A DNA stretch of 45,417 bases, taken from IMG/VR virus record IMGVR_UViG_2675903468_000006. One strand, written 5' to 3'. Positions within the stretch are counted from its first letter, which is position 1. The number at the start of each line of letters is the position of its first letter. Positions 1 to 45,417 of this stretch are shown piece after piece. The translations under genes were made by a program, and so were the position numbers. The notes under the pieces are model-generated. The model ran no database searches, was not told the DNA's origin, and saw only the letters and a program-made list of their open reading frames with translations. Source of the DNA: a virus (lineage: Duplodnaviria; Heunggongvirae; Uroviricota; Caudoviricetes).

Positions 1-675
1 ATGTGTGGACGTTTCTCACAATCAATGACCCGCGATGACTATCTGGCTCTGCTGGCTGATGAATCCGATCGCGATATTCCCTATGACCCTGAACCAATCG
101 GGCGATTCAACGTGGCGCCAGGTACCAAAGTCCTGCTGCTGAGCGAGCGCGACGAGCAACTGCATCTGGATCCGGTATTCTGGGGATATGCGCCCGAATG
201 GTGGGATAAACCTCCGCTGATTAATGCGCGCGTTGAGACTGCGGCCACCAGCAGAATGTTCAAGCCCCTGTGGCAGCATGGCCGGGCTATCGTGTTTGCG
301 GATGGTTGGTTTGAGTGGAAGAAGGAAGGCGACAAGAAGCAGCCATATTTCATTCACCGGGACGACGGACAGCCGATATTCATGGCGGCGATCGGCAGCA
401 TACCGTTCGAACGCGGAGATGATGCCGAGGGATTCCTGATTGTGACGTCAGCAGCTGATAAGGGACTGGTAGACATTCACGACCGTCGCCCTCTCGTCCT
501 GTCGCCTGAAGCTGCGCGAGAATGGATGCGACAGGATATAGGCGGGAAGGAAGCCGGAGAGATAGCAGACGACGGGGCGGTGCCGGCAGATAAATTTATC
601 TGGCACGCCGTGACACGCGCCGTTGGCAATGTGAAAAATCAGGGACCTGAGATGATCGAGCCAGTCATGGATTAA
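1..675 (+). CDS. yedK: SOS response-associated peptidase (SRAP/YedK family, abasic-site processing)
   Basis: N-terminus MCGRF with Cys2, about 224 aa, overall SRAP-like sequence. Confidence 0.8.
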   Translation: MCGRFSQSMTRDDYLALLADESDRDIPYDPEPIGRFNVAPGTKVLLLSERDEQLHLDPVFWGYAPEWWDKPPLINARVETAATSRMFKPLWQHGRAIVFADGWFEWKKEGDKKQPYFIHRDDGQPIFMAAIGSIPFERGDDAEGFLIVTSAADKGLVDIHDRRPLVLSPEAAREWMRQDIGGKEAGEIADDGAVPADKFIWHAVTRAVGNVKNQGPEMIEPVMD

Positions 676-1043
676 ATCGTCGGGTAGCTATCATCGCTCA
701 ACGCCCGGTTGATGAAGTACGTTACACGACCAATCACTTCCACCTCTTCCAGCGCGCTCCCCTCTATCGCCTCGCCATCTTCAGATATCAGTGCTTTACC
801 TGCCAGTTTTACAAACTGCACTTCACCACCAGCAAGAACGGCGAGTGTATCTCCCTGTCGCGCATTCAGCGACACGTCGATAACCGCGTATCCCTCTGAC
901 GTTTCCAGGATTCGACTATTCATTGATATCCCGCAAAACATATCGACTGTTAAGCGCCTTGAAAGATAATCAGCAGCCGGTGATGGAAATCCCATGTCAT
1001 AGCCCTCCGTTAGGGTTATAGAGCATGAACAAACGCTCCTCAC
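672..1043 (-). CDS. UmuD-like S24 peptidase (LexA/UmuD autoproteolytic family)
   Basis: GFPSPAADY motif as in UmuD, then GISM (cf. GDSM Ser) and downstream Lys; stop overlaps yedK stop on the opposite strand. Confidence 0.55.
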   Translation of the reverse strand: MRSVCSCSITLTEGYDMGFPSPAADYLSRRLTVDMFCGISMNSRILETSEGYAVIDVSLNARQGDTLAVLAGGEVQFVKLAGKALISEDGEAIEGSALEEVEVIGRVTYFINRALSDDSYPTI

Positions 1044-1278
1044 CTTCCGTAGGGGAAATATCCTTGAACGTGCTTATGCTGGCCTCTATCCATGCATTTG
1101 CATCCCGCAAGGAGAAATCCCAGTTCACCTTTTTCAGTTCCCGCACAAAATCAACTGTTCGTAGTGTCCTGCGACCGCTGGGCTCAACAACTACAGCAGA
1201 CCTAAATGCGGCCTCAATGTCATAACGACGCGGCATAAGCCCTCCACACAAAATACTGTTCATATATACAGTATTCAT
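997..1278 (-). CDS. Hypothetical protein upstream of and overlapping the UmuD-like gene
   Basis: 93-aa ORF overlapping the next gene by 47 nt in another frame; no recognisable domain. Confidence 0.3.
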   Translation of the reverse strand: MNTVYMNSILCGGLMPRRYDIEAAFRSAVVVEPSGRRTLRTVDFVRELKKVNWDFSLRDANAWIEASISTFKDISPTEGEERLFMLYNPNGGL

Positions 1279-1525
1279 TCATGATGGATACAGATCAAGC
1301 ACTGTTGGACAGGCATCTATTAACTTGTTGTTTTATTTGTGTATATAGTTATAAGTATGGAAATGTACTGAACTCATAGACCGTATTGTCGGTTATGAAT
1401 GTTCTTGATGACATTCATGTGGTGATAACTTTGAGTGTTCATAAGTGGACAAAATAATATAAAATCTCTATATTGCAATAACAAAATATATACACCAACA
1501 ATATAATTAGAAAGGCTTAACAATA

Positions 1526-2587
1526 ATGTTAAAACAGCGAAATTTAGGAATTGAGGCTCTAAGGATTTTTAGCTTCATAATGGTAGTTACTATACACACA
1601 GCTCCTGAATACAGTATTGGTGGAAATAATAATATTACTGCGTTAATATTGCAGTCGTTATCAAGGGGTGGATTTATATGCTTTTTTATTATAAGTGGAT
1701 ACTTTGCCCTTAACGATAACATTAAAGACATTAAGAAATACTACTATAATAAGATGATAACTATAGTTTTCCCATTTATTATATATGCTTATATACACTA
1801 CTTCATGGTTCATAATAATTTCGGCACATCATTAGAATTATGGAAGAATTTCATTTCTTTTGATGAACTAAAATCTTTTGTTAACGCGATCATGATTGGT
1901 CCATCTTTCAATGGTCCAAAGTTCATGTCTCTGCATTTCTGGTTTGTATACTGGATAGTCGGAGCATTTATTGTTTCTCCTTTCATTGCGTACATAGTAA
2001 ACCTTATACCTTCAGAAAAAAGGATGAGTGCAATATTTGTTTTAATCTCCTTAAATATGTTCCACTTGTACATAACGCGATATATCCCAAAGGCGAACAT
2101 TATATTCTTACCTTACATTGTTAATGGTTGGTTTTTGTATTTTCTAATTGGTGGCTTATTGAATGGCATTAAAGTGACGAATCCAATTAAAACATCAATG
2201 CTTATGTTCATGTCTGGTTATATTCTTACCATCATAATAACTGTATTAAATTATAATGTATTAGGCATTAAAAAAATGCCATACGGCGAAGATATTAATA
2301 TGATATTAATGGCTACAGGTCTATTTATTATGTTTTATAATTCTAACATTAAATGGCCAGCTAGTTTAACTCTGGTAATATCACGACATTCATACTCAAT
2401 GTATTTATGCCACGTATTTATACTTTATTTTATTTCAGGTTTACTGAAGCCAGTGACTGACATCTATTTTATAAATATAATATTTAAAATATTAACAGTT
2501 TCAATACTGTCGTTCATTTTTGCTTACTTGGTTGACACATTTATAGTATTTAAAGCAACCAGATTTTTTAAACAACTATACAAATAA
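1526..2587 (+). CDS. Acyltransferase-3 family membrane protein (OafA/Oac-like O-antigen O-acetyltransferase)
   Basis: Multi-pass hydrophobic 353-aa protein; N-terminal R...H motif (EALRIF...TIHTAP); strongly AT-rich; SD agaaagg. Confidence 0.75.
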   Translation: MLKQRNLGIEALRIFSFIMVVTIHTAPEYSIGGNNNITALILQSLSRGGFICFFIISGYFALNDNIKDIKKYYYNKMITIVFPFIIYAYIHYFMVHNNFGTSLELWKNFISFDELKSFVNAIMIGPSFNGPKFMSLHFWFVYWIVGAFIVSPFIAYIVNLIPSEKRMSAIFVLISLNMFHLYITRYIPKANIIFLPYIVNGWFLYFLIGGLLNGIKVTNPIKTSMLMFMSGYILTIIITVLNYNVLGIKKMPYGEDINMILMATGLFIMFYNSNIKWPASLTLVISRHSYSMYLCHVFILYFISGLLKPVTDIYFINIIFKILTVSILSFIFAYLVDTFIVFKATRFFKQLYK

Positions 2588-2595
2588 GAACTATC

Positions 2596-2632
2596 TACTC
2601 GCCAACTCCATCCAGTGAAGTTGGCGAGTTAT
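2596..2632. terminator. Hairpin between convergent acyltransferase and tailspike genes, T-run on plus strand
   Basis: About 10-bp inverted repeat CTCGCCAACT...AGTTGGCGAG followed by ttatttatt. Confidence 0.5.
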
Positions 2633-4759
2633 TTATTGAAGGTATCCTTTTTTGTTTTTCAGCATACGTGTCAGTGCTTCAGCCCACGCAGCCATGATAC
2701 TAATTTGTCCATCAACTGTTGGGTGAATGTTATCCCCATACCAACCAAGATTAGCCCCAAAATTCCTGCGCATATCAGCAAATTCATAGCCATTCTGGAT
2801 GCAAAACTTTTTCAATGCATGAGTATACTTTGCATGTGCAGCATAGTTTGAAGTGGTAACACCGTGAATGCCACTATTTGCCTCGGTAGTAAATATGGGG
2901 AAAATGCCGAACACAGGAATTGCACCAGCGGAAACTATTTTATTAGCGATTGTCTGCAGGTTAGTCGTGTACTGTGCTACAGCCACGCCACCCTGCTGAT
3001 CATTAGTTCCGATCATGCACAGAACTACTTTATGAGGCGAGTAATCAGTGGGCGAACCGTCTCCAGTAGCCCAATACGCTGAACTGGTTCCGCTGACAGC
3101 ATAGTTGGTGATACTTACTTTACCAATATTATCTGAGTTTTGAATAAATGATGGTAACAATCTAACTATGTCATTACTACACCAAGCTCCATAACTAATT
3201 GAGTCGCCGATAACACCGATACTTAGAGGCCGCTTAACTCTTAGTTTAAAATTTGTTGTTTTCAGACAATCAAGGAATGTTACACCTGCAGCATCACCTG
3301 CCTGAGATAATATAAAACCAGCATTAACAACAGTCCCATTGAATCTGTACACAGGCAATCCATTTAGTACAAATGTCATAACAGAATCGTTTACAACGAA
3401 CCCTAGGTTTACCTGCTGATTACTAATCCAGCCATATGCGCCACCATTTGGCAATGTGTATTCTTCATTTATTGTTTGTGAACCTGAGAAATTAAATCCT
3501 TTAACAGACAGTTTCCCTGATGCTACAGTTATTGAAGCAAAAACAACGGCACTTGATGTTTTTATAAAAACACCGCATGACTCAGCCTGTCCACTTGTAA
3601 ACGCATTAATCTCATAAAGAGATCCATTCTCTGGCGCTGTTGGATATAGAACTTGCGGGTTTGCTGCGAAATCAGATGACCACGTCACAGTGTTTGATGT
3701 TACGGTTCCTGTCCCTGATGCGCTAATGTCTCCTGTTGAAACATTATAGATGGTCTGATTCCAGGTTGTAAGATTCACAATAGAAGCCGACTCATTGAGC
3801 GACATATTAACTAAACCAGGAGCAACATTGTACAACTCCTTCAAGTCAATAAATGTATTTGCTGGCTTAATTAAAGTTGTTCCGCTTACAGGATTTTCAA
3901 TTCTTAAATTAGTTAATAAGCGTAAATCTTTCGTGTTAGGATTTTCGTCAACTTTAAAGGTCACTCCCTCATCGGCATGGATTTTAACTCCAGACAGATC
4001 AGGTCTTGCCCCTGAATAAAGTACGACACCAGCTCCTGAGAAATATAAAACCTCGTCTTTAGCGGACAGATAGTTACGGGCGTTATTAAATTGCGTTACC
4101 CCGTCATTAAACCCATCATATTTAATACCCCATTGGCGAGCCTCCTTTGGAGTTTCAGCTTCTACGTACAGGCCGTTAGAAATGACGAAAATGCTACCAC
4201 CATCCTCGGTCGCTGAGCCGCTATGTACTACACCGTAATTACCACCACCATCACCAACGGAGTAATAACCAAGCCATCTGACATGATCACCTTCCTTTAG
4301 ATTACCTGATCTCATATCAGAAACCGTCTGAAATACCCGAGAATACTGGTCGTTTAGGTATCCGTTGTTCAGGTCTGATCGTAGAGAAGCATCACCGACT
4401 CCAACCCACGCCCCCGGCCCTACACCGCCAGTTGAGTCTGGCGTTGAACCAGGGGGGACTACTTTGGGGAATTCACCATCCCATCTGTAGTATTCCCCGT
4501 TACTCTCCCAGCGCAGGCACTCGTTAACAAGGCTAATGGTGCTGCCAGCTTCAAAAGAATCCTTCGTGATATAGCCATAATTCACTATTGCCTGATTTGC
4601 ATCGTAATTAATACCGGCAATTGTACGATGCTCATCGCCAAATCTGTCAACATAAACATGGTCTTCCGAGGTCACGAACTCATCAATCTTTCCGGCGTTA
4701 AACTTCAGATCGCGTGGTGATTCGCTTGGGACAGACAAATTGGTAGGTTGCGTAGCCAT
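2633..4759 (-). CDS. Tailspike/tail fibre with C-terminal SGNH (GDSL) esterase domain
   Basis: C-terminal GDSISYG, GTND and DNIHPT blocks; fibre-like N-terminus; last gene of tail operon; AT-richer than upstream tail genes. Confidence 0.75.
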   Translation of the reverse strand: MATQPTNLSVPSESPRDLKFNAGKIDEFVTSEDHVYVDRFGDEHRTIAGINYDANQAIVNYGYITKDSFEAGSTISLVNECLRWESNGEYYRWDGEFPKVVPPGSTPDSTGGVGPGAWVGVGDASLRSDLNNGYLNDQYSRVFQTVSDMRSGNLKEGDHVRWLGYYSVGDGGGNYGVVHSGSATEDGGSIFVISNGLYVEAETPKEARQWGIKYDGFNDGVTQFNNARNYLSAKDEVLYFSGAGVVLYSGARPDLSGVKIHADEGVTFKVDENPNTKDLRLLTNLRIENPVSGTTLIKPANTFIDLKELYNVAPGLVNMSLNESASIVNLTTWNQTIYNVSTGDISASGTGTVTSNTVTWSSDFAANPQVLYPTAPENGSLYEINAFTSGQAESCGVFIKTSSAVVFASITVASGKLSVKGFNFSGSQTINEEYTLPNGGAYGWISNQQVNLGFVVNDSVMTFVLNGLPVYRFNGTVVNAGFILSQAGDAAGVTFLDCLKTTNFKLRVKRPLSIGVIGDSISYGAWCSNDIVRLLPSFIQNSDNIGKVSITNYAVSGTSSAYWATGDGSPTDYSPHKVVLCMIGTNDQQGGVAVAQYTTNLQTIANKIVSAGAIPVFGIFPIFTTEANSGIHGVTTSNYAAHAKYTHALKKFCIQNGYEFADMRRNFGANLGWYGDNIHPTVDGQISIMAAWAEALTRMLKNKKGYLQ

Positions 4760-4764
4760 ATTGA

Positions 4765-4800
4765 TTCCATAAAAAAACCCGGCACGGTGGCCGGGTTTGG
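4765..4800 (-). terminator. Intrinsic terminator after the J-like gene
   Basis: Minus-strand CCCGGC-loop-GCCGGG hairpin followed by a T-run; tailspike ATG about 14 nt beyond. Confidence 0.5.
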
Positions 4801-4817
4801 TTGGTCGGGGACGGTTC

Positions 4818-7295
4818 TTATTGGTAGATTGCGTCGCTGTATTCCGCGACGGTCAGAGATACCGTGTTATCTGTGTTCGGTTTGATGCTGTTGACCGTCC
4901 ATAGCTGACTGTCCAGTTCCTCCACTGTCGCAATGAGGTAGCGCGACGGGAGCTGTACAGTGTCTCCGTTCCATATGTTGAGCTGAATGTCGGGTATTGC
5001 CGCGGTGAAGCCGTACTTCGTGTCACCGCGGGCCGTCGCCGGATAGCGCAGCGTCGGATTACCCAGGCTGTCGGTCACCAGCACGTACATATCCCCGGAA
5101 AAGGTGAGCGGCTCGCTGGTATCGAAGTTATTCCCGGCGCGGCCGGTGATGTAACCCTGTTGCTGGTTGCTGTCGTAGATATCAGGCATCTGAATGACGC
5201 TGCCAACCTGGATAATACCGTCCTCAAACACTTTTGCGTTCATCTTCACCCGGGAGTAGATTAGGCGCTTCGTTTCGCGCAGCGCGCGTTCGCGCGCCTG
5301 ATACTCGTTACGGAAGCCGACAATTTCGATCTTATTCGGGTTCTCCGCTTCCTGCTCGACGATAACGCCGTTCAGAACACGGTAGTTGATGTACGTCTTG
5401 TTGTTCGTGGTCGGGTGAACGTAGGACACCTGCACGCCGTCGTAACCGCCTGGAAGAGTAGCCTCGTACGTCATTTTGTACTCGTCCGTCTTCATGTTGG
5501 CCCGGTTGAATACGGCCGCCGGGTAGCCAACTTTCTGGTCCCTGGTGAACGTGAGCACACCGTCGTCCCAGTACGCCACCACAGATGCCGCATTGCAGAT
5601 CGCCTGCACGCGGTCTCCCAGAGAGTCGTTCTCATCATCAAAGGTATAGTCGAAGTAACCAAGGCGCTCATCAGGCAGGCTTTCGGCGATCGAATACAAC
5701 CCATACAGGTCAATGCTGCTTACGGGCTGCTCACCCATAATCAGCCATGTGTGAGCCACTGCATCAGCGAATGAACGCGACGGACGCAGCGTGTAATCTA
5801 CCGTCTGCGTGTCCAGATCGTACGTGATGGTGTGCCGCGTTACCAGGGCGTTGTATTTGCGGTCGCGGCTGCCCAGCGCGTTCTCTGTAGCCCTAACCTT
5901 CACGCGCACCAGCGTATCGGTTGGATGGACAACGTTTGTTCGCACGTTTACGGCGTGGATTTCCTCAAGTTTGAGTATCGACGCATCACCAGAGTTATCG
6001 GTGCGCTGCAGGTTAATGGCGTACTTCCCGAAGCCGCCAGTCGGCACTATCTTGTCGGTCCGATAGAATGTCTCGCTATCCTGCTTGTGCCAGGTTGTCT
6101 GCTTGAACACCAGCGTCTGCTGAGTGCCAGGGATCATGTTGTAGTCGTCATCAATTTTCCAAAGCACCACCTTCCAGTTGGTCTGCTTCTTCGGACCGAG
6201 GCTACTTTGGGTATGGATCCACAACTGCGTTGATTCAACCGGAGAAAAGAACGGACCTACGACCAGCGCTTCGTTGTCGTTCAGCACGAACTTCGTCGTG
6301 TTGATCGTTGCGGTAGCGGGGATATCTGGCGGGCCATCCAGGTCGCCCATGGTGAAGGTGTACCAGCGGACTGGGTTTATCACCGCGCCGTCGTTTGTCT
6401 CTACAGCTGAAACAAGCGTGCCGGAGAACGTGGCGTCAGTAGTTACCGAACCAGAGGCAGTCGCGTAAGTGACGTTTATGTCGAACGAGACGGCATGCGG
6501 CAATACCAGGCCCATGAAATAGTCAAATTCCGCCTGTTTAACGATTTTCACCGCTATCTGACCGCCGGCATACGTGCCGCTGACCACTGTGTTGGCTGTA
6601 GCGGTTTCAACAGGGAACGATTCGCCCTGGTTCGCACCCGGGACTTCCTGCCCATCGACGTCATCGAAGCTGTAGCCTTCGTTAATCGACGGGATTACCT
6701 CGCCAGGCTGAATGAACTGGTATTCGGCTCCGGCCATGCTTCCAAGGCTCGATTCTGAGTAGCGCACAGACTCATAATTGTACTTGCCAATCCCGATACA
6801 CATCCATTCCGTCACGTACTTCTTGCCACCGTCTCGCACGCCAGTGCTGATGTACTCAAACAGTGATTCCTGAATCAGGTCTGGGAAAGAACGCACCTGC
6901 CCGTATATGTCCGGTTTGGCTTTATAGACGCGCGCGGTGTTTGTCTGACCGGTCAGGCTATTGTTTGGCGAGTCGACAGTGTTACCACCGGTATTTGCGA
7001 TTGCCGGCTTAGGCGCCAGAAAAGAAAATACAGACCCGACAACTTTGAAAATCGGGCTCAGGATGTCACTGACAATGCCCTTTGGCTGGTCGAAAATCTG
7101 GATGTTGTCCAGTTCGCTCAGCTCAAACGCCAGCTCGTCATCATCACAAAGCTTTACGCCGTTCCGGACAATCAGCAGATCGCGGTGAAAGGTAGCGTCA
7201 TTTGCCACCAGCCAGTCATAAAAAAGGGTGCCGTTTGGCACCCTGTAGCGTTCTTTTGGCGTCCCCGGGAAACGCTGAAGCTCAATCAACGCCAT
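4818..7295 (-). CDS. Tail tip / central fibre protein (host specificity protein J-like)
   Basis: 825 aa, follows the NlpC/P60 tail gene, at the distal end of the tail module. Confidence 0.55.
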   Translation of the reverse strand: MALIELQRFPGTPKERYRVPNGTLFYDWLVANDATFHRDLLIVRNGVKLCDDDELAFELSELDNIQIFDQPKGIVSDILSPIFKVVGSVFSFLAPKPAIANTGGNTVDSPNNSLTGQTNTARVYKAKPDIYGQVRSFPDLIQESLFEYISTGVRDGGKKYVTEWMCIGIGKYNYESVRYSESSLGSMAGAEYQFIQPGEVIPSINEGYSFDDVDGQEVPGANQGESFPVETATANTVVSGTYAGGQIAVKIVKQAEFDYFMGLVLPHAVSFDINVTYATASGSVTTDATFSGTLVSAVETNDGAVINPVRWYTFTMGDLDGPPDIPATATINTTKFVLNDNEALVVGPFFSPVESTQLWIHTQSSLGPKKQTNWKVVLWKIDDDYNMIPGTQQTLVFKQTTWHKQDSETFYRTDKIVPTGGFGKYAINLQRTDNSGDASILKLEEIHAVNVRTNVVHPTDTLVRVKVRATENALGSRDRKYNALVTRHTITYDLDTQTVDYTLRPSRSFADAVAHTWLIMGEQPVSSIDLYGLYSIAESLPDERLGYFDYTFDDENDSLGDRVQAICNAASVVAYWDDGVLTFTRDQKVGYPAAVFNRANMKTDEYKMTYEATLPGGYDGVQVSYVHPTTNNKTYINYRVLNGVIVEQEAENPNKIEIVGFRNEYQARERALRETKRLIYSRVKMNAKVFEDGIIQVGSVIQMPDIYDSNQQQGYITGRAGNNFDTSEPLTFSGDMYVLVTDSLGNPTLRYPATARGDTKYGFTAAIPDIQLNIWNGDTVQLPSRYLIATVEELDSQLWTVNSIKPNTDNTVSLTVAEYSDAIYQ

Positions 7296-7698
7296 ATTCG
7301 AAAAACTCCACTTTGGTGAATGCCCGCTGAATGACCAGCAACGAGTCCATGCGCACGCTTCCGTTCTCGCCGCGCGAGTGCAGCGCCTGCCGGTTCAGTA
7401 CCAGGCCAACATGCGCAGGTTGCGCGCCGCGGTACCCGACGAATATCCCGCCATCGACCGGTTTATCGAGCTTGCGCCAGAAAACGACGTCTCCCTGATA
7501 GCAGGTGAAGAAATCCTCACCGGCTTCGTAGTCCGGCGTCTGGTGCAGTTCAATGCCGAGAACGTGCCGGTAATACAGCACCACCAGCCCCCAGCAATCC
7601 AACTTCTCGAACGAACAGGCCCGGTTAGCCCATGGCACGCCGATCACCTTCCGAACAAAATCAGAGGTACTGCAGGCCGGTATATTCCGTTGGGTCAT
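7282..7698 (-). CDS. Tail assembly protein with NlpC/P60 peptidase fold (gpK-like)
   Basis: DCWGLV Cys motif and downstream HVGLV His; position in tail tip cluster. Confidence 0.6.
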   Translation of the reverse strand: MTQRNIPACSTSDFVRKVIGVPWANRACSFEKLDCWGLVVLYYRHVLGIELHQTPDYEAGEDFFTCYQGDVVFWRKLDKPVDGGIFVGYRGAQPAHVGLVLNRQALHSRGENGSVRMDSLLVIQRAFTKVEFFEYGVD

Positions 7699-8131
7699 AG
7701 AGCCTTCCGATGTTGTTGTTCAGCGGGTTGGTGACGGACAGGGTTACTGACGCGGAGTCAGCATCGATGTCCACTGTCTTGACGTATAACTGCCAGGACT
7801 TAATCGGCACAGACACGTCCCCGCTGTCGAAGATCTGCCTTGTGGCCGTGATGGCCGTCAGCCGGGCCGCGCCCTTCCACTGCTTCATCAGCGCTTTGAT
7901 GTCCGACGAAAGCCGCCCTAACTTCACCGTCGCGTCGATTACCGGCGTGCCGCTCTGCTGACTCTCCTCGATTTCAAAGCGCGCGGGCGTGTACGTCTGG
8001 CCGCCGAGCGTCTTCGGAAAGAACTGCTTATCGACCAGGTGGATGTAGCCAAAGGATGGATGGTAGAAAGTAATGGTATCGTACAGCCCACGCGTCGGCC
8101 GTTGCTGCTTGTACTCCCTGAAGCTCTGCAT
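7661..8131 (-). CDS. Minor tail protein (gpL-like position)
   Basis: Position between distal tail gene and NlpC/P60 gene; coupled ends. Confidence 0.45.
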   Translation of the reverse strand: MQSFREYKQQRPTRGLYDTITFYHPSFGYIHLVDKQFFPKTLGGQTYTPARFEIEESQQSGTPVIDATVKLGRLSSDIKALMKQWKGAARLTAITATRQIFDSGDVSVPIKSWQLYVKTVDIDADSASVTLSVTNPLNNNIGRLYDPTEYTGLQYL

Positions 8132-8628
8132 TACGGCACCCTCGGAAGTGATTCTGGGTCTCTATTGTCCGGATAACCCGTAACCACGATATCCAGCCAC
8201 GAATCCCACGGTGGCGGCAGCTCTACAATGATGTCGTCGAACTCGTCGTCGGCGTTGTAGAGGTGGTTCGCAATAACTGTCCCTGTCCAGGTCACCACAC
8301 CGCCGTCAATACTGGTTTGCACCGGCATCTGCGTGAAGTGAAGCTCCTGCAGCTGCAGACCGCTACCGCCAAGGTTGATATTCATCCGGAACCAGTTCAG
8401 GCCCCGGTTGAGATAGTTCGGGCTGCGCAGCCACTGCTGGAAAGCGCGCTCCTGGTCCAGAGTGAAGATCCATGTCAGGGACCATGTCACTTTCAGGTCG
8501 TGAGTAAGGTTCTGGAAGATAGCCGGGCCGACCGCTGGCTGGTCGGTCTGGAACCCGGTATCGAGCGTCATATTTTTGCTGGCCTTCTGCGCCAGCGGAA
8601 GCCAGTCGGGATAGTCGATAATTGGCAT
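8131..8628 (-). CDS. Minor/distal tail protein (gpM-like position)
   Basis: Immediately downstream of tape measure with overlapping stop/start. Confidence 0.45.
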   Translation of the reverse strand: MPIIDYPDWLPLAQKASKNMTLDTGFQTDQPAVGPAIFQNLTHDLKVTWSLTWIFTLDQERAFQQWLRSPNYLNRGLNWFRMNINLGGSGLQLQELHFTQMPVQTSIDGGVVTWTGTVIANHLYNADDEFDDIIVELPPPWDSWLDIVVTGYPDNRDPESLPRVP

Positions 8629-11558
8629 CAGCCCTGCCCCCTTGGCGTGCGCTTAACGTTCAAATTGCTGGTAATAGCCTGGCTTGCTGGTCCACCATTA
8701 TTCATGTCAGCGATGAATGTATCGATAGTCCAGGTGCCGTCACTGCCCTGCGTAGCCTGTGCATCGACCGACGCTGAAGAGTAATTGTTGATATTCAAAA
8801 TTACCCCGCCACCGCCTCCGGCAGTCATTTCCTTGTTGCTGATCACCTTGCCGTTGTCGCCCGGTATCATGTACTGCTTACCGGTGCTGGCCTGGTAAAT
8901 CTCCGGCATTCCACCTTCGCCGACCTGATACATTCCGCTTGCACTAACCGGGCCGCCGTTCTTACGCTTTCCTGACAGTGCCAGGATGCCAGCCATAGCT
9001 CCGATGCCGATCGCCACCGCTCCACCGAATGACGCAATGGAGGACATGATGGCCGCTGGCGTCCATGCTGCAGTTGTGGCCGCCGCCGCCGCGGTAGACG
9101 TCGCCGTGGTAGTGGCAATGCCTGCTGCCTGCGCCGTGGTAGATGCTGCAACCGCTGCAGTGGTGGCCGTCTGCCCCATGATTGCCGATTTAACCCACTC
9201 AACGCCCATCTGGACGAAGGTGTTGATGAGGCTGTTCAGTACGGTATTCCCGATCGAGCGCAGAGCATCGGAAGCTGACATGCTCCCGGTGATGATGCCG
9301 GTTAAGGCATTGGACGCATTACCGGCCAGTGCATCAAAGGACGCCGCCAGCGCTTCATTGCCTGCGCTCTGGTTACGGAAAATCTCCCATTGCGCCGCGA
9401 TGCGAGCCTGCTCGTACTCCCTGTCAGCTGATGCGCGCAGCATAAGCGCGTTCTGGTGAGTAATAATCCCCTGCTGCTCGTAAGCCTGAATAAGCGCGAG
9501 TTTTCGGGCATTTTCATTCGCCAGTTGCTGCACCGGATCCACACCGCCAGCAGCTTCCTGCAGTGGGCTGACAGCCTGATCGGCACGGATTTTCGCAAGG
9601 TTGGCCTGGTGAGTTGCTTCCAGTCGCTCGGATGTCTGATTGAACTGCTCCTGACTGATTTTCTTCGCAGCCAGAGCGGTATTCAGGTCCTCAACATCCT
9701 GCCTGTAGCTGGCGTTCTCGCGGGCCTCAGGAAGAAGTTTCTCCGCTGCAGCCTGAGCCTTAATGGCGTTGGCGGTGTCCCATTTTTTGGCCGCATACTG
9801 ACCGGCAAGTGCTATCTGCTCTTTGGTGGCACCTTTCCCGAGCGACTGCTGCGCATTCAGAATAGCCTGCTCTCGGCTCAGCTTATTCGTTGAATCGGCA
9901 GCGAGTTCTGACTGCTGTTTCAGGTTCGCCAGCTTCTGAGCAATGGTTTCTGCCTGAGATGCTCCTTTTTTCTGCTCCGATTTAAGCTTCTTTTGCTCTT
10001 CCGTATTTTTGTACGTAGCGGCAGCATCATCTTCCATCTGCTTGGCATGCGGATCATCCTTCGCAAATCCAGCATCTTCGGCAGCGTATTGCGCCTGCAA
10101 CCGTGCGCGAGCCTCGCCCTGCAACTTCGAGAGTGCCAGGTTGCGCTCGGACTGTTTGATCAGGTTCTTCTGTCCGGCGGTAAGGTTATCCGTGGACTTA
10201 TTCAGGCTGTCTACATTGATCTTCGCATTGGCTGCCTCTCTTGCCAGATCGACAAGTTTACCAGCCAGCTCAGCAATGGCTGACTGCCCATCTTTGGAGG
10301 AGGACTTCATTTCCTGGAGCTTTTTCGCCAGTTCCTGAAGTGCTTCAGGCGACGGGTTGTTGCTCAGGTCTGATAACTCTCTTGCAAGATCAAACGCTGA
10401 TTGCTTGCTGATGCCGAGGCGTGAAGAAAGCGTGCTGACCGTTGAAGATAAAGAGTTCACAATGCCAGAGGCATATTGCCCCTGACTGTTGGCCTGTTGA
10501 ATGGCCTGGCTCCAGTCATTTGTGGTAACGCCAAGCGCAGAAAGCTCATCGTTGAACTTTTTGATGCTTGGAGACGCACCGCCAACAGCCGCCAGTGCGC
10601 GATCGCCTAACGTAATGAAAGCATCAGACGCGTCACTAATGGCTTTAGGAATCTTTGAGATCGCCTGGTTATACTCGAGCAGTGCCTGATTTCTCAGCAA
10701 AGTAGCCACGTCGGCATTTACGCGCGCCAGGGCAGCATACTTGTCGGAAAGCGCGGCCACGCCTTGCGATGAAATGGTGATAACCTTATCCATCGCTTCA
10801 GCTGCGTCTTTCAGCGCATCCATGGCATTCTTGCCGCCATTCAGCGAAGTAATCAGCACGCCAGCCAGCACCGAACCAAGCGCGATTATGGCACCAACGA
10901 CTGCGCCGCCGGGACCGAATGCACCAGCGAGTTGAGACCCCTGCTGAGCGAACGCCACCAGCGCAGACTGGCCGCCCTGCACCTGTACTATGAAATCCTG
11001 AACCTGATAACCAGCCTGCTGCATGCTGGCCTTCCAGCCTTTATTACTGCCCATCGAGGTATCAGCAGCGCCTTTCATGTCGAAGAGCCGCCCAGTCAAT
11101 TCGCCGATCTTCTGCTTCTCTTCGTCTGTAGCTTTTGACCCGGCTCGGAGCTGGGCTGCCAGAACCGCGGCACTACGCGCGCCATTCTCCTGCGCTTCGT
11201 CCAGCACAGCCAGCTGGTTACCCAGCGCCTCGATGATTGATTCTGCGCGACTGAATTCACTGCTCGCGCCGCCGGTACCGCTGCGGGCCTCTTCCATAGC
11301 GCGGGCAATTCCGCTCACGTTGGTGTTCAGCTTGCGCAGCTGGTTATCCATGGAATTGGCATAACCAGCCAGTTCAGTAAAAGCGGATCCGGTTTGAGAC
11401 GTGCTCTGGTCGAGGTTATCCATTCCCTTCCCGGACTGCTGGGCTGCAGCATCCAGTTTATCCAGAGCATCAATGGCCTGTTTACCGCCCTGCAGCAGCG
11501 GCTCAATATTGGCGCTGACTTCATAAACGATGCTACCGGCGTTTTTCTCACCTGCCAT
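8628..11558 (-). CDS. Tail tape measure protein
   Basis: 976 aa, Ala/Gln/Leu-rich coiled-coil composition, hydrophobic Gly/Ala-rich C-terminal segment, position. Confidence 0.85.
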   Translation of the reverse strand: MAGEKNAGSIVYEVSANIEPLLQGGKQAIDALDKLDAAAQQSGKGMDNLDQSTSQTGSAFTELAGYANSMDNQLRKLNTNVSGIARAMEEARSGTGGASSEFSRAESIIEALGNQLAVLDEAQENGARSAAVLAAQLRAGSKATDEEKQKIGELTGRLFDMKGAADTSMGSNKGWKASMQQAGYQVQDFIVQVQGGQSALVAFAQQGSQLAGAFGPGGAVVGAIIALGSVLAGVLITSLNGGKNAMDALKDAAEAMDKVITISSQGVAALSDKYAALARVNADVATLLRNQALLEYNQAISKIPKAISDASDAFITLGDRALAAVGGASPSIKKFNDELSALGVTTNDWSQAIQQANSQGQYASGIVNSLSSTVSTLSSRLGISKQSAFDLARELSDLSNNPSPEALQELAKKLQEMKSSSKDGQSAIAELAGKLVDLAREAANAKINVDSLNKSTDNLTAGQKNLIKQSERNLALSKLQGEARARLQAQYAAEDAGFAKDDPHAKQMEDDAAATYKNTEEQKKLKSEQKKGASQAETIAQKLANLKQQSELAADSTNKLSREQAILNAQQSLGKGATKEQIALAGQYAAKKWDTANAIKAQAAAEKLLPEARENASYRQDVEDLNTALAAKKISQEQFNQTSERLEATHQANLAKIRADQAVSPLQEAAGGVDPVQQLANENARKLALIQAYEQQGIITHQNALMLRASADREYEQARIAAQWEIFRNQSAGNEALAASFDALAGNASNALTGIITGSMSASDALRSIGNTVLNSLINTFVQMGVEWVKSAIMGQTATTAAVAASTTAQAAGIATTTATSTAAAAATTAAWTPAAIMSSIASFGGAVAIGIGAMAGILALSGKRKNGGPVSASGMYQVGEGGMPEIYQASTGKQYMIPGDNGKVISNKEMTAGGGGGVILNINNYSSASVDAQATQGSDGTWTIDTFIADMNNGGPASQAITSNLNVKRTPRGQG

Positions 11559-11574
11559 GTCGTTCTCCGGACAT

Positions 11575-11600
11575 AAAAAAACCCGCCGAAGCGGGTTTTA
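11575..11600 (-). terminator. Intrinsic terminator after the NYN gene, directly upstream of tape measure
   Basis: Minus-strand ACCCGC-TTCG-GCGGGT hairpin plus T7; identical hairpin recurs near 13933. Confidence 0.6.
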
Positions 11601-11615
11601 AGAAATGATTAAAGT

Positions 11616-12248
11616 TTACAAATTAGCGTACGTTTCAGGGATATGGAGGTCAGAATGAATAGGCAAAGATGGTTTGACTCTATGACCGAGAGTATAAGTG
11701 AATACTTGCTTTCCTTCAGATCTCGCAAATTTGATGATGGGTGCAAAATCTGAGTCACCTGTTACCAAGCAAAAAACGTCTGCTTGGTTTTTTAAAGTCA
11801 TAGATGAGATATCTAATGCGATCCTCATATCCACACCTTTCTGCTGAAGATTGGGAGAAACATTATGAGCATTAATTGTTGCCGTCCCTCCTGCACCTGA
11901 CTGAAGAGCAGCATCAGAAACCTTCCACCCTCTAAAATTGAGTTCCCCTAGGCGCACAGCAAAAAAAGGCTTGACCTTAAGCTCATCTAACAATGTATTA
12001 CAATCAATGGCCATTTGTGTAGCGCCAAAGTTAATAACAGCGTTGGATATAGGATGTGTCTTAGTACCCGTGAAAGGCTCAGCGTCGTAATAAAACACAC
12101 GATACAACCGCATCCCTAATAACTCAGCTCGTGCTTTAATTTTATTAACTAAATCTTCGACATTTTGAGCTGTCATTGGTGCTGCCTGAGTACCTAATTT
12201 TCGGCGCAAGAACCCTGCGTCAAGAAGTACTGCGTACTGTCTTTCCAT
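11616..12248 (-). CDS. NYN/LabA-like domain protein (predicted RNase), moron
   Basis: Motifs VLLDAGF, KGVDMRIALD, LVTGDSDF; AT-rich; own promoter and terminator. Confidence 0.65.
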   Translation of the reverse strand: MERQYAVLLDAGFLRRKLGTQAAPMTAQNVEDLVNKIKARAELLGMRLYRVFYYDAEPFTGTKTHPISNAVINFGATQMAIDCNTLLDELKVKPFFAVRLGELNFRGWKVSDAALQSGAGGTATINAHNVSPNLQQKGVDMRIALDISSMTLKNQADVFCLVTGDSDFAPIIKFARSEGKQVFTYTLGHRVKPSLPIHSDLHIPETYANL

Positions 12249-12352
12249 TTTTATTAACCGAATTCGGGGAATTAGAGGGAGAGTGGTGGGTTAGGCTCGC
12301 GGAGGTAAACCTCACTTGTATGGGGTGCGAGCCGCCCACATCATTGTTGTGA

Positions 12353-12381
12353 ACTATAACTCCTACTCAATAACCCTGCAA
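12353..12381 (-). promoter_or_regulatory. Candidate sigma70 promoter for the NYN moron
   Basis: Minus-strand TTGCAG, 17-nt spacer, TATAGT; about 100-nt leader with inverted repeats. Confidence 0.35.
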
Positions 12382-12427
12382 GTATGGCTAGTGCAAAATA
12401 AAAGGTAATTTTGTAAATTTCATTTTA

Positions 12428-13099
12428 TTAACTACTAACTTGTGCCCTGCGCGCGGCCTGTTTAGCCAGGTATTCGTCGGCGATGCTGTCGTACTCTTCG
12501 CGAGTGAAACCTTTCTGGTCCGGGTATTTCGTGGCCAGCAGCATCTGAAATTCGGTCATCGTTAGCTGGGAAGCTTCGGCGCGATTCATGCCGAAGTGAC
12601 TTCGTGCCGCGCTGATGTAGTCGAAGGCTTTAAACTCGGTAGTGCGCTCGTCAGTCTCGTGACGCTGCAACTGTCGAACTTTGGCTTTACCTACGACCCC
12701 GTGCTGCATGAGGTGCTGCGCCAGTACGATGATGTCGTTCTTCGGCATCTGGCCCGGGCGGTAGACGACACAATGTCGCCACCCTTTCCATTCGCCAATC
12801 ATTGGCGTCAGGTCATCATCACAACACGCCTGCAGCACAAGCATGCACGTTGATAACAGCTTCTCAGCGGCGCGGTTGAATGAAGGTGATAGCCATTCAG
12901 GAAAGCGGCCCAGCCCGCCGGTGCACACCTCAATGAGTTGAGCGACATCATTCCCGTGGATGGTGGCATACGCCTGCACAATCTCTTCCGGAGTGCCGAT
13001 TCTCGCCATAGCCTCGAATGACGGCCGTAACAGGTAATCTTTCCCGCCTTCGCGGCTGTCGCTGATAGAGAGTTCGCCAATATCTGTTAAAGCGGTCAT
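12428..13099 (-). CDS. Tail assembly chaperone (between major tail and tape measure)
   Basis: Position; no slippery site identified. Confidence 0.45.
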   Translation of the reverse strand: MTALTDIGELSISDSREGGKDYLLRPSFEAMARIGTPEEIVQAYATIHGNDVAQLIEVCTGGLGRFPEWLSPSFNRAAEKLLSTCMLVLQACCDDDLTPMIGEWKGWRHCVVYRPGQMPKNDIIVLAQHLMQHGVVGKAKVRQLQRHETDERTTEFKAFDYISAARSHFGMNRAEASQLTMTEFQMLLATKYPDQKGFTREEYDSIADEYLAKQAARRAQVSS

Positions 13100-13156
13100 A
13101 GGCCTTCCAGTAAACGGTCATTATCAAGGGCGGCACGCCACCCTTTGGAATGTCCG

Positions 13157-13900
13157 TTAAGTAACTGTTACCGTATGCACGGCCACAAAGTTGCCGTCTT
13201 CGGTGTTGATGATGATCTGCGCGCTGCCGGTCGCCACACGGTTAACCGTGACGGTAGTACCTGATGCCGTGGCAGTGGCTTTGGTGGGATCGGTTGAAGC
13301 GACGGTGAAGCCAGTATTTGTTGCGCCGGTTGGTGCGATATTCACCGTGAAGGTGCTGGTACCGCCAGCCGCGCCAGTGCTGGTAGTCGGGGTTACCGTC
13401 ACACCAGTCACTGCTACCGCAGTGATTTCGTTCACTTCGATAGTGCTCGCGTCACCGACCTTGAACTCAGTAGAGAACGTGACGATATCGTTAGTGCCAC
13501 CGTCAGAACTCAACGCGTTAATGTTCATGTAGCCGATGAATTCAATCGGACCGTAGTCCATGCGCACCCAGATACCTGGCTGGCGCTTAGCCTTCAGCTC
13601 ATCAGCGAAATACTTGATGAACTTGCCGACACCGTACTGGTCCAGTTTGTCCTTCTTGCGCACTTCACCTTCAAAGCTCAGGGTGAAGTCACTGTTGGTG
13701 ATGATGGTCTCGACATAGCCGCCGCCGTCATCCGCATCAGAGGTAACCGAGTTAGGGTTGAAGTCGAAGCCTTTCGACGTACCAGCAGCCAGCGCCTTCC
13801 ACTCAGATTCGAGTGGTTTGACATCCGGGCAGCCATCGGCGACTTCCAGCACGACCGCACCGCCGAACAGGCGTTCGTTCGAGTTCTGGCAATTAGCCAT
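13157..13900 (-). CDS. Major tail protein with C-terminal Ig-like (Big_2-type) domain
   Basis: Thr/Val/Gly-rich beta-type C-terminus, size and position; SD agaggag. Confidence 0.7.
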   Translation of the reverse strand: MANCQNSNERLFGGAVVLEVADGCPDVKPLESEWKALAAGTSKGFDFNPNSVTSDADDGGGYVETIITNSDFTLSFEGEVRKKDKLDQYGVGKFIKYFADELKAKRQPGIWVRMDYGPIEFIGYMNINALSSDGGTNDIVTFSTEFKVGDASTIEVNEITAVAVTGVTVTPTTSTGAAGGTSTFTVNIAPTGATNTGFTVASTDPTKATATASGTTVTVNRVATGSAQIIINTEDGNFVAVHTVTVT

Positions 13901-13924
13901 TTGAAACTCCTCTTTGACGTATAA

Positions 13925-13950
13925 AAAGAAAACCCGCCGAAGCGGGTTAT
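13925..13950 (-). terminator. Intrinsic terminator upstream of major tail gene
   Basis: Same ACCCGC-TTCG-GCGGGT hairpin as at 11582, followed by TTTCTTTTT. Confidence 0.55.
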
Positions 13951-13963
13951 TTGGTTGGGATGG

Positions 13964-14347
13964 CTATTCGCCGTAAGTGCAGGCGAACTGGAGTCTGAAG
14001 ACTATTCGCCCTTCTTCTGTGAGCACCGGCGCGGGAATTGCGCCCATGTTCTGGATGTAGCCGACGCACTCGTCAGCCATGGGGTTGGCCTGGACGTAAT
14101 CGACGATGCGCTGTACGGCATTGAGTGCGTCTTTGCGCTTATCTTTTGCGCCTACGACGTCGACCAGGACGTGATACTCAGAGCCGAGGTCAGTCCGAAT
14201 ATACGACCCGCCGTTAGGCCTGAACACCATGATCGCCTTCGACAGGTCTCCCGGGTCGTCGTACATCAGCTGCTGCACCGTGAAACCGGTAGTTAGCCCG
14301 GCGTCGCCGAACATGTTGCGCACCCGCTCGTGCATCATGGGTGTCAT
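13964..14347 (-). CDS. Tail completion / tail terminator-like protein
   Basis: 127 aa, position before major tail gene. Confidence 0.4.
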   Translation of the reverse strand: MTPMMHERVRNMFGDAGLTTGFTVQQLMYDDPGDLSKAIMVFRPNGGSYIRTDLGSEYHVLVDVVGAKDKRKDALNAVQRIVDYVQANPMADECVGYIQNMGAIPAPVLTEEGRIVFRLQFACTYGE

Positions 14348-14808
14348 AGCGAAAGCTCCTTGCGCATCACCGCATCAACGTTATCGCGCTCATCATTCGC
14401 GCCTTTGGTCAGGAATTGCGGTTCACCGTGCGGATCCCAGTAGTTGCCCTTTCCGGTGCCGCCGCCGAACTCTTTCGGTTTCTGCGGACCGAACTCAGAT
14501 CGGTTGCTGGTTATACCAAAGTGCGCGCGCGGCTGACCTTTCAGCTTGCCTGACGCCTCATGAACGTACGCGGCATAGTTTGCTGAGTAACCGATGCGCC
14601 CGGTGATGAACACGCCGCCAGCGTCAATTTCGCGAAACTGGCTGTTAATCAGCGTAGAGGTGTCGATCGGGGTGTAATAGGCTGCCCGTGCCCCGATGAG
14701 AATCATCGCCGACTGCAGCGCGCGAATCACCTTGCGCCACTTCACGTCGTTGATGACATCGTTCAGGTGCTTTTTCGCCTGGCTAACGCCCTTCACTTTG
14801 ATGCCCAT
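14344..14808 (-). CDS. Head-tail joining protein (HK97 gp10-like)
   Basis: Size and position; overlapping stop/start with neighbours. Confidence 0.4.
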   Translation of the reverse strand: MGIKVKGVSQAKKHLNDVINDVKWRKVIRALQSAMILIGARAAYYTPIDTSTLINSQFREIDAGGVFITGRIGYSANYAAYVHEASGKLKGQPRAHFGITSNRSEFGPQKPKEFGGGTGKGNYWDPHGEPQFLTKGANDERDNVDAVMRKELSL

Positions 14809-14810
14809 GG

Positions 14811-15158
14811 CTACACCCCCGTCAGGATGGCGTAATCATCCACTAGGCGCTCGAACGTGTCGGCGTAGCGGATAACCTGCCGCACCTCGTCTGCTCCGGC
14901 GACAACCGGATCGGATTCGGTTGACTGGCCAATCAGCAGGTAATCACCCGCCGCTGCCAGTGCATACTCAGTCCAAACGGTATTCTTCACGACGATTTCA
15001 GATCCGATATTGCCGATGCGCTTTGACAGGCCACCTTCGTAATCACAGAGAATCGACTCAGGGGCAGAGAAGCCGAGCGAGTCACCGTATTCATCGTTAC
15101 CGAGATTGCGCCAGATTGTCGCCGTCGCGGTGTATGACCAATTAGCGGTTGACGACAT
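14811..15158 (-). CDS. Head-tail adaptor / head closure protein
   Basis: Position in connector cluster. Confidence 0.4.
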   Translation of the reverse strand: MSSTANWSYTATATIWRNLGNDEYGDSLGFSAPESILCDYEGGLSKRIGNIGSEIVVKNTVWTEYALAAAGDYLLIGQSTESDPVVAGADEVRQVIRYADTFERLVDDYAILTGV

Positions 15159-15331
15159 CAGTCATCCCTCCATCGCAGCACAGCGGCGCCAGTCGCCCGG
15201 ATGCGCGGGCAGTTGATGAACCACTCGCCGTCCGACTTAACGTAACCGGTTGTCTCCCGCCCTGTGTCGGTCATCACCCAGACGCGGGTGAACGCGCGCG
15301 GAAGGCCGTGCTTAACTGATTTGTACGTCAT
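15158..15331 (-). CDS. Small coupled ORF (57 aa), below the track cutoff
   Basis: ATG overlaps upstream stop (TGATG) and its stop overlaps the next ATG; translates MTYKSVKHGLPRAF...LRWRDD. Confidence 0.35.
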   Translation of the reverse strand: MTYKSVKHGLPRAFTRVWVMTDTGRETTGYVKSDGEWFINCPRIRATGAAVLRWRDD

Positions 15332-15711
15332 CAGCAACCCCCGACCACCATGAACAGGCCGACGCTGTTACCGGCGCTAATCGGCAACTCGCCGGTGCAG
15401 CCGCTGGTATCGAGACGGGCCAGCGAGTCGCGCAGCCAGGTGATGCTGTCAGCATCGTAATCGAACGAGCGGGACGCGCCAGAAGGCGCACCCTGCGATT
15501 TGATGCGGCGCGCGCCGGACGAAGTAGCCATAAGCGCGGCGGCATACATCAGGATCAGCTTCGCGGTGCAGTCGTCATAACCAGCGCCATCGAGACAAGG
15601 GATAATCTTGTTCACCACGCAGAGAATCGGCTCCAGCAGCGCGCCCGGGATGGAGTAACCCAATTCACCGAGGAACGCCTGCACGTCTGCCGCTGTGATT
15701 GGGTCAGCCAT
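15331..15711 (-). CDS. Head-tail connector family protein (hypothetical)
   Basis: Position after the coiled-coil gene. Confidence 0.4.
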   Translation of the reverse strand: MADPITAADVQAFLGELGYSIPGALLEPILCVVNKIIPCLDGAGYDDCTAKLILMYAAALMATSSGARRIKSQGAPSGASRSFDYDADSITWLRDSLARLDTSGCTGELPISAGNSVGLFMVVGGC

Positions 15712-15713
15712 GG

Positions 15714-16001
15714 TTATTTCGCCTTTTTCTTCAGCTCGTCGATTTGTTTCTGAGCCTCGTCGAGGTCAGCCTGCAGCTTCGTGTTGTCAGCGGTCAGCGA
15801 CTCAACTTTGCCATTGGCCTCGTCGAGGTCAGCCTGCAGCTTTTGCACGTCGGCAGGTGTCGCAACTTCCAGGACCTGGTCGCTTACCGGGATCGCTTTT
15901 CCTGCCAGCCACAGCGGGAGAGTCTCGCCTTTGTAGACCTCACCCTTTTTCAGTTCGTGGCTGTCATGGGTGAGCAACCATTTTTGTTCTTTACCAGCCA
16001 T
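15714..16001 (-). CDS. Small coiled-coil protein with internal repeat (KLQADLDEA twice)
   Basis: Start set at MAGKEQ with SD GGAGG; 26-bp direct DNA repeat encodes the repeated heptads. Confidence 0.45.
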   Translation of the reverse strand: MAGKEQKWLLTHDSHELKKGEVYKGETLPLWLAGKAIPVSDQVLEVATPADVQKLQADLDEANGKVESLTADNTKLQADLDEAQKQIDELKKKAK

Positions 16002-16010
16002 ACGGCCTCC

Positions 16011-16037
16011 GTAAAAAAGATGGGGCCTGAGCCCCAT
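16011..16037 (-). terminator. Intrinsic terminator immediately after major capsid gene
   Basis: Minus-strand ATGGGGC-TCAG-GCCCCAT hairpin followed by a T-run. Confidence 0.6.
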
Positions 16038-16040
16038 GAA

Positions 16041-17072
16041 TTATGCTTTGGTCAGCTGGGCGTAACCGGCCTGGCCATTCGCGTCATGTTTGAACTGCGG
16101 CGCCGCAGCAGCCAACACGGAGAAGACATAATCGTCTTCCGGATTCTGGCGAGCTTTCGGGCGCATAGTCATCGGCATGCCGTTGAGGATCTGCACAACG
16201 TCAGGGCGCTTAACCACACCCAGCAGTTCGTTTTGCGGTACCTTAGAACCAGGAACCAGCGCCGCAACACCAGGGATTTCCATGATGCGGGACAGGATGG
16301 TCTTCGGATAGTTGGCCGCGTAGTCGTTCACAGACGCGTAGAACCAGTCTTTGTAGTTCACGTAGATGGTTACCGGGCCGTAGAAATTCTTGGACTGCAG
16401 CAGACCAATCAGCGCGGAGATGGCGCCGACCCACTGAGCGCCGGTTGCGCCGTTCAGGTCAAGACCATGCGTGCCGGTTGCGCGGTTTGGCGCAGTGCGC
16501 AGGCCGTAAATGGTCGCGCCTCCGACGTTGATGTTTGGATCGCCGTTCAGCACCATATCTTCCAGCTTCTCAGCCACTTTACGCTGATGGTTGGAGATGG
16601 CGTCGCTGTCCAGAGAGTAGCCTTCAGTCTGCGCTGCCAGCATCTGACGCCAGCCGAAAGTCAGCTCGCTGTCGATGATAGGCAGTGGCGTACCTTCGTA
16701 ATCCATGACAGGCTGATCGCCCTTCGCCTTGCCGCGGCCATCCAGGCTGATGTTTACATCACCGGAATCTGACAGAGTCATGAAGTAGTGAACGATCTTA
16801 CCGAGTGCCATCGGGCGGGAAACGCTGGCGGCCAGGTCGTTAAACACTGACAGCACGTCGCGCTGAACGGTAATCGCAGAGCGGTCCCATTCCCCCCAGA
16901 CATCTTTCGGCAGCACGGAGGCGTTACCGACGAGCTCATCAAATGCAATGAACTGACCGCCTGCGTCGTTGACTGCAAAGCCATGCTGTGCAGCCATATT
17001 GCGCTGCATCATATCCCAGCGACGGCGGGCATTGAGAATCAGCTTCTGCTGCTGTGGAGTAAACTTTAACAT
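16041..17072 (-). CDS. Major capsid protein
   Basis: 343 aa, position after scaffold/decoration genes, strong SD, terminator downstream. Confidence 0.65.
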
Positions 17073-17083
17073 TCTTGTTTTCC

Positions 17084-17518
17084 TTATGCCTTGGCGTACG
17101 GAGTGGAGAGGATCACCACGTCGGCGAAACCTTCCGCCGCCAGAGTGCGTCCTGCTTTTTCGTCGAACGTTGCGACGACCTGGTTGCCGGTTGCGGCCGC
17201 TTTGAATACGCCGCCGGTACCGATAGTCAGCTCCTGACCCACCGTATAGGCCGCCGCTGCCAGGCGAACGTTGTATTCCTGCTCACCTTCAACGCGGTAT
17301 GCAACTCCGGTTTCGTTAGCTGCGTATGCAGTTGTGATTGCCTGGCCGATGAAACGACGGTTGCCGAGGATGAACCAGCGGCCGGTTGTATCAGCGGAGG
17401 CTGCGAGCTTGCCTGATGCAACCTTAACTGCCACGCCTGGGTTAAGCGCCGCAGCAACCGGCAGGTTGATGGTTTCCGGCTCGCGCTCGACCGGGCCGCG
17501 ATAGATGACGTTAGCCAT
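17084..17518 (-). CDS. Small head structural / decoration-like protein
   Basis: 144 aa, Ala/Gly/Val-rich, directly upstream of capsid gene. Confidence 0.4.
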
Positions 17519-18906
17519 TATTTAGTCCCCTCTTCCATACCTGCGTTAAGGTCGTAGTCTTTCCACTGGTCGTTTTCAGAATTGACCATCTGGAATGATG
17601 GGTTCAGCGGAGTGCTGGTCTGGCACTGTGAGTACATGTCGTTCAGCGCTTCGCCGGAAAGCGAGTTGATCGCTGCTTCGGTCATGAACGAGAATTTCGC
17701 TTTAACCGCGTCACGTTTGGTTTTCAGGTCGCTCTCAGCGTTCGCCTGCAGTTGGGTTTCCAGCTTGCCCAACTTTTCATTCAGCGTGGTGAGTGCCGCA
17801 TTAACGGCCGCGGTGATCACGTCAGAGTTAATTTGAGCCTGGCCCGGGTCGCCGCCGCCATCTTTCTTCTGCATCTGCTGGTTGTAGGCATCCCAGACCT
17901 GATCGTCGGTCAGCCCCTCGGTTTTAACGCCTGCGGCATTGAGCGCGGCGATCATCTTCTCTTTCATCGGGTTTGTTTCTCCGTTGGTTTTGACTTCGTA
18001 CTCAGTTGGTTTGCGCACGACTTCTACACGATCGCCGACAAAGACAGCCTTGCCATCATCGTCAATCAGGTACTTTTGTTTGAAATATTGCTCTCCGTCG
18101 CGATAGACGAAGCTGTCAGGCCAGATGGCTTCCGGCCAGAGATAGGAGTCTTCACCCTGTCCCTCTCGTAATCTGCAGGTAATAGCCCGGTTAATGTCGT
18201 CGAATGTGTAATTCGATGCGTTTGAAAGGTAAAACTTCACCTTATTCCACAGGCCATCTTTCATGCTGTTGGCTGCATCGATGAGGCTCGTCGTTTCAAC
18301 ATCAGCCTCTTGCCCGTCAGCGTTGACGAACATGCCGACACCTTCATCCGGCGTACCGGCACCGGGTTCGTCGAGCAGGATCGCGATGTGGTCGAACTGC
18401 ATGTTGTGAGCAACCCAGGAGTATTTCTTCTGCTTCGACTCCCCGGCCTTTTGCTCTTTGTTCAGCAACAGACCGGTAGAGACATGAATCGGGTCGGCGT
18501 TATTGCCGGAAATCATGTCGTCCAGGCGCTGAATAAGGCGCTTACCGTCAGGCTTGGTGTCTGCCACTGCCTTATTTACGTAAACGTCCATCACGACTTT
18601 GTCGTTGGCCTTGCTGACGTTCTGAGCCCATGCACCGGCGTAGTAATCGTTGACCGCTTGCGGGTCGTTGGCGCTGACGTATTTGCCGTTCACCATCGGG
18701 TGGCCGATCGGCATTAACTTGCGCTCCATCGTCTGGTAGCTGTTGTTAATCTCCTCCGCCGGGTACAGGACGCCATTCATCACGATGTCATCGACGATCG
18801 GAACCGCACCACGAATGACGTAGTGTTCCTGGCCGTTGATGGTGGTCGTTGAGATGTTGGAGGCGTTGATGGCGAGGCTTTTTACATGAATGCTGGACAG
18901 CTTCAT
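17518..18906 (-). CDS. Putative scaffold / prohead protease-like head protein
   Basis: 462 aa with coiled-coil C-terminus; position between head morphogenesis and capsid genes. Confidence 0.45.
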
Positions 18907-18960
18907 GGATATTCCTCATTATGACAGATGGTTGTTATTCACTAAAAACAAGGTGTTAAA

Positions 18961-19176
18961 ATGCAATACAAGGTCTTATTCTCTGCCTTAATTAATGGCA
19001 ACAAACAAAATCTCGACGCTGTATTTACTACCACCGGCGCACCAACACTGGATGACAAAGTGACTGCCAAAGACGCTGCAAAGGCTGCTATGCAAGCGCT
19101 GTCTTCGGTCGTTGGTGTAAACACTCCAATATTCACCGTGGAATTCCGTTTAGAAGCAGTTCTTCCAGTAGTTTAA
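18961..19176 (+). CDS. Small opposite-strand ORF (71 aa) in the gap between head genes
   Basis: ATG preceded by AAGGTG; fills a 266-nt minus-strand coding gap; stop overlaps the head morphogenesis stop. Confidence 0.35.
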   Translation: MQYKVLFSALINGNKQNLDAVFTTTGAPTLDDKVTAKDAAKAAMQALSSVVGVNTPIFTVEFRLEAVLPVV

Positions 19177-20096
19177 GTTTCCTGGCTCTGCCATCGCTTT
19201 CTCTCGGTGGCGAGCTTATCCGCCAGCCCCTCATTGAAGATACTGCCGTCGTCGTTGAGCAGCACCGGAATCTGGCTGCAATAGCAGTTGTACCGGTTGC
19301 CGTTCTCGGCGTAGAAGTCACGCACCTCTTCGGTGGTGTAGACCTTGCCGTGGCGGCTGGCGTGCCAGGTGCGCGTCGTTGGCTTTAGCGCTGACAGCCA
19401 TAGCAAGCCGGTATTCAGCCCCAGTCGGTCAGCGGCCCAGTCTGTTTCGTTCCACTGGGCCTGCCGCAGCGCGCCAACCTGCTCAGTCTGAGCGATGGTC
19501 TTGGCCTTCGACATCGACACATCGAGGCGCTTGCTGATGACGCTGGCCGTTTCGCGAGGATTCACCCCACGCGCAACCGCGTCAGTGATGATATTGGTCA
19601 GATCGCCGCGGGCTGTATCGCTGATGACCTTCCAGTCACTGAACGTTGTCAGCCTGGCCGCCGATATCTGGTTCAGATAACCGGGGCTGCTTAAAAGCTG
19701 CTGTAGCGTCGTCTGGCTGGCGTATACCTGCGACTGCTGCGAGAGGTTATTGAATGCCTCCAGCGTTCCGCGCTGCGCTTCTGCAACAACGTAATCCATC
19801 GCCCACAGGTTTTGCTCGCCACCATCCAGCAGGTAATCGTCGAGAATGCCCTGCACTGCTTCCAGCAAATCCGCCAGTTCCTGCGCCGACATGTCATAGA
19901 TGAACTTTCCGGCGTTAACCTGGTAGAGCCGCATGTCCGCGCCGTTGTCGTGGCAAAGAAAGTGCCAGTTATGGCTGTTGGTTTCACGCTCTCGTCCGGT
20001 CATGCGCTGGTCGAACAGGGCTTTCAGTGCCACCTTTATCTCGTAATACCGATCCTCAATGTCGCGCTCCATCTTGCTGACTGACTTGCGCGACAT
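19173..20096 (-). CDS. Head morphogenesis protein (Mu F-like / SPP1 gp7 family)
   Basis: Start moved to MSRKSVSK just after the portal stop; the track's longer N-terminus overlaps the portal gene. Confidence 0.65.
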   Translation of the reverse strand: MSRKSVSKMERDIEDRYYEIKVALKALFDQRMTGRERETNSHNWHFLCHDNGADMRLYQVNAGKFIYDMSAQELADLLEAVQGILDDYLLDGGEQNLWAMDYVVAEAQRGTLEAFNNLSQQSQVYASQTTLQQLLSSPGYLNQISAARLTTFSDWKVISDTARGDLTNIITDAVARGVNPRETASVISKRLDVSMSKAKTIAQTEQVGALRQAQWNETDWAADRLGLNTGLLWLSALKPTTRTWHASRHGKVYTTEEVRDFYAENGNRYNCYCSQIPVLLNDDGSIFNEGLADKLATERKRWQSQET

Positions 20097-20103
20097 CGTG
20101 GGG

Positions 20104-21555
20104 TCAACTTTCGACCGTGGTATCACCGGACTTTTCGGCTTCTGGTTGAGGGTCGGCCAGAGGATCAGGTTTTGGTTTGTTGCCATCAGGCGGAACCTCA
20201 TCATCAAGCTCAGGTAGTGGTTGCAGTTCGCCAGCAGCGCGGATCTCGTTCTCTTCGATAGCCGAGCGTCCAAACGCGTTTGTCGACTTAACGGCAACGT
20301 CAGCGAGTTTGTCCATGTTGGCAATCTTCTCTGCCTGGCTCGGCGCCAACAGATCAGACCAGCCTACAGTGATTTCTTCATTCTGAGCCGGTGGAATAAT
20401 GCCAAGCGCCCAGAATCGCGAAACCACATCGGTGATAACGTCCGTCAGGAAGCCTTTCCGGCGGCTCATCCTGGTGCGCCCCCAACCTTTGGCATCCTCA
20501 GTGCTGGCGCGCTCACCCGTCTGCATCCCAACGAGCTCTTTCACAGGGATAGGAACGGTCGCGCAGAACTCGCTCAGCGCGGTACGCCAGGTCGGCTCTG
20601 GGTCAGCTGCTGCAACACTCAACACCTCAGCGGTACCAGCCTGCATAAAGCTGGCGCTGTCGGTGCTGTCGTTAAGGCGACGGACCTGCTGATCAAGCGC
20701 TTCTGCAAGTTGCCCCTCAGCAACGCCAAGGGCTTTGGCAAGTGCGGAGAAGTTCGTCTTCTCACTGAACGAGTAGTTGAGCTGGCGACTGGCGTTCTTC
20801 AGGAAGCCCTCAGACGCACCACCGCTAACTTTCTCTATGTCCAGCAGCTTGTTGAAGCCAGCCTCAAGCAGCGACTTGCCCGACGTCATCACGCCATCAT
20901 CAGAGCCCTCGGCCAGGATGATTACGCGATCCGGGTGTACGTTGATGATTCGGCCCGGGCGAGCGTCGAAGTTCCCGTCAACCGGCAGCTCTGTGAACGA
21001 GTACATCGTCACTTCGCCGAACGTTTCACTGTTCGGATTATCGTCCCAGTTAACCGGGTCGATTTGCGCTTCCCATGCAGGAATCAGCTTAACGAGTGCC
21101 TTTTCCTGAAGCCTTCCCACAATGGTGGTGTCAACAGGTTCAGACCACTTCTTGCTGTCCTTAATCTGAAGCAGGATCGCAGAGTAGCGCCCCACCAAGT
21201 TACGGCGGTCTGCGCCTTTAATCTGCTCCCAGCAGCGTTTCAGTAGCTTGTTGACACGCTTATCCCACGCCGTTTGCTTCGATGCGTCCTTTGTCTGGTC
21301 GCCTTCGTAAACATCAGGGTAGTCTTCCCAGCAGCCGTCGAGCATGCGCGTCACGGCGGCACCAGCCACCGCATTTCGCCGGTACGCCCGGTAAAAGTCA
21401 TCAAACGTTAGGTGTAGCGGGTAACCGAACTCCTGATAGAGCCGCTGGCGTTTGGTATTACTGGTGCCGTTAAACAGCATTGAGAGGTTTTTATTCCGCT
21501 CCCTCTCAACACTGGAGTTACTGGCGCGCTGTTGTTTCATTTCGCTTTCGGTCAC
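20104..21555 (-). CDS. Portal protein
   Basis: 483 aa, directly downstream of terminase large subunit. Confidence 0.65.
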   Translation of the reverse strand: MTESEMKQQRASNSSVERERNKNLSMLFNGTSNTKRQRLYQEFGYPLHLTFDDFYRAYRRNAVAGAAVTRMLDGCWEDYPDVYEGDQTKDASKQTAWDKRVNKLLKRCWEQIKGADRRNLVGRYSAILLQIKDSKKWSEPVDTTIVGRLQEKALVKLIPAWEAQIDPVNWDDNPNSETFGEVTMYSFTELPVDGNFDARPGRIINVHPDRVIILAEGSDDGVMTSGKSLLEAGFNKLLDIEKVSGGASEGFLKNASRQLNYSFSEKTNFSALAKALGVAEGQLAEALDQQVRRLNDSTDSASFMQAGTAEVLSVAAADPEPTWRTALSEFCATVPIPVKELVGMQTGERASTEDAKGWGRTRMSRRKGFLTDVITDVVSRFWALGIIPPAQNEEITVGWSDLLAPSQAEKIANMDKLADVAVKSTNAFGRSAIEENEIRAAGELQPLPELDDEVPPDGNKPKPDPLADPQPEAEKSGDTTVES

Positions 21556-23134
21556 GATGTCCTCCGTCAGCGCGATCGCACCAACATGCCGGTGATTTTT
21601 TGTGGTGAATGCAGTACGCGATAACGTGTTCCATCCCAGTCGTGGTCTTCTTGCTGGGTGTCGACGTCATCAGGTTTTTTTCGTCACGAACGAGCACCGG
21701 AATGCGGCTTATCCAGCCACGGCAATAGTCAAAAACGTAAAATGCTGGCTTCTCAGGCATACCTGATTCCAGCTTCACGCCTTCAACCACCGCTTCGAGC
21801 ATATCCGCAAAAAGAGATGCGCCGTTGATGCGGGAGCCAGGCTTTTTATCAGCTGGCAACCAGGTAACGCCCTGCGCTTCCATCTTCTGAGCGATCGATA
21901 ACTCGTTATCGCCGGTGTTGAATATCGCCCCGTCAGCTGGTCCGGGGATCACTTCGCTACAGATGCCCGGCATAATGTGAAGCTGGCCCTGCGTGACACC
22001 GTCGATTTTAATCTCTTCCGGCTCGTCGGCCTCTTCGCCCACCAGTCGCTTGTCAATCCACGCCACGCCTTTCGCGACGTTGGTTGATGACATATTCAGG
22101 CCTTTGTTCAGCTCGTCAGGCGGGCAGCCGTACCACTCGCCGATCAGTATCAGCGACCCGGCTGGCGGGCAGAACTTTCGACCATCTGGCAGCTCGGCGG
22201 CTGTGCCATCAGCCTGCGCCCACCAGAGGTTAGAGAACGGCTTAGACTCGCCCCAGTCGTGAGAGCGGTCGACGGTCCAGCTATCCGGTATGCGGAACGG
22301 CTTAATGACGTGCAGCGCTTCATTCCACAGGTGGTCAAAGCGTCCGCCACTGGTCACATCCCATGAGCCCTCTACCCACGCTTTGCGCCGGTTAGGGTCT
22401 TTGATGGCCATCAGGGTCGCGATGTACTGCGGGTCTAGGTACGGGTTCTCTTTGAACGATCCGTGGATGGCCACGCGGGTAAGCGTGATTTCCTCTTCTC
22501 GTTCTGTCTGGGGGTTGAACACCATTTGCCGGTCACGCTGCACGGTACCGCGCGGCGCTGGCTCAATGAAGCGTTTCTTCACCCAGGTATGCCCGATGCC
22601 GAACGGGTTGGTCGTGCTGAACGTCTCCAGCGGGATTGGCTTCAGTAACTTGCCATTCTCCAGCGGGTAGTTTTCCGGCCTGAACGATGAACGTCGGCAG
22701 GAGAACATCATTTCGTAGAACTCTGGAGACTGCTGTTTCGTCAGCTCGTTAAAGCCAATGAAAGGAAATTCCTGCCCGTGGAAATCCCAGTAGTCGTCCG
22801 CCTCTTTGCCGAAGCGGAAGAGCAGCTCCTCGCCAGTAGGCCATACCCATCGCAATTCGCTCGCAGATGACAGGTATCGCGCACCATCGTTGAACAGGCG
22901 AAACATACGCTTCGACTGAGTGATGATATCGGCAAGGTTCTTATATTCGGTATCGAAGATGACTCCGCGCCAGAAAGAGCCATAGCCCACGCCGACATTA
23001 CGCCGGAACCTGGCTAACTGCGCAGCGGTCTTGCCCGGGCCGCGAGTGCCTTCGAACAGGATTTCGTTACACGGGCAACTCAGCGCCAGAGACTGTGATC
23101 CAGGCAGTGGCTTCCATACAGCTTTGTAATTCAT
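21518..23134 (-). CDS. Terminase large subunit
   Basis: 538 aa with Walker A-like GTRGPGKT; overlaps small subunit stop. Confidence 0.85.
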   Translation of the reverse strand: MNYKAVWKPLPGSQSLALSCPCNEILFEGTRGPGKTAAQLARFRRNVGVGYGSFWRGVIFDTEYKNLADIITQSKRMFRLFNDGARYLSSASELRWVWPTGEELLFRFGKEADDYWDFHGQEFPFIGFNELTKQQSPEFYEMMFSCRRSSFRPENYPLENGKLLKPIPLETFSTTNPFGIGHTWVKKRFIEPAPRGTVQRDRQMVFNPQTEREEEITLTRVAIHGSFKENPYLDPQYIATLMAIKDPNRRKAWVEGSWDVTSGGRFDHLWNEALHVIKPFRIPDSWTVDRSHDWGESKPFSNLWWAQADGTAAELPDGRKFCPPAGSLILIGEWYGCPPDELNKGLNMSSTNVAKGVAWIDKRLVGEEADEPEEIKIDGVTQGQLHIMPGICSEVIPGPADGAIFNTGDNELSIAQKMEAQGVTWLPADKKPGSRINGASLFADMLEAVVEGVKLESGMPEKPAFYVFDYCRGWISRIPVLVRDEKNLMTSTPSKKTTTGMEHVIAYCIHHKKSPACWCDRADGGHRDRKRNETTARQ

Positions 23135-23781
23135 CCACCGAGCACCCCGTCCTGTTGTTTTTGCGCTGCCGCTTCCCAGTCGTCCACGTTGTCACTGGTT
23201 GGCACCAGCATGACGTTATGGGTGACCTCTTTCGTTTCAGCCTTATTCTCGATGCTGTACGCCTCACGTTCGAGGCCGATCAGCGTCTTCAGGCTGTCGC
23301 TTAGGTCTTTCATGGATTTAACGCGGGAAGGCAGGCTGATTATTTTATGGTACAGATCGTTGAGCTTATCCTGACCTTTGTCATCCTCACGGCGCATCAG
23401 GTCACCTAGCATCTCAAGCGCAGCCACGTCGCCACACTCCCCGGCCAGCTCATCAAATAGCATGTTGGTCAGTTCACGAGCCCGGCGGATGTCTCCCCGG
23501 TGCTCCATGCGTACCGTGGCAATCACCTCGGCAGTCGCCTCTATCAGTACGCGTTCGGTCAAAGTGCTTTCGTTGCGTACCGTCCTGCGTACCTCCTGCT
23601 TGCGTACCAGATCATCAGCCTTTTGCTGAATCTTCGCATTGAGGTCACGCGACCAGTCGTCACGCTTGGCACGCTTACGGATAGCGCCTTCGCTAATACC
23701 GTGCTGTGAAGCAATTTCTCGGAGGGACATCACTCCGGCCCGGTACGCCGTCTCGATGGCCTCCCAGTCCGGTTTGCTCAT
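23131..23781 (-). CDS. Terminase small subunit
   Basis: HTH-like N-terminus (LREIASQHGISEGAIRKR), position upstream of large subunit. Confidence 0.7.
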   Translation of the reverse strand: MSKPDWEAIETAYRAGVMSLREIASQHGISEGAIRKRAKRDDWSRDLNAKIQQKADDLVRKQEVRRTVRNESTLTERVLIEATAEVIATVRMEHRGDIRRARELTNMLFDELAGECGDVAALEMLGDLMRREDDKGQDKLNDLYHKIISLPSRVKSMKDLSDSLKTLIGLEREAYSIENKAETKEVTHNVMLVPTSDNVDDWEAAAQKQQDGVLGG

Positions 23782-23784
23782 TCG

Positions 23785-24003
23785 TTACTCCGTTGTTTGT
23801 CCTGCTGGCTGTTCGGTCTGCTCTGCCGGTACTGGCGTAAACTGCACGCGCTTCACATCGGCCGGAGCGAAATAAAGCCACTCGCCCGTCTCTGTCGCCA
23901 GCGGCACAAAGCCATTAACCAACTCAGGCTGACGTCGTGACATCTTGCCCGTGAAGGTTTCGCCTGTTTGAGTGGTTAGCGTGATTTGGTAGATGTCGGA
24001 CAT
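23785..24003 (-). CDS. Hypothetical small protein upstream of terminase
   Basis: Start set at MSDIYQ; terminator hairpin just upstream. Confidence 0.4.
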   Translation of the reverse strand: MSDIYQITLTTQTGETFTGKMSRRQPELVNGFVPLATETGEWLYFAPADVKRVQFTPVPAEQTEQPAGQTTE

Positions 24004-24023
24004 GAAGACCCTCACAAGCCACT

Positions 24024-24057
24024 GTTGAAGAAAATGCCATCAGCATGGTGATGGCAT
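24024..24057 (-). terminator. Intrinsic terminator after the R-x4-H moron
   Basis: Minus-strand 9-bp stem ATGCCATCA...TGATGGCAT followed by TTTTCTT. Confidence 0.5.
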
Positions 24058-24080
24058 TACAATTCAATAATATGGCTGTA

Positions 24081-24662
24081 TTATTTTGCAGTTTTGTATT
24101 CAATAAACCCGTCAAAAATCAGACTATCGATGGTCATCATTTTCGTAAGTTTTTCCATAACCTCAGGATTTTCTTGCATATCAACAAGCCATCTCCTCAC
24201 GCCATTAGCTATATCATTACATAACTCAATAACATCTAATTGCAGAACACCATTAAAAGCATTCATATGTGCATGAAGGTTTTCTCGCGCAGGGGTCGTT
24301 ATCTTAAACTTCCTTAGCTTCGTTTCATCAACGCCTTCATGCAAACATGCATTCCTTAAACTCCAACAGTCTTCTGCAGTGAATGAGACTACGGGTTTTT
24401 GCGCCCTTAAGCTTTGCTTTATTCCTTCAGGCATGCTCTGAACCATTGCAGGGCTGGTGAGACTTAAATAGTCATACATGTTATCAGCGTTATATCTTGG
24501 CTTAAGATAGCGATTAAACCAGTCCTTGTACCTCGCGCCATTTCCTTTGATTTTATCCTCTGTCGCGCCACAGATGTCAGGAAGTGATATTGCTATGAAT
24601 AAAGCACCAAACCAATTCTTTTTAGACAAGCAATCATCTATTCCACTCAGCAACTGTTGCAT
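24081..24662 (-). CDS. Moron protein with R-x4-H (HEPN-like) motif; possible abortive-infection/defence candidate
   Basis: AT-rich; ATG at 24662 with SD AAGGTG; RNACLH motif; alternative GTG start at 24743 gives a lipobox-like LIVASGC N-terminus. Confidence 0.5.
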   Translation of the reverse strand: MQQLLSGIDDCLSKKNWFGALFIAISLPDICGATEDKIKGNGARYKDWFNRYLKPRYNADNMYDYLSLTSPAMVQSMPEGIKQSLRAQKPVVSFTAEDCWSLRNACLHEGVDETKLRKFKITTPARENLHAHMNAFNGVLQLDVIELCNDIANGVRRWLVDMQENPEVMEKLTKMMTIDSLIFDGFIEYKTAK

Positions 24663-24730
24663 ATATGAGCACCTTATTTTGTTGTAGACAGAGCCTACAA
24701 TACAACCAGATGCAACTATTAAGAAAACCT

Positions 24731-25192
24731 TTACTTCAAGCACTGAGTGCTTAGATATTCCTGAAGATAGCCAACCTGCTTCATCACTGTGGCGATTCTT
24801 TCTCTGAGGGTGAAATAATCCCGTTCAGCGGAGTCAGTAAGTCGGGGGCCGGAAGCATCGCCCATGCCGCTGGAGCCGGTCGTTCCGTTCGCGGGACAGT
24901 TTGCGTTGAGCTGCAGCCGCTTACGGCCAGCAATGACATCGCTATGCAGACGCTCAATGGTTTCTTTCGCATCAGCTAGTTCTCCGGTGTATTTGGCATC
25001 CAGTGCAGCGACATCACGCTGGCGGGCCTGCATGTCTTTTATGGTGGTGTTAGCCAGGCTGAGTTTCTCAGTGGCTTTATCGCGCTGGTCTTTATAAGCG
25101 ATGGCGTTGTCGCGGTAGTGGTTAATCGCCCAGGCCATGGAAACGAGCAGGCAGATAACGACAGCACAGATGATTGCTGTTAATCGGCTCAT
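24731..25192 (-). CDS. Rz: Rz i-spanin
   Basis: N-terminal TM segment then coiled coil; ATG overlaps endolysin stop; Rz1 embedded. Confidence 0.7.
24784..24972 (-). CDS. Rz1: Rz1 o-spanin lipoprotein embedded in Rz
   Basis: Signal peptide with lipobox LAVSGC, Pro-rich mature part, +1 frame inside Rz. Confidence 0.7.
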
Positions 25193-25683
25193 TTCTGGCC
25201 CCACTCGCAAACTTCGCGCTCAATCTCGCGCCGGGTTATCAGTCCCTTCCACTGCTTGCCACCGGCATACGTCCAGCGTTGCAGTTCTTTGCATGCCCCC
25301 GGCACGTCTCCGGCGTTCAGCTTCTTCAGCAGCGTCGAGCTGGCAAAAGCACCAGAGCCAACGTTATAGGTGAAGGAGTAAAGCGCGGCGCGGGTTGGCT
25401 CAGGAATGCGAACCTTGATCAGCGGGTCGATAGCATTTGCCACCTTTCGCAGATCGGCCTTCAGCATGTTGTCGCACTCTTTGTCGGTGTATCGGTGACC
25501 GCGGCGAATGTCCGCTCCGGTGTGCCCATCGCAAACAGTCCAGACGCCGACCACATCCTGATAGGCGTAATAGCGCCGTCCTTCCAGCCCATCGGCATTG
25601 CCCAGCATTACTGCAGCAATGGTGATGGCTCCGGATCCGCCAACAATGGCACCCACCAGCTTATTCCTCAACGTTGGGTTCAT
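25189..25683 (-). CDS. SAR endolysin (T4-lysozyme-type, GH24)
   Basis: N-terminal Gly/Ala-rich SAR segment [20 protein letters not shown]; lysozyme-like core. Confidence 0.85.
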
Positions 25684-25885
25684 CTCGGCTCCTGCTGCGG
25701 CGGTTGTCTTCGCGGATCTTGAAATAGAGATTCGTCAGATACGTCAGTACGGCAATGATGATACCCACCAGCACGCCGATAGCGTTCCACTGCTCGGGGC
25801 TGTAGGCATTAAGCATGCCGTTTAGGATGCTCCCGGCTGAAGCGCCATAGGCAGCACCAGTGGTTATTTTTTCCATGCGATACAT
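25661..25885 (-). CDS. Holin (pinholin-like, two TMD)
   Basis: 74 aa, two hydrophobic segments, charged C-terminus, overlaps endolysin start. Confidence 0.7.
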
Positions 25886-25984
25886 GCTCTCACCTCGCGT
25901 AGTTAGCGGGTGCTGTTCGTGTAGTGGGAAAGGCCGTCAAACACGATAGCTACGGGGCATCTGAAAGTGATTGTCTGCGGCCTG

Positions 25985-26010
25985 AATAAAAAACCCGGCG
26001 ACAGGCCGGG
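25985..26010 (-). terminator. Intrinsic terminator downstream of tRNA-Thr, upstream of holin
   Basis: Minus-strand CCCGGC-CTGTC-GCCGGG hairpin plus T-run. Confidence 0.55.
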
Positions 26011-26064
26011 AAGATGAGGGTAAGGCAATGTCGGCTCTACGGCCTATCCCAGCTGGCGGGATTC

Positions 26065-26140
26065 TGGTGCTGATTGACGGAGTTGAACCGCCGACATCCT
26101 GCTTACAAGGCAGGCGCTCTACCTACTGAGCTAAATCAGC
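26065..26140 (-). tRNA. tRNA-Thr (anticodon UGU), phage-borne
   Basis: 76-nt cloverleaf folded by hand: 7-bp acceptor stem, D-arm, anticodon loop CUUGUAA, T-loop TTCAACT, encoded CCA. Confidence 0.8.
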
Positions 26141-26170
26141 CAATAAAAAAGCCCCGCACGATGGCGAGGC
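26141..26170 (-). terminator. Hairpin plus T-run between Q and tRNA (candidate tR'-type terminator)
   Basis: Minus-strand GCCTCGC-CATCGT-GCGGGGC (one G-U pair) followed by TTTTTTATT. Confidence 0.45.
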
Positions 26171-26232
26171 TGGTTATTCATTCATGTCACACACAACAAT
26201 GGCAACATATACGAATTATTCTGCTCATTTGT

Positions 26233-26733
26233 TCATTGAAAAGCAAGCACGTTGTGAACATTTTTTGCAACTTTGTTCACATTATCGCGGCTGATAAAGG
26301 CATTTTGCAGCGGTTGATACAGGCAGAACAGTGCCGCGTTAAGTGTTTCCTTCACCTCCCGGCGTATGGTGGATATGCTCGGGTGCTTATACTGATTCCC
26401 GCCACGCGTCTTCATCACTCGAGGTTTGCTCACAGCGTGCTGCCAGCTGGCGATGCGGATCTCACTGGAGTTGCAGACGTAATAGGCGAAGACAACACGC
26501 CAGGCGTTCTCGTCGATATTTTTCAGGTAATGGCGCAGCACTGCGTCAATCAGCATACCGTCGTCGTCGCTACATACCGGGCGAGATGCCTGCTGCGGTT
26601 CGACGGTCGCCATAAACTTGGCAATCATGTTGATCATCGCCTTGTCTATCTTCCCGGTCTGCGACCATGCACCCCACAACTGGAGCCACTGATCAATCCA
26701 CTGATGCTGCTCGTTGGTTAATTCCAGTTTCAT
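26233..26733 (-). CDS. Q: Late gene antiterminator Q
   Basis: 166 aa, immediately upstream of tRNA/lysis cassette, SD AAGGAGG. Confidence 0.65.
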   Translation of the reverse strand: MKLELTNEQHQWIDQWLQLWGAWSQTGKIDKAMINMIAKFMATVEPQQASRPVCSDDDGMLIDAVLRHYLKNIDENAWRVVFAYYVCNSSEIRIASWQHAVSKPRVMKTRGGNQYKHPSISTIRREVKETLNAALFCLYQPLQNAFISRDNVNKVAKNVHNVLAFQ

Positions 26734-26846
26734 GCGGCCTCCTTCTTTGGCTGGTTGGTTTTGGTCTGGCTGTGCTTTGCTATTGGCGGCAGACTGGCGC
26801 GCTTAACGCTTTCGGCCTGGTATCTGGCTATCTGGTCACTGGTCAT
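26730..26846 (-). CDS. Very small coupled ORF (38 aa), Lys-rich C-terminus
   Basis: Start and stop both overlap neighbouring genes; below track cutoff. Confidence 0.2.
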   Translation of the reverse strand: MTSDQIARYQAESVKRASLPPIAKHSQTKTNQPKKEAA

Positions 26847-27058
26847 CAAATCGCCCTCGGCCTAGTTACGCACACAGAAATTCGGTAATGCTCACCTGCA
26901 TCAAATACGAATCCTTTTGCGTAAGTGGATAGCCCATCAGATACCGTCTTCCTTGCTAGCCTGTCAGCCGCGTGTTGTGCCTGCCTCTTGCTCATCCTGA
27001 TAGCGTTAAAATCGGCGTCCGTCAGCGGGCCACCTATGCCGAAAACTGGCTTTATCAT
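26846..27058 (-). CDS. Hypothetical nin-region protein (NinH-like position)
   Basis: 70 aa between NinG and Q. Confidence 0.4.
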   Translation of the reverse strand: MIKPVFGIGGPLTDADFNAIRMSKRQAQHAADRLARKTVSDGLSTYAKGFVFDAGEHYRISVCVTRPRAI

Positions 27059-27687
27059 GCTGCCTCCTGTTGACGGGCGCGGCGCTTCTCCAGCGCGCGG
27101 GCTTTACGGGTGAAAATGGATTTGATGCGTTGCAGGTATTGGATGTCGAACCGGCGGACGGAGTTATCGTTGTTTATCGCCTCAACTTTTTCGGCACCGA
27201 TGCGCTCGATAAGGCCCTGTTCAAATGCCTTTTGCGCGCCGTCCCGATCCCGGTTGCAATAGACACACTGGGCAGCGGTATTGTGAAGGTTGAAAGCCAG
27301 ATGCGCGGCAGCGCCACGGGTGCGATAGTGTCCGCAGTCCATGGTTCCGCCAAACTTCTGCTCTGGCAGCCTGCCGCAGCTGATGCACGGCTTACCTGCA
27401 TCCCTCAGACGGACGTACCGGTTGAATGCCGCCTGCGCTTCCGATCTCCACTGCGGTTTCGTTTTTAGCGCCACCTTTCTCGCTTTCAGATCCCGGCGTT
27501 CCGCGCGCTCTTTCTCTTTGCGCTCCTTGATGCGCTTAGCCGCGGCTTTAACCTTCTCCTTTTCGCGCTCCTCCATCGCGAGGATTGCGCCGTGCTCCGG
27601 ACAGCACCAGCGGATCCGGATGTCGTGGAATTTCGGCACGAAGTATTCACCGCATACTTTGCACTTACGGCGGGATGGTTTACGCAT
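27055..27687 (-). CDS. ninG: NinG/Rap-family recombination protein
   Basis: N-terminus [16 protein letters not shown], Cys clusters, basic repeat region; start moved to internal Met. Confidence 0.7.
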
Positions 27688-28348
27688 GGGCACCACCTTG
27701 AACCTGTACCAGCGTGAGGTTTCCGCAGAACACGGCACCGGTATCGATGTACATCTGGTTGGCATACTTCAGGGGCTGGCGCGCTGGGGTGTGTCCGAAG
27801 ATAAACAGATCAGCACCGGATATCGGCGAGACAATGCCGTCCTGAGCGTCGCTAACCCGCTCACGATTCCAGATGACCATTTCTTTCGGCACTGGCTTAT
27901 CAAATTCATATTCGTTGTGCGGGTAGTCAGCGTGACAGATGACTATTTTTCGATCGGAGGTAACCAACTCGATGATGAGTGGTAACTCAGCCGCTTTGTG
28001 AACCAGAGCCTTAGCCAGCACTTCTTTGTCATAGTCGAGATTGAAGAACCAACCGCCACCATTTACCAGCCAGTGATTGACGTTTCCATACTCCGACAGC
28101 CCATCAATCATCATCTGCTCATGGTTTCCTCGCACAGCCCGGAGCCAAGGCATAGTAATCAACTCCAGGCACTCGACGTTTTCCGCGCCGCGGTCAACAA
28201 GGTCTCCAACCGAAATCAGCAAATCACACGCAGGGTCGAACGAAACTTTTTCGAGCTCATTCATCAGCAGCGTGTAGCACCCATGCAGATCGCCGACGAC
28301 GAAAATATTGCGCCATTCAGCGCCATTAATGCGTTGATACATGCTCAT
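27680..28348 (-). CDS. Serine/threonine protein phosphatase (lambda NinI / PP-lambda family)
   Basis: GDLHG, GDLVDRG, GNHE motifs; start set at [12 protein letters not shown]. Confidence 0.8.
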
Positions 28349-28515
28349 GCAGATTTTCTCCTCGCCGCGAGACGCAGCCATTTCTGATCCACCAGACGGG
28401 CGGTGTAGCCCTTCAGTGTCGGGATGTCGGACGGCTTAACCGCAGGCTTACGCTGGCGGCGCGCAGGAACGCGGAATATTTCGTTTGTGATGATGCGGGA
28501 AAGTGGAGTAGACAT
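28345..28515 (-). CDS. Small coupled nin-region ORF (56 aa), basic
   Basis: ATG overlaps NinB stop, stop overlaps phosphatase ATG; below track cutoff. Confidence 0.35.
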
Positions 28516-28970
28516 CAGGCCTCCTGCTTATCGCGCAGCTGCTGGTATTCACAGCTCTGCGGAATGGTCAGGTGGCAGCCGATATTCATCGCCCAGGCTT
28601 CGACCTTGCACAGGAAGATGTACATTTCGCCAGTTTCCAGATCAGACGTATGGCGGAGGGATTGGACGGTGGTGACCTCGCCGGACACGACGTCTACACG
28701 GTCTTTGCTTTCGTAGCCGAGATAGGTGTGCTTCATCGCGTCTTTGACCCACTCAGGCGTAGCGAAGGTCTTGCCGCGGGCGATGAGGTACTCGCTGATT
28801 TCCGTGTACCACATGTGGCTGAGCGCGTTCTGTGACAGGCTGCGCTTCTCTCGCCACGGCTTAACCTGCAGGCGGAAGCACTGCCCGGCATCCAGCAATG
28901 GCTGAATCTGCTGGCCGATGGCCGCGAAGTTGCCACGATGGAGTTTGATACCGTCTACTGGCAGAGTCAT
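28515..28970 (-). CDS. ninB: NinB recombination protein
   Basis: 151 aa, position at start of nin cluster. Confidence 0.7.
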   Translation of the reverse strand: MTLPVDGIKLHRGNFAAIGQQIQPLLDAGQCFRLQVKPWREKRSLSQNALSHMWYTEISEYLIARGKTFATPEWVKDAMKHTYLGYESKDRVDVVSGEVTTVQSLRHTSDLETGEMYIFLCKVEAWAMNIGCHLTIPQSCEYQQLRDKQEA

Positions 28971-29149
28971 ACGGCCTCCTTAACGGAAACCGCAGAATGC
29001 AGAAAATCGCAGGTGCATTTCTGCATCTGTGACAATGTGAGGAGTTCAGATTGTGGTCGCATTTAAGTCCCCTTAAATGCGCAGAAGTCACCAATGGGTG
29101 TTCAGACCATCAGCAAAGAAAGTATGGACGGTTGATTCAACAAAATCAA

Positions 29150-29176
29150 CTGAAGAGAAAGGCCTCCGGAGAGGCC
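29150..29176 (-). terminator. Intrinsic terminator after the Cys-rich moron
   Basis: GGCCTC-CGGA-GAGGCC hairpin, T-rich tract on minus strand. Confidence 0.5.
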
Positions 29177-29182
29177 AATGAG

Positions 29183-29464
29183 TTAGTCGTCCACGCGTTT
29201 AAAGCACTGCGGGCAAACATCATTTCCACCGTGTTCTTCGTATGCGCTTTTAACAGCATCAGTCATCTCTTTAAAGCTTTCGAATAGATGACTACCGTTG
29301 CTTTTTTTATAAGCTCCGGCTGCGTATTTGTAGATGTCGGACTCTTCTATGCCCTCATCAACATAAGTGCCCTCATGATGAGGGCACTGCGTTAAAGCGC
29401 CAACCCTACCAAGCATCTCCAATGCCCAACACTCTTGTTTCATGCAAAGTTGATCGATACTCAT
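29183..29464 (-). CDS. Cys-rich small protein (possible zinc-binding), moron
   Basis: Start at MSIDQL with SD AGGAGG; AT-rich; CxxxxC, CPHH and CPQC clusters; own terminator. Confidence 0.45.
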   Translation of the reverse strand: MSIDQLCMKQECWALEMLGRVGALTQCPHHEGTYVDEGIEESDIYKYAAGAYKKSNGSHLFESFKEMTDAVKSAYEEHGGNDVCPQCFKRVDD

Positions 29465-29730
29465 AACGCCTCCTGTTGGTTTTACATCGCCAAATGAATG
29501 TACCACCATGCAAGAGGAAATGAAGCAGTTAAATTGTAAAACATGTGTATATATCAATGAGTTAAAATAGTTTGCTATTTTTCTTACAGCCTTGCTGCGT
29601 CGAATGGGTTAGGCATGGCGACCTCTACACGAGCTGAAAATATAAGCCGCTACAGCCAAATCCTGAATTGCTGTTATTGCCAGCATCCAACCATAAATGC
29701 TGTCATTGAAATGCCACGCCAGCGCTGTAA

Positions 29731-29946
29731 TCACGGCTTCACCTCCTTAGCCGTTTTGACGATTGCAGCGAGGCACTTCTTGCATGGAACCTGCAATGAA
29801 CCCTGCTCAATGCTCAACAGTGCATGCTGAGCGTCCTGAAACAACCAGTCAGAAAATTGAGGCTTATGTCCGCACCATGTTTCTGTTTCATGCTTCGCAA
29901 GTTTTACGCCGTCACGATAGTCATATTTGATGATGTGATTACTCAC
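29731..29946 (-). CDS. Hypothetical protein
   Basis: 71-aa ORF overlapping the Lar-like stop. Confidence 0.4.
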   Translation of the reverse strand: MSNHIIKYDYRDGVKLAKHETETWCGHKPQFSDWLFQDAQHALLSIEQGSLQVPCKKCLAAIVKTAKEVKP

Positions 29947-30242
29947 GGCTGTACCTCCTGCTGCGGTGCTGCAATTAGTTCTAGCGTGAAGCCGTCTTGC
30001 TTAAGACTATCAATGTAAGCCGCAGTTCTCCTGCGCTCGCCAGCACATGCCAGCGTTTCTGGGTCGTAAAACCACACCTTCATTCGGCTATTCCATGCAG
30101 AAATTGCTTCAGCCTTATTGCGCTTTAATGGCCCATGAGCACCACATTTGCAGTGGACGTAGCGCTTCTTTCCCATAATACTGAATGAGTAGCCAATACC
30201 AAGCGCTGTCGATTCGCAAAATGGGCAGAGTAGTGGAGTCAT
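29943..30242 (-). CDS. lar: Lar-family restriction alleviation protein
   Basis: N-terminal CPFC...CKCG zinc-ribbon arrangement, about 99 aa. Confidence 0.55.
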   Translation of the reverse strand: MTPLLCPFCESTALGIGYSFSIMGKKRYVHCKCGAHGPLKRNKAEAISAWNSRMKVWFYDPETLACAGERRRTAAYIDSLKQDGFTLELIAAPQQEVQP

Positions 30243-30943
30243 TTATCCTCCTGCTGAGGTGCTGCTGAAGATGCAAAAATATCAATCAGCGTATCTTCTC
30301 CCATGCTATTGCAATGAGCCTGAAGCCTATTGATGATTGCCTGAAGAGCAAACTTCGGAACCATATTTTCCTTACCTATCTGCGGGCAGTTTTCGGTACC
30401 GAACCAAAATTGCTCGATCTGCAGCAGCAGACCATTTTTGCCTTCAGTTGCACTGAATACGCCGAACGCTTCAATGTCGTATGCTTTCGCAATCACAGGA
30501 GAGTTGCCATCGGCACCCTGAAGCATGGCGGCGCGGCGCTCCCAGTCAGCTATTGCGGCTGAATGTTCCATCGAGTCGTCGCCAAACTCAGCATGTGCGC
30601 ACTCGTCTGCCGCATTGGCGGCAGTTTTCGCAATCGTCAAGAGATCTGACAGGAGCGAATCAGATATCGGTGCTGGCGGGGCGGTGTAAAGCGGCTCACA
30701 TTCCCAGCCTTGCTTTTGCCAGGATGCCAGGACATTTTTTGAATCTGTCAGAAGGCCGTGATTCTCGTAATAAAGCGATCGCCACGCCACAGGATCCGCT
30801 TCGAGAGATGCCAGCGCGATACGAAACACCTCTGCAGTCATGCTGCGAGGCGACTGATTGTCATGCGCTGGGTCGGTAAGGAAGCCAGTAATAAACGCCT
30901 TCAATTGCTGATTGTGAATATCGCGTTTGTCGATGTTGCTCAT
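30239..30943 (-). CDS. Hypothetical protein
   Basis: Start set at ATG after SD GGAGGA; the track's longer start is a TTG inside the SD. Confidence 0.45.
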   Translation of the reverse strand: MSNIDKRDIHNQQLKAFITGFLTDPAHDNQSPRSMTAEVFRIALASLEADPVAWRSLYYENHGLLTDSKNVLASWQKQGWECEPLYTAPPAPISDSLLSDLLTIAKTAANAADECAHAEFGDDSMEHSAAIADWERRAAMLQGADGNSPVIAKAYDIEAFGVFSATEGKNGLLLQIEQFWFGTENCPQIGKENMVPKFALQAIINRLQAHCNSMGEDTLIDIFASSAAPQQEDK

Positions 30944-31587
30944 TGGGCGGTCCTCCAACCTTCACATTCAATGTCACTGCAGCCATCGAAATCGTATGGA
31001 TTTAGCTGCCAGCTAATCTTTCCGCAGCAAGGGCAATTCCAGCGAACCTTACCGCTGCGTGATTTTTTTCGGTTGTGCTTTTTCAGCCACTCAGGCATGA
31101 CAAGCCCTGCCGCCTGAACCATGGTGCGTCGGTTAAACTCATTGATGCTGAACGTGCGGCGCTTAGCCTTGTCAGCTAAAGCAAAAGGAATCCAGACAAT
31201 GCCAGGCTCTGCCGTGTTGGCGGATACAAAAACGAATGCCTTACTGAAGTCGTCAGTTGGAAGGCCTCCATGTTGCAACCAGTACACATCGTTACCGTTC
31301 CAACTGCCTTTTTTGTAGGCCACATAGGACTCACAGCCAGGCTCAATAACACTTTCGGTAGGTATGTACTGACAATCGACATGCCAGACAGCCATGGAAT
31401 CAACACTGTCAGCGCAAACCGGCTGATCAATCTCTCTACCCAATTCCCAGCTTCTTTGAGCTTCTTCACGGGTGTACACGTGGGCGCGGTCTATATTGGA
31501 GCTATATCCGTTGCCGTTGTGGCAGTGGAATGACGCGTTACTGCCAACCGTTTCGCGAGTACAAAGCATGTAAAATCTATCGCTCAT
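30940..31587 (-). CDS. Hypothetical protein with C-terminal Cys cluster
   Basis: 215 aa; NCPCCG...C.IEC at the C-terminus. Confidence 0.45.
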   Translation of the reverse strand: MSDRFYMLCTRETVGSNASFHCHNGNGYSSNIDRAHVYTREEAQRSWELGREIDQPVCADSVDSMAVWHVDCQYIPTESVIEPGCESYVAYKKGSWNGNDVYWLQHGGLPTDDFSKAFVFVSANTAEPGIVWIPFALADKAKRRTFSINEFNRRTMVQAAGLVMPEWLKKHNRKKSRSGKVRWNCPCCGKISWQLNPYDFDGCSDIECEGWRTAQ

Positions 31588-32018
31588 GACTGCACTCCTT
31601 TGCGAAGCTCGTCGGCGAAGTTCTCAGCATCTGCGGCCATGCCAGCAGCCTCTTCAGACATCCTCATGCTTCGGCTACGCAGAGCCTGCTGTCGTTCTCG
31701 CTTATGTGCGGCAAACATCTCCACACCCTGCGCCCGCACTTCAGCCAGGAAAGCGTCGGTGGCTGGGGTTTTGACCTTATTCGCAGCGAACTCAATTTTT
31801 TCTTTCGTGTCTCTGCCGATTTCGCTTGAGCCCAACTTTCCGATGAAGCTAACGATTTGGTCAGGGAACTGCTTCAGCCCCGCATTCTCCGCAGCCAGCG
31901 CAGCGAATGTGGTTTCAAACACGTTAAGCAGAGTCGTAACTTCTGCCGGTGACATGTGCTCACCACATTCTGCATTCACCCTGGCGTTTTTAATCAGATC
32001 TTCGTATTTGTTGCTCAT
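31584..32018 (-). CDS. Hypothetical protein
   Basis: Start set at MSNKYEDL, adjacent to upstream stop. Confidence 0.45.
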   Translation of the reverse strand: MSNKYEDLIKNARVNAECGEHMSPAEVTTLLNVFETTFAALAAENAGLKQFPDQIVSFIGKLGSSEIGRDTKEKIEFAANKVKTPATDAFLAEVRAQGVEMFAAHKRERQQALRSRSMRMSEEAAGMAADAENFADELRKGVQS

Positions 32019-32314
32019 ACCCCTACCCTCCCCCAAACCATCAATACTCGCTTCATCGCCGCGCTGTTGCGGCACTCCTGAAATATTCCGTTGGTGCAGC
32101 TGCGCGCGGTACCATCTTGCTCTTCCGGCGTCGCCAGGCGGTAAGTCACCGTTCGCCAGACCTTGCTCACGCGCACAATCTTCCTGGCCCGCTCCAGATC
32201 GATAGCGTTCTTGGTGATGCAGTTGATGGTCATGACGCACTCTGTGGCCACATCCTTCGCAGTGAAGGTCCGGTGCGTTTCGAGATAACGCAGAATTGCC
32301 TGTTTGCCTTTCAT
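32015..32314 (-). CDS. Hypothetical small protein (possible winged-helix)
   Basis: 99 aa immediately downstream of helicase. Confidence 0.35.
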   Translation of the reverse strand: MKGKQAILRYLETHRTFTAKDVATECVMTINCITKNAIDLERARKIVRVSKVWRTVTYRLATPEEQDGTARSCTNGIFQECRNSAAMKRVLMVWGRVGV

Positions 32315-33747
32315 CAGAAGCCCCCTTTCTTTTTCGGCTGCTGCTCGCGCCCGCGACGTTCTGCGGCGGCGGCCTGCTGGTCTGTGTCGTAAATTGCCCC
32401 GTTAATCTGATTGCAATAAACCGTTCCGGTACTGCCGTGGCGGTTGAGTCGCAGGATTAACTCGGTTTCGCCCGGCGGCACGCTGTCATCGAAAGCACCT
32501 TCCCGGTGGATACCAACCCAGTAGTCGCAGTCCTGCTCAATCTGTCCTGTGTCGCGGGAATCACTCGGCAACGGGCGTTTATTCACTCGCTTCTCCAGTT
32601 CGCGGTTGAGCTGAGTCAGCAGCACGACGACGCAGCCAAGCTCTTTGGCCAGGTTCTTCAACCCTTTGGTGATCATCCCGTAGGCCAGGTCATTACGGTC
32701 TGCTTTTTCGGCGGTCATCAGCGTCAGGTAGTCAACCAGAATCATGCCTACGCAGCCTTTCTCGCGCTTAATTCGACGGCATTCGGTAACGATATGCGCC
32801 AGTGACAGGCCAGGAGTGTCGTCGATGTACAGCATGTCGATTTCACTCAGCCGCCCGGCTGTTGCGATCGCCTTCTTAAAGTCGCCGTCGTAGTCGCCCT
32901 GATACTGGTCATCGGCATCATCCGTGGCGGGCATGTAAAAAATGCTCGGGTTAATGCCCGACTTCTGACCAACCAGTTTTTCGAGGATCTGGTCGCCTGG
33001 CATTTCCAGGCTGAACATCAGCGCCGGCTTTTTCTCACGAACCGCGCAGTTGATCGCCATCTGCCCGTACAGGGTTGTTTTGCCCATTTTTGGCCTTGCG
33101 CCAATTACGAACAGAGAGCCTTTAACCAGACCTTTCGGCGCCAGCAGCCGGTCGAGTGACGGGATACCGGTACTCATGCCGCGCTGTTCGCCTGAGGGGT
33201 CAAATCGTTTTTCCAGATCTGCTACCCAGTCATCCATAACCTCGCCGAACGACCGCAACCCACGACGATTTCCGGTTTTTGAATGATCTGCGAGCTGGGT
33301 GAAGATACCCTGAATGGCCTCATACTTCTGCGTAGCGCTCATACCGTTGCGGGAATACAGCAGCTCAGTAGCTTCGGTCAGACGGTTGATACCGTAGCGC
33401 TCCATTGCGGCTTCCCGGACTGATTCTGCGTATGCCACGATGTTTGCTGCGCTTGGAGTGTTCTTGGCTATCTCCGCCAGGTAAGCAAAGCCACCTACCT
33501 GCTCCGCGAGCCCTTTTCCTTCAAGCGCGTCGAACAATGTCAGACCATCGACTGGCTTGTTGTCGCGGAACATCTGGCGCATCTCGGCAAAGATCAGCTG
33601 GTGAGGTCGGCTGTAGAACGACTCAGGCTTGAGCATCGCCAGAACCTTCTGGACTCGCTCGCTGTTGTCATCATCCAGCAGCAGGCCACCGATAACGCTC
33701 TGCTCCGCTTCGAGGTTTTGTGGCACAGCCATGAATTCAGCGGTCAT
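32314..33747 (-). CDS. Replicative DNA helicase (DnaB family)
   Basis: Walker A GARPKMGKT, DnaB-like N- and C-domains; SD GGGGG. Confidence 0.85.
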   Translation of the reverse strand: MTAEFMAVPQNLEAEQSVIGGLLLDDDNSERVQKVLAMLKPESFYSRPHQLIFAEMRQMFRDNKPVDGLTLFDALEGKGLAEQVGGFAYLAEIAKNTPSAANIVAYAESVREAAMERYGINRLTEATELLYSRNGMSATQKYEAIQGIFTQLADHSKTGNRRGLRSFGEVMDDWVADLEKRFDPSGEQRGMSTGIPSLDRLLAPKGLVKGSLFVIGARPKMGKTTLYGQMAINCAVREKKPALMFSLEMPGDQILEKLVGQKSGINPSIFYMPATDDADDQYQGDYDGDFKKAIATAGRLSEIDMLYIDDTPGLSLAHIVTECRRIKREKGCVGMILVDYLTLMTAEKADRNDLAYGMITKGLKNLAKELGCVVVLLTQLNRELEKRVNKRPLPSDSRDTGQIEQDCDYWVGIHREGAFDDSVPPGETELILRLNRHGSTGTVYCNQINGAIYDTDQQAAAAERRGREQQPKKKGGF

Positions 33748-34636
33748 CACGATCCCCCTCGCGCACTTCGATGTAGAGCTTTTCGGTCAGGAACTTATCG
33801 AATTTCATGCGGCGCCAGGTTTTCCCGGATTTCTGGTCTGGTCGGTCTTCAAGCATCCAGCGGCAGTTTTGAGCGATATATCGCAGATAGCTTCTGAAAC
33901 CGTCCATATCCATCGGCTTGCCGTCCAGGTTGCGGGCAATCTTGTTAGCCTTACCCCAGAAGGTGCGGATCAGATTGCGTCGCTCATCAGTGAGGCATCT
34001 CCATCCCCGGGCTTCAGGCAGTTCGTCTTTCAGGCATTGCCATACTTCATCGCATGACAAACGGGACTTTTTCTCTTCAGCGGGGTTCTGGTCATTTGCG
34101 ACATACTTACTACCTTTAGGTAGTAAGTTATTTAATATATTGTTATCTGTGGACACCGGCTGGACATCGGCTGGACACACATCCTCCACAGGCATTGTTA
34201 TTACTGCGTTTGCGCTGGACACTGGCTGGACATCGGCTGGACAAAAATTTGACTGATATTCGTCATATTTGACCACTTTTAGAACAGTAAAACGGTTGTT
34301 CGATTTGGTGGTGATCATGCCCAGATTCTGGAATTTACGGAGCAGTGATTTAACGCGATCAGCGGTCAAACCCGTTTCCATTGCCAGCGTGTTACGCCCG
34401 GTGATGAACTCGCCGCGCTCGCAGATCACATCGCCAACATCAGTCGATACCAGTGTCTGTTCGTGATTAGCGCGCAGGAGCAGGTGAACCCATAAATGAG
34501 CCGCCTCAGCGTCCTTGTAGAACGGCACATCCATAATTTTACGGTGCAGCAAGGCAAACCCCTTACCGTCATTCGTGCGCGGTTTCTGGAGCCTTCTGGC
34601 CTCTCTGGCTTCGGCTAAATTGGATACGTTACCCAC
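33737..34636 (-). CDS. Replication initiator (lambda O-like), contains origin iterons
   Basis: Internal protein repeat CPADVQPVS matching the DNA iterons; probable GTG start after SD AAGGAGA. Confidence 0.65.
   Translation of the reverse strand: MGNVSNLAEAREARRLQKPRTNDGKGFALLHRKIMDVPFYKDAEAAHLWVHLLLRANHEQTLVSTDVGDVICERGEFITGRNTLAMETGLTADRVKSLLRKFQNLGMITTKSNNRFTVLKVVKYDEYQSNFCPADVQPVSSANAVITMPVEDVCPADVQPVSTDNNILNNLLPKGSKYVANDQNPAEEKKSRLSCDEVWQCLKDELPEARGWRCLTDERRNLIRTFWGKANKIARNLDGKPMDMDGFRSYLRYIAQNCRWMLEDRPDQKSGKTWRRMKFDKFLTEKLYIEVREGDRDDR
34103..34243. repeat. Phage replication origin: 10-bp inverted repeat, AT-rich tract and about six CTGGACA-type iterons
   Basis: Iterons at about 10-bp periodicity in two clusters; inverted repeat CTTACTACCT/AGGTAGTAAG. 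Confidence 0.6.
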
Positions 34637-34865
34637 GGCCACTCTCCTTACGTTTCAATTCTTCCAGGATGGCGCGCATCTTCTCTGCCACAATCGGGTT
34701 AACCGAGCGGATGAAGCGGTCGCGGGCTATGTTTTTATGTACAGCGGTATGGTAATAGCGTGGATTTTTTGCCATTATTCCTCCTGCAATGAGTGCACAC
34801 GATTTGCATCTGAAGGCCAGTTCTGTTCGCGCAGACTGGCTTTCGCCATTTTTGATACTTCCCAT
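34629..34865 (-). CDS. Small coupled ORF between YdaT-like and O genes
   Basis: ATG overlaps upstream stop (TGATG); 78 aa. Confidence 0.3.
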   Translation of the reverse strand: MGSIKNGESQSARTELAFRCKSCALIAGGIMAKNPRYYHTAVHKNIARDRFIRSVNPIVAEKMRAILEELKRKESGRG

Positions 34866-35407
34866 CACATAACCCCCAGCATCGACGTGACCATCGTCAT
34901 CAGTGGGCCTACCTGCTCCGGCATGAGGCGGAACAGCGAAGCTATACCCTCGCTTACCTCTTTCAGCTTCTGATGCTCTGGGGCGTCCAAAAGCACGGCC
35001 TGTTTAGCTTCAGCACACTCTTTCATCGCAGAAGCGATCAGCGACATCGTGTCGTTCTGCGGCGCCAGGCGGTTGCGGTACTCCAGCGGCAATACGGACA
35101 TGATTGCGGGTGTCAGCTGGCGCACGTTCTCGCGGTACTGTTCGGAGTCGAAACGGTTATCCAGGAAGCGGAACAGCTTCTGGCGCGCACGGCTGATGTC
35201 GTCAGGAAAGCTGATGGCGGTCCCGCCCTGCTCCCGGTATTCGTTGATGATCAGTGCCGAAACGACGTCCTGATTGTCCAGCGCCGAAGACCATGCCCGG
35301 ACCGCATCGCGGATCTTTTCGTGGTCAGGCGCCGCCTTAGGTTGAGCGCGGTTTATCATCGCTCCCGGGTGTATTCCGGTATTGTGTTGATACGCAAGTG
35401 AATGCAT
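34865..35407 (-). CDS. YdaT-family regulatory protein (cII position)
   Basis: Segments NEYREQGG and LTPAIMSVLPLEYRNRL resemble Rac YdaT; sits directly after cro. Confidence 0.55.
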   Translation of the reverse strand: MHSLAYQHNTGIHPGAMINRAQPKAAPDHEKIRDAVRAWSSALDNQDVVSALIINEYREQGGTAISFPDDISRARQKLFRFLDNRFDSEQYRENVRQLTPAIMSVLPLEYRNRLAPQNDTMSLIASAMKECAEAKQAVLLDAPEHQKLKEVSEGIASLFRLMPEQVGPLMTMVTSMLGVM

Positions 35408-35424
35408 TGCTTTCCCTTTCGTGG

Positions 35425-35658
35425 TTAGGCCGCAGTATCACGCGGCGATGCGAATACCAGGCTTTCTTTTAGGACCGGAGCCTGGCGGTGAAAATTCTTC
35501 GTGCCTTTCTCGATAGCAGATGCCATTTCTGGAGATGCCCGGCGATTTCCGTAGGCGATCTGGTCCAGGTAACCTGGCGTCGTGTTAGCCAACTTTGCGA
35601 GCTGCGCCCATTCGTCGGTAGTGGCGGCCTTGCGCCAGCGGTGTAGTTCAGTGCTCAT
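35425..35658 (-). CDS. cro: Cro-like HTH regulator
   Basis: 77 aa, divergent from the repressor across the operator region; SD GGAG. Confidence 0.6.
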   Translation of the reverse strand: MSTELHRWRKAATTDEWAQLAKLANTTPGYLDQIAYGNRRASPEMASAIEKGTKNFHRQAPVLKESLVFASPRDTAA

Positions 35659-35690
35659 TGGTGTCTCCGGGTGAGTTGTTTGATTTGGAG

Positions 35691-35757
35691 TTTAGCGTTA
35701 TGCTAAATACTACGCAAGCATCATTTAGCAATTTGCACATTTATCATTTTGCTAAAA
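35691..35757. promoter_or_regulatory. Right operator region (OR), three sites of type TTTAGC-N5-GCTAAA
   Basis: Perfect site TTTAGCgttatGCTAAA plus two degenerate copies between cro and cI starts. Confidence 0.6.
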
Positions 35758-35774
35758 GCAGTAACAATGCAGGT

Positions 35775-36452
35775 ATGGAAAATAAAGAAATCAGAAAAGC
35801 CAACCTGGAAGCGCTGTACGAGAAGCGTCAGCACGAGTCTGGAATGACCAAAGCGCAGTTTGCCGAGCTCATCGAGACAAGTCCGGCTGCGCTTAGCCAG
35901 CTACTGGGACCAAACCCTCATCGCAATATCGGCGATAAGATGGCTCGCAAAATTGAAACTGCGCTTGATCTGCCTTTTGGCTGGATGGATGTTTTACACG
36001 CCAGTGAAGAACCTTCGAACGTTGCATTTCGAGGACTGAACGAGACAAAAGGAAGTTATCCTGTAATCAGCTGGGTAAGCGCGGGGCAATGGATGGAAGC
36101 TGTAGAACCTTATCACCGAAGAGCGATAGATCGCTGGTATGACACGACTGTTGACTGCTCAGAAGATTCATTCTGGCTGGACGTTAAAGGGGATTCTATG
36201 ACCTCCCCGGCTGGACTGAGCATACCCGAGGGAGCAGCGATACTTGTTGATCCTGAAGTCGAGCCGCGCAACGGAAAGCTGGTTGTCGCGAAGCTAGAAG
36301 GCGATAACGAAGCGACCTTTAAGAAGCTTGTAATCGATGCCGGCAGACGCTTCCTAAAGCCCCTTAACCCCGCATATCCAATGCTAGAAATTAATGGAAA
36401 CTGCAAAATCATCGGCGTTGTGGTTGATGCCAAAATACTAAACATCCCATAA
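35775..36452 (+). CDS. cI: CI-like repressor with C-terminal S24 (LexA-type) autopeptidase domain
   Basis: N-terminal HTH, C-terminal GDSM Ser and conserved Lys; start at MENKEIRK. Confidence 0.8.
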   Translation: MENKEIRKANLEALYEKRQHESGMTKAQFAELIETSPAALSQLLGPNPHRNIGDKMARKIETALDLPFGWMDVLHASEEPSNVAFRGLNETKGSYPVISWVSAGQWMEAVEPYHRRAIDRWYDTTVDCSEDSFWLDVKGDSMTSPAGLSIPEGAAILVDPEVEPRNGKLVVAKLEGDNEATFKKLVIDAGRRFLKPLNPAYPMLEINGNCKIIGVVVDAKILNIP

Positions 36453-36469
36453 CCTCACGCAAAACCCCT

Positions 36470-36497
36470 CAAGCCCGCCATCGCGCGGGCTTTTTTA
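36470..36497 (+). terminator. Intrinsic terminator after cI
   Basis: AGCCCGC-loop-GCGGGCT hairpin followed by T6. Confidence 0.6.
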
Positions 36498-36535
36498 CGT
36501 CCCGAATTCCTTCGCTGTAAATTTTTAATCGCTTA

Positions 36536-36610
36536 TTAATCAATACGCTAAATAAAACCATTCAACAATTTAGCATTTTGCTATTGCGCATAATTTAGCA
36601 TCACGCTAAA
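36536..36610. promoter_or_regulatory. Left operator region (OL), three sites of the same TTTAGC-N5-GCTAAA type
   Basis: Perfect site TTTAGCatcacGCTAAA plus two degenerate copies. Confidence 0.55.
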
Positions 36611-36807
36611 TTCACCCCATCGAAACGAAACATCGACAGCTGAGCGAAGTTAGCCAGCGGCGAAGTGGAGATTCGGTCAGTCGAACGGCGCGACAGTAAA
36701 CCATGCGTCGGACCATAGGCGGGCTCAGGAAGAGCGGCAATTATGGCTAAACGATTTACCAGCAGCTCTTTGCGAGGGGCTGACGGTAAACAATCAGAGG
36801 GGTGTAT

Positions 36808-37149
36808 ATGTCAGATAAAAAAATGGCGCCACTACTGCTCAATGTAGACGCCAGCGAAGTGCTTACCCAGACCGGGGAGCTTTTAAAGTTACTTGAACTT
36901 CCAGCCAGCTCCTTTCAGGGAATTCCTGAGCATGTCGTCGATCTGTTTTTTGACCGTGTCCGTGGCCTGATTGACAACATCGTCCTTAGTGATTTCGCGA
37001 CCACAGTCAGCACAACTGACGCCGGTGAAATTTGTCTCAAAGTCAAAATCATCGGGCTGGTTGAACATCTCACTTCCGCAGTCAGGGCACACGGTCCGCA
37101 TGGTTTGCATGAACATATCCTTTCTACTGTTGGGGAGCTTAAAGAGTAA
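36808..37149 (+). CDS. Hypothetical first early-left ORF (N position, no Arg-rich motif)
   Basis: ATG with SD AGAGGGG; overlapped by a zinc-ribbon ORF on the other strand, so coding strand is unresolved. Confidence 0.35.
   Translation: MSDKKMAPLLLNVDASEVLTQTGELLKLLELPASSFQGIPEHVVDLFFDRVRGLIDNIVLSDFATTVSTTDAGEICLKVKIIGLVEHLTSAVRAHGPHGLHEHILSTVGELKE
36889..37110 (-). CDS. Candidate zinc-ribbon protein antisense to the first early-left ORF
   Basis: Paired C-[PA]-D-C-G motifs (VCPDCG ... SCADCG) and Lys-rich tail. Confidence 0.35.
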   Translation of the reverse strand: MQTMRTVCPDCGSEMFNQPDDFDFETNFTGVSCADCGREITKDDVVNQATDTVKKQIDDMLRNSLKGAGWKFK

Positions 37150-37338
37150 GCGATTTCTTGCTGTTGGGGAATAGCGGGAAAGCGCGCGCCGGGCGCGGAT
37201 AAATACCCCGGCAATAACTGGAATGTTTTGTAGTGCAGTGAATTGCAGCTGCATCGACGGCAACCGGAAGATAAGCACCCGGCGCTGCACCACAAAGCAT
37301 TTCTCCCGCATCAGCGGGTAACGACAGAGGGTAAGTCA

Positions 37339-38007
37339 ATGATTCGTCTTAACAACGAAATTAAAAATCAGCTATGCCATAACCTGCTTCTCGCATCCCC
37401 ATTGTTTGAGAAAGCGAAAGCTGCGGTTAATGAGAGGGCGAAAATTGTTGAAGAAATTCGACAGGCATTGCTCAAGCAGGAAAACACTAGCGATGAGCAA
37501 ATAACTAAGGCTCGGGAAGATTTCAAAGATAACTCCTTCATCAAGATGAAGGTCGGCGCTAAAACTGCAATTTTAAAGGTCATTATTAATGGTGAGTATC
37601 ACGAATTAGCCAGGAACGGTTTGGATCATCGCTATCGCCACCGTGGAAAACATATTGGTAAGCACGATCTTGAAAGCGACCTGTTCTTCGGAGCTTCCTT
37701 CGCGCCTGTAATTGATTCGGGTTTCGTTCCTGAAAGTTACAGCACGCTGAAGAAAGTTGGAAAATTACACGACCGACTCACTGAATCGACGGTAACCATC
37801 AACGTTCTTTACGATGAAGTTGATGCCTTCCAATTGCAGGTTAAAGGTGCTCTAACCAAAGTCTCAACTGTTAAAAAACTGGCTGAGATGTGGCCTGAGG
37901 CAGTGCCATATTTGCCTGAGGTGGAACGCCGTGAAGCGACCAGCACCGCACTTGCCATTCCCGTTGAAACGCTAAACGCCCTTTGCGGCATACCAAAGAA
38001 TGAATGA
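37339..38007 (+). CDS. Hypothetical 222-aa protein, AT-rich moron immediately downstream of OL
   Basis: SD GAGGGTAAG; own terminator; no recognisable family. Confidence 0.55.
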   Translation: MIRLNNEIKNQLCHNLLLASPLFEKAKAAVNERAKIVEEIRQALLKQENTSDEQITKAREDFKDNSFIKMKVGAKTAILKVIINGEYHELARNGLDHRYRHRGKHIGKHDLESDLFFGASFAPVIDSGFVPESYSTLKKVGKLHDRLTESTVTINVLYDEVDAFQLQVKGALTKVSTVKKLAEMWPEAVPYLPEVERREATSTALAIPVETLNALCGIPKNE

Positions 38008-38028
38008 CCCGCTCCGGCGGGTTTTTTA
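38008..38028 (+). terminator. Intrinsic terminator after the 222-aa gene
   Basis: CCCGC-TCCG-GCGGG hairpin followed by T6. Confidence 0.6.
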
Positions 38029-38168
38029 TCGGCCATACATAGGCATATTTTCGAGTCTGCCCATTTATGACAACCGGCGGCCATCCACCGCCCATTGAAA
38101 CACTGAATAAATGCGTTGAAGTCTTGTATTAACCGTTCCGTTCGCCGCGATAAGGCCAAGAGGAAATC

Positions 38169-38297
38169 ATGGTAAACCAGCAGCAGATCAGAGAGGCCCA
38201 ACGGCTCGCGTCGTTCGCGGTGCTCCATCGCAATGCTCCGGCGTGGGAAGAAGCAAAACGCCTTTACGCCGTCGCCATCGGGAGGACTCTTCACTGA
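38169..38297 (+). CDS. Small coupled ORF (42 aa)
   Basis: SD AGAGGA; stop overlaps next ATG (TGATG). Confidence 0.3.
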   Translation: MVNQQQIREAQRLASFAVLHRNAPAWEEAKRLYAVAIGRTLH

Positions 38298-38494
38298 TGG
38301 AAACTTTATTCGCACTCGTCCTGACCGTGGCAATGACCAACGGTGATTATCAGGATGTCATTCTCGGCGTTTACGACAGCCAGCAGGAATGCAGCCTGGC
38401 AGCTACAGAGCAGAAAGTGTCAGCTGAGTGCTGGCCGGTAGAAAGCATCATCCGCAACGGCGAGTTCCCGGCGAAATCCATCGCGCAGCAGTAA
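38297..38494 (+). CDS. Small protein with signal-peptide-like N-terminus (65 aa)
   Basis: METLFALVLTVAMTNG hydrophobic N-terminus. Confidence 0.4.
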   Translation: METLFALVLTVAMTNGDYQDVILGVYDSQQECSLAATEQKVSAECWPVESIIRNGEFPAKSIAQQ

Positions 38495-38564
38495 CCACCC
38501 TATTCAACCGATCGGCCTGGCATTACGCGGGCGGGATCTGCACATCCAAATTTCAGGAGAAACC

Positions 38565-39536
38565 ATGAGCGAAGTAACGGACTTAACTGTCATCGAAATC
38601 AAGCCGGAACAGGCCCCAGTGCTTTACGTAGCGGGCGGCCTTGACGCGTACCTTGAGCAAATCCGCCAGGCTGTAAACGAAGTGCCGGACCTGTCCACGA
38701 AGAAAGGCCGTGACCGTGTTGCCTCTCTGGCAGCGCAGGTGTCCCGCAGCAAGACGGCAATCGAAAAGCCGGGCCGTGAGTACCTGAAGCGCCTGAAAGA
38801 GGCTGTGCGTCCGGCTGAGGCCGAAATTAAGCGATTCGTTGATGCCTGCGACGAGCTGCGCGATGCGACCCGCCGCCCACTCACCGAATGGGAAGCCGAG
38901 CAGGAACGCATTAAGGCTGAAGAAGCCATGAACGCGATGCACGCCGAAGCGCTGGAGATGAACATCAGGTTCGATCAGGAACTGGCTGCCAAGTTCGAAG
39001 CGGACCACGAAATGGCTCTACTGATGAACAAGGATTTTGACCGTGACCGCGAAGAGCAGCGCCGTCTGGCGGAACAGGCTCAGCGTGAACGTGATGAGCG
39101 GCTGAAACAGGAAGCGGCAGAACAAGCCCGCCGCGATGCCGAAGCGAAGCACAAAGCGGAGATTGAAGCCGCAGCGCGCCGTGAAGCCGAAGAGAAAGCC
39201 CGCGCTGAACTGGCGGAGCGCCAGTGCGTCGAAGCGGAACAGCGTGCAGCTCGCGAGAAGCAGGAAGCGGAAGCCCGGGCGGAACGCGAAAAAGCCGCGG
39301 CGGTTGAAGCCGAGCGCCTGAAGGCCAAACAGGCCGAAGATGCCCGCCTGGCCGAAGAGAAGCGCCTCGCCGATGAGCAGGCAAAGCGTGAAGCTGACGT
39401 TAAGCACCGCAAGACGGTCGGCACCAACATCGTTAACGCGCTCACCAGCCAAACCAGCTTAACCCGCGAGCAGGCTATCGAAGTGCTTACCGCTCTGAAA
39501 GATGACCTGATCCCCTGCGCGAAAATTCATTACTGA
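38565..39536 (+). CDS. Hypothetical protein with long Glu/Arg/Ala-rich coiled-coil region
   Basis: 323 aa upstream of RecT; overlapping antisense ORFs are low-complexity artefacts. Confidence 0.5.
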   Translation: MSEVTDLTVIEIKPEQAPVLYVAGGLDAYLEQIRQAVNEVPDLSTKKGRDRVASLAAQVSRSKTAIEKPGREYLKRLKEAVRPAEAEIKRFVDACDELRDATRRPLTEWEAEQERIKAEEAMNAMHAEALEMNIRFDQELAAKFEADHEMALLMNKDFDRDREEQRRLAEQAQRERDERLKQEAAEQARRDAEAKHKAEIEAAARREAEEKARAELAERQCVEAEQRAAREKQEAEARAEREKAAAVEAERLKAKQAEDARLAEEKRLADEQAKREADVKHRKTVGTNIVNALTSQTSLTREQAIEVLTALKDDLIPCAKIHY

Positions 39537-39543
39537 GGCAACC

Positions 39544-39828
39544 ATGAACGCATACCTCACTTACGACCGCATCGAAGATCGGCGCTGGGCTGAGCAGCAG
39601 ATCACCGACGAGAAAGAGAAGTGGATCGACGACCGGGCGCAGAAAATCATCGACATGATGCCTAAAGAGCCGTCCGGCCTCTTCCACTTCACGATCCCGA
39701 TAGACTCCAGCCCATACGAAGGGCTTCGCAGCGATAAAGCTGGCGAGGCCTACAACGATTTCATTTCGGTAGTTGCTTACGCCCAGGCGGAATACGACTG
39801 GGAACACCGTACCGGCTGCCCGTTTTAA
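39544..39828 (+). CDS. Hypothetical protein
   Basis: 94 aa directly upstream of RecT. Confidence 0.4.
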   Translation: MNAYLTYDRIEDRRWAEQQITDEKEKWIDDRAQKIIDMMPKEPSGLFHFTIPIDSSPYEGLRSDKAGEAYNDFISVVAYAQAEYDWEHRTGCPF

Positions 39829-39846
39829 TTTTTGAGGGATTTAACA

Positions 39847-40593
39847 ATGAGTACTGCACTTTCCACCATGGCCGGGAAACTGGCCGCACGCCTCGGCATG
39901 GATGCCGGTACAGACCTGATGAATACGCTGAAGAATACAGCGTTCAAAGGTGGCAACGTCACGGACGAGCAGTTTACAGCCCTGTTGATCGTCGCCAACC
40001 AGTACGGCCTGAACCCATGGACCAAAGAGATTTACGCATTCCCAGATAAAGGCGGGATTGTCCCGGTCGTCGGCGTTGATGGATGGGCTCGCATTATCAA
40101 CGAGCATCCTCAGTTTGACGGCATGGAGTTCTCTTACGACAAGGAGGAAGGCGCGTGTACCTGCAAGATTTACCGCAAAGACCGTAAGCACCCGACCATC
40201 GTCACCGAGTACATGGGAGAGTGCAAACGCAACACTCAGCCATGGCAGTCCCACCCTACCCGCATGCTTCGCCACAAGACGCTGATCCAGTGCGCGCGTC
40301 TGGCCTTTGGTTTCGCTGGCATCTTCGACCAGGACGAGGCAGAGCGAGTAATTGAAGGAACAACGGCAGAGGTTCATGCGGGCCATGAATCAGATAGCCG
40401 CCGCCCGGAACTGATCGCAAAAGGTGAGTCCGCCGCGCGCCTTGGAACCGTTAAGTATCAGGAGTTCTGGGTGGCGCTGAGCGCCGAAGAGAAACAGGTG
40501 ATCGGCGCAGTTGAGAAACGACGCATGTATGACATGAGTCTTGCTGTCGACAACGCCGAACCTGTCAATGTCGCAGAGACGGAGGCTGAATGA
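39847..40593 (+). CDS. recT: RecT-family single-strand annealing recombinase
   Basis: RecT-like sequence; start set at MSTALS with upstream SD; followed by YqaJ-type exonuclease. Confidence 0.8.
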   Translation: MSTALSTMAGKLAARLGMDAGTDLMNTLKNTAFKGGNVTDEQFTALLIVANQYGLNPWTKEIYAFPDKGGIVPVVGVDGWARIINEHPQFDGMEFSYDKEEGACTCKIYRKDRKHPTIVTEYMGECKRNTQPWQSHPTRMLRHKTLIQCARLAFGFAGIFDQDEAERVIEGTTAEVHAGHESDSRRPELIAKGESAARLGTVKYQEFWVALSAEEKQVIGAVEKRRMYDMSLAVDNAEPVNVAETEAE

Positions 40594-41207
40594 TAGAGCA
40601 ACGCACCCCTGAATGGTTTGCTGCGCGCTGCGGCAAGGTCACAGCCAGTCGCCTGGCTGATGTCATGGCCCGGACTAAGTCGGGCTACTCCACCAGCCGC
40701 CAGAACTACATGGCCGAGCTGATTTGCCAACGGCTGACCGGGAAGCTGGAGGAAGGGTTTTCGAATGCCGCGATGATGCGCGGCACTGAACTTGAGCCAG
40801 TGGCACGCGAAATGTACGCGCTGAATGAGTTCAATGCGGAAATCACTGAAGTTGGACTCATCGATCACCCAACCATACCCGGATTCGCAGCCAGCCCGGA
40901 CGGACTTGTAAACGACGACGGGCTTATCGAAATCAAATGCCCCAATACCTGGACCCATATCGAAACGCTGAAAACCGGTGAACCAAAGCGCCAGTACATG
41001 CTGCAAATGCATGCACAGATGATGTGCACCGGGCGGAAATGGTGTGATTTCGTTAGTTTCGATGATCGCCTGCCGCCTGACCTCGCCTATTTCAAGAAGC
41101 GTATTCATTTCGATGAAGAGCTGGCGCGCGAAATCGAGTCTGAGGTTAAGACCTTCCTTGCAGATCTGGAATCTGAAATTCAGAAAATCACAGAGCGTGC
41201 AGCATGA
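40590..41207 (+). CDS. YqaJ-type viral recombinase exonuclease
   Basis: PD-(D/E)xK-like motifs (ASPDG, IEIKCP); overlaps RecT stop. Confidence 0.8.
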   Translation: MIEQRTPEWFAARCGKVTASRLADVMARTKSGYSTSRQNYMAELICQRLTGKLEEGFSNAAMMRGTELEPVAREMYALNEFNAEITEVGLIDHPTIPGFAASPDGLVNDDGLIEIKCPNTWTHIETLKTGEPKRQYMLQMHAQMMCTGRKWCDFVSFDDRLPPDLAYFKKRIHFDEELAREIESEVKTFLADLESEIQKITERAA

Positions 41208-41292
41208 AGGCACTCATCACCCGGGAGCTTAAAGCTCCTTTTTTATTGCTGGCGTTCACCTTCAACCGAATTAACCGACAGTTCCGGGAGCA

Positions 41293-41517
41293 TTGACCAT
41301 GGACATCATCGATACCGCAGCAGAGATTGAAGAGCTTCAGCGTAACGCTGCCCTTTCCGCTCACCGCATCGACCGTAATGCCGTTTCAGCGGAGCATTGC
41401 GAAGAATGCGACGAACCAATTCCCGAACCGCGGCGCGCTGCCGTTCCCGGCTGCCAGACGTGTGCAGAGTGCCAATCCGTCATCGAGCTGAAGAATAAGC
41501 AAAGGGGGTTGCAGTGA
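41293..41517 (+). CDS. TraR/DksA-family C4 zinc-finger protein
   Basis: CEECDEP...CQTCAECQ four-Cys arrangement, 74 aa. Confidence 0.6.
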   Translation: MTMDIIDTAAEIEELQRNAALSAHRIDRNAVSAEHCEECDEPIPEPRRAAVPGCQTCAECQSVIELKNKQRGLQ

Positions 41518-42182
41518 AAGAGCGCGGAATGATTTTCAACGGCGAGATGGTGCGCGCCATCCTCGACGGCAAAAAGACGCAGACGCGGCGCATCATGAAG
41601 GTTCAGCCGACTGATGGTTTCCACCCAACGCATAACGGTTACGATCTGGATTTAAACGCACACTGGTACACACCTGGCGTGATCGATAAAAACGGATACC
41701 TGCAACCTGCAAAGAAAGATGCATTTGGCGTTGCTGATGAGAATGAAGGCTATACCTGCCCGTTCGGTGCCGTCGGCGATCGCATCTGGGTGCGCGAAAC
41801 GTGGGCTGAAGCTGGTGCTGGCGCGCCGGACCTGAAACTTTATCGCGCGGATTACCCTGAGCATGTTCCAACTCATTACGAGAATGTGCCGCTGGCTGAT
41901 GAAATACGCTGGACGCCTTCGATTCACATGCCGCGCTGGGCTAGTCGTCTAACTCTGGAGATTACCGGAGTGCGAGTTGAGCGATTGCAGGCCATTACCC
42001 TTGGGGATATCTGTAAGGAAATCGGCTGCGGTCTTTACGACTTCCGCCCTGCTACTTATGGCTTTCAGGTGTGGGAAGAACTGTGGAAGTCCATCTACGG
42101 CGAAGAAAACTGGCAGGCCAACCCCTGGGTCTGGGTAATCGAATTTAAGGTGGTGCCCAATGTTCAGGATAATCCAGCCTAA
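41514..42182 (+). CDS. ASCH/PUA-like domain protein (tentative)
   Basis: N-terminal MIFNGEMVRAILDGKKTQTRR resembles the ASCH G-[KR]-K-T-x-T-x-R signature. Confidence 0.4.
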   Translation: MKERGMIFNGEMVRAILDGKKTQTRRIMKVQPTDGFHPTHNGYDLDLNAHWYTPGVIDKNGYLQPAKKDAFGVADENEGYTCPFGAVGDRIWVRETWAEAGAGAPDLKLYRADYPEHVPTHYENVPLADEIRWTPSIHMPRWASRLTLEITGVRVERLQAITLGDICKEIGCGLYDFRPATYGFQVWEELWKSIYGEENWQANPWVWVIEFKVVPNVQDNPA

Positions 42183-42474
42183 TACCTGGTACGCCGATCC
42201 CCACGGCGCGTCCTGCAAAATCCTCCGCGCTACCCACGAAGTAATCCACTACATCCGCAACGGTCGCACCTGCATCGCCAGCATTGGCCGCTTTCAACAT
42301 GAATTCGAGCCGCTGACCAAAGCACAGGCTGAGCGGATCGCCGAAGAAATCGAAACAGCAAAGCACATCGAAAAATTAAGGAGCATGAGACGTGATCGGA
42401 ATACTCAAGCCGGTACCGGAATCGCAATGGCCGGTACGATGCCACGACCCCAAGCGGAGCAACGTGTGGGCTAA
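42160..42474 (+). CDS. Hypothetical protein
   Basis: 104-aa ORF overlapping neighbours at both ends. Confidence 0.35.
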   Translation: MFRIIQPNTWYADPHGASCKILRATHEVIHYIRNGRTCIASIGRFQHEFEPLTKAQAERIAEEIETAKHIEKLRSMRRDRNTQAGTGIAMAGTMPRPQAEQRVG

Positions 42475-42733
42475 CTCTTACTTTCTTGTTCAGGAGTTTC
42501 AGGAAGAGAACGGTGTTATTCGCCTGACGGTGAACACCACCAGCATTGGCAGCTCTGGCCGGTGGAAGGATGGCATCAGTTGGGATGCATTGCAGGAGAT
42601 AAAGTCAGCCGTTGGCTATGGGGATCGGGATGCCGTGGAGATTTACCCGCGGGATTATGATGTGGTGAACGTGGCGAACATGCGCCACCTGTGGATTACG
42701 CCGGAGCCAATTAGCTTCGCCTGGCGGAAGTAA
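42392..42733 (+). CDS. Hypothetical protein
   Basis: GTG start with SD AAGGAG. Confidence 0.4.
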   Translation: MIGILKPVPESQWPVRCHDPKRSNVWANSYFLVQEFQEENGVIRLTVNTTSIGSSGRWKDGISWDALQEIKSAVGYGDRDAVEIYPRDYDVVNVANMRHLWITPEPISFAWRK

Positions 42734-42823
42734 ACAGCATCAGCGCATCGCCGTGTGGCGGGTGACATCCCGCCAAATAACGACGATCAACTGAACATCA
42801 ACACATTATATGTACATACGACC

Positions 42824-43915
42824 ATGAACATTCAGATCAAAACACTATCTGTCCGAATTAAAGACAAGCACGCAGCCGTTTTGCGGCAGATGGCCTTTGA
42901 GGTCAATCAGATCTTTAATCTGGCAAACGAGATAACCAGCGCAGCATACGGCAACGCTGGCTTTTTTGGCGCGCAAAAACCGCAATGGCTATCGGCGTTT
43001 GATGTTCAGAAACCGCTCCTTAAAGAGCGAAAAGAGCGCGGGTATACCATCCCCAGCCATACCGTACAGGAAATCGCAGCAATTCACGGCAAGGCACGGA
43101 AGCAATTTAAACGCTCTCGCTTACGCTGGCGAGTCAGTGGGGGATCTCGCCGTTCGTTGGGTTGGGTGCCGTTTAAAATAGGCAGCGCTGTCTGGAAAAA
43201 TGGCGCGGTGCGGTTCGCTGGCAGGATTTTTAATGTCTGGGATAGCTACGGCTTGGGAGGATTTAAATTCCGTGCTGGAAGCTTTTCAGAAGACAGCCGT
43301 GGACGCTGGTACTTCAATGTTTGCGTAGAGGTCGAAACTGTCCCATCAACGGCCACTTCCGCCGTGGGTATCGATTTAGGGCTGAAAGACTACGCCACCC
43401 CGTCAGAAGGTGATCCGCTGATTGCCGGTAGATTCTATCGAGATCTGGAGCCTGCATTAGGAAAGGCACAGCGTGCAAACAAAAAAGCCCGTGTACGCGC
43501 CATACACGCCAAAATTAAGAACCGCCGCAAAGATGCCCTGCACAAGTACAGCACGGCGCTGGTTAACAGCCATGCGGCAATATTCGTAGGCGACGCGAGC
43601 AGTAAGAAACTGGTTAAAACCAAAATGGCAAAAAGCATTTTGGACGCTGGCTGGTTCATGCTCAAAACACAACTGGAATATAAAGCGATTGCGCGGTCAG
43701 TGGTGTTTGAAGTGGTCAACGAAAGTTATTCCACCCAAGCTTGTTCGTGTTGCGGGGCTATCTCCGCCAACAGTCCGAAAGGTAGAGCAGGCCTGCGAAT
43801 AAGAGAATGGACTTGTTGTGAGTGCGGAACCACTCATGACCGCGACGTGAACGCCGCAAAGAACATTCTCGCGGCGGGGCATCGCCGTCTAGCTGTAGGA
43901 ATCCCCTTCCTTTAG
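42824..43915 (+). CDS. tnpB: TnpB (IS200/IS605 OrfB; RuvC-like RNA-guided nuclease family)
   Basis: RuvC-I GIDLGLKDYAT, zinc ribbon CSCCG...CCECG, RuvC-III HDRDVNAAKNI. Confidence 0.85.
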   Translation: MNIQIKTLSVRIKDKHAAVLRQMAFEVNQIFNLANEITSAAYGNAGFFGAQKPQWLSAFDVQKPLLKERKERGYTIPSHTVQEIAAIHGKARKQFKRSRLRWRVSGGSRRSLGWVPFKIGSAVWKNGAVRFAGRIFNVWDSYGLGGFKFRAGSFSEDSRGRWYFNVCVEVETVPSTATSAVGIDLGLKDYATPSEGDPLIAGRFYRDLEPALGKAQRANKKARVRAIHAKIKNRRKDALHKYSTALVNSHAAIFVGDASSKKLVKTKMAKSILDAGWFMLKTQLEYKAIARSVVFEVVNESYSTQACSCCGAISANSPKGRAGLRIREWTCCECGTTHDRDVNAAKNILAAGHRRLAVGIPFL

Positions 43916-43998
43916 GACGGGGAGGATGTCAAGCAACTGATAGCCAGTTATGAGCTGGCTATTGGGTGCGAAAGCACTGCTCAGTTATCCCCCATTTT

Positions 43999-44027
43999 GC
44001 CCGGCCCCGCGCCGGGCGCTCTTTTTC
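43999..44027 (+). terminator. Hairpin plus T-run after tnpB (terminator or right-end hairpin of the IS)
   Basis: GCCCGGC-CCCGC-GCCGGGC followed by gctcttttt. Confidence 0.5.
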
Positions 44028-44039
44028 TGGAGATCACAG

Positions 44040-44255
44040 ATGAATGACAGCATCCTGGTTACAAGCGAAATCCTTGCGCGCTACAAAATATCGCGCAGCA
44101 CGCTCTATTTCTGGAGCACTCCCGCACGTATGCCATCCAGCTTTTCATGCCCATTCCCGAAACCAACCATCCCCGGAAATCCGAAGCGCTGGCGTGAGTC
44201 AGAAATCAAGTCATGGGAAGACAAGGTCAACTTTGCTAAAGGGGATACCCAATAA
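44040..44255 (+). CDS. AlpA-family excisionase / transcriptional regulator
   Basis: ISRSTLYFW and PKRWRESEIKSWE resemble AlpA; SD GGAG; convergent with int. Confidence 0.65.
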   Translation: MNDSILVTSEILARYKISRSTLYFWSTPARMPSSFSCPFPKPTIPGNPKRWRESEIKSWEDKVNFAKGDTQ

Positions 44256-45417
44256 TCTCCTGCAAATGCTTCTGCCAGATATCCAGCCATTCATGCTGAT
44301 CGTCCATATAGTCATGAAGGTTGTATCTGGCCATAACCCCGCCCATCTGATGTCCGAGCAACTTTTCTATAACGTGTGGTGGAGCGCCAAGCTCGGACAG
44401 GCGCGTGGCCACCGTTCTCCGCAAATCATGTAATGACCACTCCTTCATTCCGTTCTTACGCACTACCTGCATTGAGTACGTCGAGACAAGCGTCTGCCCA
44501 GGTGGGACATCTTCTTTATCCCGGAACTGTGCTGGAGTCAGAACGTGCTTAGTGATTGATCCGCGTTGATGCTCTTGCAGAAGCCTGACCGCAGTATCCG
44601 GCAACGCACGACGAATAGTTTTACCGGTCTTATAATCCTCTGCCGGCACAGTCCAGGACCTTTCTTTGAAATCGAACCACTCCCATCTCGACTTTCTTAT
44701 TTCTGCGGCGCGGCATCCGGTTAGAATCATGAACCTGATTACCAGTTGTTGAGAGGGAGGCAGAGAGAAAAGAGTATCCCACACCTGCTTTATCTCACTA
44801 TCTGAAAGCCGCCTCTCCTTCATCTTCGCTGCTATACCGACATCCGATTTTCGTAACGACTCCAGTGGATTGGTTTTGATTACTCCCCTGTTGTGGCAGA
44901 ACCGGAAAGCACGCTTGGTCAGAGACAGCATCTCACCTGATATGACACTCCTCCCCATTGCATCGAAAACCTCAAGCCAGTTCGCCTTCACTGTCTGGTC
45001 CACAATAGCCTTCCCTAGCCGCGGGCTAATGTGCTTTTTGAAGCTTTTACCGTTCGCATCAATTTTAATGAGCCCCTCCGGGATACAGTAATGCTTCACC
45101 CAGTACTCATAGGCCTCATCGACTGTCAGCGCTTCTATTCTTTCAGCCTTCTCCACCAGCACTTTCTGCCGGGGATCATACCCCTCGCTCAACCACGCTC
45201 TGAACTGCTGTCTTCTGTCTCTCGCCTGAGAGAGTGAAATAGTTGGATAGTCACCAATGCTTAACTGCACAGGCTTGCCCTGCCAGCGATACCGATAGAA
45301 GAATGTGATAGAACCGGTTATGCTTAGACGCACATTCAGTCCGTTTGAATCAGAGAGAACCTCAACCTTCTCCCTGCGCTTTCCGAGCGACTTTCGTAAC
45401 TTAGTATCTGTGAGCAC
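44236..45417 (-). CDS. int: Tyrosine integrase (P4-like), start at or just beyond the window edge
   Basis: C-terminal HDLRRT ... LGH ... Y catalytic signature; N-terminus LTDTKLRK typical of P4-type integrases. Confidence 0.85.
   Translation of the reverse strand: MLTDTKLRKSLGKRREKVEVLSDSNGLNVRLSITGSITFFYRYRWQGKPVQLSIGDYPTISLSQARDRRQQFRAWLSEGYDPRQKVLVEKAERIEALTVDEAYEYWVKHYCIPEGLIKIDANGKSFKKHISPRLGKAIVDQTVKANWLEVFDAMGRSVISGEMLSLTKRAFRFCHNRGVIKTNPLESLRKSDVGIAAKMKERRLSDSEIKQVWDTLFSLPPSQQLVIRFMILTGCRAAEIRKSRWEWFDFKERSWTVPAEDYKTGKTIRRALPDTAVRLLQEHQRGSITKHVLTPAQFRDKEDVPPGQTLVSTYSMQVVRKNGMKEWSLHDLRRTVATRLSELGAPPHVIEKLLGHQMGGVMARYNLHDYMDDQHEWLDIWQKHLQEIIGYPL

What the first reader, a model, noticed from the sequence alone, without database searches (positions are those of the whole stretch)
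28345..28515. Unannotated 56-aa coupled ORF between ninB and the phosphatase gene
Seen in sequence: the ATG overlaps the ninB stop and the stop overlaps the phosphatase ATG, filling an otherwise non-coding 170-nt gap. Established knowledge: lambda nin regions contain several 57-60-aa genes (ninD, ninE, ninF). Inference: a small nin protein missed by the 60-aa cutoff.
Basis: partly seen in the sequence, partly recalled or inferred. Interest (0 to 1): 0.25.

Follow-up and report, generated by a model that had tools for sequence, protein, structure and literature searches.

The report
Known small phage gene ninE
The 56-codon reading frame is a real, conserved gene, but it is the long-known lambdoid phage gene ninE, which public genome records already annotate, so the finding is correct but ordinary.

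Summary
The ORF exists as described, on the minus strand at 28345..28515 (56 aa). Its ATG overlaps the upstream stop (TGATG) and its stop overlaps the phosphatase ATG (ATGA). An open frame of this length is not unusual by itself: 16% of shuffles stay open. The comparative evidence is decisive. It matches NCBIfam "NinE family protein" over its full length (108.5 bits, cutoff 88) and Pfam NinE (27.2, cutoff 25). It is 40% identical to lambda NinE (E 9e-9) and 93% identical to phi80/HK225 NinE. The frame is intact in 11 phage relatives and in 43 of 43 loci from different enterobacterial species. dN/dS is about 0.2 (Fisher p 1e-4 to 4e-7). A 100% identical stretch in E. coli 23CRST004 is already annotated "NinE family protein". 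The same gene is ninE (b0548) in E. coli K-12 DLP12 and orf56 in the phage 82 record. The "ninB" upstream is the diverged Orf-family protein YbcN. The function of NinE is unknown; in lambda it is nonessential. The product is very basic (pI 11.9) and is predicted as helix, basic linker, helix. It is almost always translationally coupled behind an Orf-family recombination mediator. I therefore favour, tentatively, a role as a nucleic-acid- or partner-binding accessory of the recombination module. Novelty: already known. A truly unannotated 70-aa coupled ORF lies nearby at 26846..27058 (-).

The parts
28345..28515 (-). ninE coding sequence (56 aa plus stop). The product is a 6.46 kDa protein with pI 11.9 and net charge about +10.5.
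   Evidence: ORF. NCBIfam NF007245, 108.5 bits (cutoff 88), full length. Pfam PF05322, 27.2 bits (cutoff 25). PHROG 288, 1.5e-31. 40% identity to lambda NinE, E 9e-9. dN/dS 0.11-0.42. Physico-chemistry.
28520..28525 (-). AGGAGG Shine-Dalgarno for ninE. It lies inside the last codons of ybcN, 4 nt before the ATG.
   Evidence: Read from the sequence. The same aggagg is kept in phi80, CobraSix, phage 82, ST11phi8.1, PhiR47_2 and GZ7, and ggagg-like variants occur in the NinB-preceded loci.
28513..28517 (-). TGATG junction: the stop of ybcN and the start of ninE share one base (translational coupling).
   Evidence: The ninE start overlaps the upstream stop in 41 of 42 species loci.
28345..28348 (-). 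ATGA junction: the start of the phosphatase gene overlaps the stop of ninE.
   Evidence: The RefSeq start of the phosphatase in the 100% identical record maps to 28348. The downstream gene overlaps the ninE stop in 42 of 42 assessable loci.
28358..28362 (-). AGGAG Shine-Dalgarno for the phosphatase gene. It is embedded in ninE codons R52-R53, 9 nt before the phosphatase ATG.
   Evidence: Read from the sequence.
28515..28970 (-). Upstream gene: YbcN-family protein (151 aa), a diverged Orf/NinB-type recombination mediator.
   Evidence: NCBIfam NF007281, 265.4 bits (cutoff 164). PHROG 72 'NinB/Orf', 6e-51. Pfam NinB, 22.9 bits, below the 23.8 cutoff. PMC4118853.
27680..28348 (-). Downstream gene: NinI-like serine/threonine protein phosphatase (222 aa).
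   Evidence: Pfam Metallophos, 1.9e-16. PHROG 246, 4.6e-113. RefSeq annotation.
27055..27687 (-). ninG/rap, the next gene of the same coupled operon.
   Evidence: Pfam NinG, 5e-48. RefSeq annotation.
29161..29176 (-). Terminator-like GC hairpin followed by a T-rich tail, upstream of ybcN. It is at the position of lambda tR2 and phi80 IR4. Consensus match only.
   Evidence: phi80 IR4 annotation.

Best explanation
The segment is the protein-coding gene ninE of a lambdoid prophage. It lies in the rightward early 'nin' operon between the replication genes and the antiterminator Q. The gene order on the minus strand is ybcN (Orf-family recombination mediator), ninE, ninI-like phosphatase, ninG/rap, a 70-aa ORF, a 39-aa ORF, Q.

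Shown here:
- It is a real gene under purifying selection on its amino-acid sequence.
- It belongs to the NinE family.
- Its start and stop overlap its neighbours' stop and start. Its own ribosome-binding site lies inside ybcN, and the phosphatase's ribosome-binding site lies inside ninE.

Inferred:
- Ribosomes finishing ybcN re-initiate on ninE, and those finishing ninE re-initiate on the phosphatase gene. The three products would then be made from one message in linked amounts.
- The product is a 6.5 kDa, extremely basic polypeptide. It has a variable N-terminal amphipathic helix, a Pro/Arg/Lys-rich linker and a conserved C-terminal helix (KPSDIPT...YTAxLxDxxWLRxxARR).
- My best guess for its action (about 0.3) is that it binds nucleic acid and/or a partner protein as a dispensable accessory of the phage recombination/DNA-repair module (Orf/YbcN with Rap or RusA).

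No experiment has assigned NinE a function. In lambda it is nonessential.
For: Identity:
- NCBIfam NF007245 'NinE family protein', 108.5 bits vs cutoff 88, positions 1-55 of 56.
- Pfam PF05322, 27.2 vs 25. PHROG 288, 1.5e-31.
- BLASTP to lambda NinE: 40% identity over 52 aa, E 9e-9. No similarity to NinD, NinF or NinH.
- 93% identical to the annotated ninE of phi80 and HK225, which have the same YbcN-NinE-Ppp-Rap order.
- The 100% identical DNA in NZ_AP045762.1 is annotated NinE family protein.
- K-12 ninE b0548 is also 171 nt. Phage 82 orf56 is noted as related to nin60.
- 782 protein clusters at 90% identity; the 120 listed are nearly all 56 aa (one is 91 aa), and most of those with a source name are called NinE.

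Coding:
- The frame is intact in 11 of 11 phage relatives and 43 of 43 species loci, with lengths of 55-57 aa.
- dN/dS is 0.11-0.42, median 0.22. Variable sites by codon position are 25/26/49. Fisher p is 8e-5 to 4e-7.
- All the other reading frames carry stops in most relatives, apart from the directly antisense frame, which stays open in 8 of 12 sequences.

Coupling:
- Junction overlaps are conserved in 41 of 42 loci upstream and 42 of 42 downstream, although the downstream gene varies: NinG 21, YbcO 13, phosphatase 5, other 3.

Mechanism lead:
- pI 11.9, 14 K+R against 3 D+E.
- AlphaFold model: helix 4-13, linker, helix 34-55, with pLDDT 80-89 in the C-terminal helix.
- 13 invariant residues include the non-basic S29, T33, Y37, T38, D43 and W46. 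This argues for a specific interaction rather than a generic polycation.
- The upstream neighbour is an Orf-family gene in 38 of 42 loci, of two types only about 16% identical to each other. Three of the four exceptions are inserted HNH homing endonucleases (PMC4118853).
Against: For identity: nothing substantial. The Pfam score is only just above its cutoff, and that hit covers residues 18-53 only.

For the mechanism:
- There is no experimental support. The literature found lists NinE as function unknown and nonessential (PMC10695390), with a single one-off two-hybrid hit to tail protein U (PMC3224144).
- In lambda itself ninE is not adjacent to orf/ninB; ninC and ninD intervene. So the pairing with Orf is a property of the 56-aa subfamily, not of the whole family.
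- The structural model has modest confidence (mean pLDDT 74, pTM 0.32) and matches no solved fold or PDB sequence.
- From my own recollection, not checked here: genetic dissection of lambda ninR recombination functions implicated orf and rap, not ninE.
Confidence: 0.95

Rival explanations
1. The frame is a chance open reading frame in a non-coding spacer between ybcN and the phosphatase gene.
For: Openness alone is weak evidence: 16% of composition-matched shuffles of the 165-nt interior contain no in-frame stop.
Against: The frame is intact in 54 of 54 relatives down to 40% identity. dN/dS is about 0.2 with p as low as 4e-7. Third-position changes are in excess. Full-length HMM matches have E of about 1e-31. 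A Shine-Dalgarno and coupled junctions are conserved.
Confidence: 0.01
2. The conserved thing is a DNA or RNA element rather than a protein. Candidates are a structured RNA or terminator of the nin region, or a conserved 'linker' sequence that serves as a homology patch for mosaic exchange between variable modules.
For: The segment is flanked by different gene modules in different phages: YbcN-type or NinB-type genes upstream, and NinG, YbcO or phosphatase genes downstream. This is the pattern expected of a module-boundary homology patch. The window itself is a mosaic: only 23821-29092 is 99.7% identical to the E. coli 23CRST004 prophage.
Against: There is no Rfam family anywhere near it. The folding energy is no better than shuffles (z = +0.45). 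No terminator-like site lies inside the ORF. Divergence is concentrated at synonymous sites, which a nucleic-acid element would not produce. A boundary role could exist in addition to coding, but cannot replace it.
Confidence: 0.03
3. It is a different small nin gene (ninD or ninF type), not ninE.
For: The size is similar: lambda NinD is 57 aa and NinF 56 aa.
Against: BLASTP against lambda NinD, NinF and NinH gives only noise (E 24-39 or no hit), while NinE gives 4e-8. NinD and NinF are Cys-rich, and NinF is acidic. This protein has no Cys and a pI of 11.9.
Confidence: 0.01
4. The NinE protein is real, but it acts on a host target (for example as a host-takeover or counter-defence peptide), and its position after orf/ybcN is only historical. 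A variant of this view is that the ORF's main value is as a translational bridge that sets expression of the downstream gene.
For: Many small phage early proteins act on host targets. The downstream partner is interchangeable, yet it always overlaps the ninE stop (42 of 42), and the downstream ribosome-binding site lies inside ninE. In lambda, ninE is separated from orf. The gene is dispensable for plaque formation (PMC10695390).
Against: A pure bridge would not need 13 invariant residues or a dN/dS of about 0.2. No homology to any characterised anti-defence or host-modulating protein was found. The near-constant placement after two very divergent Orf types in 38 of 42 loci, with 3 of the 4 exceptions explained by HNH insertions, favours a link to the recombination module.
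Confidence: 0.25

Closest known systems
NinE of phages phi80 (ABF05_gp62, YP_007947975.1) and HK225
   Same: 93% amino-acid identity over all 56 residues. The gene order is identical (YbcN-family, NinE, Ser/Thr phosphatase, Rap/NinG), with the same TGATG and ATGA junctions and the same aggagg ribosome-binding site.
   Different: Four amino-acid differences and about 11% DNA divergence. What follows ninG differs: a Lar-like gene in phi80, and an unassigned 70-aa ORF here.
orf56 of phage 82 (X92588.1, CAA63328.1) and ninE (b0548) of E. coli K-12 cryptic prophage DLP12
   Same: Same length (56 aa, 171 nt). Same position directly after orf151/ybcN with a one-base overlap. 64-66% identity. The phage 82 record (X92588.1) already notes it as related to lambda nin60/ninE.
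   Different: The downstream neighbour is ybcO followed by rusA instead of phosphatase followed by ninG. The downstream overlap is 8 nt (ATGGCTGA) instead of 4 nt.
Lambda NinE (nin60, NP_040637.1), the prototype of Pfam PF05322
   Same: A homologous C-terminal 40 residues (KP..K.SD..T..YTAHL.D.RWLR..AR). It is strongly basic (pI 11.2). It lies in the nin region on the rightward operon and overlaps its neighbours.
   Different: Only 40% identical. It is 60 aa with a GTG start, and its N-terminus is unrelated and carries two Cys. It follows ninD rather than the orf gene and precedes ninF.
Arginine-rich helical RNA-binding peptides such as the N-terminal motif of lambda N. This is a functional analogy only, recalled from memory.
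   Same: A short, highly basic, helical segment containing a conserved Trp, encoded in a lambdoid early operon (composition and model).
   Different: No sequence or family relationship was detected by any search. No RNA target is known. This is a lead, not a test.

Membership tests
NinE family (NCBIfam NF007245 / PRK09689; Pfam PF05322) | The sequence scores above the curated family cut-offs. | tested here: met
   NF007245: 108.5 bits vs cutoff 88, residues 1-55 on profile 1-55 of 56. PF05322: 27.2 bits vs 25, residues 18-53. PHROG 288: E 1.5e-31.
NinE family (NCBIfam NF007245 / PRK09689; Pfam PF05322) | Direct homology to the prototype, lambda NinE (nin60), and not to the other small nin proteins. 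| tested here: met
   BLASTP gives 40% identity over 52 aa, E 9e-9. NinD, NinF and NinH give only noise.
NinE family (NCBIfam NF007245 / PRK09689; Pfam PF05322) | The conserved core motif is present (P17, R20, K23, S29, T33, Y37-T38-A39, D43, W46-L47-R48, R52). | tested here: met
   These 13 columns are invariant across 21 sequences including lambda, and the window protein has all of them.
NinE family (NCBIfam NF007245 / PRK09689; Pfam PF05322) | A small gene (55-60 codons) in the nin region of a lambdoid (pro)phage, between the replication genes and Q, co-oriented and overlapping its neighbours. | tested here: met
   Window gene order. Lambda, phi80 and phage 82 maps. 43 species loci of 55-57 aa with overlapping junctions.
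NinE family (NCBIfam NF007245 / PRK09689; Pfam PF05322) | The protein is actually produced, and has a shared biochemical activity. | not testable with these tools
   No activity is defined for the family. The literature found lists the function as unknown. Purifying selection is indirect evidence of expression.
NinD / NinF small nin proteins (considered as alternatives) | Sequence similarity to lambda NinD or NinF (Cys-rich, zinc-ribbon-like). | tested here: not met
   No significant alignment. The window protein has no Cys or His.
   22.9 bits vs cutoff 23.8. BLASTP to lambda NinB gives E 0.88.
YbcN family (NCBIfam NF007281 / PRK09741), described in the literature as a diverged branch of the Orf family | A full-length match above the curated cut-off, and a position upstream of a junction resolvase gene. 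| tested here: met
   265.4 bits vs 164, residues 1-151 of 151. PHROG 72 'NinB/Orf', 6e-51. It lies upstream of ninG. The relationship to Orf comes from PMC4118853.

The most novel reading that the evidence does not exclude
The 56-aa NinE subfamily is a dedicated, co-translated partner of Orf/YbcN recombination mediators. It would be a small basic adaptor that helps load or tether the mediator on SSB-coated ssDNA. This would explain why it stays glued by overlapping codons to two Orf types that share only about 16% identity, while its downstream neighbour changes freely. It would give a function to a lambda gene that is still listed as function unknown in the papers I found.
Probability: 0.15. 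Interest if true: 0.35.

Novelty: already known. Interest (0 to 1): 0.06.

Why it matters
It matters little as a discovery. The gene is in the reference annotations of lambda, phi80, phage 82 and E. coli K-12, and this exact sequence is already named in RefSeq. The result is useful as quality control: a 60-aa ORF cutoff hides real, conserved, translationally coupled phage genes. It is also a reminder that NinE still has no known function despite being conserved under purifying selection across Enterobacteriaceae. The synteny statistics gathered here (Orf-family gene directly upstream in 38 of 42 species loci) give a concrete, testable lead for that open but minor question.

Tried and rejected
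- The literature search for 'NinE protein', 'protein NinE' and 'nin60' was swamped by the word 'nine'. Searches anchored on other nin gene names or ybcN found only papers that list NinE as function unknown or nonessential. A search for b0548 and UniProt identifiers found nothing relevant.
- The PDB sequence search gave no hit at E <= 1. Foldseek of the AlphaFold model against the PDB gave only one meaningless hit (E 7.2). The model is two helices with modest confidence, so no fold-based inference was drawn.
- The RNA-element reading was rejected. There is no Rfam match in the region, and the fold z-score is +0.45.
- The exhaustive profile search returned 1000-1400 aa tail-fibre-like proteins at E down to 2e-11. 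On inspection these are five or six copies of one short 'YAKPSDIPSLxGYATExYVD' repeat. The score multiplies one weak motif match, so I did not treat them as homologues.
- The mid-length hits in that search (86-150 aa) are fusions or miscalls with neighbouring nin genes and give no independent functional clue.
- A first script failed on the file layout. A naive colinear comparison with the E. coli record failed because the window is a mosaic. This was resolved by BLAST.
- A paired YbcN+NinE complex prediction was considered but could not be run. The structure tool takes one chain and only window or database sequences.

Full report
**1. The observation**

The window carries an ATG-to-TGA frame of 56 codons at 28345..28515.

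- On the minus strand the upstream gene ends ...AAGC AGGAGG CCTG ATG. Its TGA stop (28515-28517) shares one base with the ORF's ATG (28513-28515).
- An AGGAGG Shine-Dalgarno (28520-28525) sits 4 nt before the ATG.
- At the other end the sequence GCATGAGC puts the ORF's TGA (28345-28347) over the ATG (28346-28348) of the phosphatase gene.
- The phosphatase's own AGGAG (28358-28362) lies inside codons 52-53 of the ORF.
- Without the ORF, 166 nt (28349-28514) would be non-coding.

So the description is accurate. An open frame of this length is not itself remarkable: 16% of shuffles of the interior remain open. The case has to rest on comparison.

**2. What it is**

The translated product matches three family models:

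- NCBIfam NF007245 "NinE family protein" over its whole length (108.5 bits, cutoff 88).
- Pfam PF05322 NinE (27.2 bits, cutoff 25, residues 18-53).
- PHROG 288 (E 1.5e-31).

Direct BLASTP against lambda's own NinE, fetched from NC_001416, gives 40% identity over 52 residues, E 9e-9. Lambda NinD, NinF and NinH give nothing.

The DNA is 88-89% identical to phages phi80 and HK225. There the homologous 171-nt gene is annotated ninE, between a YbcN-family gene and the phosphatase gene ppp/ninI, exactly as here.

A stretch of the E. coli 23CRST004 chromosome (NZ_AP045762.1) is 100% identical over 28200-28700. It is annotated YbcN family protein | NinE family protein (WP_047658988.1) | serine/threonine protein phosphatase.

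The same gene is ninE (b0548, 171 nt) in the DLP12 cryptic prophage of E. coli K-12 MG1655. In the phage 82 record X92588.1 it is "orf56; related to nin60 (ninE) of bacteriophage lambda", next to orf151.

The protein database holds 782 clusters of relatives at 90% identity. The 120 listed are nearly all 56 aa, and most of those that carry a source name are called NinE. The gene is therefore already known and routinely annotated.

**3. Is it truly coding?**

- In 11 phage relatives spanning 93% to 40% identity the frame is intact.
- In 43 loci, each from a different species-level genome of Enterobacteriaceae, it is intact in all 43, with lengths of 55-57 aa.
- Nei-Gojobori dN/dS against the window sequence is 0.11-0.42, and the median over all pairs is 0.22.
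- Variable sites fall 25/26/49 on codon positions 1/2/3.
- The excess of synonymous change is significant in every comparison tested (Fisher p from 8e-5 to 4e-7).
- The RNA of the segment folds no better than shuffles (z = +0.45). No Rfam family and no terminator-like site lies in it.

The selection is on the amino-acid sequence.

**4. Anatomy and context**

It misses Pfam NinB's threshold (22.9 vs 23.8) and shows no direct similarity to lambda NinB. PHROG 72 groups it with NinB/Orf. Curtis et al. 2014 (PMC4118853) showed that DLP12 YbcN is a highly diverged (16% identity) but functional member of the Orf recombination-mediator family.

Across the 43 species loci:

- The gene immediately upstream of ninE is YbcN-type in 17 and NinB-type in 21, out of 42 assessable.
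- Of the four exceptions, three are HNH_3/NUMOD4 or HNH_3/AP2 homing endonucleases, i.e. mobile insertions. One of them still ends with YbcN's C-terminal peptide. The fourth is a DUF1367 protein.
- The ninE start overlaps the upstream stop in 41 of 42 loci, by 1, 4, 8 or 20 nt.
- The downstream start overlaps the ninE stop in 42 of 42 loci (8 nt in 36, 4 nt in 5, 26 nt in 1).
- The downstream gene varies: NinG 21, YbcO 13, phosphatase 5, other 3.

In lambda itself ninE follows ninD, not orf. The tight pairing with an Orf-family gene is therefore a feature of the 56-aa subfamily.

**5. The product and the most likely mechanism**

The protein is 6.46 kDa with pI 11.9. It has 14 Lys+Arg against 3 Asp+Glu and no Cys or His.

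An AlphaFold model built on 40 family members gives:

- a short N-terminal helix (residues 4-13);
- an extended Pro/Arg/Lys-rich linker;
- a long C-terminal helix (residues 34-55, pLDDT 80-89).

Overall confidence is modest (mean pLDDT 74, pTM 0.32). Neither the sequence nor the model matches any solved structure.

Thirteen residues are invariant from this protein to lambda NinE: P17, R20, K23, S29, T33, Y37, T38, A39, D43, W46, L47, R48 and R52. Several of these are not basic, which argues for a specific contact surface rather than a generic polycation.

The conserved module is the C-terminal two-thirds. This fits the Pfam hit covering only residues 18-53. It also fits database proteins in which that module is appended to a NinG-like or Lar-like zinc-ribbon N-terminus. 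I did not check whether those are real fusions.

*Shown:* a conserved, coupled, basic small protein.

*Inferred:* translation is coupled from ybcN through ninE to the phosphatase gene. The protein binds nucleic acid and/or a partner in the recombination module. I put the latter at about 0.3.

*Against it:* no experiment supports it. The literature found lists NinE as function unknown and nonessential (PMC10695390), with one single-observation two-hybrid hit to tail protein U (PMC3224144). Lambda's ninE is not adjacent to orf.

**6. Comparison with the known, and novelty**

By every testable criterion this is a member of the NinE family. It is closest to phi80/HK225 NinE (93%), then to the DLP12/phage 82 orf56 type (64-66%), and distantly to lambda nin60 (40%). 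It is already known. Nothing about this copy departs from the family.

The family is narrow: only 49 representative clusters at 50% identity among 1.84 billion proteins. The loci and phage records retrieved come almost entirely from Enterobacteriaceae and their phages.

**7. Things seen on the way**

- Two genes downstream, a 70-aa ORF (26846-27058, -) is coupled to ninG by ATGA, has AGGAGG upstream, and ends on the start of a 39-aa "PPVAKH-motif" gene.
  - It fills a 208-nt gap that RefSeq leaves unannotated in the near-identical record, although the frame is intact there.
  - It has no Pfam, NCBIfam or PHROG family and no tblastn hit in 50,697 phage records.
  - Its DNA is present in only 1 of 5,426 E. 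coli genomes.
  - It has 18 unnamed homologous clusters of 62-72 aa.
  - It is the window's genuine unannotated small nin-region gene.
- The window is a mosaic relative of the 23CRST004 prophage. Only 23821-29092 is 99.7% identical.

**Verdict**

The feature is the known gene ninE. Interest is low.

Noticed in passing
window 26846-27058 (-): A 70-aa ORF ([26 protein letters not shown]...). Its ATG overlaps the ninG stop (ATGA), AGGAGG lies upstream, and its stop overlaps the start of the next small gene. It fills a 208-nt gap left unannotated in the near-identical RefSeq record, although the frame is intact there. It has no Pfam, NCBIfam or PHROG family and no tblastn hit in the phage collection, and its DNA is found in 1 of 5,426 E. 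coli genomes. There are 18 unnamed homologous clusters of 62-72 aa (one called 'hypothetical protein' in Citrobacter freundii). It occupies the slot held by NinH in lambda and by a Lar-like gene in phi80.
   Followed up: partly
window 26730-26849 (-): A 39-aa ORF (TTG start; MMTSDQIARYQAESVKRASLPPIAKHSQ...) just upstream of Q. RefSeq annotates the homologous stretch as a 'PPVAKH motif-containing phage-derived small protein'. This copy reads PPIAKH. It has no PHROG hit.
   Followed up: no
window 26065-26140 (-): A tRNA-Thr (anticodon TGT) immediately downstream of the antiterminator Q gene, at the start of the late region. A strong terminator-like hairpin lies at 26171-26150.
   Followed up: no
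window 29161-29176 (-): A GC-rich hairpin (GGCCTCTCCGGAGGCC) followed by a T-rich tail, between the upstream phrog_6325 gene and ybcN. It is at the position of lambda tR2 and the annotated inverted repeat IR4 of phi80. This is a consensus match only.
   Followed up: no
whole window vs L003 (NZ_AP045762.1): The window is a mosaic relative of the E. coli 23CRST004 prophage. 23821-29092 is 99.7% identical, 38486-45417 is 98.9%, and 32064-34880 is 96.6%. The structural-gene blocks are only 87-90% identical, and several segments (for example 29093-32063) are unmatched. By that homology, 43708-44868 should encode an InsQ/TnpB-family RNA-guided endonuclease next to the integrase. I did not check this directly in the window.
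   Followed up: no
L031 (Kocuria sabuli, 1,115-nt contig) and L042 (Halomonas llamarensis, 461-nt contig, coverage 0.74): Enterobacterial ninE loci appear on tiny contigs of unrelated genera. The Halomonas one has a NinE protein identical to two E. coli NinE sequences in the same sample (L041, L043). These are most likely assembly contamination.
   Followed up: no
P0151, P0183, P0157, P0145 (database proteins): In these proteins the conserved C-terminal 40 residues of NinE follow a NinG-like or Lar-like zinc-ribbon N-terminus, or NinE is fused to YbcO. They could be real fusions or frameshift/gene-call artefacts.
   Followed up: no
P0169, P0174 and similar (1,000-1,400 aa): Tail-fibre-like repeat proteins carry five or six copies of 'YAKPSDIPSLxGYATExYVD', which resembles the NinE core '[17 protein letters not shown]'. 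The low E-values come from summing copies of one short motif, so this is probably chance or convergence.
   Followed up: partly
L017, L018, L048 (species loci): HNH_3/NUMOD4 or HNH_3/AP2 homing-endonuclease genes are inserted between the Orf-family gene and ninE. The L018 ORF ends with the YbcN C-terminal peptide EYQQLRDKQEA, which suggests insertion into or fusion with ybcN.
   Followed up: partly

What the first reader, a model, noticed from the sequence alone, without database searches (positions are those of the whole stretch)
29150..29560. Cys-rich small-protein moron in the nin region
Seen in sequence: a 93-aa ORF (29183..29464, minus) in AT-rich DNA with SD AGGAGG, its own terminator and several Cys/His clusters. 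It sits close to the Lar-like anti-restriction gene. Inference: a zinc-binding accessory protein, possibly an anti-defence or regulatory factor.
Basis: partly seen in the sequence, partly recalled or inferred. Interest (0 to 1): 0.45.

Follow-up and report, generated by a model that had tools for sequence, protein, structure and literature searches.

The report
Lambda Ea8.5-family zinc protein cassette
The 93-codon gene is real and is an unrecognised copy of phage lambda's small zinc-binding protein Ea8.5, a known family whose function is still unknown, carried here as a self-contained insert in a different part of a prophage genome; it is a fairly ordinary finding.

Summary
ORF 29183..29464 (-) has 93 codons, an AGGAGG Shine-Dalgarno, lower G+C than the window, and a hairpin plus T-run after the stop.

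It is not an orphan. It matches Pfam PF20735 (Lambda_ea8_5) at 76 bits. It is 50.5% identical end to end to lambda Ea8.5. It matches the NMR structure 2M7A at E=1e-19.

Of its 5 Cys and 4 His, only C27, H30, C84 and C87 (CX2H...CX2C) are conserved, in 134-140 of 140 family representatives. That is one zinc site, not several clusters.

The gene sits on a ~407-bp cassette (~29177..29583). The cassette lies between a conserved junction sequence and a terminator that already belongs to the ninB-upstream region; an E. coli prophage has junction and terminator without the gene.

About 120 nt upstream travel with the gene between the nin, exo-xis/int and late-gene positions. The best-conserved block is GTGGTACATT, which has extended -10 form.

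So "moron" is largely supported, but the promoter is inferred and the terminator is not the gene's own. The family is strongly acidic (median pI 4.7). That favours protein binding over DNA binding.

Nothing links it to anti-restriction: the Lar-like neighbour is specific to this lineage. Verdict: a new member of a known family of unknown function, of low to moderate interest.

The parts
29183..29464 (-). Ea8.5-family gene: 93 aa, single domain. Predicted zinc ligands are C27, H30, C84 and C87. pI 4.8, net charge -8.
   Evidence: - ORF and translation.
- PF20735, 76 bits against a cutoff of 27. phrog_6325, E=1e-31.
- 2M7A, E=1.3e-19.
- 50.5% identity to lambda Ea8.5 over residues 1-93.
- Ligand conservation in 134-140 of 140 representatives.
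- AF2 model, pLDDT 77.8, matched by Foldseek only to 2M7A and 2M7B.
- pI.
29469..29474 (-). Shine-Dalgarno AGGAGG, 4 nt before the ATG.
   Evidence: Read from the sequence. GGAGG or GGGGG is kept in all diverged homologues.
29497..29506 (-). GTGGTACATT, the most conserved block of the whole cassette. It has extended -10 promoter form: TG at 29505..29504, one base, then TACATT at 29502..29497. It would place a transcription start near 29490 and give a leader of about 26 nt.
   Evidence: - The 10-nt window starting at -39 has mean column conservation 0.91, higher than any coding window.
- The block is kept in copies at both the nin and the exo-xis/int positions.
- Its function as a promoter is inferred. 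The canonical -35/-10 scan found nothing here.
29535..29564 (-). Conserved upstream block TAACTCATTGATATATACACATGTTTTACA. It contains a match to the IHF consensus (WATCAANNNNTTR, on the + strand at 29552..29564) and a TTTACA hexamer (29540..29535).
   Evidence: - Conservation across homologues.
- IHF-consensus match. It is one of only 2 in the window against 1.28 expected, so it carries no weight on its own.
- The role of this block is unknown.
29177..29583 (-). The inserted cassette, about 407 bp: the conserved 120-nt upstream region plus the gene. It is delimited by loss of homology on both sides.
   Evidence: - Conservation falls to background (0.53) upstream of -120.
- Homology with the gene-less E. 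coli KCJ3K291 prophage begins at the terminator stem.
- Homology with the Enterobacter phages ends at 29108.
29153..29176 (-). Intrinsic-terminator-like hairpin (6-bp stem, UCCG loop) followed by TTTCTCTT. It is a resident element of the ninB-upstream region, not part of the insert.
   Evidence: - Found by the scan.
- Present 6 nt after the junction sequence in L053, which lacks the gene.
- Copies at the exo-xis/int position, and lambda, use a different hairpin (t3-lambda in PMC4195576).
29584..29616 (-). Junction sequence ATGCCTAACCCATTCGACGCA (29616..29596). It can be read as a mini-ORF, MPNPFDAARL, ending at 29584. It marks the upstream edge of the insertion.
   Evidence: The same sequence closes different upstream genes in HL15 (L001), KCJ3K291 (L053) and phi80 (L054).

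Best explanation
**What it is**
- The ORF encodes a member of the phage lambda Ea8.5 family (Pfam PF20735).
- It is a roughly 93-residue single-domain protein: three helices and a small beta-hairpin, pinned by one zinc ion. The ligands are a CX2H motif (C27, H30) and a C-terminal CX2C knuckle (C84, C87).

**How it is carried**
- The gene rides on a ~407-bp cassette (about 29177..29583) that also holds about 120 nt of conserved upstream DNA.
- In this Enterobacter-type lambdoid prophage the cassette sits in the nin region of the rightward early operon.
- It lies between a conserved junction sequence and a pre-existing terminator just upstream of ninB.
- In lambda and some other prophages the same kind of cassette sits between exo and xis/int instead. 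A distant relative sits between terminase and portal.

**Shown here**
- Family membership.
- Conservation of the four ligands.
- The fold match.
- The insertion boundaries.
- The several genomic positions.
- Conservation of the upstream DNA.
- The acidic charge of the family.

**Inferred**
1. The conserved GTGGTACATT block is an extended -10 sigma-70 promoter. It would let the gene be transcribed on its own as well as by read-through from the early operon.
2. The resident terminator would stop such a transcript before ninB and Q.
3. The protein is strongly acidic and dispensable in lambda, so it most likely acts by binding another protein rather than DNA. Its likely effect is to tune phage development or host physiology.
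4. Published multicopy experiments with lambda ea8.5 point to lower activity of CII-dependent promoters and a push towards lytic growth. I take that as the most likely direction of effect.

**My estimates**
- Family membership and zinc site: about 0.95.
- Autonomous cassette: about 0.8.
- Own promoter: about 0.55.
- Protein-binding modulator of development: about 0.45.
For: **Family and zinc site**
- PF20735 scores 76 bits against a cutoff of 27. phrog_6325 matches at E=1e-31.
- 2M7A matches at E=1.3e-19 and 2M7B at E=0.003.
- The protein is 50.5% identical to lambda Ea8.5 over residues 1-93.
- Among 140 representatives of 50%-identity clusters: C27 139/140, H30 134/140 (plus 3 Cys), C84 140/140, C87 137/140.

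**Fold**
- The AF2 model has pLDDT 77.8.
- The only significant Foldseek match (E<=0.001) is 2M7A (TM 0.61/0.64). 2M7B is next at E=0.011 (probability 1.00, TM 0.60/0.70); every other match has E>2.

**A real gene**
- Codon-position conservation is 0.85/0.88/0.65.
- The exact protein is listed in 918 blocks of the assembly index, and on more than 435 contigs by the cluster look-up.

**Cassette**
- The gene-less arrangement, junction then 6 nt then terminator, is seen in L053.
- Homology with Enterobacter phages stops at 29108.
- G+C is 45% for the ORF and 37.5% for the spacer, against 52.6% for the window.
- Upstream neighbours vary while ninB stays 492-494 nt downstream of the gene's start.

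**Several positions in the genome**
- Nin region, against exo-xis/int in lambda, L011-L015, L044, L048 and L049.
- Between terminase and portal in L056.

**Upstream conservation**
- Mean conservation over -120..-1 is 0.73. The GTGGTACATT block scores 0.91.

**Charge**
- Query pI is 4.83 with net charge -8. The family median pI is 4.7, and 89% of members are below 5.5.

**Literature**
- Zinc-finger/homeodomain hybrid fold: PMC8614690 and PMC4195576, both citing Kwan et al. 2013.
- Lambda ea8.5 reported as expressed in uninduced lysogens: PMC4195576, citing Liu et al. 2013.
- ea8.5 lowers paQ and pI activity in multicopy: PMC7093339.
- Non-essential in a CRISPRi screen: PMC10695390.
Against: - No function has ever been demonstrated for any family member. 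The lambda data come from multicopy plasmids, and the yeast two-hybrid partners were flagged as promiscuous (PMC3224144).
- The promoter is not confirmed. The canonical -35/-10 scan found nothing in 29465..29608 and the best -35 candidates match only 2-3 of 6 positions.
- TGnTAnnnT is a low-information motif, so the case rests on conservation among related sequences.
- The upstream blocks could instead serve translation, RNA processing or binding of a regulator.
- The lambda copy has only a degenerate version of the block, TGATACCGT.
- Zinc binding is inferred from homology and was not measured.
- The AF2 model is of only moderate confidence.
Confidence: 0.75

Rival explanations
1. It is a sequence-specific DNA-binding regulator, using the homeodomain-like helices plus the zinc finger. 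It would repress phage promoters such as the CII-dependent ones, or regulate itself through the conserved upstream blocks that travel with it.
For: - The published structure is described as a homeodomain/zinc-finger hybrid, and a regulatory role has been proposed (PMC4195576, PMC8614690).
- Multicopy ea8.5 lowers paQ and pI activity (PMC7093339).
- Conserved non-coding blocks move with the gene.
Against: - The protein is strongly acidic: pI 4.83, net charge -8. So is the family: median pI 4.7, and only 1.4% of members are above 7.5. Homeodomains and most DNA-binding helix bundles are basic (general knowledge).
- Foldseek finds nothing significant outside the family.
- No DNA binding has been reported in the papers read.
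Confidence: 0.15
2. It is an anti-restriction or other anti-defence protein that works alongside the nearby Lar-like gene. Small and acidic, it would inhibit a host defence protein.
For: - It is small, acidic and dispensable, and it sits in a variable cargo position (PMC10695390).
- A Lar-family gene lies about 480 bp upstream.
- Some distant homologues lie next to GmrSD_N, DUF4365 or Ea47-like genes.
Against: - Lar is adjacent only in the 100%-identical lineage. Copies 89-94% identical, and all copies at the exo-xis/int position, lack it.
- The protein has no similarity to Lar or to any named anti-restriction family. PADLOC, which models defence systems rather than anti-defence proteins, also gave no hit.
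- No conserved partner gene is seen across the contexts examined.
- No anti-defence phenotype is reported in the papers read.
Confidence: 0.1
3. The gene is not transcriptionally autonomous. It is simply one more delayed-early gene read from the rightward early promoter. The conserved upstream 120 nt would act at the RNA level, in translation control or processing, or as recombination linker DNA.
For: - The gene has the same orientation as the early operon in every context examined: nin, exo-xis and late regions.
- The canonical promoter scan was negative.
- In the single-sequence fold, a C/U-rich tract can pair with the Shine-Dalgarno sequence.
Against: - RNAalifold gives essentially no consensus structure: -1.95 kcal/mol, with one compensatory pair.
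- The single-sequence z-score is only -1.56. Rfam finds nothing.
- The sharpest conservation has the TGnTAnnnT form, at the right distance from the Shine-Dalgarno and ATG.
- Lambda ea8.5 is reported as expressed in repressed lysogens (PMC4195576, citing Liu et al. 2013).
Confidence: 0.3
4. The ORF is a chance open reading frame and not a gene.
For: ORFs of this length are common in six-frame translations.
Against: - Curated Pfam hit at 76 bits.
- Solved structures of homologues.
- Coding pattern of codon-position conservation.
- 195 representative clusters in the family.
Confidence: 0.01

Closest known systems
Bacteriophage lambda Ea8.5 (gene ea8.5, NP_040611; Pfam PF20735 Lambda_ea8_5)
   Same: - Same length, 93 aa.
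- 50.5% identity over the full length.
- Same CX2H...CX2C ligand set and the same acidic charge (pI 4.8).
- Also preceded by a non-coding spacer with a degenerate copy of the conserved block.
- Also followed by a terminator hairpin.
   Different: - Lambda's copy lies in the leftward early operon between ea22 and xis. This one lies in the rightward operon just before ninB.
- The terminator behind it is a different sequence.
- The upstream block is a much better extended -10 match here than in lambda.
E. coli O111 prophage protein EC0111_1119 (PDB 2M7A) and Pseudomonas putida PP_3909 (PDB 2M7B), the solved Ea8.5 homologues
   Same: - Sequence match to 2M7A at E=1.3e-19 over residues 1-93.
- The ligand positions align.
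   Different: - The extra Cys at positions 7 and 12 in this protein are not family features.
Lambdoid 'morons' (extra transcription units inserted between conserved genes, as defined for HK97/HK022 by Hendrix and colleagues; from my own knowledge)
   Same: - Precise presence/absence relative to an otherwise homologous backbone.
- Lower G+C than the flanks.
- Non-coding spacers on both sides.
- A promoter-like element upstream and a terminator downstream.
   Different: - The promoter is only inferred.
- The terminator belongs to the recipient site.
- Expression from the repressed prophage has not been shown for this copy.
Lar / restriction-alleviation proteins (PF14354, TIGR03655)
   Same: Small Cys-containing prophage accessory protein, in the same gene neighbourhood in this window.
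   Different: No sequence similarity. Only the neighbour at 29943..30242 matches these models, and the adjacency is not conserved.

Membership tests
Lambda Ea8.5 family (Pfam PF20735) | Sequence match to the family model above the curated gathering score | tested here: met
   76 bits against a cutoff of 27, E=3.7e-21, covering profile positions 3-90 of 90. The PHROG family phrog_6325 matches at E=1e-31.
Lambda Ea8.5 family (Pfam PF20735) | Single-domain protein of about 90-100 aa, collinear with lambda Ea8.5 | tested here: met
   93 aa against 93 aa, 50.5% identity over residues 1-93. Most of the 150 listed family hits are 85-110 aa.
Lambda Ea8.5 family (Pfam PF20735) | Four zinc ligands: CX2H near residue 27-30 and CX2C near the C-terminus | tested here: met
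   C27, H30, C84 and C87 are present. They are conserved in 139, 134 (plus 3 Cys), 140 and 137 of 140 representatives respectively.
Lambda Ea8.5 family (Pfam PF20735) | Fold of the solved homologues (helical core, beta-hairpin, zinc knuckle) | tested here: met
   [not shown]
Lambda Ea8.5 family (Pfam PF20735) | Actual zinc binding | not testable with these tools
   Needs metal analysis of purified protein. Inferred only from homology to the NMR structures described as zinc-finger hybrids (PMC8614690).
Moron (autonomous extra gene unit in a lambdoid genome) | Present or absent at a precise point between otherwise homologous genomes | tested here: met
   The E. coli KCJ3K291 prophage has the junction ...CCCATTCGACGCATAA, then 6 nt, then the same terminator and ninB-upstream DNA, with no Ea8.5-like gene.
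Moron (autonomous extra gene unit in a lambdoid genome) | Base composition different from the flanking genes | tested here: met
   ORF 45.0% and spacer 37.5% G+C, against 52.6% for the window and 57.9% for ninB.
Moron (autonomous extra gene unit in a lambdoid genome) | Own promoter | tested here: inconclusive
   The conserved TGnTAnnnT block at 29505..29497 is the best-conserved 10 nt of the cassette. However, the canonical -35/-10 scan was negative and there are no transcript data.
Moron (autonomous extra gene unit in a lambdoid genome) | Own terminator | tested here: not met
   A good terminator-like hairpin follows the gene. It is also present in the gene-less arrangement, so it belongs to the site and not to the insert. 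It can still serve the gene functionally.
Moron (autonomous extra gene unit in a lambdoid genome) | Expression from the repressed prophage | not testable with these tools
   The only support is a literature report for lambda ea8.5, cited second hand in PMC4195576.
Lar-type restriction alleviation (PF14354 / TIGR03655) | Sequence match to the Lar models | tested here: not met
   The ORF has no hit to these models. Only the neighbour at 29943..30242 matches them.
Homeodomain-type DNA-binding regulators | Basic, DNA-contacting helix bundle, with specific structural similarity to homeodomains | tested here: not met
   [not shown]

The most novel reading that the evidence does not exclude
Ea8.5-family genes may be self-expressing cargo cassettes. 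A conserved promoter of extended -10 type, possibly assisted by IHF, would keep them transcribed even in the repressed prophage. The acidic zinc protein would neutralise a specific host or rival-phage protein, for example a defence or cell-division factor. That would explain why the same ~400-bp unit has been captured at the nin, exo-xis and late-gene positions of unrelated phages.
Probability: 0.2. Interest if true: 0.5.

Novelty: new member of a known kind. Interest (0 to 1): 0.27.

Why it matters
Ea8.5 is one of the last lambda genes with a solved fold but no known function. One review calls it exclusive to lambda among the phages it compared. This window shows three things.

- The family is common in Enterobacter-complex prophages: the exact protein is indexed in 918 blocks of the assembly collection, and the cluster look-up counts it on more than 435 contigs.
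- It moves as a compact cassette with its own conserved upstream DNA.
- It can sit in either early operon, or among late genes.

That gives concrete handles for experiments. There is a defined 120-nt putative control region and a putative promoter to mutate. Natural "with" and "without" prophage pairs are available. The charge argument steers experiments towards protein partners rather than DNA targets. Beyond that, the finding is an annotation improvement for a gene that public records call hypothetical.

Tried and rejected
- **Conserved RNA structure in the leader.** RNAalifold on nine diverged copies gave -1.95 kcal/mol with a single compensatory pair. The single-sequence fold has z=-1.56. 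Rejected as unsupported.
- **Known RNA families.** The Rfam gathering scan of the whole window found only a tRNA.
- **Sigma-54 promoter reading of TGGTAC...TTGC.** Checked by eye on the alignment. The spacing between the GG and GC elements varies between copies, so I rejected it.
- **Canonical sigma-70 promoter from TTGATA plus TACAAT.** The spacer is 13 nt, too short. Rejected by inspection.
- **IHF site significance.** The consensus occurs twice in the window against 1.28 expected. It is kept only as a conserved block of unknown role.
- **PADLOC and NCBIfam.** No hit for the ORF.
- **Relationship to the neighbouring 71-aa Cys-containing ORF.** hhalign probability 0.3%. Unrelated.
- **Species-representative genomes scan.** It returned one locus only, L016. 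The broad alignment A2 was too diverse to seed a scan.
- **Papers not held.** Kwan et al. 2013 and Liu et al. 2013 could not be read. Their content is cited second hand.
- **Conserved partner gene.** None emerged from 50 close loci or from five look-ups of distant relatives, six loci in all.

Full report
**1. The observation**

- On the minus strand an ATG at 29464 opens a 93-codon frame that ends with TAA at 29185..29183.
- AGGAGG lies at 29474..29469, four bases before the ATG.
- The ORF is 45.0% G+C and the 144-bp spacer upstream (29465..29608) is 37.5%. The window is 52.6% and the next gene, ninB, is 57.9%.
- Six bases after the stop there is a hairpin, GGCCTC-TCCG-GAGGCC (29176..29161), followed by TTTCTCTT. 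The terminator scan reports it.
- The protein has five Cys (7, 12, 27, 84, 87) and four His (29, 30, 59, 78).
- The setting is the nin region of a lambdoid prophage. A CI-like repressor lies on the plus strand. On the minus strand the order is a cro-sized gene, YdaT, replication genes including a DnaB helicase, several accessory genes, a Lar-family gene (29943..30242), a 71-aa and a 41-aa ORF, this ORF, then NinB, NinE, a phosphatase, NinG and Q.

**2. What the gene is**

It is not an orphan.

- It matches Pfam PF20735, "Bacteriophage lambda ea8.5-related domain", at 76 bits against a gathering score of 27. It also matches a PHROG family of unknown function.
- It is 50.5% identical to lambda Ea8.5 over all 93 residues of both proteins.
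- It matches the NMR structure 2M7A (E. coli O111 prophage protein EC0111_1119) at E=1.3e-19, and 2M7B (Pseudomonas putida PP_3909) at E=0.003.
- Those structures are described as a hybrid homeodomain/zinc-finger fold (PMC8614690 and PMC4195576, citing Kwan et al. 2013, which I could not read).
- An AlphaFold model built on 70 family sequences has pLDDT 77.8.
- By Foldseek it matches 2M7A (E=3.8e-5) and then 2M7B (E=0.011); every other PDB match has E>2.

**3. The Cys/His question**

An exhaustive profile search found 195 representative clusters, each at 50% identity. I aligned 140 proteins of 80-115 aa: 138 from the two protein searches, plus the query and lambda Ea8.5.

| Residue | Conserved in |
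|---|---|
| C27 | 139/140 |
| H30 | 134/140, plus 3 with Cys |
| C84 | 140/140 |
| C87 | 137/140 |

C7, C12, H29, H59 and H78 are not conserved. The "several clusters" are one CX2H...CX2C site.

**4. A real, widespread gene**

- Across nine diverged copies, column conservation at codon positions 1, 2 and 3 is 0.85, 0.88 and 0.65. This is the signature of a translated gene.
- The exact protein is listed in 918 blocks of the assembly index, and the cluster look-up counts it on more than 435 contigs. Nearly all of the listed records are from the Enterobacter cloacae complex, with a few from E. coli and Salmonella. All call it "hypothetical protein".

**5. The cassette and its boundaries**

- Homology of the window with the Enterobacter phages CobraSix, ENT1 and BHUENT3/6 runs through ninB and stops at 29108.
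- An E. coli prophage (strain KCJ3K291, L053) has the same ninB-upstream DNA, including the GGCCTC hairpin. There the hairpin is preceded, six bases away, by ...ATGCCTGACCCATTCGACGCATAA, with no Ea8.5-like gene.
- In the window the same junction sequence, ATGCCTAACCCATTCGACGCA, lies at 29616..29596.
- The gene and its upstream DNA therefore lie between the junction and the hairpin.
- In the multi-copy alignment, conservation drops to background (0.53) upstream of -120 relative to the ATG, at about 29583.
- The insert is thus roughly 29177..29583, about 407 bp.
- The terminator belongs to the recipient site, not to the insert. From my own recollection of the lambda map, this is the position of tR2, just before ninB. 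I did not check that here.
- Copies that lie at the exo-xis/int position, and lambda itself, are followed by a different hairpin. It is the one published as predicted terminator t3-lambda.

**6. Where family members sit**

| Position | Loci |
|---|---|
| Nin region; ninB, where recognised, starts 492-494 nt after the gene's start | All copies at least 75% identical, plus L016, L046, L047; L009/L010 lie in the nin region ahead of DinI and a Q-like gene instead |
| Just upstream of xis/int, after a TraR/orf73-like gene or other genes | Lambda, L011-L015, L044, L048, L049 |
| Between terminase and portal, about 310 nt of non-coding DNA on each side | L056 (distant relative) |
| Beside an Ea47-like gene and a DUF4365 gene | L059 |
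| Near a GmrSD_N gene | L057 |

Upstream neighbours in the nin-region copies vary. Lar is adjacent only in the lineage whose copy is 100% identical to the window. No conserved partner gene emerged.

**7. The upstream DNA**

- The 120 nt before the ATG are conserved in copies down to 52% protein identity, and across the nin and exo-xis/int positions.
- Mean column conservation is 0.73, between third and first codon positions.
- The single best-conserved 10-nt window in the entire cassette, coding part included, is GGTACATTCA at 0.91. It is the core of GTGGTACATT, 29506..29497.
- This block reads TG-n-TACATT, the form of an extended -10 sigma-70 promoter.
- A start about 7 nt downstream would give a leader of about 26 nt carrying the Shine-Dalgarno sequence.
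- The -35 position holds only a conserved CTT, and the simple -35/-10 scan finds nothing there.
- Further upstream, a conserved block (29535..29564) contains a match to the IHF consensus and a TTTACA hexamer. The IHF pattern occurs twice in the window against 1.28 expected, so it carries no weight on its own.
- An RNA-structure explanation has no support. RNAalifold gives -1.95 kcal/mol with one compensatory pair, the single-sequence z-score is -1.56, and Rfam has no hit.
- PMC4195576, citing Liu et al. 2013, reports that lambda ea8.5 is among the genes expressed in uninduced lysogens. That fits a promoter of its own. I could not read the primary paper.

**8. How it most likely works**

Shown here:
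- A zinc-site-bearing Ea8.5-family protein.
- A compact cassette that is present or absent at a precise junction.
- Conserved cis DNA that travels with it.

Inferred:
- Transcription from an extended -10 promoter in addition to read-through from the early operon.
- The resident hairpin stopping that transcript before ninB and Q.

On the protein's action, one computed property is informative. The query has pI 4.83 and net charge -8. The family median pI is 4.7, 89% of members are below 5.5, and 1.4% are above 7.5. That is the opposite of homeodomains and most DNA-binding helix bundles. I therefore favour action through a protein partner.

The literature offers only indirect hints:
- Multicopy ea8.5 lowers activity of the CII-dependent promoters paQ and, weakly, pI (PMC7093339).
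- An ea8.5 frameshift in a multicopy exo-xis plasmid delays development after H2O2 induction (PMC4195576).
- Yeast two-hybrid partners are many, and the authors call the bait promiscuous (PMC3224144).
- The gene is non-essential (PMC10695390).

I take [quoted passage not shown] as the best guess, at about 0.45. The DNA-binding regulator reading gets about 0.15 and the anti-defence reading about 0.1.

**9. Comparison with what is known, and novelty**

- Membership of the Ea8.5 family is met on every testable criterion: model score, length and collinearity, ligands and fold.
- The moron label is met for indel polymorphism and composition. It is inconclusive for the promoter and not met for an own terminator.
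- The protein is not a Lar-type protein.
- What is new is modest. Ea8.5-family genes are abundant outside lambda. They occupy the nin region in Enterobacter-type prophages. They move with about 120 nt of conserved upstream DNA whose best block looks like an extended -10 promoter.
- I rate it a new member of a known kind, with interest about 0.27.

Noticed in passing
window 29584..29616 (-); also L053 2587..2607, L054 1743..1766, L001 near 5480: A junction sequence, ATGCC(T/-)(A/G)ACCCATTCGACGCA, closes quite different upstream genes in this prophage, in two E. coli prophages and in phi80. It can be read as a tiny ORF, M(P/Q)(N/D)PFDA..., that overlaps the stop of the preceding gene (TGATG in phi80). 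It marks the point where cargo is inserted ahead of ninB. Whether it is a recombination linker or a translated mini-ORF is open.
   Followed up: partly
window 28967..29062 (-) and hairpin about 29054..29081: A 31-codon ORF (MRPQSELLTLSQMQKCTCDFLHSAVSVKEAV) ends in ATGA overlapping the ninB start. It is conserved, with synonymous-type changes, in HL15, KCJ3K291, phi80 and CobraSix. Its Shine-Dalgarno sequence and ATG lie inside a perfect 10-bp inverted repeat (CGCATTTAAG-GGGA-CTTAAATGCG) that the phi80 record annotates as IR4. This stretch is 98% identical in HK639 and Klebsiella phage KO-TP1, where nothing is annotated.
   Followed up: partly
window 29131..29150 (-): A second AT-rich inverted repeat, GTTGATTT-TGTT-GAATCAAC, lies right after the terminator. 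It is conserved with loop changes in other nin-region copies, and as TTTGATT...AATCAAG in CobraSix and TTGATA...TATCAA in phi80. Its role is unknown.
   Followed up: no
window 29609..29734 (-): A 41-codon ORF with a GTG start overlaps the stop of the 71-aa gene (GTGA). Its sequence, MITALAWHFNDSIYGWMLAITAIQDLAVAAYIFSSCRGRHA, is hydrophobic. Gene callers called it in L005 and L007 but not in other identical loci. It has no family hit.
   Followed up: no
window 29731..31587 (-): Three further genes upstream of the 41-aa ORF also carry Cys motifs that look like metal sites. They are the 71-aa phrog_4090 protein (WCGH...PCKKC), the Lar-family protein (CPFC...HCKC) and the 215-aa phrog_2457 protein (CPCCGK...CSDIEC). 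The 71-aa protein is unrelated to the Ea8.5 family (hhalign probability 0.3%).
   Followed up: partly
L053 2600..2854 (-): In E. coli KCJ3K291 the slot ahead of the same junction and terminator holds a different 84-aa gene of unknown function, with no NCBIfam hit. The region just upstream of ninB therefore seems to act as a general cargo site.
   Followed up: no
window 26065..26140 (-): A tRNA-Thr (anticodon TGT) lies between Q and the holin gene. The related phage CobraSix is annotated with a tRNA-Arg in the stretch that matches this part of the window.
   Followed up: no
window 37243..38007 (+): At the position where related prophages such as L003 carry an N-type antiterminator, this window has a gene with an Nmad5 (nucleotide-modification-associated) domain. 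No N-like protein was identified here, so how the nin-region terminator is read through is unclear.
   Followed up: no

Follow-up and report, generated by a model that had tools for sequence, protein, structure and literature searches.

An early-left operon of the lambdoid type that lacks a recognizable N gene and a boxB hairpin raises two questions: how transcription from PL passes the terminators in its path, and what the gene is that occupies the position where N would be expected. Both arise in the 45,417-nucleotide stretch of DNA analyzed here (the window), and an initial annotation answered the second with a candidate superinfection-exclusion or defense gene expressed in the lysogen, a 222-amino-acid open reading frame (ORF) close to the left operators. 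We find that the early-left (PL) operon of a mosaic lambdoid prophage of Escherichia coli begins at this locus and uses RNA-based antitermination, and that the ORF encodes a protein of the Nmad5 family. Our preferred reading, to which we assign a probability of roughly 0.6, is that the Nmad5 gene is carried on the immediate-early PL transcript and has an accessory role in phage DNA metabolism, with putL antitermination operating in place of N.

Left operators, PL, and the putL antiterminator RNA

Three repressor operator-like sites matching the pattern TTTAGCnnnnnGCTAAA with 0 to 2 mismatches cluster at OL (36536-36552, 36569-36585, and 36594-36610), which is where the left operators had been placed earlier, and sites of the same pattern with 0 to 3 mismatches lie at OR in the cro-cI gap (35691, 35724, and 35740). 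Together these clusters put the start of the PL transcript near 36620. The segment at 36579..36664 (plus strand; CCATCGAAACGAAACATCGACAGCTGAGCGAAGTTAGCCAGCGGCG), which covers the putative PL and about 45 nt at the 5′ end of the early-left transcript, corresponds in alignments to the "putative pL" annotated in HK639 and to the PL transcript start of phi80, just past the annotated -10; the -35 and -10 hexamers in the window were read by eye, and a consensus promoter scan called neither. The genes annotated from cI to just past exo encode a zinc-ribbon protein, DUF1482, a phrog_1376 protein, GamL, Bet, Exo, and a TraR/DksA regulator.

The earlier remark that no N-like protein is present was borne out by profile and by alignment. 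None of the local plus-strand ORFs matched PF25694, a profile that recovered the N protein of another prophage locus, L143, as a positive control (E = 2e-13), and tblastn over the whole 45-kb window with HK022 Nun and the N proteins of lambda, phi80, and L143 as queries gave only E values above 0.5.

What follows OL directly is an RNA element. On the sense (plus) strand, ~60 nt past the predicted PL start, the 77 nt at 36677..36753 comprise stem I with the 5′ strand of a pseudoknot and then stem II, and on the basis of primary sequence and covariation we identify them as the core of a putL antiterminator RNA of the HK022/HK639 family. Identity between the window and HK639 is 98% across a 156-nt stretch containing the annotated "putL-like antiterminator RNA" (GenBank HM208537; 2570-2695 in our HK639 locus, L001), whose counterpart, with coordinates transferred by alignment, is 36686..36811 on the plus strand (125 of 126 bases identical, counted on the alignment). 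Identity to the putL of HK022, as annotated in phages O276 and HK75, is 79.4% over 63 nt.

The fold is supported by comparison of 32 distinct put sequences, in which 93.3% of cells are paired and 115 cells have changed on both sides, against 39.8 ± 6.5 in shuffles. The covariation score was reached by 0 of 500 shuffles, and slid-partner controls gave at most 0.081, versus 0.367 for the real pairing. Double-sided changes affect 10 pairs, 8 of them in stem II (8/13 pairs of that stem), with most of stem I set by the search pattern and only 2 of its pairs free to vary. Two stem II pairs of the window are mismatched in the HK022 register, and a shifted register pairs both. A put covariance model scored putL of the window at 86.7 bits, but this sequence was part of the training set; HK022 putR, outside the training set, scored 36.5 bits. 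The -10-like element AACCAT at put positions 23-28, the role of which has been described (PMC9378689), is conserved in the window. A search of 4,227 Rfam families (E up to 1, positions 30000-45417) returned no meaningful match, and put RNA is apparently absent from Rfam; weak matches to Trp_leader and isrK were rejected, as they coincide with the two terminators described below.

The window resembles HK022 in having homologous stems I and II with compensatory changes and a retained AACCAT, in lacking an N protein, and in carrying a non-N gene after putL. The two differ in that HK022 putL begins at about +3 of the transcript, whereas that of the window lies ~60 nt downstream, and in that HK022 has a second copy, putR. 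No second copy was found in the window, where the next best covariance-model match scored 10.6 bits (E = 0.86); only 17 nt separate cro from the gene that follows it. HK639 has putL in the same place after PL, with the same leader, the same downstream zinc-ribbon module, and the same terminators as the window, but its immunity region (operators and repressor) is unlike that of the window, and the cassette that follows its junction carries HK639_44 (149 aa, assigned to no family) instead of Nmad5. Read-through of terminators in HK639 is reportedly dependent on the β′ zinc-binding domain, as King et al. are said to have described in 2011 in J Bacteriol.

In the put mechanism, the nascent RNA folds and binds the β′ zinc-binding domain of RNA polymerase, which gives terminator resistance (PMC9378689). 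We hypothesize that putL would similarly carry polymerases starting at PL past both the terminator at 38006-38031 and the conserved hairpin at 38076-38092 and into gamL, bet, and exo. The presence of putL explains the absence of N and boxB, and what looked like an anomaly is removed: this N-less lambdoid phage is of the put type, with a mechanism known from HK022 and HK639.

The boxA-like hairpin and the antisense zinc-ribbon gene

The boxA-like octamer GCTCTTTG noted earlier does occur, at 36765-36772, but a role as a nut element can hardly be maintained. It is contained in a separate predicted stem-loop (TTTACCAGCAGCTCTTTGCGAGGGGCTGACGGTAAA, 36755..36790) that appears to move with the neighboring gene module, because phage ENT1, which has a phi80-type leader and no put, carries both this hairpin and the zinc-ribbon module. 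The structure is probably the 3′ hairpin of the minus-strand zinc-ribbon gene.

That gene (36889..37107, minus strand) encodes a protein of about 70 aa with a CxxC...CxxC arrangement and belongs to the ECs_2282 family (NCBIfam NF047912, 83.3 bits against a cut-off of 37). It lies antisense to PL transcription between putL and the 222-aa ORF, and PGAP likewise annotates the minus strand in E. coli L73. Relative to a Klebsiella phage homologue, substitutions are distributed 12/7/25 by codon position, and amino acid identity is 52/71 in the zinc-ribbon frame versus 47/71 in the opposite frame; the homologue in phage KP12 is 42% identical and retains both CxxC motifs. The earlier view of the 222-aa ORF as the first gene-sized unit after OL does not hold, since the putL RNA and this gene both precede it.

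A PL-sense ORF of 113-115 aa (36802..37149, plus strand; HK639_45, "unknown") overlaps the zinc-ribbon gene and shares its codon register; Pfam, NCBIfam, and PADLOC gave no match for this ORF and PHROGs just a weak one (phrog_29546, E = 7e-4). We rejected it as the first PL gene in favor of the antisense zinc-ribbon frame, which is better conserved and family-matched. The PL-sense ORF is probably not a gene, and HK639_45 probably represents the wrong strand of the zinc-ribbon gene, so that the annotation needs correcting here as well as at the supposed nut site.

An Nmad5 cassette in the position of N

The ORF at 37339..38007 (plus strand, 222 aa) has the features first ascribed to it: it is AT-richer than its surroundings (GC of 0.448 versus 0.526 for the window), has a strong Shine-Dalgarno sequence (GAGGG, 7 nt ahead of the ATG), and is followed by its own terminator, a hairpin with a T run at 38006-38023 and after. 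A terminator scan called the latter as an intrinsic terminator at 38006..38031 (plus strand; a 7-bp stem with 5 G-C pairs, then TTTTTAT), which is identical in HK639 and is the first terminator annotated there. A remote-homology search had been suggested as a check on this gene, and its result is clear. By profile comparison the product is a confident member of a family that is already named, with a full-length match to Nmad5 (PF18757; E = 9.8e-31, 107.9 bits against a cut-off of 27) in which residues 2-219 cover profile positions 1-206 of 206. It also matches phrog_1965 (E = 2.7e-49), and PGAP/RefSeq names it "Nmad5 family putative nucleotide modification protein" (WP_057780817.1). On the structural side, AlphaFold2 gave a model with a pLDDT of 89.1 from a 137-sequence alignment (an earlier run with 25 sequences was poor, with a pLDDT of 62.7), while a sequence-profile search of the PDB gave no match below an E value of 0.17. 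Residues WP 185-186, N213, G217, and P219 are invariant or nearly so in alignments of 34 and 137 members, and the invariant W, P, and N do not make up a catalytic-looking set.

The gene is bounded by sequences that recur around unrelated genes. On its left, the junction CAAAGCATTTCTCCCGCATCAGCGGGTAACGACAGAGGGTAAG (37291..37338, plus strand), which contains the hairpin CCCGC-ATCA-GCGGG (37305-37318) and the Shine-Dalgarno GAGGG (37327-37331), is found directly 5′ of the start codon of phi80 N and of HK639_44. It also precedes COBRASIX_50, a small ORF of E. coli XJ5.2, and several unrelated cassettes in IMG/VR contigs, in which extended ORFs translate it as "KAFLPHQRVTTEG". CobraSix gene 50 (212 aa, after put) was checked as a possible Nmad5 protein and is not a member. 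The right junction (TTATGACAACCGGCGGCCATCCACCG..., 38065..38170, plus strand), with the hairpin GGCGG-CCATCCA-CCGCC at 38076-38092, is almost identical in phi80 and XJ5.2; HK639 matches only its first ~30 nt, the site of the second terminator annotated in that phage.

Aligned with phi80, the window has the same transcript start, the same 43-nt junction before the first start codon, and a right junction that matches from just after tL1A, the rho-dependent tL1B of phi80 lying ~45 nt further downstream, past the end of the match. Between these shared boundaries, putL, the zinc-ribbon module, and Nmad5 in the window take the place of the nutL leader and N of phi80. The Nmad5 cassette itself occupies the exact position of phi80 N, which bears out the N-gene position given to the ORF by the initial annotation. 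RNA antitermination by putL would leave the slot of phi80 N free, to be filled by a swapped-in cassette.

Across phages, what follows put is hypervariable, with the first ORFs of 114 loci forming 57 clusters, and other genes occupy the same flanks in other phages. The N slot is in this sense a hot spot of cassette exchange bounded by a conserved 48-nt junction. The gene after putL in HK022 is nun, an exclusion gene transcribed from a promoter of its own, compared with Nmad5 and no detected promoter in the window, and in phage S9-5 an annotated superinfection-exclusion gene adjoins put. As a counterpoint to expression from PL only, we note that the slot does hold genes expressed in the lysogen, nun being an example, and that low GC and a private terminator are often seen in morons.

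Nmad5 relatives and the likely function of the gene

Homologues of Nmad5 occur in 188 phage records, mostly of Dhillonvirus, Guernseyvirinae, and other phages taken to be virulent, which form no lysogens. Most are Escherichia phages, with Dhillonvirus-type genomes dominating the top matches and Guernseyvirinae and Vibrio phages also represented. The proteins of SM_S22 (a Dhillonvirus), Guernseyvirinae, and M6-like phages are full-length members of the same family and share with the window protein an N-terminal helix and a C-terminal WPE...LNxxxGLP motif, at an identity of only 26-33%. The SM_S22 protein has an N-terminal extension, and its gene is placed among head genes, a setting not seen for the window gene.

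The neighborhoods of these genes point to DNA replication and recombination. In vB_SenTO17, Nmad5 opens an early operon leading to DNA polymerase, and in VLCpiS11a it is second in an operon that runs to an exonuclease, an annealing protein, and DNA polymerase. Five metagenomic phage contigs have the order PD-(D/E)XK exonuclease, Enc34 single-stranded DNA-binding protein (detected in 4/5), Nmad5, and DNA polymerase A, although they come largely from one related phage group and weigh less than five independent observations. In lambdoid prophages the gene is without exception part of the PL operon and precedes Gam/Bet/Exo, RecE, or Erf/SSB. Within these prophages, locus L143 carries Nmad5 together with a true N. 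In E. coli YPE10, where no N is annotated in the vicinity, Nmad5 comes after a nutL leader of the phi80 type; that leader was considered as an HK022-type put and rejected, as it is the phi80 nutL leader (99.5% identity) without put. The Dhillonvirus homologue, beside capsid genes on the opposite strand, is a counterpoint to a replication role.

Since the window gene lies upstream of the first terminator and has the ribosome-binding junction of phi80 N, we consider it immediate-early. Its product would be made as soon as PL is derepressed and would be silent in a stable lysogen. Judged from conserved neighborhoods, it is most likely a helical protein without enzymatic activity that assists phage DNA replication or recombination, and its partners may include the exonuclease, the single-strand-binding or annealing protein, and DNA polymerase. 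Nmad5 is a common phage protein that lacks a structural match and is tied to replication modules, with one published link to escape from the Tmn defense, and in this prophage it could be studied in a tractable E. coli background.

The initial proposal of a superinfection-exclusion or defense moron, expressed from the prophage in the lysogen, is favored by the variability of the cassette, its lower GC, and its terminator, by the precedent of HK022 nun, a gene after putL that is separately promoted and active in the lysogen, and by the exclusion gene annotated beside put in S9-5. We regard it as improbable, and an early lytic gene as more likely than a defense gene made by the lysogen. PADLOC returned no family at an E value of up to 0.1, and Pfam and PHROGs return just Nmad5 and a family of unknown function, not a known defense or exclusion protein. 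A scan of 36400-38600 called no sigma-70-like promoter (it is crude and missed even PL), and the 48 nt upstream are common to phi80 N, an early gene transcribed from PL, and to unrelated cassettes. The homologues are found mainly in phages presumed virulent, in replication and recombination modules. In addition, a distant homologue was reported to be too toxic for cloning (PMC11846954). Homology to a housekeeping early gene had been named as something that would tell against the proposal, and the Nmad5 match comes close to that; a superinfection-exclusion protein is unlikely. More doubtful still is the role implied by the family name, a component of a DNA base-modification pathway. In M6-like phages Nmad5 does head a thymidine hypermodification cassette with aGPT-Pplase, kinase, radical SAM, and PLP enzymes (PMC9476957), but in the window it is a PL-operon cassette of a temperate phage. 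No nucleotide-modification enzyme is annotated from cI to just past exo, nor near the homologues in VLCpiS11a, vB_SenTO17, SM_S22, and Bas95, in the five metagenomic contigs, or in other lambdoid prophages, and the conserved residues do not look catalytic. That the protein is an antiterminator or processivity factor replacing N, as its occupation of the exact N slot and the YPE10 arrangement might suggest, we consider very improbable: the window already has putL, Nmad5 and a real N coexist in L143, the protein is unlike all four N/Nun proteins tested, and the position among Dhillonvirus head genes misfits the start of an early operon.

An immediate-early counter-defense protein that neutralizes a host restriction or abortive-infection system is a possibility to which we give limited weight. 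Lambda Ral, encoded just downstream of N, has such a counter-defense role. This reading fits the first translated position in the early operon of both the window and vB_SenTO17, the hypervariable slot, and the wide occurrence of Nmad5 in phages taken to be virulent. A K-to-E substitution in a Dhillonvirus Nmad5 gives escape from Tmn defense and deletion does not, a pattern consistent with changed inhibitor specificity; this missense change in a distant homologue gives a hint that the protein is connected to host immunity and not to replication, but inhibition of Tmn was not shown by the authors (PMC11846954). Against it, Pfam and PHROGs show no similarity to known anti-defense proteins, and a conserved placement between SSB and DNA polymerase genes is unusual for anti-defense genes, which tend to change position. 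We would put forward somewhat more tentatively a broader conjecture, that Nmad5 proteins are widespread immediate-early inhibitors or decoys of host immunity whose specificity can be altered by point mutation, and that the slot after the antiterminator is a dedicated exchange site with the hairpin-Shine-Dalgarno junction as its recombination joint. Other accessory genes are known from this part of the operon. Lambda ral and sieB and P22 sieB, which have no sequence similarity to Nmad5 and no such match in Pfam, PHROGs, or PADLOC, are small genes just downstream of N and, like the window gene, occupy repressor-proximal positions in the PL operon.

Early-left layout and probable put-type antitermination

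The window is a lambdoid prophage that matches the E. coli L73 chromosome with 100% identity over 36400-38200; its leftward (PL) direction corresponds to the plus strand. The LexA-family repressor gene stops at 36452, ahead of a terminator (36471-36492). Genes on the minus strand are cro, a YdaT-domain gene (34865-35407; "toxin YdaT domain-containing" in PGAP), an O-like gene and a DnaB-like helicase gene; the second of these takes the cII position, with a product other than a lambda-type CII. Three copies of the operator-like palindrome TTTAGCnnnnnGCTAAA occupy the cro-cI gap (35691, 35724 and 35740) and three more lie at 36536-36610; these two clusters place OL/PL where the initial annotation had it, with a predicted start of early-left transcription at ~36620.

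The reported lack of an N gene also held up. The Pfam N_peptide model had no match on the local ORFs, and the same model detects the N of a related lambdoid locus (L143) at an E value of 2e-13; tblastn of the whole 45 kb with lambda N, phi80 N, L143 N and HK022 Nun gave no match. The missing N is very probably explained by a known mechanism, put-type antitermination, in which the nascent RNA binds the β′ zinc-binding domain and enables the polymerase to resist both intrinsic and Rho-dependent terminators (PMC9378689). The interval 36614-37237 is about 98% identical to phage HK639, whose GenBank record carries a 126-nt "putL-like antiterminator RNA" feature equivalent to positions 36686-36811, and the put core (36679-36741) shares 79% identity with the canonical HK022 putL and 84% with elements of Erwinia phage phiEt88 and Salmonella P22-like phages.

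We collected 120 IMG/VR contigs with the stem I pattern and aligned 32 distinct variants against the HK022 structure, taking into account the 5′ pseudoknot strand observed by cryo-EM (PMC9378689). In this alignment 93% of cells are paired, both-side changes occur in 115 cells compared with 39.8 ± 6.5 in shuffles, and the covariation score falls from 0.367 to at most 0.081 when partners are slid. Covariation was found in 8 of the 13 pairs of stem II, while stem I, set by the search pattern, had little scope to vary. At put positions 23-28 the AACCAT element, proposed as the cause of a sigma-dependent pause (PMC9378689), is retained. A covariance model built from the variants scored HK022 putR, which was outside the training set, at 36.5 bits; in the window it returned one element, 36677-36753, and nothing else above 10.6 bits, so this phage has putL and lacks putR (the cro-to-cII gap is 35408-35424). 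Searching 30000-45417 against Rfam 15 at E values up to 1 gave nothing over 36677-36753, and the put antiterminator RNA seems to have no representation in that release. In two variant sequences from three contigs (L074 and L091), put stem I is followed directly by CGCTCTTTAACAA, a perfect rrn-type boxA that replaces stem II, and the element looks like a hybrid of put and nut/boxA.

A probable antisense zinc-ribbon gene

The main correction to the initial annotation is that the 222-aa ORF at 37339..38007 is not the first unit after OL, since the putL RNA and a zinc-ribbon module come earlier. Two overlapping frames compete at this site: a minus-strand gene of the ECs_2282 family (36889-37107; ~70 aa with two CxxC pairs) and a PL-sense ORF (36802-37149, plus strand) equivalent to HK639_45, annotated as "unknown" at 2686-3033 of the HK639 locus. 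NCBIfam NF047912 (ECs_2282 family) recognises the minus-strand protein with a score of 83 bits (cut-off 37), and PGAP places the gene on that strand. Compared with a Klebsiella phage homologue, substitutions by codon position are 12/7/25 in the zinc-ribbon frame, and amino acid identity is 52/71 in that frame versus 47/71 for the PL-sense ORF. Phage KP12 has a homologue (42% identical) that retains both CxxC motifs, and the PL-sense ORF has no match in that phage; the zinc-ribbon homologues that follow put in IMG/VR contigs, 10 in total, all lie on the strand opposite to put. Taken together, this strand evidence indicates that the antisense gene is most likely the real one, and that the opposite ORF annotated in HK639 and in several Klebsiella and Enterobacter phage records is probably wrong. 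As the sole gene here that opposes PL, it is also a stronger candidate than the 222-aa ORF for lysogen expression. PADLOC gave a weak match of its product to the candidate PDC-M14A (E = 7e-6), to which we assign no weight.

The HK639 "putL-like" feature takes in a predicted hairpin at 36755-36790, beyond the conserved put core, which stops near 36753. The same hairpin and its downstream gene module are present in phage ENT1, which has a phi80-type leader and lacks put; the hairpin is therefore part of the zinc-ribbon module, and we infer that it serves the minus-strand gene as its 3′ hairpin. The boxA-like octamer GCTCTTTG (36765-36772) lies within this hairpin, outside the put core, and is probably not a nut site, given that its hairpin accompanies the zinc-ribbon module in ENT1 without put.

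The N slot as a site of cassette exchange

The 222-aa ORF is real, with an identical PGAP start and a Pfam match from residue 2, and it has the features first ascribed to it: a GC content of 0.448 versus 0.526 for the window, a Shine-Dalgarno sequence (GAGGG) 7 nt ahead of the ATG, and a terminator (7-bp hairpin plus T run) after the stop codon. It belongs to a known family and occupies a variable slot. The protein is a full-length Nmad5 (PF18757, E = 9.8e-31; phrog_1965) with no PADLOC or NCBIfam match. Its start codon and that of phi80 N are preceded by the same 43 nt (CAAAGCATTTCTCCCGCATCAGCGGGTAACGACAGAGGGTAAG), and from 38065 onward the window matches phi80 beginning just past the N terminator tL1A; the Nmad5 gene and its terminator thus substitute exactly for N and tL1A, which bears out the earlier description of an accessory locus in place of N.

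The same flanks enclose an unrelated 149-aa gene in HK639 and a 60-aa ORF in E. coli XJ5.2, and the same left junction precedes a 212-aa zinc-ribbon protein in CobraSix. In 114 viral contigs with put, clustering of the first downstream ORF gave 57 clusters; several unrelated cassettes have the left junction in common, and Nmad5 follows put in 2 of the 99 contigs with sufficient downstream sequence. In HK022, by comparison, putL is followed by nun, a gene with a promoter of its own. The conserved 48-nt junction (37291-37338), comprising the hairpin CCCGC-ATCA-GCGGG and GAGGG, lies ahead of unrelated first genes in many lambdoid phages, surfaces as "KAFLPHQRVTTEG" in over-extended ORF calls, and looks like a common translation-start and recombination joint for cassette exchange. 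A prophage of E. coli YPE10 (locus positions 2553-3798) combines the repressor/immunity region of the window with a phi80-type nutL leader (99.5% identical), and its N slot is occupied by Nmad5. It lacks put, has no N annotated nearby and carries Rac-like downstream genes (kil, ydaE and RecE), and may be defective or achieve antitermination by another route.

An element almost identical to the put RNA has been published and annotated, and the Nmad5 protein is already named in RefSeq. There appears to be no earlier description of the exact N replacement, of the conserved junction for exchange or of the antisense zinc-ribbon gene, all of them refinements rather than surprises.

Expression and role of the Nmad5 gene

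A strict scan of 36400-38600 found no sigma-70-like site and missed PL as well. Upstream of Nmad5, the window and YPE10 have no sequence in common except the 48-nt junction, and phi80 N and unrelated cassettes use this junction too, making a promoter private to Nmad5 unlikely. The gene precedes the first terminator of the PL operon, and from this arrangement we consider it most likely (probability roughly 0.65) to be an immediate-early gene transcribed from PL; its product would be made at once when PL fires, like phi80 N, and would be silent under repression. The initial annotation had instead proposed an exclusion or defence gene expressed in the lysogen. We regard that as improbable. A Dhillonvirus homologue, only 26% identical to the 222-aa protein, was reportedly too toxic for cloning (PMC11846954), which would also argue against constitutive expression in a lysogen.

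Close relatives are rare: searching 1.8 billion representative proteins exhaustively, without a profile, gave 131 clusters at E values up to 1e-3. Homologues detected by tblastn (26-33% identity) occur in 188 phage records, mostly Escherichia phages with Dhillonvirus-type genomes prevailing in the top rows, and further ones in Guernseyvirinae, Edwardsiella phage eiAU and Vibrio phages; of these groups, Dhillonvirus and Guernseyvirinae are virulent. Nmad5 is gene 1 of an early operon running to DNA polymerase in vB_SenTO17, and gene 2 of one running to an exonuclease, a gp2.5-like annealing protein and DNA polymerase in VLCpiS11a. Five metagenomic phage contigs, interrelated and hence not independent observations, share the order PD-(D/E)XK exonuclease (DUF2800), Enc34 ssDNA-binding protein (detected in 4 of 5), Nmad5 and DNA polymerase A. 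In lambdoid prophages the gene lies ahead of GamL/Bet/Exo (window), RecE (YPE10) or Erf/SSB (L143). Judged only by this synteny, its product may have a role accessory to phage DNA replication or recombination. In Dhillonvirus, Nmad5 sits among head genes on the opposite strand, and a missense change in it, but not a deletion, reportedly allowed escape from Tmn (PMC11846954), the main support for an immediate-early counter-defence factor, which we think rather unlikely. M6-like phages carry Nmad5 at the head of a thymidine hypermodification cassette, upstream of DNA polymerase (PMC9476957); a base-modification component is nevertheless a very unlikely identity here. That Nmad5 is itself a protein antiterminator is hardly credible; in L143 a copy with 81% identity is found together with a genuine N, downstream of it. 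Downstream of the terminators and ahead of gamL, bet and exo, the 38298-39536 interval of the window carries a DUF1482 gene and one for a 323-aa Glu/Ala/Arg-rich protein (phrog_1376), and L143 also has a 323-aa gene at the equivalent position.

Follow-up and report, generated by a model that had tools for sequence, protein, structure and literature searches.

The 45,417-nt stretch of phage DNA analysed here (the window) opens its early-left operon with two ORFs on opposite strands, a plus-strand frame and, nested entirely within it in antisense, a 73-aa zinc-ribbon frame. Our comparisons suggest that both are probably genuine coding sequences kept by selection, forming a nested antisense pair that moves between temperate-phage operons as a module of ~0.45 kb. 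A preliminary description, made from the letters of this DNA, had called the two ORFs mutually exclusive and had named homology searches and conservation as means of deciding between them. The exclusivity did not stand up, since homologue families were found for both frames, with a large protein collection containing 69 clusters of the zinc protein (mostly NCBI-named) and 55 of the plus-strand protein (mostly unnamed Logan/ENA calls), and signatures of selection were likewise found in both.

Setting and products of the two frames

The window prophage is an HK639-type lambdoid, and the region studied is 100% identical to E. coli strain L73. The operator pattern TTAGC-N5-GCTAA was matched eight times against 1.2 expected, with the oR and oL pairs among the matches (Table 1). 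Near-identity to HK639 begins at ~36618, and the pL leader is ~99% identical to the putL-like RNA of that phage, the two being identical over nearly the whole element. Judged by this likeness, the leader element is a put antiterminator RNA of the HK022/HK639 type, and the window in this respect resembles the put systems of those phages, of which HK022 put is an example of RNA antitermination (PMC9378689). The 3' end of the element spans the Shine-Dalgarno sequence (SD) and start codon of the plus ORF. An Rfam scan of 35000-39000 returned no put family and nothing else above threshold; matches to the Trp leader and isrK were merely intrinsic terminators, and a fluoride-riboswitch match was rejected because it fell under the gathering score.

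The early-left operon begins with the plus ORF, which, as originally described, has a good SD, shows no N-like Arg-rich motif and stands at the first early-left position. The accompanying remark that N would be found there has another explanation, since phages of the HK639 type use an RNA for antitermination, here presumably the putL-like element, and no N protein, hence no Arg-rich motif, is expected. N or Nun normally occupies the first pL position. Identity of the plus or zinc ORF with N or Nun was rejected, there being no similarity, an acidic plus protein and a putL-like leader. The module is not an antitermination component, since it is also found in operons for tail and baseplate genes.

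Table 1. Positions of the features considered in the window
Feature	Position	Strand	Remarks
LexA/S24-type cI repressor	35658-36452	+
oR operators, TTAGC-N5-GCTAA	35692/35741
Intrinsic terminator closing cI	36471-36492
oL operators, two TTAGC-N5-GCTAA sites in pL region	36570..36609	+	starts 36570/36595
pL	~36578-36612	+	"putative pL" annotation of HK639 transferred by alignment
putL-like antiterminator RNA in pL leader	36686-36811	+	feature annotated in HK639 record
SD of plus ORF, GAGG	36797-36800	+	7 nt before ATG 36808
Plus ORF	36802..37149	+	from GTG, 115 aa; from ATG 36808, 113 aa + stop
Zinc-ribbon ORF, 73 aa (MQTMRTV...)	37110-36889	-	stop 36891-36889; start conserved in relatives
Zinc knuckle CADCG	37014-37000	-
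Zinc knuckle CPDCG	37089-37075	-
SD of zinc ORF, AAGGA	37122-37118	-	7 nt before ATG
Direct repeat, TCCCCAACAG(C/T)A..GAAA	37118..37171	-	copy 1 37171-37154, copy 2 37137-37118
Candidate sigma-70 -10, TACTCT	37148-37143	-	17-bp spacer from -35
Candidate sigma-70 -35, TTCCCC	37171-37166	-	conserved TTTCCA/TTCCCC across 18 lineages
Conserved hairpin	37188..37212		stem GCCGGG 37212-37207 / CCCGGC 37193-37188, 13-nt loop

The antisense ORF, its zinc-ribbon motifs and its SD are likewise as first described. The minus frame is free of stops from 37311, so that it overlaps the plus ORF over 36889-37149 (261 nt), and its conserved start is the ATG at 37110, which confines the overlap of the two genes to 36889-37110 and leaves the first 27 codons of the plus ORF (36808-36888) outside the zinc ORF. 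The frames share a common codon register in which the first codon position of the plus frame faces the third of the minus frame, and the second positions of the two frames face each other. Taken in the window alone, an open antisense frame is unremarkable (P ~0.37-0.47), the zinc ORF having two Leu and three Ser codons.

The zinc ORF matches NCBIfam NF047912 (the ECs_2282 family) with 83.3 bits against a cutoff of 37, over model positions 4-60 of 60. Both CxxC knuckles are shared with the prototype, ECs_2282 of Sakai prophage Sp12, and so is the location, which is antisense within the early-left operon; alignments of 5 and of 26 family members show no variation at the four Cys. In the AlphaFold model, which was built from 36892-37107 and so without Met1, a generic CPxCG zinc ribbon, in which the two CxxC knuckles are predicted to lie (AF2 pLDDT 76-86 in the ribbon region), precedes a long helix. 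Pfam gave for this ORF only sub-threshold matches to generic zinc ribbons and none to N or Nun. Resemblance to Lar-like restriction alleviation proteins (TIGR03655, 16.9 bits against a cutoff of 39.6) and to the MqsA/YgiT families (TIGR03830, 16.9 against 61.8 bits; TIGR03831, 16.8 against 20.2 bits) was set aside as generic zinc-ribbon similarity.

The plus protein is 93.8% identical to HK639_45 (HK639 gp45), which, like the window ORF, is the first ORF directly after the putL-like RNA; in the HK639 record it is a hypothetical protein, and the antisense zinc gene there bears no annotation. Each frame has a PHROGs family of its own, phrog_4852 in the case of the zinc protein and phrog_29546 in that of the plus protein; the latter profile matches the window protein with E = 6.7e-4 and also matches 27 of 29 members of the plus-protein family (best E 1.7e-61). 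No Pfam family was found for the plus ORF. Its product is predicted with moderate confidence to be mostly helical, and the AlphaFold models of both proteins are of moderate quality overall (pLDDT 65 for plus and 72 for zinc). Foldseek and PDB profile searches gave no significant structural match for either model. With a family median pI of ~4.9, the two proteins are acidic.

Annotation of the locus is inconsistent in a systematic manner, in that the zinc gene is the one named by RefSeq/PGAP and the ORF opposite it the one named by phage authors and Prodigal-type pipelines. Thus, the HK639 authors annotated the plus ORF only (HK639_45), and the frame called in four further annotated phages is likewise the one antisense to the zinc ORF, whereas PGAP annotates the minus ORF only, as "ECs_2282 family putative zinc-binding protein", from an ATG at 37068 that cuts away the first CxxC knuckle. 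Both ORFs are called at one locus in NCBI records of Brenneria, Serratia and Morganella. None of the records examined offers an explanation of the pair, and a literature search returned nothing on ECs2282 or on this pair.

Selection on the zinc and plus frames

Selection was assessed on ~120 unique homologous DNAs that fall into 25 deep lineages, each represented at <80% amino acid identity of the zinc protein. Since a search from ECs_2282 gave only near-identical copies of the Sp12 type, the Sp12-type clade was counted as one lineage; a genome-contig scan gave 4 loci only. When 75 unique homologous DNAs were aligned, the variable sites in the overlap (36889-37095) were distributed over plus codon positions 1/2/3 as 24/2/5 among close relatives and 60/16/25 overall. 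Variation therefore peaks at the third position of the zinc frame. A neighbour-joining tree built from 119 unique zinc-ORF DNAs then served for a parsimony count of changes, expressed relative to mutational opportunity. Changes synonymous in the zinc frame accumulated at relative rates of 2.32 when nonsynonymous in the plus frame (460 changes) and 3.38 when synonymous in both (40 changes), and those nonsynonymous in the zinc frame at 0.87 when synonymous in the plus frame (194 changes) and 0.51 when nonsynonymous in both (230 changes). These counts correspond to a zinc-frame omega of ~0.22-0.26 and point to clear purifying selection on the zinc frame, whose AAGGA SD and ATG are conserved; both frames have start codons in all 25 lineages, mostly accompanied by an SD. 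The zinc gene is the better-conserved member of the pair.

In the plus frame, stops are avoided. The zinc codons TTA, CTA and TCA would each place a stop in the plus frame, and in the zinc core of the 25 lineages they were used for 0 of 58 Leu and 0 of 117 Ser codons, against an expected share of 12-20%. The joint probability that the plus frame is open in all 25 lineages is 1e-11 to 1e-15, values that are optimistic since the lineages are not fully independent. The count of stop-creating changes on the tree is free of that assumption, and it gave one zinc-synonymous change creating a plus stop against ~15 expected, with 0 against ~4 for nonsynonymous changes. The start of the frame is conserved as well; the plus start codon lies 24-30 codons past the zinc-gene stop in all 25 lineages (GTG in one), a GAGG-type SD stands 6-9 nt before it in most of them, and in seven lineages the stop of the upstream gene lies 1-18 nt before the plus ATG.

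The non-overlapping N-terminus of the plus ORF allows this frame to be read free of the zinc gene. Changes there by codon position were 191/137/307, with an omega of ~0.5, and within the window's own clade the variable sites were distributed as 7/7/14. This segment contains a conserved motif, hydrophobic-x-hydrophobic-x-[IV]-D-x-[ST]-E, in which the Asp is invariant; numbered on the plus protein, Asp14 is invariant and Arg93 nearly so. For the plus frame as a whole, omega was ~0.5-0.7, which indicates weak selection and is partly confounded by selection on the zinc frame. The ratio of changes nonsynonymous in both frames to those nonsynonymous in the zinc frame only is similarly confounded as a measure of plus selection, because zinc-frame changes at position 2 are more radical.

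Within the overlap, the codons used by the zinc frame depend on the position and are often rare ones that conserve plus residues. A conserved zinc Arg is encoded by AGG in 16, CGG in 3 and AGA in 4 of 23 cases and never by CGT or CGC, which gives plus Pro (AGG, CGG) or Ser (AGA); a conserved Pro is CCC in 16/16 and gives plus Gly; and the Pro of CPDC is CCT in 17, CCG in 7 and CCC in 1, opposite which the plus frame has Arg in 24/25. Zinc Leu is CTC in 34/58, opposite plus Glu. At the two Cys positions of the first knuckle, TGC prevails by 21:4 and 24:1, giving plus Ala, whereas the two Cys positions of the second knuckle, where the plus residue is Ala or Thr, served as a control and were split 14:11 and 13:12; this even split indicates that synonymous sites are otherwise saturated. 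The choices at the conserved Arg, the conserved Pro and the Pro of CPDC together yield the plus motif A-[IV]-R-A, which as A-I-R-A is replaced in the Sakai clade. When synonymous codons were shuffled within each gene, plus identity at zinc-identical columns was 0.571 against a null of 0.451, and 0 of 1000 shuffles reached the observed value. Moreover, where zinc-synonymous changes had alternatives, the plus replacements that occurred were milder than mutational opportunity would give (mean BLOSUM62 -0.19 vs. -0.49, P<0.0002). These comparisons support the view that the plus frame is also maintained by selection, with a signal weaker than that of the zinc frame.

Upstream elements and distribution of the module

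Alignment of ~125 nt before the zinc-gene start in 18 deep lineages revealed a pattern of -35 and -10 hexamers that is a candidate promoter signature. In the -10 hexamer, T1 and T6 are invariant, A2 is present in at least 85% and the middle bases vary (TAGAAT, TAGACT, TAATTT, TAAAAT); the spacer between -35 and -10 is fixed at 16-18 bp across lineages. The hexamer overlaps the stop codon of the plus ORF (37147-37149). In the window the match is weak (6/12), and a consensus promoter scan of 36400-37400 returned nothing, the putative zinc-gene promoter included, so that the promoter-like element is visible only by comparison of lineages. The preliminary description had remarked that a minus-strand gene would run, unusually, against the pL transcript. 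This arrangement is in fact the rule, as the zinc gene is antisense to its operon in nearly all of the 25 lineages and has its own conserved promoter-like element.

A direct repeat accompanies this element, with copy 1 overlapping the -35 and copy 2 lying in the 5' UTR and running into the SD. The two copies co-vary between lineages, being of either a CCCCAACAG type or a CCACAGTCAA type. That one of the proteins might be a DNA-binding autoregulator acting on these repeats is a weak idea, both being acidic. Further upstream, the stems of a conserved hairpin covary (GCCGGG..CCCGGC vs. GCCTG..CAGGC), and at 37188..37212 it forms no canonical terminator on either strand. In the Sakai Sp12 copy the hairpin is kept and the promoter segment is absent, and a common Sakai-clade (Sp12-type) allele contains a nonsense codon within the zinc gene. 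Decay of the module is thus possible, and the pair is not indispensable.

The pair was found in phages of Escherichia, Klebsiella, Enterobacter, Serratia, Yersinia, Edwardsiella, Brenneria and Morganella and is kept down to ~30-45% protein identity. It stands first or early in the pL operon in the window, HK639, Sakai Sp12, Edwardsiella phage Edno5 and Klebsiella phages. One other context is directly after a tape-measure gene, and in myovirus-type baseplate operons the module is immediately followed by the gp25-like sheath initiator gene, with the spike gene on its other side in Brenneria. In nearly all 25 lineages the flanking genes are co-oriented with the plus ORF and opposed by the zinc gene. 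Since the plus ORF always goes with the operon in these cases and the zinc gene against it, the pair appears to travel as one unit. In an outgroup clade of the zinc family, with proteins of 93 aa (CPTCG ... CASCGREITKD), the antisense frame contains stops and is not consistently open. The two records of this clade that list genes show the zinc gene as a normal operon member, oriented with its neighbours, and call nothing antisense to it. The zinc family thus also occurs apart from the overlap. Of the nested pair, the zinc gene is probably the older member.

Interpretation and relation to known systems

An obvious objection to two coding frames is that only the zinc gene is real, the plus ORF being a chance "shadow" ORF in the same register that gene finders pick because it is longer. 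We consider this unlikely. Substitutions in the overlap are indeed dominated by the zinc frame (24/2/5), zinc identity to relatives always exceeds plus identity (98.6% vs. 93.8%; 71% vs. 61%), the open frame has a probability of ~0.4 in the window alone, and PGAP annotates the zinc gene only. However, a shadow ORF leaves unexplained the complete absence of stop-making Leu and Ser codons in 25 lineages, the single stop-creating synonymous change where ~15 were expected, the conserved plus SD and ATG, the coding periodicity of the 24-30 codons outside the overlap, the rare codons that conserve plus residues, and the co-orientation and tight packing with neighbouring genes; moreover, the outgroup of the same zinc family does have antisense stops. 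The opposite proposal, by which only the plus ORF is real and the minus-strand zinc-ribbon pattern is a by-product of conserved plus residues, is scarcely credible. Variation in the overlap falls at plus position 1 and not 3; the four invariant Cys would need opposing Ala/Thr codons that are all GCA/ACA in every lineage; the 93-aa zinc outgroup has antisense stops and no called antisense gene; and the SD, ATG and promoter-like element of the zinc gene are themselves conserved. Against these stand the agreement of the plus ORF with operon direction and its being the sole ORF annotated by the HK639 authors and by most gene callers outside NCBI.

The plus ORF might also be translated while its product is irrelevant, the open frame and SD serving to keep ribosomes moving across the module and so preventing Rho-dependent polarity or antisense-RNA silencing of downstream genes. 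Openness and start signals are strongly selected and the amino acids weakly (omega ~0.5-0.7), the plus protein has no recognisable fold or family function, and the host operons differ greatly in function (pL early, post tape-measure, baseplate), all of which would suit such a role. Yet plus residues are kept through forced rare zinc codons, with Asp14 invariant and Arg93 nearly so, and zinc-synonymous changes are biased toward conservative plus replacements. Put-modified polymerase of HK022 resists Rho, and such polymerase at pL should already do so without a translated spacer. We therefore regard an irrelevant product as a rather improbable explanation.

If both frames are selected coding sequences, as we favour, the plus ORF (the HK639 gp45 family) would be an ordinary co-oriented operon member, here the first after pL and the putL RNA, and the zinc gene would be transcribed from its own promoter just beyond the plus stop codon, convergent with pL. 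Since the operon promoter and the zinc promoter would converge, mutually antagonistic expression might be expected. In the lysogen, cI would shut pL and only the zinc gene would be expressible; upon induction, termination-resistant transcription from pL would cross the module and yield the plus protein, while polymerase collision and RNA duplex formation would silence the zinc gene. Two acidic proteins would thus be made in alternative states. We tentatively offer such a strand switch as a possible function of the pair, with the zinc protein made while the pL or late operon is silent and the plus protein on lytic read-through, and with opposed or sequential roles (e.g., a lysogen-specific factor and its lytic-phase counterpart); in this proposal the plus gene was overprinted on an older zinc gene and enterobacterial phages have kept the pair together since.

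Long antisense coding overlaps in bacteria and phages are rare and contested, and their support usually consists of expression data for young, lineage-restricted ORFs. The pair described here is most likely, on sequence comparison, an unusually deep example of this known, rare and disputed kind. Published accounts describe laoB, ano, pop/ompA and nog1 of E. coli O157:H7 as antiparallel overlapping genes, cases that rest on RNA-seq, Ribo-seq and phenotypes (PMC5810103, PMC5960689, PMC7103648, PMC9927249). The window pair resembles the O157:H7 pairs in that one ORF is fully embedded in antisense with its own promoter-like element and SD, and in that annotation pipelines keep one ORF only. However, those pairs are expression-based, whereas the window pair is supported by deep comparison of sequences. 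The embedded genes laoB, ano, pop and nog1 are reportedly mostly young in evolutionary terms and narrowly distributed; the window pair, if genuine, has the opposite profile, with both frames deeply conserved. A further parallel is provided by phage morons, autonomous promoter-gene cassettes expressed from the prophage, among which lambda bor is transcribed against the late operon. Like a moron, the zinc gene is small and accessory, has its own promoter-like element, runs against the operon and occurs at varied positions across phages. A classical moron sits between genes, however, while the zinc cassette is covered by a conserved opposite-strand ORF that travels with it.

The pair is present in tractable systems, namely HK639 on E. 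coli K-12 and Sp12 of O157 Sakai, and mutations that separate the two functions can readily be designed, because either frame can be interrupted by a stop that leaves the other protein unchanged. A gene transcribed head-on into pL could affect early-left expression.

Start of the zinc gene and elements upstream of it

The conserved start of the zinc gene, a member of the ECs_2282 family nested antisense within the plus-strand ORF, is ATG 37110, which has an SD in front of it. The PGAP model of this gene (EB670_RS25630 in NZ_CP033378.1) corresponds to 36889-37068 (-), begins at ATG 37068, encodes 59 aa, and leaves out the first CPDCG knuckle; the alignment of the family HMM begins upstream of that knuckle. 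One copy of the direct repeat upstream (see the table) lies over the -35, while the other covers the 5' UTR of the zinc gene together with its SD. The paired change of these copies from lineage to lineage would be as expected of operator sites; however, both proteins of the module (zinc and plus-strand) are acidic. The hairpin, which takes canonical terminator form on neither strand, is kept even in prophage Sp12 of E. coli O157 Sakai, and in Sp12 the promoter segment upstream of ECs_2282 is missing.

Features in the window and at two homologous loci
Feature	Coordinates	Strand	Remarks
YdaT-domain protein	34865-35407	-	rightward immunity side
YdaS-like HTH 'cro'	35425-35658	-	rightward immunity side
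Direct repeat (TCCCCAACAG...)	37118-37171	-	copies covary between lineages
Hairpin	37188-37212		between plus-strand ORF stop and zinc-gene promoter; conserved, stems covary
Nmad5-family 'nucleotide modification associated' protein	37339-38007	+	Pfam PF18757, E = 1e-30
Intrinsic terminator	about 37971-38027		after Nmad5-family gene; weak isrK-like Rfam match
155-aa plus-strand ORF version	L005 2486-2962	-	after tape-measure gene
155-aa plus-strand ORF version	L358 97-606	+	after tape-measure gene

Module variants at homologous loci

Among Sp12-type viral contigs (L277-L356; L276 9954-10154), 18 of 69 carry a nonsense codon in the zinc gene after Gly13 (MNTIKFSCPECGG*), and in these 18 the antisense ORF, the counterpart of the plus-strand ORF, is still open. 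The 155-aa version of the latter looks like a fusion, in which the C-terminal part of an upstream gene (…GYLKDGTQQKIIAALE…) is joined to a normal plus-strand ORF of ~95 aa. In the record of Klebsiella phage ST899-OXA48phi17.1 (L004), a hypothetical gene is annotated on the plus strand at 1998-2414. Since a 118-aa ORF on the opposite strand (2052-2408) occupies the position at which related loci encode a gp25-like sheath initiator, the strand of this gene is likely wrongly annotated.

The pL leader and neighboring genes

At 36686-36811 (+), the pL leader differs little in sequence from what is termed 'putL-like antiterminator RNA' in phage HK639, to which it is almost identical, and antitermination in this prophage therefore appears to be RNA-mediated and to proceed without an N gene; no Rfam 15 model matched this leader. 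Whereas lambda carries cro and cII at the rightward immunity side, the window has YdaS-like and YdaT-domain genes instead, a pair likewise found in Rac-type prophages. A fluoride riboswitch model matched 38432-38494 (-), within or antisense to the region of a DUF1482-type small gene, at a sub-threshold 19.4 bits (gathering score, 34; E = 0.044), and is probably a chance match. The next gene after the module is that of the Nmad5 family.

Follow-up and report, generated by a model that had tools for sequence, protein, structure and literature searches.

The foreign segment at 42734-43932 of the window (the whole 45,417-nt stretch of phage DNA analysed here) is best explained as a 5'-truncated derivative of an IS605-group element that lacks tnpA, holds an intact tnpB, an omega RNA scaffold and the right end, and would direct RNA-guided cutting of, or homing into, sibling phages. 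We put the probability of this reading at roughly 60%. Directly observed are the exact right junction, the loss of the left end and of tnpA, the RNA scaffold, a conserved but rearranged set of catalytic residues, and a single insertion context. Annotation of the window is itself routine, and PGAP already calls the gene TnpB. The locus matters as a cleanly mapped case in which the means of transposition have been lost and a perfect guide has been kept against a sequence conserved in more than 100 related phages.

The host of tnpB is an E. coli lambdoid prophage at yciA, the gene that comes next after the integrase gene in the chromosome. There tnpB lies between a DUF7694 gene and an AlpA-like/integrase module (Table 1), directly upstream of the latter, as the initial annotation had it when placing the gene inside a prophage next to the excision module. 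The 363-aa open reading frame reported there also stands, from its ATG at 42824 to the TAG ending at 43915. Its product matches Pfam OrfB_IS605 (PF01385; 48.8 bits, cut-off 30.5) and the Cas12f1-like_TNB zinc ribbon (PF07282; 77.7 bits, cut-off 26.3), a phmmer search against the PDB matched ISDra2 TnpB (E 1e-23), and the AlphaFold2 model (pLDDT 81) has ISDra2 TnpB (8h1j) as its top fold match, with a TM score of 0.74. The protein is a TnpB of the IS200/IS605 family, and PGAP labels it 'RNA-guided endonuclease InsQ/TnpB family protein' in an identical E. coli chromosome. The AlpA-like gene is labelled 'helix-turn-helix transcriptional regulator' or 'AlpA family' in identical records; a Pfam search with its product gave no match at E <= 0.01.

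Table 1. Features of the tnpB locus and its neighbours, with positions in the window.
Feature	Position	Strand	Remarks
DUF7694 gene	42392..42733	+	Pfam PF24746, 58.7 bits; start 42464 according to PGAP; final early-left operon gene before the insertion
Left part of the foreign segment	42734..42823	+	degenerate left-end remnant and tnpB-proximal leader
Perfect 6-bp hairpin GGCGGG-TGACAT-CCCGCC	42758..42775	+	counterpart of the relatives' internal second left-end hairpin
tnpB coding sequence	42824..43915	+	363 aa plus TAG stop; ATG at 42824; Pfam, PDB and fold matches
D184 (RuvC-I)	43373-43375	+	codon in tnpB
G256 (canonical RuvC-II Glu position)	43589-43591	+	codon in tnpB
E300 (alternative Glu)	43721-43723	+	codon in tnpB
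D341 (RuvC-III)	43844-43846	+	codon in tnpB
Omega RNA scaffold core	43798..43932	+	takes in the final 118 nt of tnpB; stops at the right end ...GGGGAGGATGTCAA; covariance model
Terminal right-end/omega RNA hairpin TCCCCTTC-CTTTAG-GACGGGGA	43902..43923	+	helix 4 of the model
Predicted guide GCAACTGATAGCCAGT	43933..43948	+	first native phage DNA past the right end
Native phage inverted repeat ATAGCCAG-TTATGAG-CTGGCTAT	43940..43962	+	outside the element; 5' arm overlaps the guide
Intrinsic-terminator-like hairpin and T-run	43998..44026	+	hairpin 43998-44018, Ts to 44026; terminator scan
AlpA-like helix-turn-helix (excisionase-type) gene	44040..44255	+	intact; upstream region undisrupted; annotation from identical records
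Tyrosine integrase gene	44236..45417	-	Pfam Phage_integrase and Arm-DNA-bind_3; convergent with alpA, 20-nt overlap

Homology among the relatives of tnpB begins in every case at the ATG at 42824, and 42824-43932 is the only stretch common to them. The left limit of the segment follows from about 25 viral contigs that share the 3' end of DUF7694 and in which the stop codon TAA is followed by TTTTACGCTGCG. The window departs from these phages exactly at 42734, where the segment had been taken to start; the end given for it, 44030, falls about 100 nt beyond the right end at 43932, inside native phage DNA. Left ends of relatives have the order TAM/CA..GCG..AAA-hairpin1-GATAGCG-hairpin2 (a slash marks the junction here and below), of which hairpin2 alone is recognisable in the window. 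It matches GCGGGCGACAGCCCGC of L089, a solo element on a Salmonella plasmid, at 14 of 16 positions, a score reached in 5 of 1000 shuffles, and its spacing from the start codon is the same (50 nt in the window vs 51 nt in L089). The hairpin seen upstream of tnpB in the initial annotation is therefore present, but it corresponds only to the relatives' internal second hairpin and does not amount to a complete left end. The DUF7694 stop codon lies 23 nt upstream of it, the left junction reads GTAA/ACAG with no TAM, and no motif resembling hairpin1, the TnpA-type left-end hairpin, was found anywhere in the window. The TGAC in the loop of the upstream hairpin (42765-42768) was considered as a left TAM and rejected, since this hairpin aligns with the relatives' internal left-end hairpin.

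That the window has no tnpA, as had been reported, was borne out by tblastn with a relative's TnpA over its whole length, which returned noise only (best E 0.2). At blastn sensitivity, cognate tnpA with left-end DNA was likewise found in none of 5426 complete E. coli genomes. Among relatives that retain an intact left end, the closest (on Klebsiella plasmids, 83% nucleotide identity) carry a divergent Y1 tnpA, which argues that the window segment derives from an IS605-group element. 'Solo' thus holds for the element within the window, whereas 'IS1341-type', the other half of the initial label, is imprecise given tnpA-bearing closest relatives of the IS605 group. As judged from the missing left-end terminus and TnpA-binding hairpin, the window copy is predicted to be unable to transpose.

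These features bear on the idea of a non-autonomous IS1341-type element that is still mobile, with TnpA supplied in trans by the host. Both the hairpin and the TCAA terminus of the right end are intact, and the family does include two-ended solo-tnpB elements that are multicopy in some genomes (at least 9 in one Psychromonas MAG). We nevertheless regard continued mobility as very improbable, because the left-end terminus and the TnpA-type left-end hairpin are absent, the left junction has no TAM, and cognate tnpA is missing from complete E. coli genomes. Moreover, nearly all carriers hold one copy per genome (median one tnpB place, highest 2, among 47 E. coli genomes), and the chromosomal copies always lie in the same prophage module; the context and flanks are identical in 5 of 5 viral contigs.

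On the right, about 75 related loci end in GGAGGATGTCAA, and similarity is gone immediately after GTCAA. The right-end terminus GGATGTCAA is near-invariant in the family and is present in the window with its subterminal hairpin. An omega RNA at the tnpB 3' end, for which the initial annotation had suggested a covariance search, was found: model R1, built from 56 relatives with the window excluded, matched the window once, at 43798-43932 (154.1 bits, E 2e-47). The scaffold probably extends further 5' of 43798. Across the relatives, 97% of the scaffold's cells are paired and compensatory (double) changes occur in 16 of 22 pairs; none of 500 shuffles equalled this pairing, and slid controls were about 50% paired. 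RNAalifold on the relatives gave three terminal hairpins with many compensatory pairs. In the terminal one (helix 4), whose loop holds the tnpB stop TAG (43913-43915), double changes are seen in 7 of 8 pairs. Most relatives also have a hairpin where the scaffold codes for the zinc finger, but its register shifts, and it was omitted from the covariance model. Rfam has no family for the TnpB omega RNA of the window, and a scan of 41000-45417 at a permissive threshold returned only a sub-threshold HgcC match (19 bits vs 50) and a chance snoRNA match.

Because the flanks of the relatives diverge right after GGAGGATGTCAA, the guide is predicted to begin at 43933; its length of 16 nt, to about 43948, is assumed from other TnpBs. 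The initial annotation had placed it at 44030-44050, at the start of the AlpA-like gene. With the scaffold ending at 43932, the guide lies 107 nt upstream of the alpA ATG (44040) and does not overlap alpA, and with this the case for excision control is gone. The downstream hairpin and T-run described there do exist, but they do not belong to the element, as an equivalent stands at the same place in TnpB-less sibling phages. This native terminator is likely the 3' end of the primary transcript that bears the omega RNA; upstream of tnpB, a simple scan found no sigma-70 consensus promoter. The inverted repeat at 43940-43962 is identical in HK639, Salmonella phage S9-5, Enterobacter phage BHUENT6 and the sibling prophages L002-L004, and in 107 of 120 viral contigs. 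Its perfect 8-bp pairing could sequester the guide in unprocessed transcripts.

The RuvC-I, RuvC-III and zinc-ribbon motifs first read from the sequence are confirmed as D184, D341 and a CxxC...CxxC formed by C307/C310 and C331/C334; the cysteines are invariant in relatives, C331 nearly so. Alignment to ISDra2 TnpB pairs D191 with D184 and D361 with D341, but E278 with G256. The canonical D-E-D triad at ISDra2 positions D191/E278/D361 is thus not complete, having Gly256 for Glu, a residue that the earlier reader did not remark. Read naively, the alignment seems to present the inactivating RuvC substitution that had been named as evidence against the nuclease, yet the arrangement is that of a known rearranged site, in which Glu is replaced by Gly (or Pro) and a compensating Glu stands about 45 residues downstream (PMC10691335; PMC10530073). 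Nuclease activity has been demonstrated for TvTnpB and Fanzor, which have such rearranged sites (PMC10691335; PMC10530073). G256 and E300 are 44 residues apart, and both are invariant, together with D184 and D341, in 54 relatives with identity down to 62%. In the predicted structure E300 comes right after the strand 294-299, and the preceding strand ends in G256-D257. By its sequence, we assign the TnpB active site to the known rearranged 'TnpB2'/RIIr type and do not regard it as an inactivation. A naive check of catalytic residues would label this TnpB dead on the E-to-G change in RuvC-II, a point of caution, as the protein falls in the class with a rearranged active site. The idea of a TldR or dead nuclease, raised by the E278-G256 alignment, was dropped on the clade alignment and the rearranged-RuvC literature.

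A domesticated, TldR-like regulator or excision modulator would have TnpB and its omega RNA bind near alpA/int and change the expression of excisionase or integrase. Prophage-borne TldRs offer a precedent (10.1101/2023.11.30.569447), the mobility of the element has been lost, and tnpB directly precedes the alpA-like gene on the same strand. We find this role scarcely credible. D184, E300, D341 and the zinc ribbon are all kept, unlike in TldRs. The guide is a mere insertion flank whose sole match in the window, allowing up to 2 mismatches, is its own locus, where TCAA and not a TAM precedes it; it sits upstream of the terminator and not at a promoter or start codon. The organisation upstream of alpA is intact and identical to that of TnpB-less phages. 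The initial suggestion of a domesticated nuclease or an effect on excision control finds no support, on the same grounds.

Comparison with empty sites, proposed at the outset for defining the insertion boundaries and target motif, agrees with the right boundary and points to TGAC as the insertion motif. All 6 of the 6 TnpB-less relatives found by homology read TGAC/GCAACTG, or GTAACTG in L002; the longer TGAC/GCAACTGATAGCC is present in L003, L004 and L086-L088, and L002 has one target mismatch. TnpB-less sibling phages carry TGAC/GCAACTGATAGCCAGT exactly, in at least 120 viral contigs vs 5 that are occupied; 107 of the at least 120 have 40 identical nt in common, and homology arms on both sides of the target were found in 69 of 120. 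The exact TGAC and target are present in HK639. Left-end flanks in the family conform to TNAY, with TGAC in two members. On the left, an empty site that a single insertion would fill did not emerge: no site was found in which the DUF7694 stop is joined directly to GCAACTG. DUF7694-bearing phages have one further small variable gene ahead of TGAC/GCAACTG, and a single insertion therefore cannot explain the left junction. We infer that this junction, one base past the DUF7694 stop codon, needs an extra step of deletion or recombination, which is unobserved.

We propose that TnpA, acting in its usual way, would have placed the ancestral element 3' of a TGAC tetranucleotide. In this scheme, the TGAC would be the one that closes the last early-left operon gene in this lambdoid phage group and adjoins the conserved GCAACTGATAGCC... 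upstream of the xis/alpA terminator. At a later stage, deletion or recombination would have taken the outer left end together with TGAC and the gene before it, fusing the remnant to the DUF7694 stop codon. TnpB, once made, would bind an omega RNA cut from its own transcript, with GCAACTGATAGCCAGT as the guide. Its own locus would be spared because the target there is preceded by TCAA, which is not a TNAY motif, and sibling phage or prophage genomes with TGAC and the target would be cut. The break would then be repaired from the TnpB-bearing genome, so that tnpB, and probably DUF7694 too, is copied into the sibling. PMC13565253 discusses such 'non-restorative homing', with coinfecting phages or plasmids as recipients. 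Alternatively, the break might merely damage a competitor phage.

Several observations temper this proposal. Among relatives that bear a left end, the closest have TCAC in place of TGAC as the flank, and if TCAC is needed, the siblings would go uncut. The occupied site is rare and all copies are near-identical, and therefore a homing drive may be recent, weak or absent. Among target-bearing E. coli genomes the site is occupied in 10 of 39; none of the E. coli genomes was seen to combine tnpB with an unoccupied target, where only about 0.05 would be expected, too few for the count to be informative. The tnpB copies are 99.8-100% identical, the most divergent having 2 nt differences, both non-synonymous, so that selection on the window copy is not measurable (dN/dS is impossible with 2 differences).

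The locus could instead be an inert recent relic: what is left of an IS605-group insertion within a single phage lineage, of no consequence for the phage whether or not its TnpB is still active, and with an open reading frame intact only through recency. We hold this to be a possible account, though an unlikely one. The truncated left end, the absence of tnpA, the near-identity of the copies and the occupation of just 5 of more than 125 viral contigs with the site would all fit, as would the tnpB of strain A14, which has been cut by prophage decay, and the tnpB 3' remnants that occur on E. coli plasmids. Against it, no catalytic or zinc-binding residue has been lost, and both the complete omega RNA scaffold and the exact right end have been kept. 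In addition, the module, along with 100 nt of flank, is present at both yciA and dsdC, two different excision/attachment modules between which it has already moved. Finally, a perfect TAM plus target is common in related phages, and an active enzyme would therefore have substrates.

Within the preferred reading of an immobilised derivative that cuts or homes into siblings, the further notion that the TnpB-omega RNA unit serves its temperate phage as an RNA-guided homing or exclusion nuclease against relatives is a tentative one. If true, a lysogen, or a coinfecting phage, would cut TnpB-less siblings such as HK639 and either convert them, with co-transfer of DUF7694, or outcompete them. It would also be a natural case in which a TnpB element passes from phage to phage by 'non-restorative homing', independently of TnpA. 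The guide is tied to a 40-nt sequence that lies upstream of the xis/alpA terminator and hardly varies; at least 120 sibling phage genomes have TGAC in front of it. Homing without TnpA, or exclusion between phages, is testable on available phages, HK639 having the exact TAM and target.

Among known systems, ISDra2 TnpB of Deinococcus radiodurans (OMEGA) shares its fold and its Pfam domains with the window TnpB. In both elements the omega RNA overlaps the 3' end of tnpB and stops at the right end, the guide is right-end flanking DNA, and the empty-site target is preceded by the tetra- or pentanucleotide used for insertion. The two proteins have 24% sequence identity, and the RuvC-II Glu is relocated in the window TnpB (G256/E300). 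The insertion motif is TNAY (TGAC) for the window element and TTGAT for ISDra2, and unlike ISDra2 the window copy has neither tnpA nor a left end. The 'TnpB2'/RIIr clades (Altae-Tran et al. 2023, PMC10691335) have Gly for the RuvC-II Glu and an invariant Glu about 45 residues downstream; in the window TnpB the spacing is 44 residues, and the Glu follows the next beta strand. The RNA-guided nuclease TvTnpB (Jiang et al. 2023, PMC10530073), which is active and has the TAM NTGAC, is archaeal and distant from the window TnpB.

IS605-group elements on Klebsiella plasmids (e.g. NZ_CP144732, NZ_CP084987) and the solo copy on Salmonella pRSE40 (NZ_CP034699) are 83-87% identical to the window at the nucleotide level over exactly 42824-43932, and they have the right-end terminus and internal left-end hairpin as in the window. 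In the Klebsiella copies the divergent Y1 tnpA lies 46 nt upstream and TCAC flanks a full left end, whereas the window copy has neither this gene nor such an end. The pRSE40 copy has kept its left-end terminus, with the first hairpin damaged; the window copy has no terminus. TldRs of enterobacterial prophages resemble the present locus in that a TnpB-family gene with an adjacent guide RNA has been fixed in a temperate phage without transposase. TldRs have lost at least 2 RuvC catalytic residues and often have a truncated C-terminal ZnF/RuvC segment (10.1101/2023.11.30.569447). The window TnpB shows no such decay, being of full length with D184/E300/D341 and the four zinc-ribbon cysteines conserved. 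TldR guides match host promoters (fliC); within the window, at up to 2 mismatches, the tnpB guide matches its own locus only.

The free-standing homing endonucleases Seg and Mob of T4, known for intronless homing and marker exclusion, are encoded between conserved phage genes, as tnpB is here. For these enzymes, and as proposed for the window TnpB, the target is the matching site of related phages that lack the nuclease gene. By analogy, the outcome expected of the window TnpB would be co-conversion of neighbouring markers or exclusion of a competitor (PMC13565253). The likeness in mechanism is likewise one of analogy, in that T4 Seg and Mob recognise their sites by protein and the window TnpB would do so by RNA guide and TAM.

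The tnpB-bearing segment of this prophage (window 42734-43932) is a 5'-truncated remnant of an IS605-group element, encoding an ordinary TnpB of the rearranged-RuvC type together with its omega RNA. The E. coli strain 53 chromosome and several further E. coli genomes carry the tnpB region with 100% identity; there it makes up the left arm of a lambdoid prophage inserted beside yciA, in the order gam, bet, exo, TraR/DksA, 'phage-like protein', DUF4222, DUF7694, tnpB, AlpA-like HTH and a convergent tyrosine integrase. The AlpA-like and integrase genes overlap by 20 nt (44236-44255), an arrangement that allows antisense interference between their transcripts. The 363-aa TnpB frame of the initial annotation is confirmed by Pfam (OrfB_IS605 and a Cas12f1-like TNB zinc ribbon, each exceeding its gathering score), by a phmmer match to ISDra2 TnpB in the PDB (E 1e-23) and by an AlphaFold2 model from 54 homologues (pLDDT 81) whose best fold match is the ISDra2 TnpB ternary complex (TM 0.74). 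PGAP, which labels the gene 'RNA-guided endonuclease InsQ/TnpB family protein', starts it at GTG 42755, for 386 aa. This start is probably an over-extension, because nearly all of the 120 homologues listed are ~363 aa and DNA homology begins in every case at the ATG; translation from the GTG would pass through the left-end hairpin.

Features of the tnpB segment and its surroundings (window coordinates)
Feature	Position	Strand	Remarks
DUF7694 gene	42392-42733	+	
Left-end hairpin	42758-42775		
tnpB ORF	ATG 42824 to TAG 43915	+	363 aa
Predicted omega RNA scaffold	43798-43932		covariance-model match, 154 bits, E 2e-47
Perfect 8-bp inverted repeat	43940-43962		ATAGCCAG-TTATGAG-CTGGCTAT; native phage
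Terminator	43998-44026		native phage
AlpA-like gene (alpA)	44040-44255	+	
Integrase gene	44236-45417	-	

Pairwise alignment places D191 and D361 of ISDra2 TnpB at D184 and D341, and its RuvC-II glutamate, E278, at G256 (motif IFVGDASS). Taken alone, the last change would be the kind of inactivating RuvC substitution that the initial annotation named as refuting its reading, but G256 is invariant across 54 relatives (lowest identity 62%), as is E300 (motif VNExYSTQ), 44 residues further on, and this pattern fits a rearranged site. In the predicted structure, strand 294-299 immediately precedes E300 and the previous strand ends at G256-D257. Altae-Tran et al. 2023 (PMC10691335) reported clades that have Gly in place of the RuvC-II Glu and make up for it with another Glu, in a RuvX-like arrangement. 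Jiang et al. 2023 (PMC10530073) named the class TnpB2, with the alternative Glu ~45 residues away, showed this residue to be essential in a Fanzor, and found TvTnpB (TnpB2 class, TAM NTGAC) to be an active RNA-guided nuclease without collateral activity. The residues of the window TnpB, Gly at the canonical position and an invariant Glu 44 residues on, fit this class. On the strength of this agreement, activity of the protein is predicted and, by extension, cleavage of DNA. [quoted passage not shown]

The stretch common to every related copy, whether on E. coli, Salmonella and Klebsiella plasmids or in phages, is exactly 42824-43932. Beyond tnpB, the conserved sequence at 80 loci of other genomes, most of them gammaproteobacterial, terminates in a near-invariant ...GGAATCCCCnnCCTTTAGGnnGGGGAGGATGTCAA, directly after which similarity vanishes. 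Three terminal hairpins with many compensatory changes are predicted (RNAalifold, 61 sequences). In a 56-sequence alignment that leaves out the window, pairing holds in 97% of cells and both partners change in 16 of 22 pairs, while 0 of 500 shuffles reached the observed pairing and covariation; control structures slid by 1-3 columns were only ~50% paired. The covariance-model search proposed in the initial annotation was positive, with a single match in the window for the model of these 56 relatives. Since both the family similarity and this match stop at 43932, we place the scaffold end there and the putative guide from 43933 (GCAACTGATAGCCAGT...), 107 nt upstream of the alpA ATG, and not at 44030-44050 as previously suggested. 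The loop of the terminal hairpin, CTTTAG, contains the tnpB stop codon; this hairpin may double as a right-end DNA hairpin, covariation being unable to tell RNA and DNA roles apart. The part encoding the second CxxC of the zinc ribbon (columns 21-42 of the relatives' alignment, A3; window ~43815-43838) can also fold as a hairpin in most relatives, in a register that differs by lineage (e.g. GAGTG/CACTC, GCTCAG/CTGAGC, GTGCC/GGCAC), and may be an extra omega RNA stem beyond the reach of gap-free alignment. Window 43754-43945 has a sub-threshold Rfam match to HgcC (RF00062; 19 bits versus a gathering score of 50), and the 3' consensus of this archaeal family (CccCGcccUUuAgggCGggGAGGAGGUCAG) closely resembles the TnpB family right end (CCCCnnCCUUUAGGnnGGGGAGGAUGUCAA); as a lead only, HgcC too may represent a TnpB omega RNA. 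On E. coli plasmids of ~78 kb (e.g. NZ_CP076283 36540-36892), a 'ykiE' region with 77% identity to window 43572-43932, confined to the final 360 nt of tnpB through to the right end, may be what is left of a tnpB 3' part, with the scaffold still included.

The nearest full-ended copies, on Klebsiella plasmids (83% nucleotide identity), encode a divergent Y1 tnpA that lies 46 nt upstream of tnpB, and on its far side TCAC is followed by the left end CA(A/T)GGTTTTTCGCGGGAAGCCCC-hairpin1-...-hairpin2. A Salmonella plasmid copy (87%) is solo, with tnpA deleted and the left-end terminus kept. The sole significant likeness of window 42734-42823 to those left ends is the upstream hairpin already noted in the initial annotation (GCGGGTGACATCCCGC versus GCGGGCGACAGCCCGC), at equal distance from the start codon. 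Some 25 viral contigs share the DUF7694 3' end and continue after the stop codon with TTTTACGCTGCG..., an RBS and another gene; the window parts from them at 42734. DUF7694 phages that also have the target carry one small variable gene (61-111 aa) between DUF7694 and TGAC-GCAACTG. In the simplest history, the element would have inserted 3' of TGAC, and a deletion or recombination, of which no intermediate was found, would then have taken out the small gene, TGAC and the outer left end. A tblastn search with a relative's TnpA gave no match in the window, in agreement with the initial annotation, and no cognate tnpA and left end occur among 5426 complete E. coli genomes. Because its left side is truncated, tnpA is absent from both, and E. 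coli chromosomes and viral contigs hold one copy in one context, we regard the window copy as immobile on sequence grounds. The family is multicopy elsewhere, with at least nine copies in one Psychromonas MAG, which have a longer terminal-hairpin stem (CCACTAAAATCTTTGATTTAGTGG), and at least five in Lampropedia hyalina, and is therefore actively mobile in other hosts.

Three sibling prophages at yciA, phage HK639, Salmonella phage S9-5 and Enterobacter phage BHUENT6 lack TnpB, and all read TGAC followed directly by GCAACTGATAGCCAGTTATGAGCTGGCTATTGGG..., then the terminator, in HK639 with an ORF in between; one sibling has one mismatch in the target. The inverted repeat and the terminator are native phage DNA because they are present in these phages. 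The downstream hairpin and T-run reported earlier thus exist but are the phage terminator, not part of the element. In TGAC, the TGA serves as stop codon for whichever gene closes the early-left operon. Family left-end flanks read T-N-A-Y, mostly TTAC or TTAT, with TCAC at two loci and in enterobacterial plasmid copies, TGAC at two others, and TAAT and TGAT also occurring. IS608, too, has a TCAA terminus and integrates 3' of TTAC. Two boundaries coincide in the window copy, the family-conserved right-end terminus and the flank that starts right after TNAY in unoccupied sites; we infer the trace of a genuine TnpA-mediated insertion, a random recombination junction being unlikely.

Other IMG/VR loci have differing small genes of 61-111 aa, all finishing in TGAC, in the slot that DUF7694 (or DUF4222) and the conserved GCAACTG... 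delimit, which corresponds to window 42734/43932. The conserved right-hand module seems to supply their stop codon, and the slot looks moron-like, variable with fixed boundaries. The final early-left gene and the terminator preceding xis/alpA are separated by a ~40-65-nt sequence with the inverted repeat (43933-43997). HK639, phages of Salmonella and Enterobacter, and 107/120 IMG/VR contigs carry it unchanged between genes that vary; it may act as a site for protein binding, as a small RNA, or as a recombination or module boundary.

Occupied junctions are present in 5 IMG/VR contigs, all with identical flanks, and in 10 E. coli genomes out of 5426. In strain A14 (NZ_CP028760), prophage decay cuts tnpB, a deletion joining phage head genes and a partial Acb1 (anti-CBASS) to mid-tnpB (from window 43042). 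In strain L73 (NZ_CP033378), the DUF7694-tnpB module with 100 nt of flank is joined at ~44030 to a different xis beside dsdC, with no integrase nearby. Unoccupied TGAC plus the 16-mer was found in at least 120 IMG/VR contigs; among those listed, 107/120 have 40 identical nt after TGAC and 69/120 show two-sided homology to the window.

The best-supported reading is that TnpB-omega RNA would cut sibling phages. The chief rival is a recent relic without effect, and with no more than 2 nt of difference between copies in tnpB, selection on the window copy cannot be assessed. Uncertainty lies mainly in expression, as a scan upstream of tnpB found no consensus promoter; in the real TAM, as the nearest relatives use TCAC as flank; and in the chance that the adjacent inverted repeat masks the guide. 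The excision-control or domestication role suggested in the initial annotation finds no support: the region upstream of alpA is organised as in TnpB-less phages, the guide has no other match in the window and the protein shows no TldR-like decay.

Under sibling cutting, TnpB would bind an omega RNA trimmed from its own transcript once this has ended at the phage terminator. With TCAA rather than TNAY before the target there, the resident locus would be spared, and TnpB-less sibling genomes with TGAC and target would be cleaved. The sole non-trivial prospect is a case in which RNA-guided homing or exclusion among temperate phages can be tested. One outcome would be gene conversion from the TnpB-bearing genome, a 'non-restorative homing' already discussed for IS605 (PMC13565253); the other would be damage to the competitor, analogous to the action of free-standing homing endonucleases in T-even phages.
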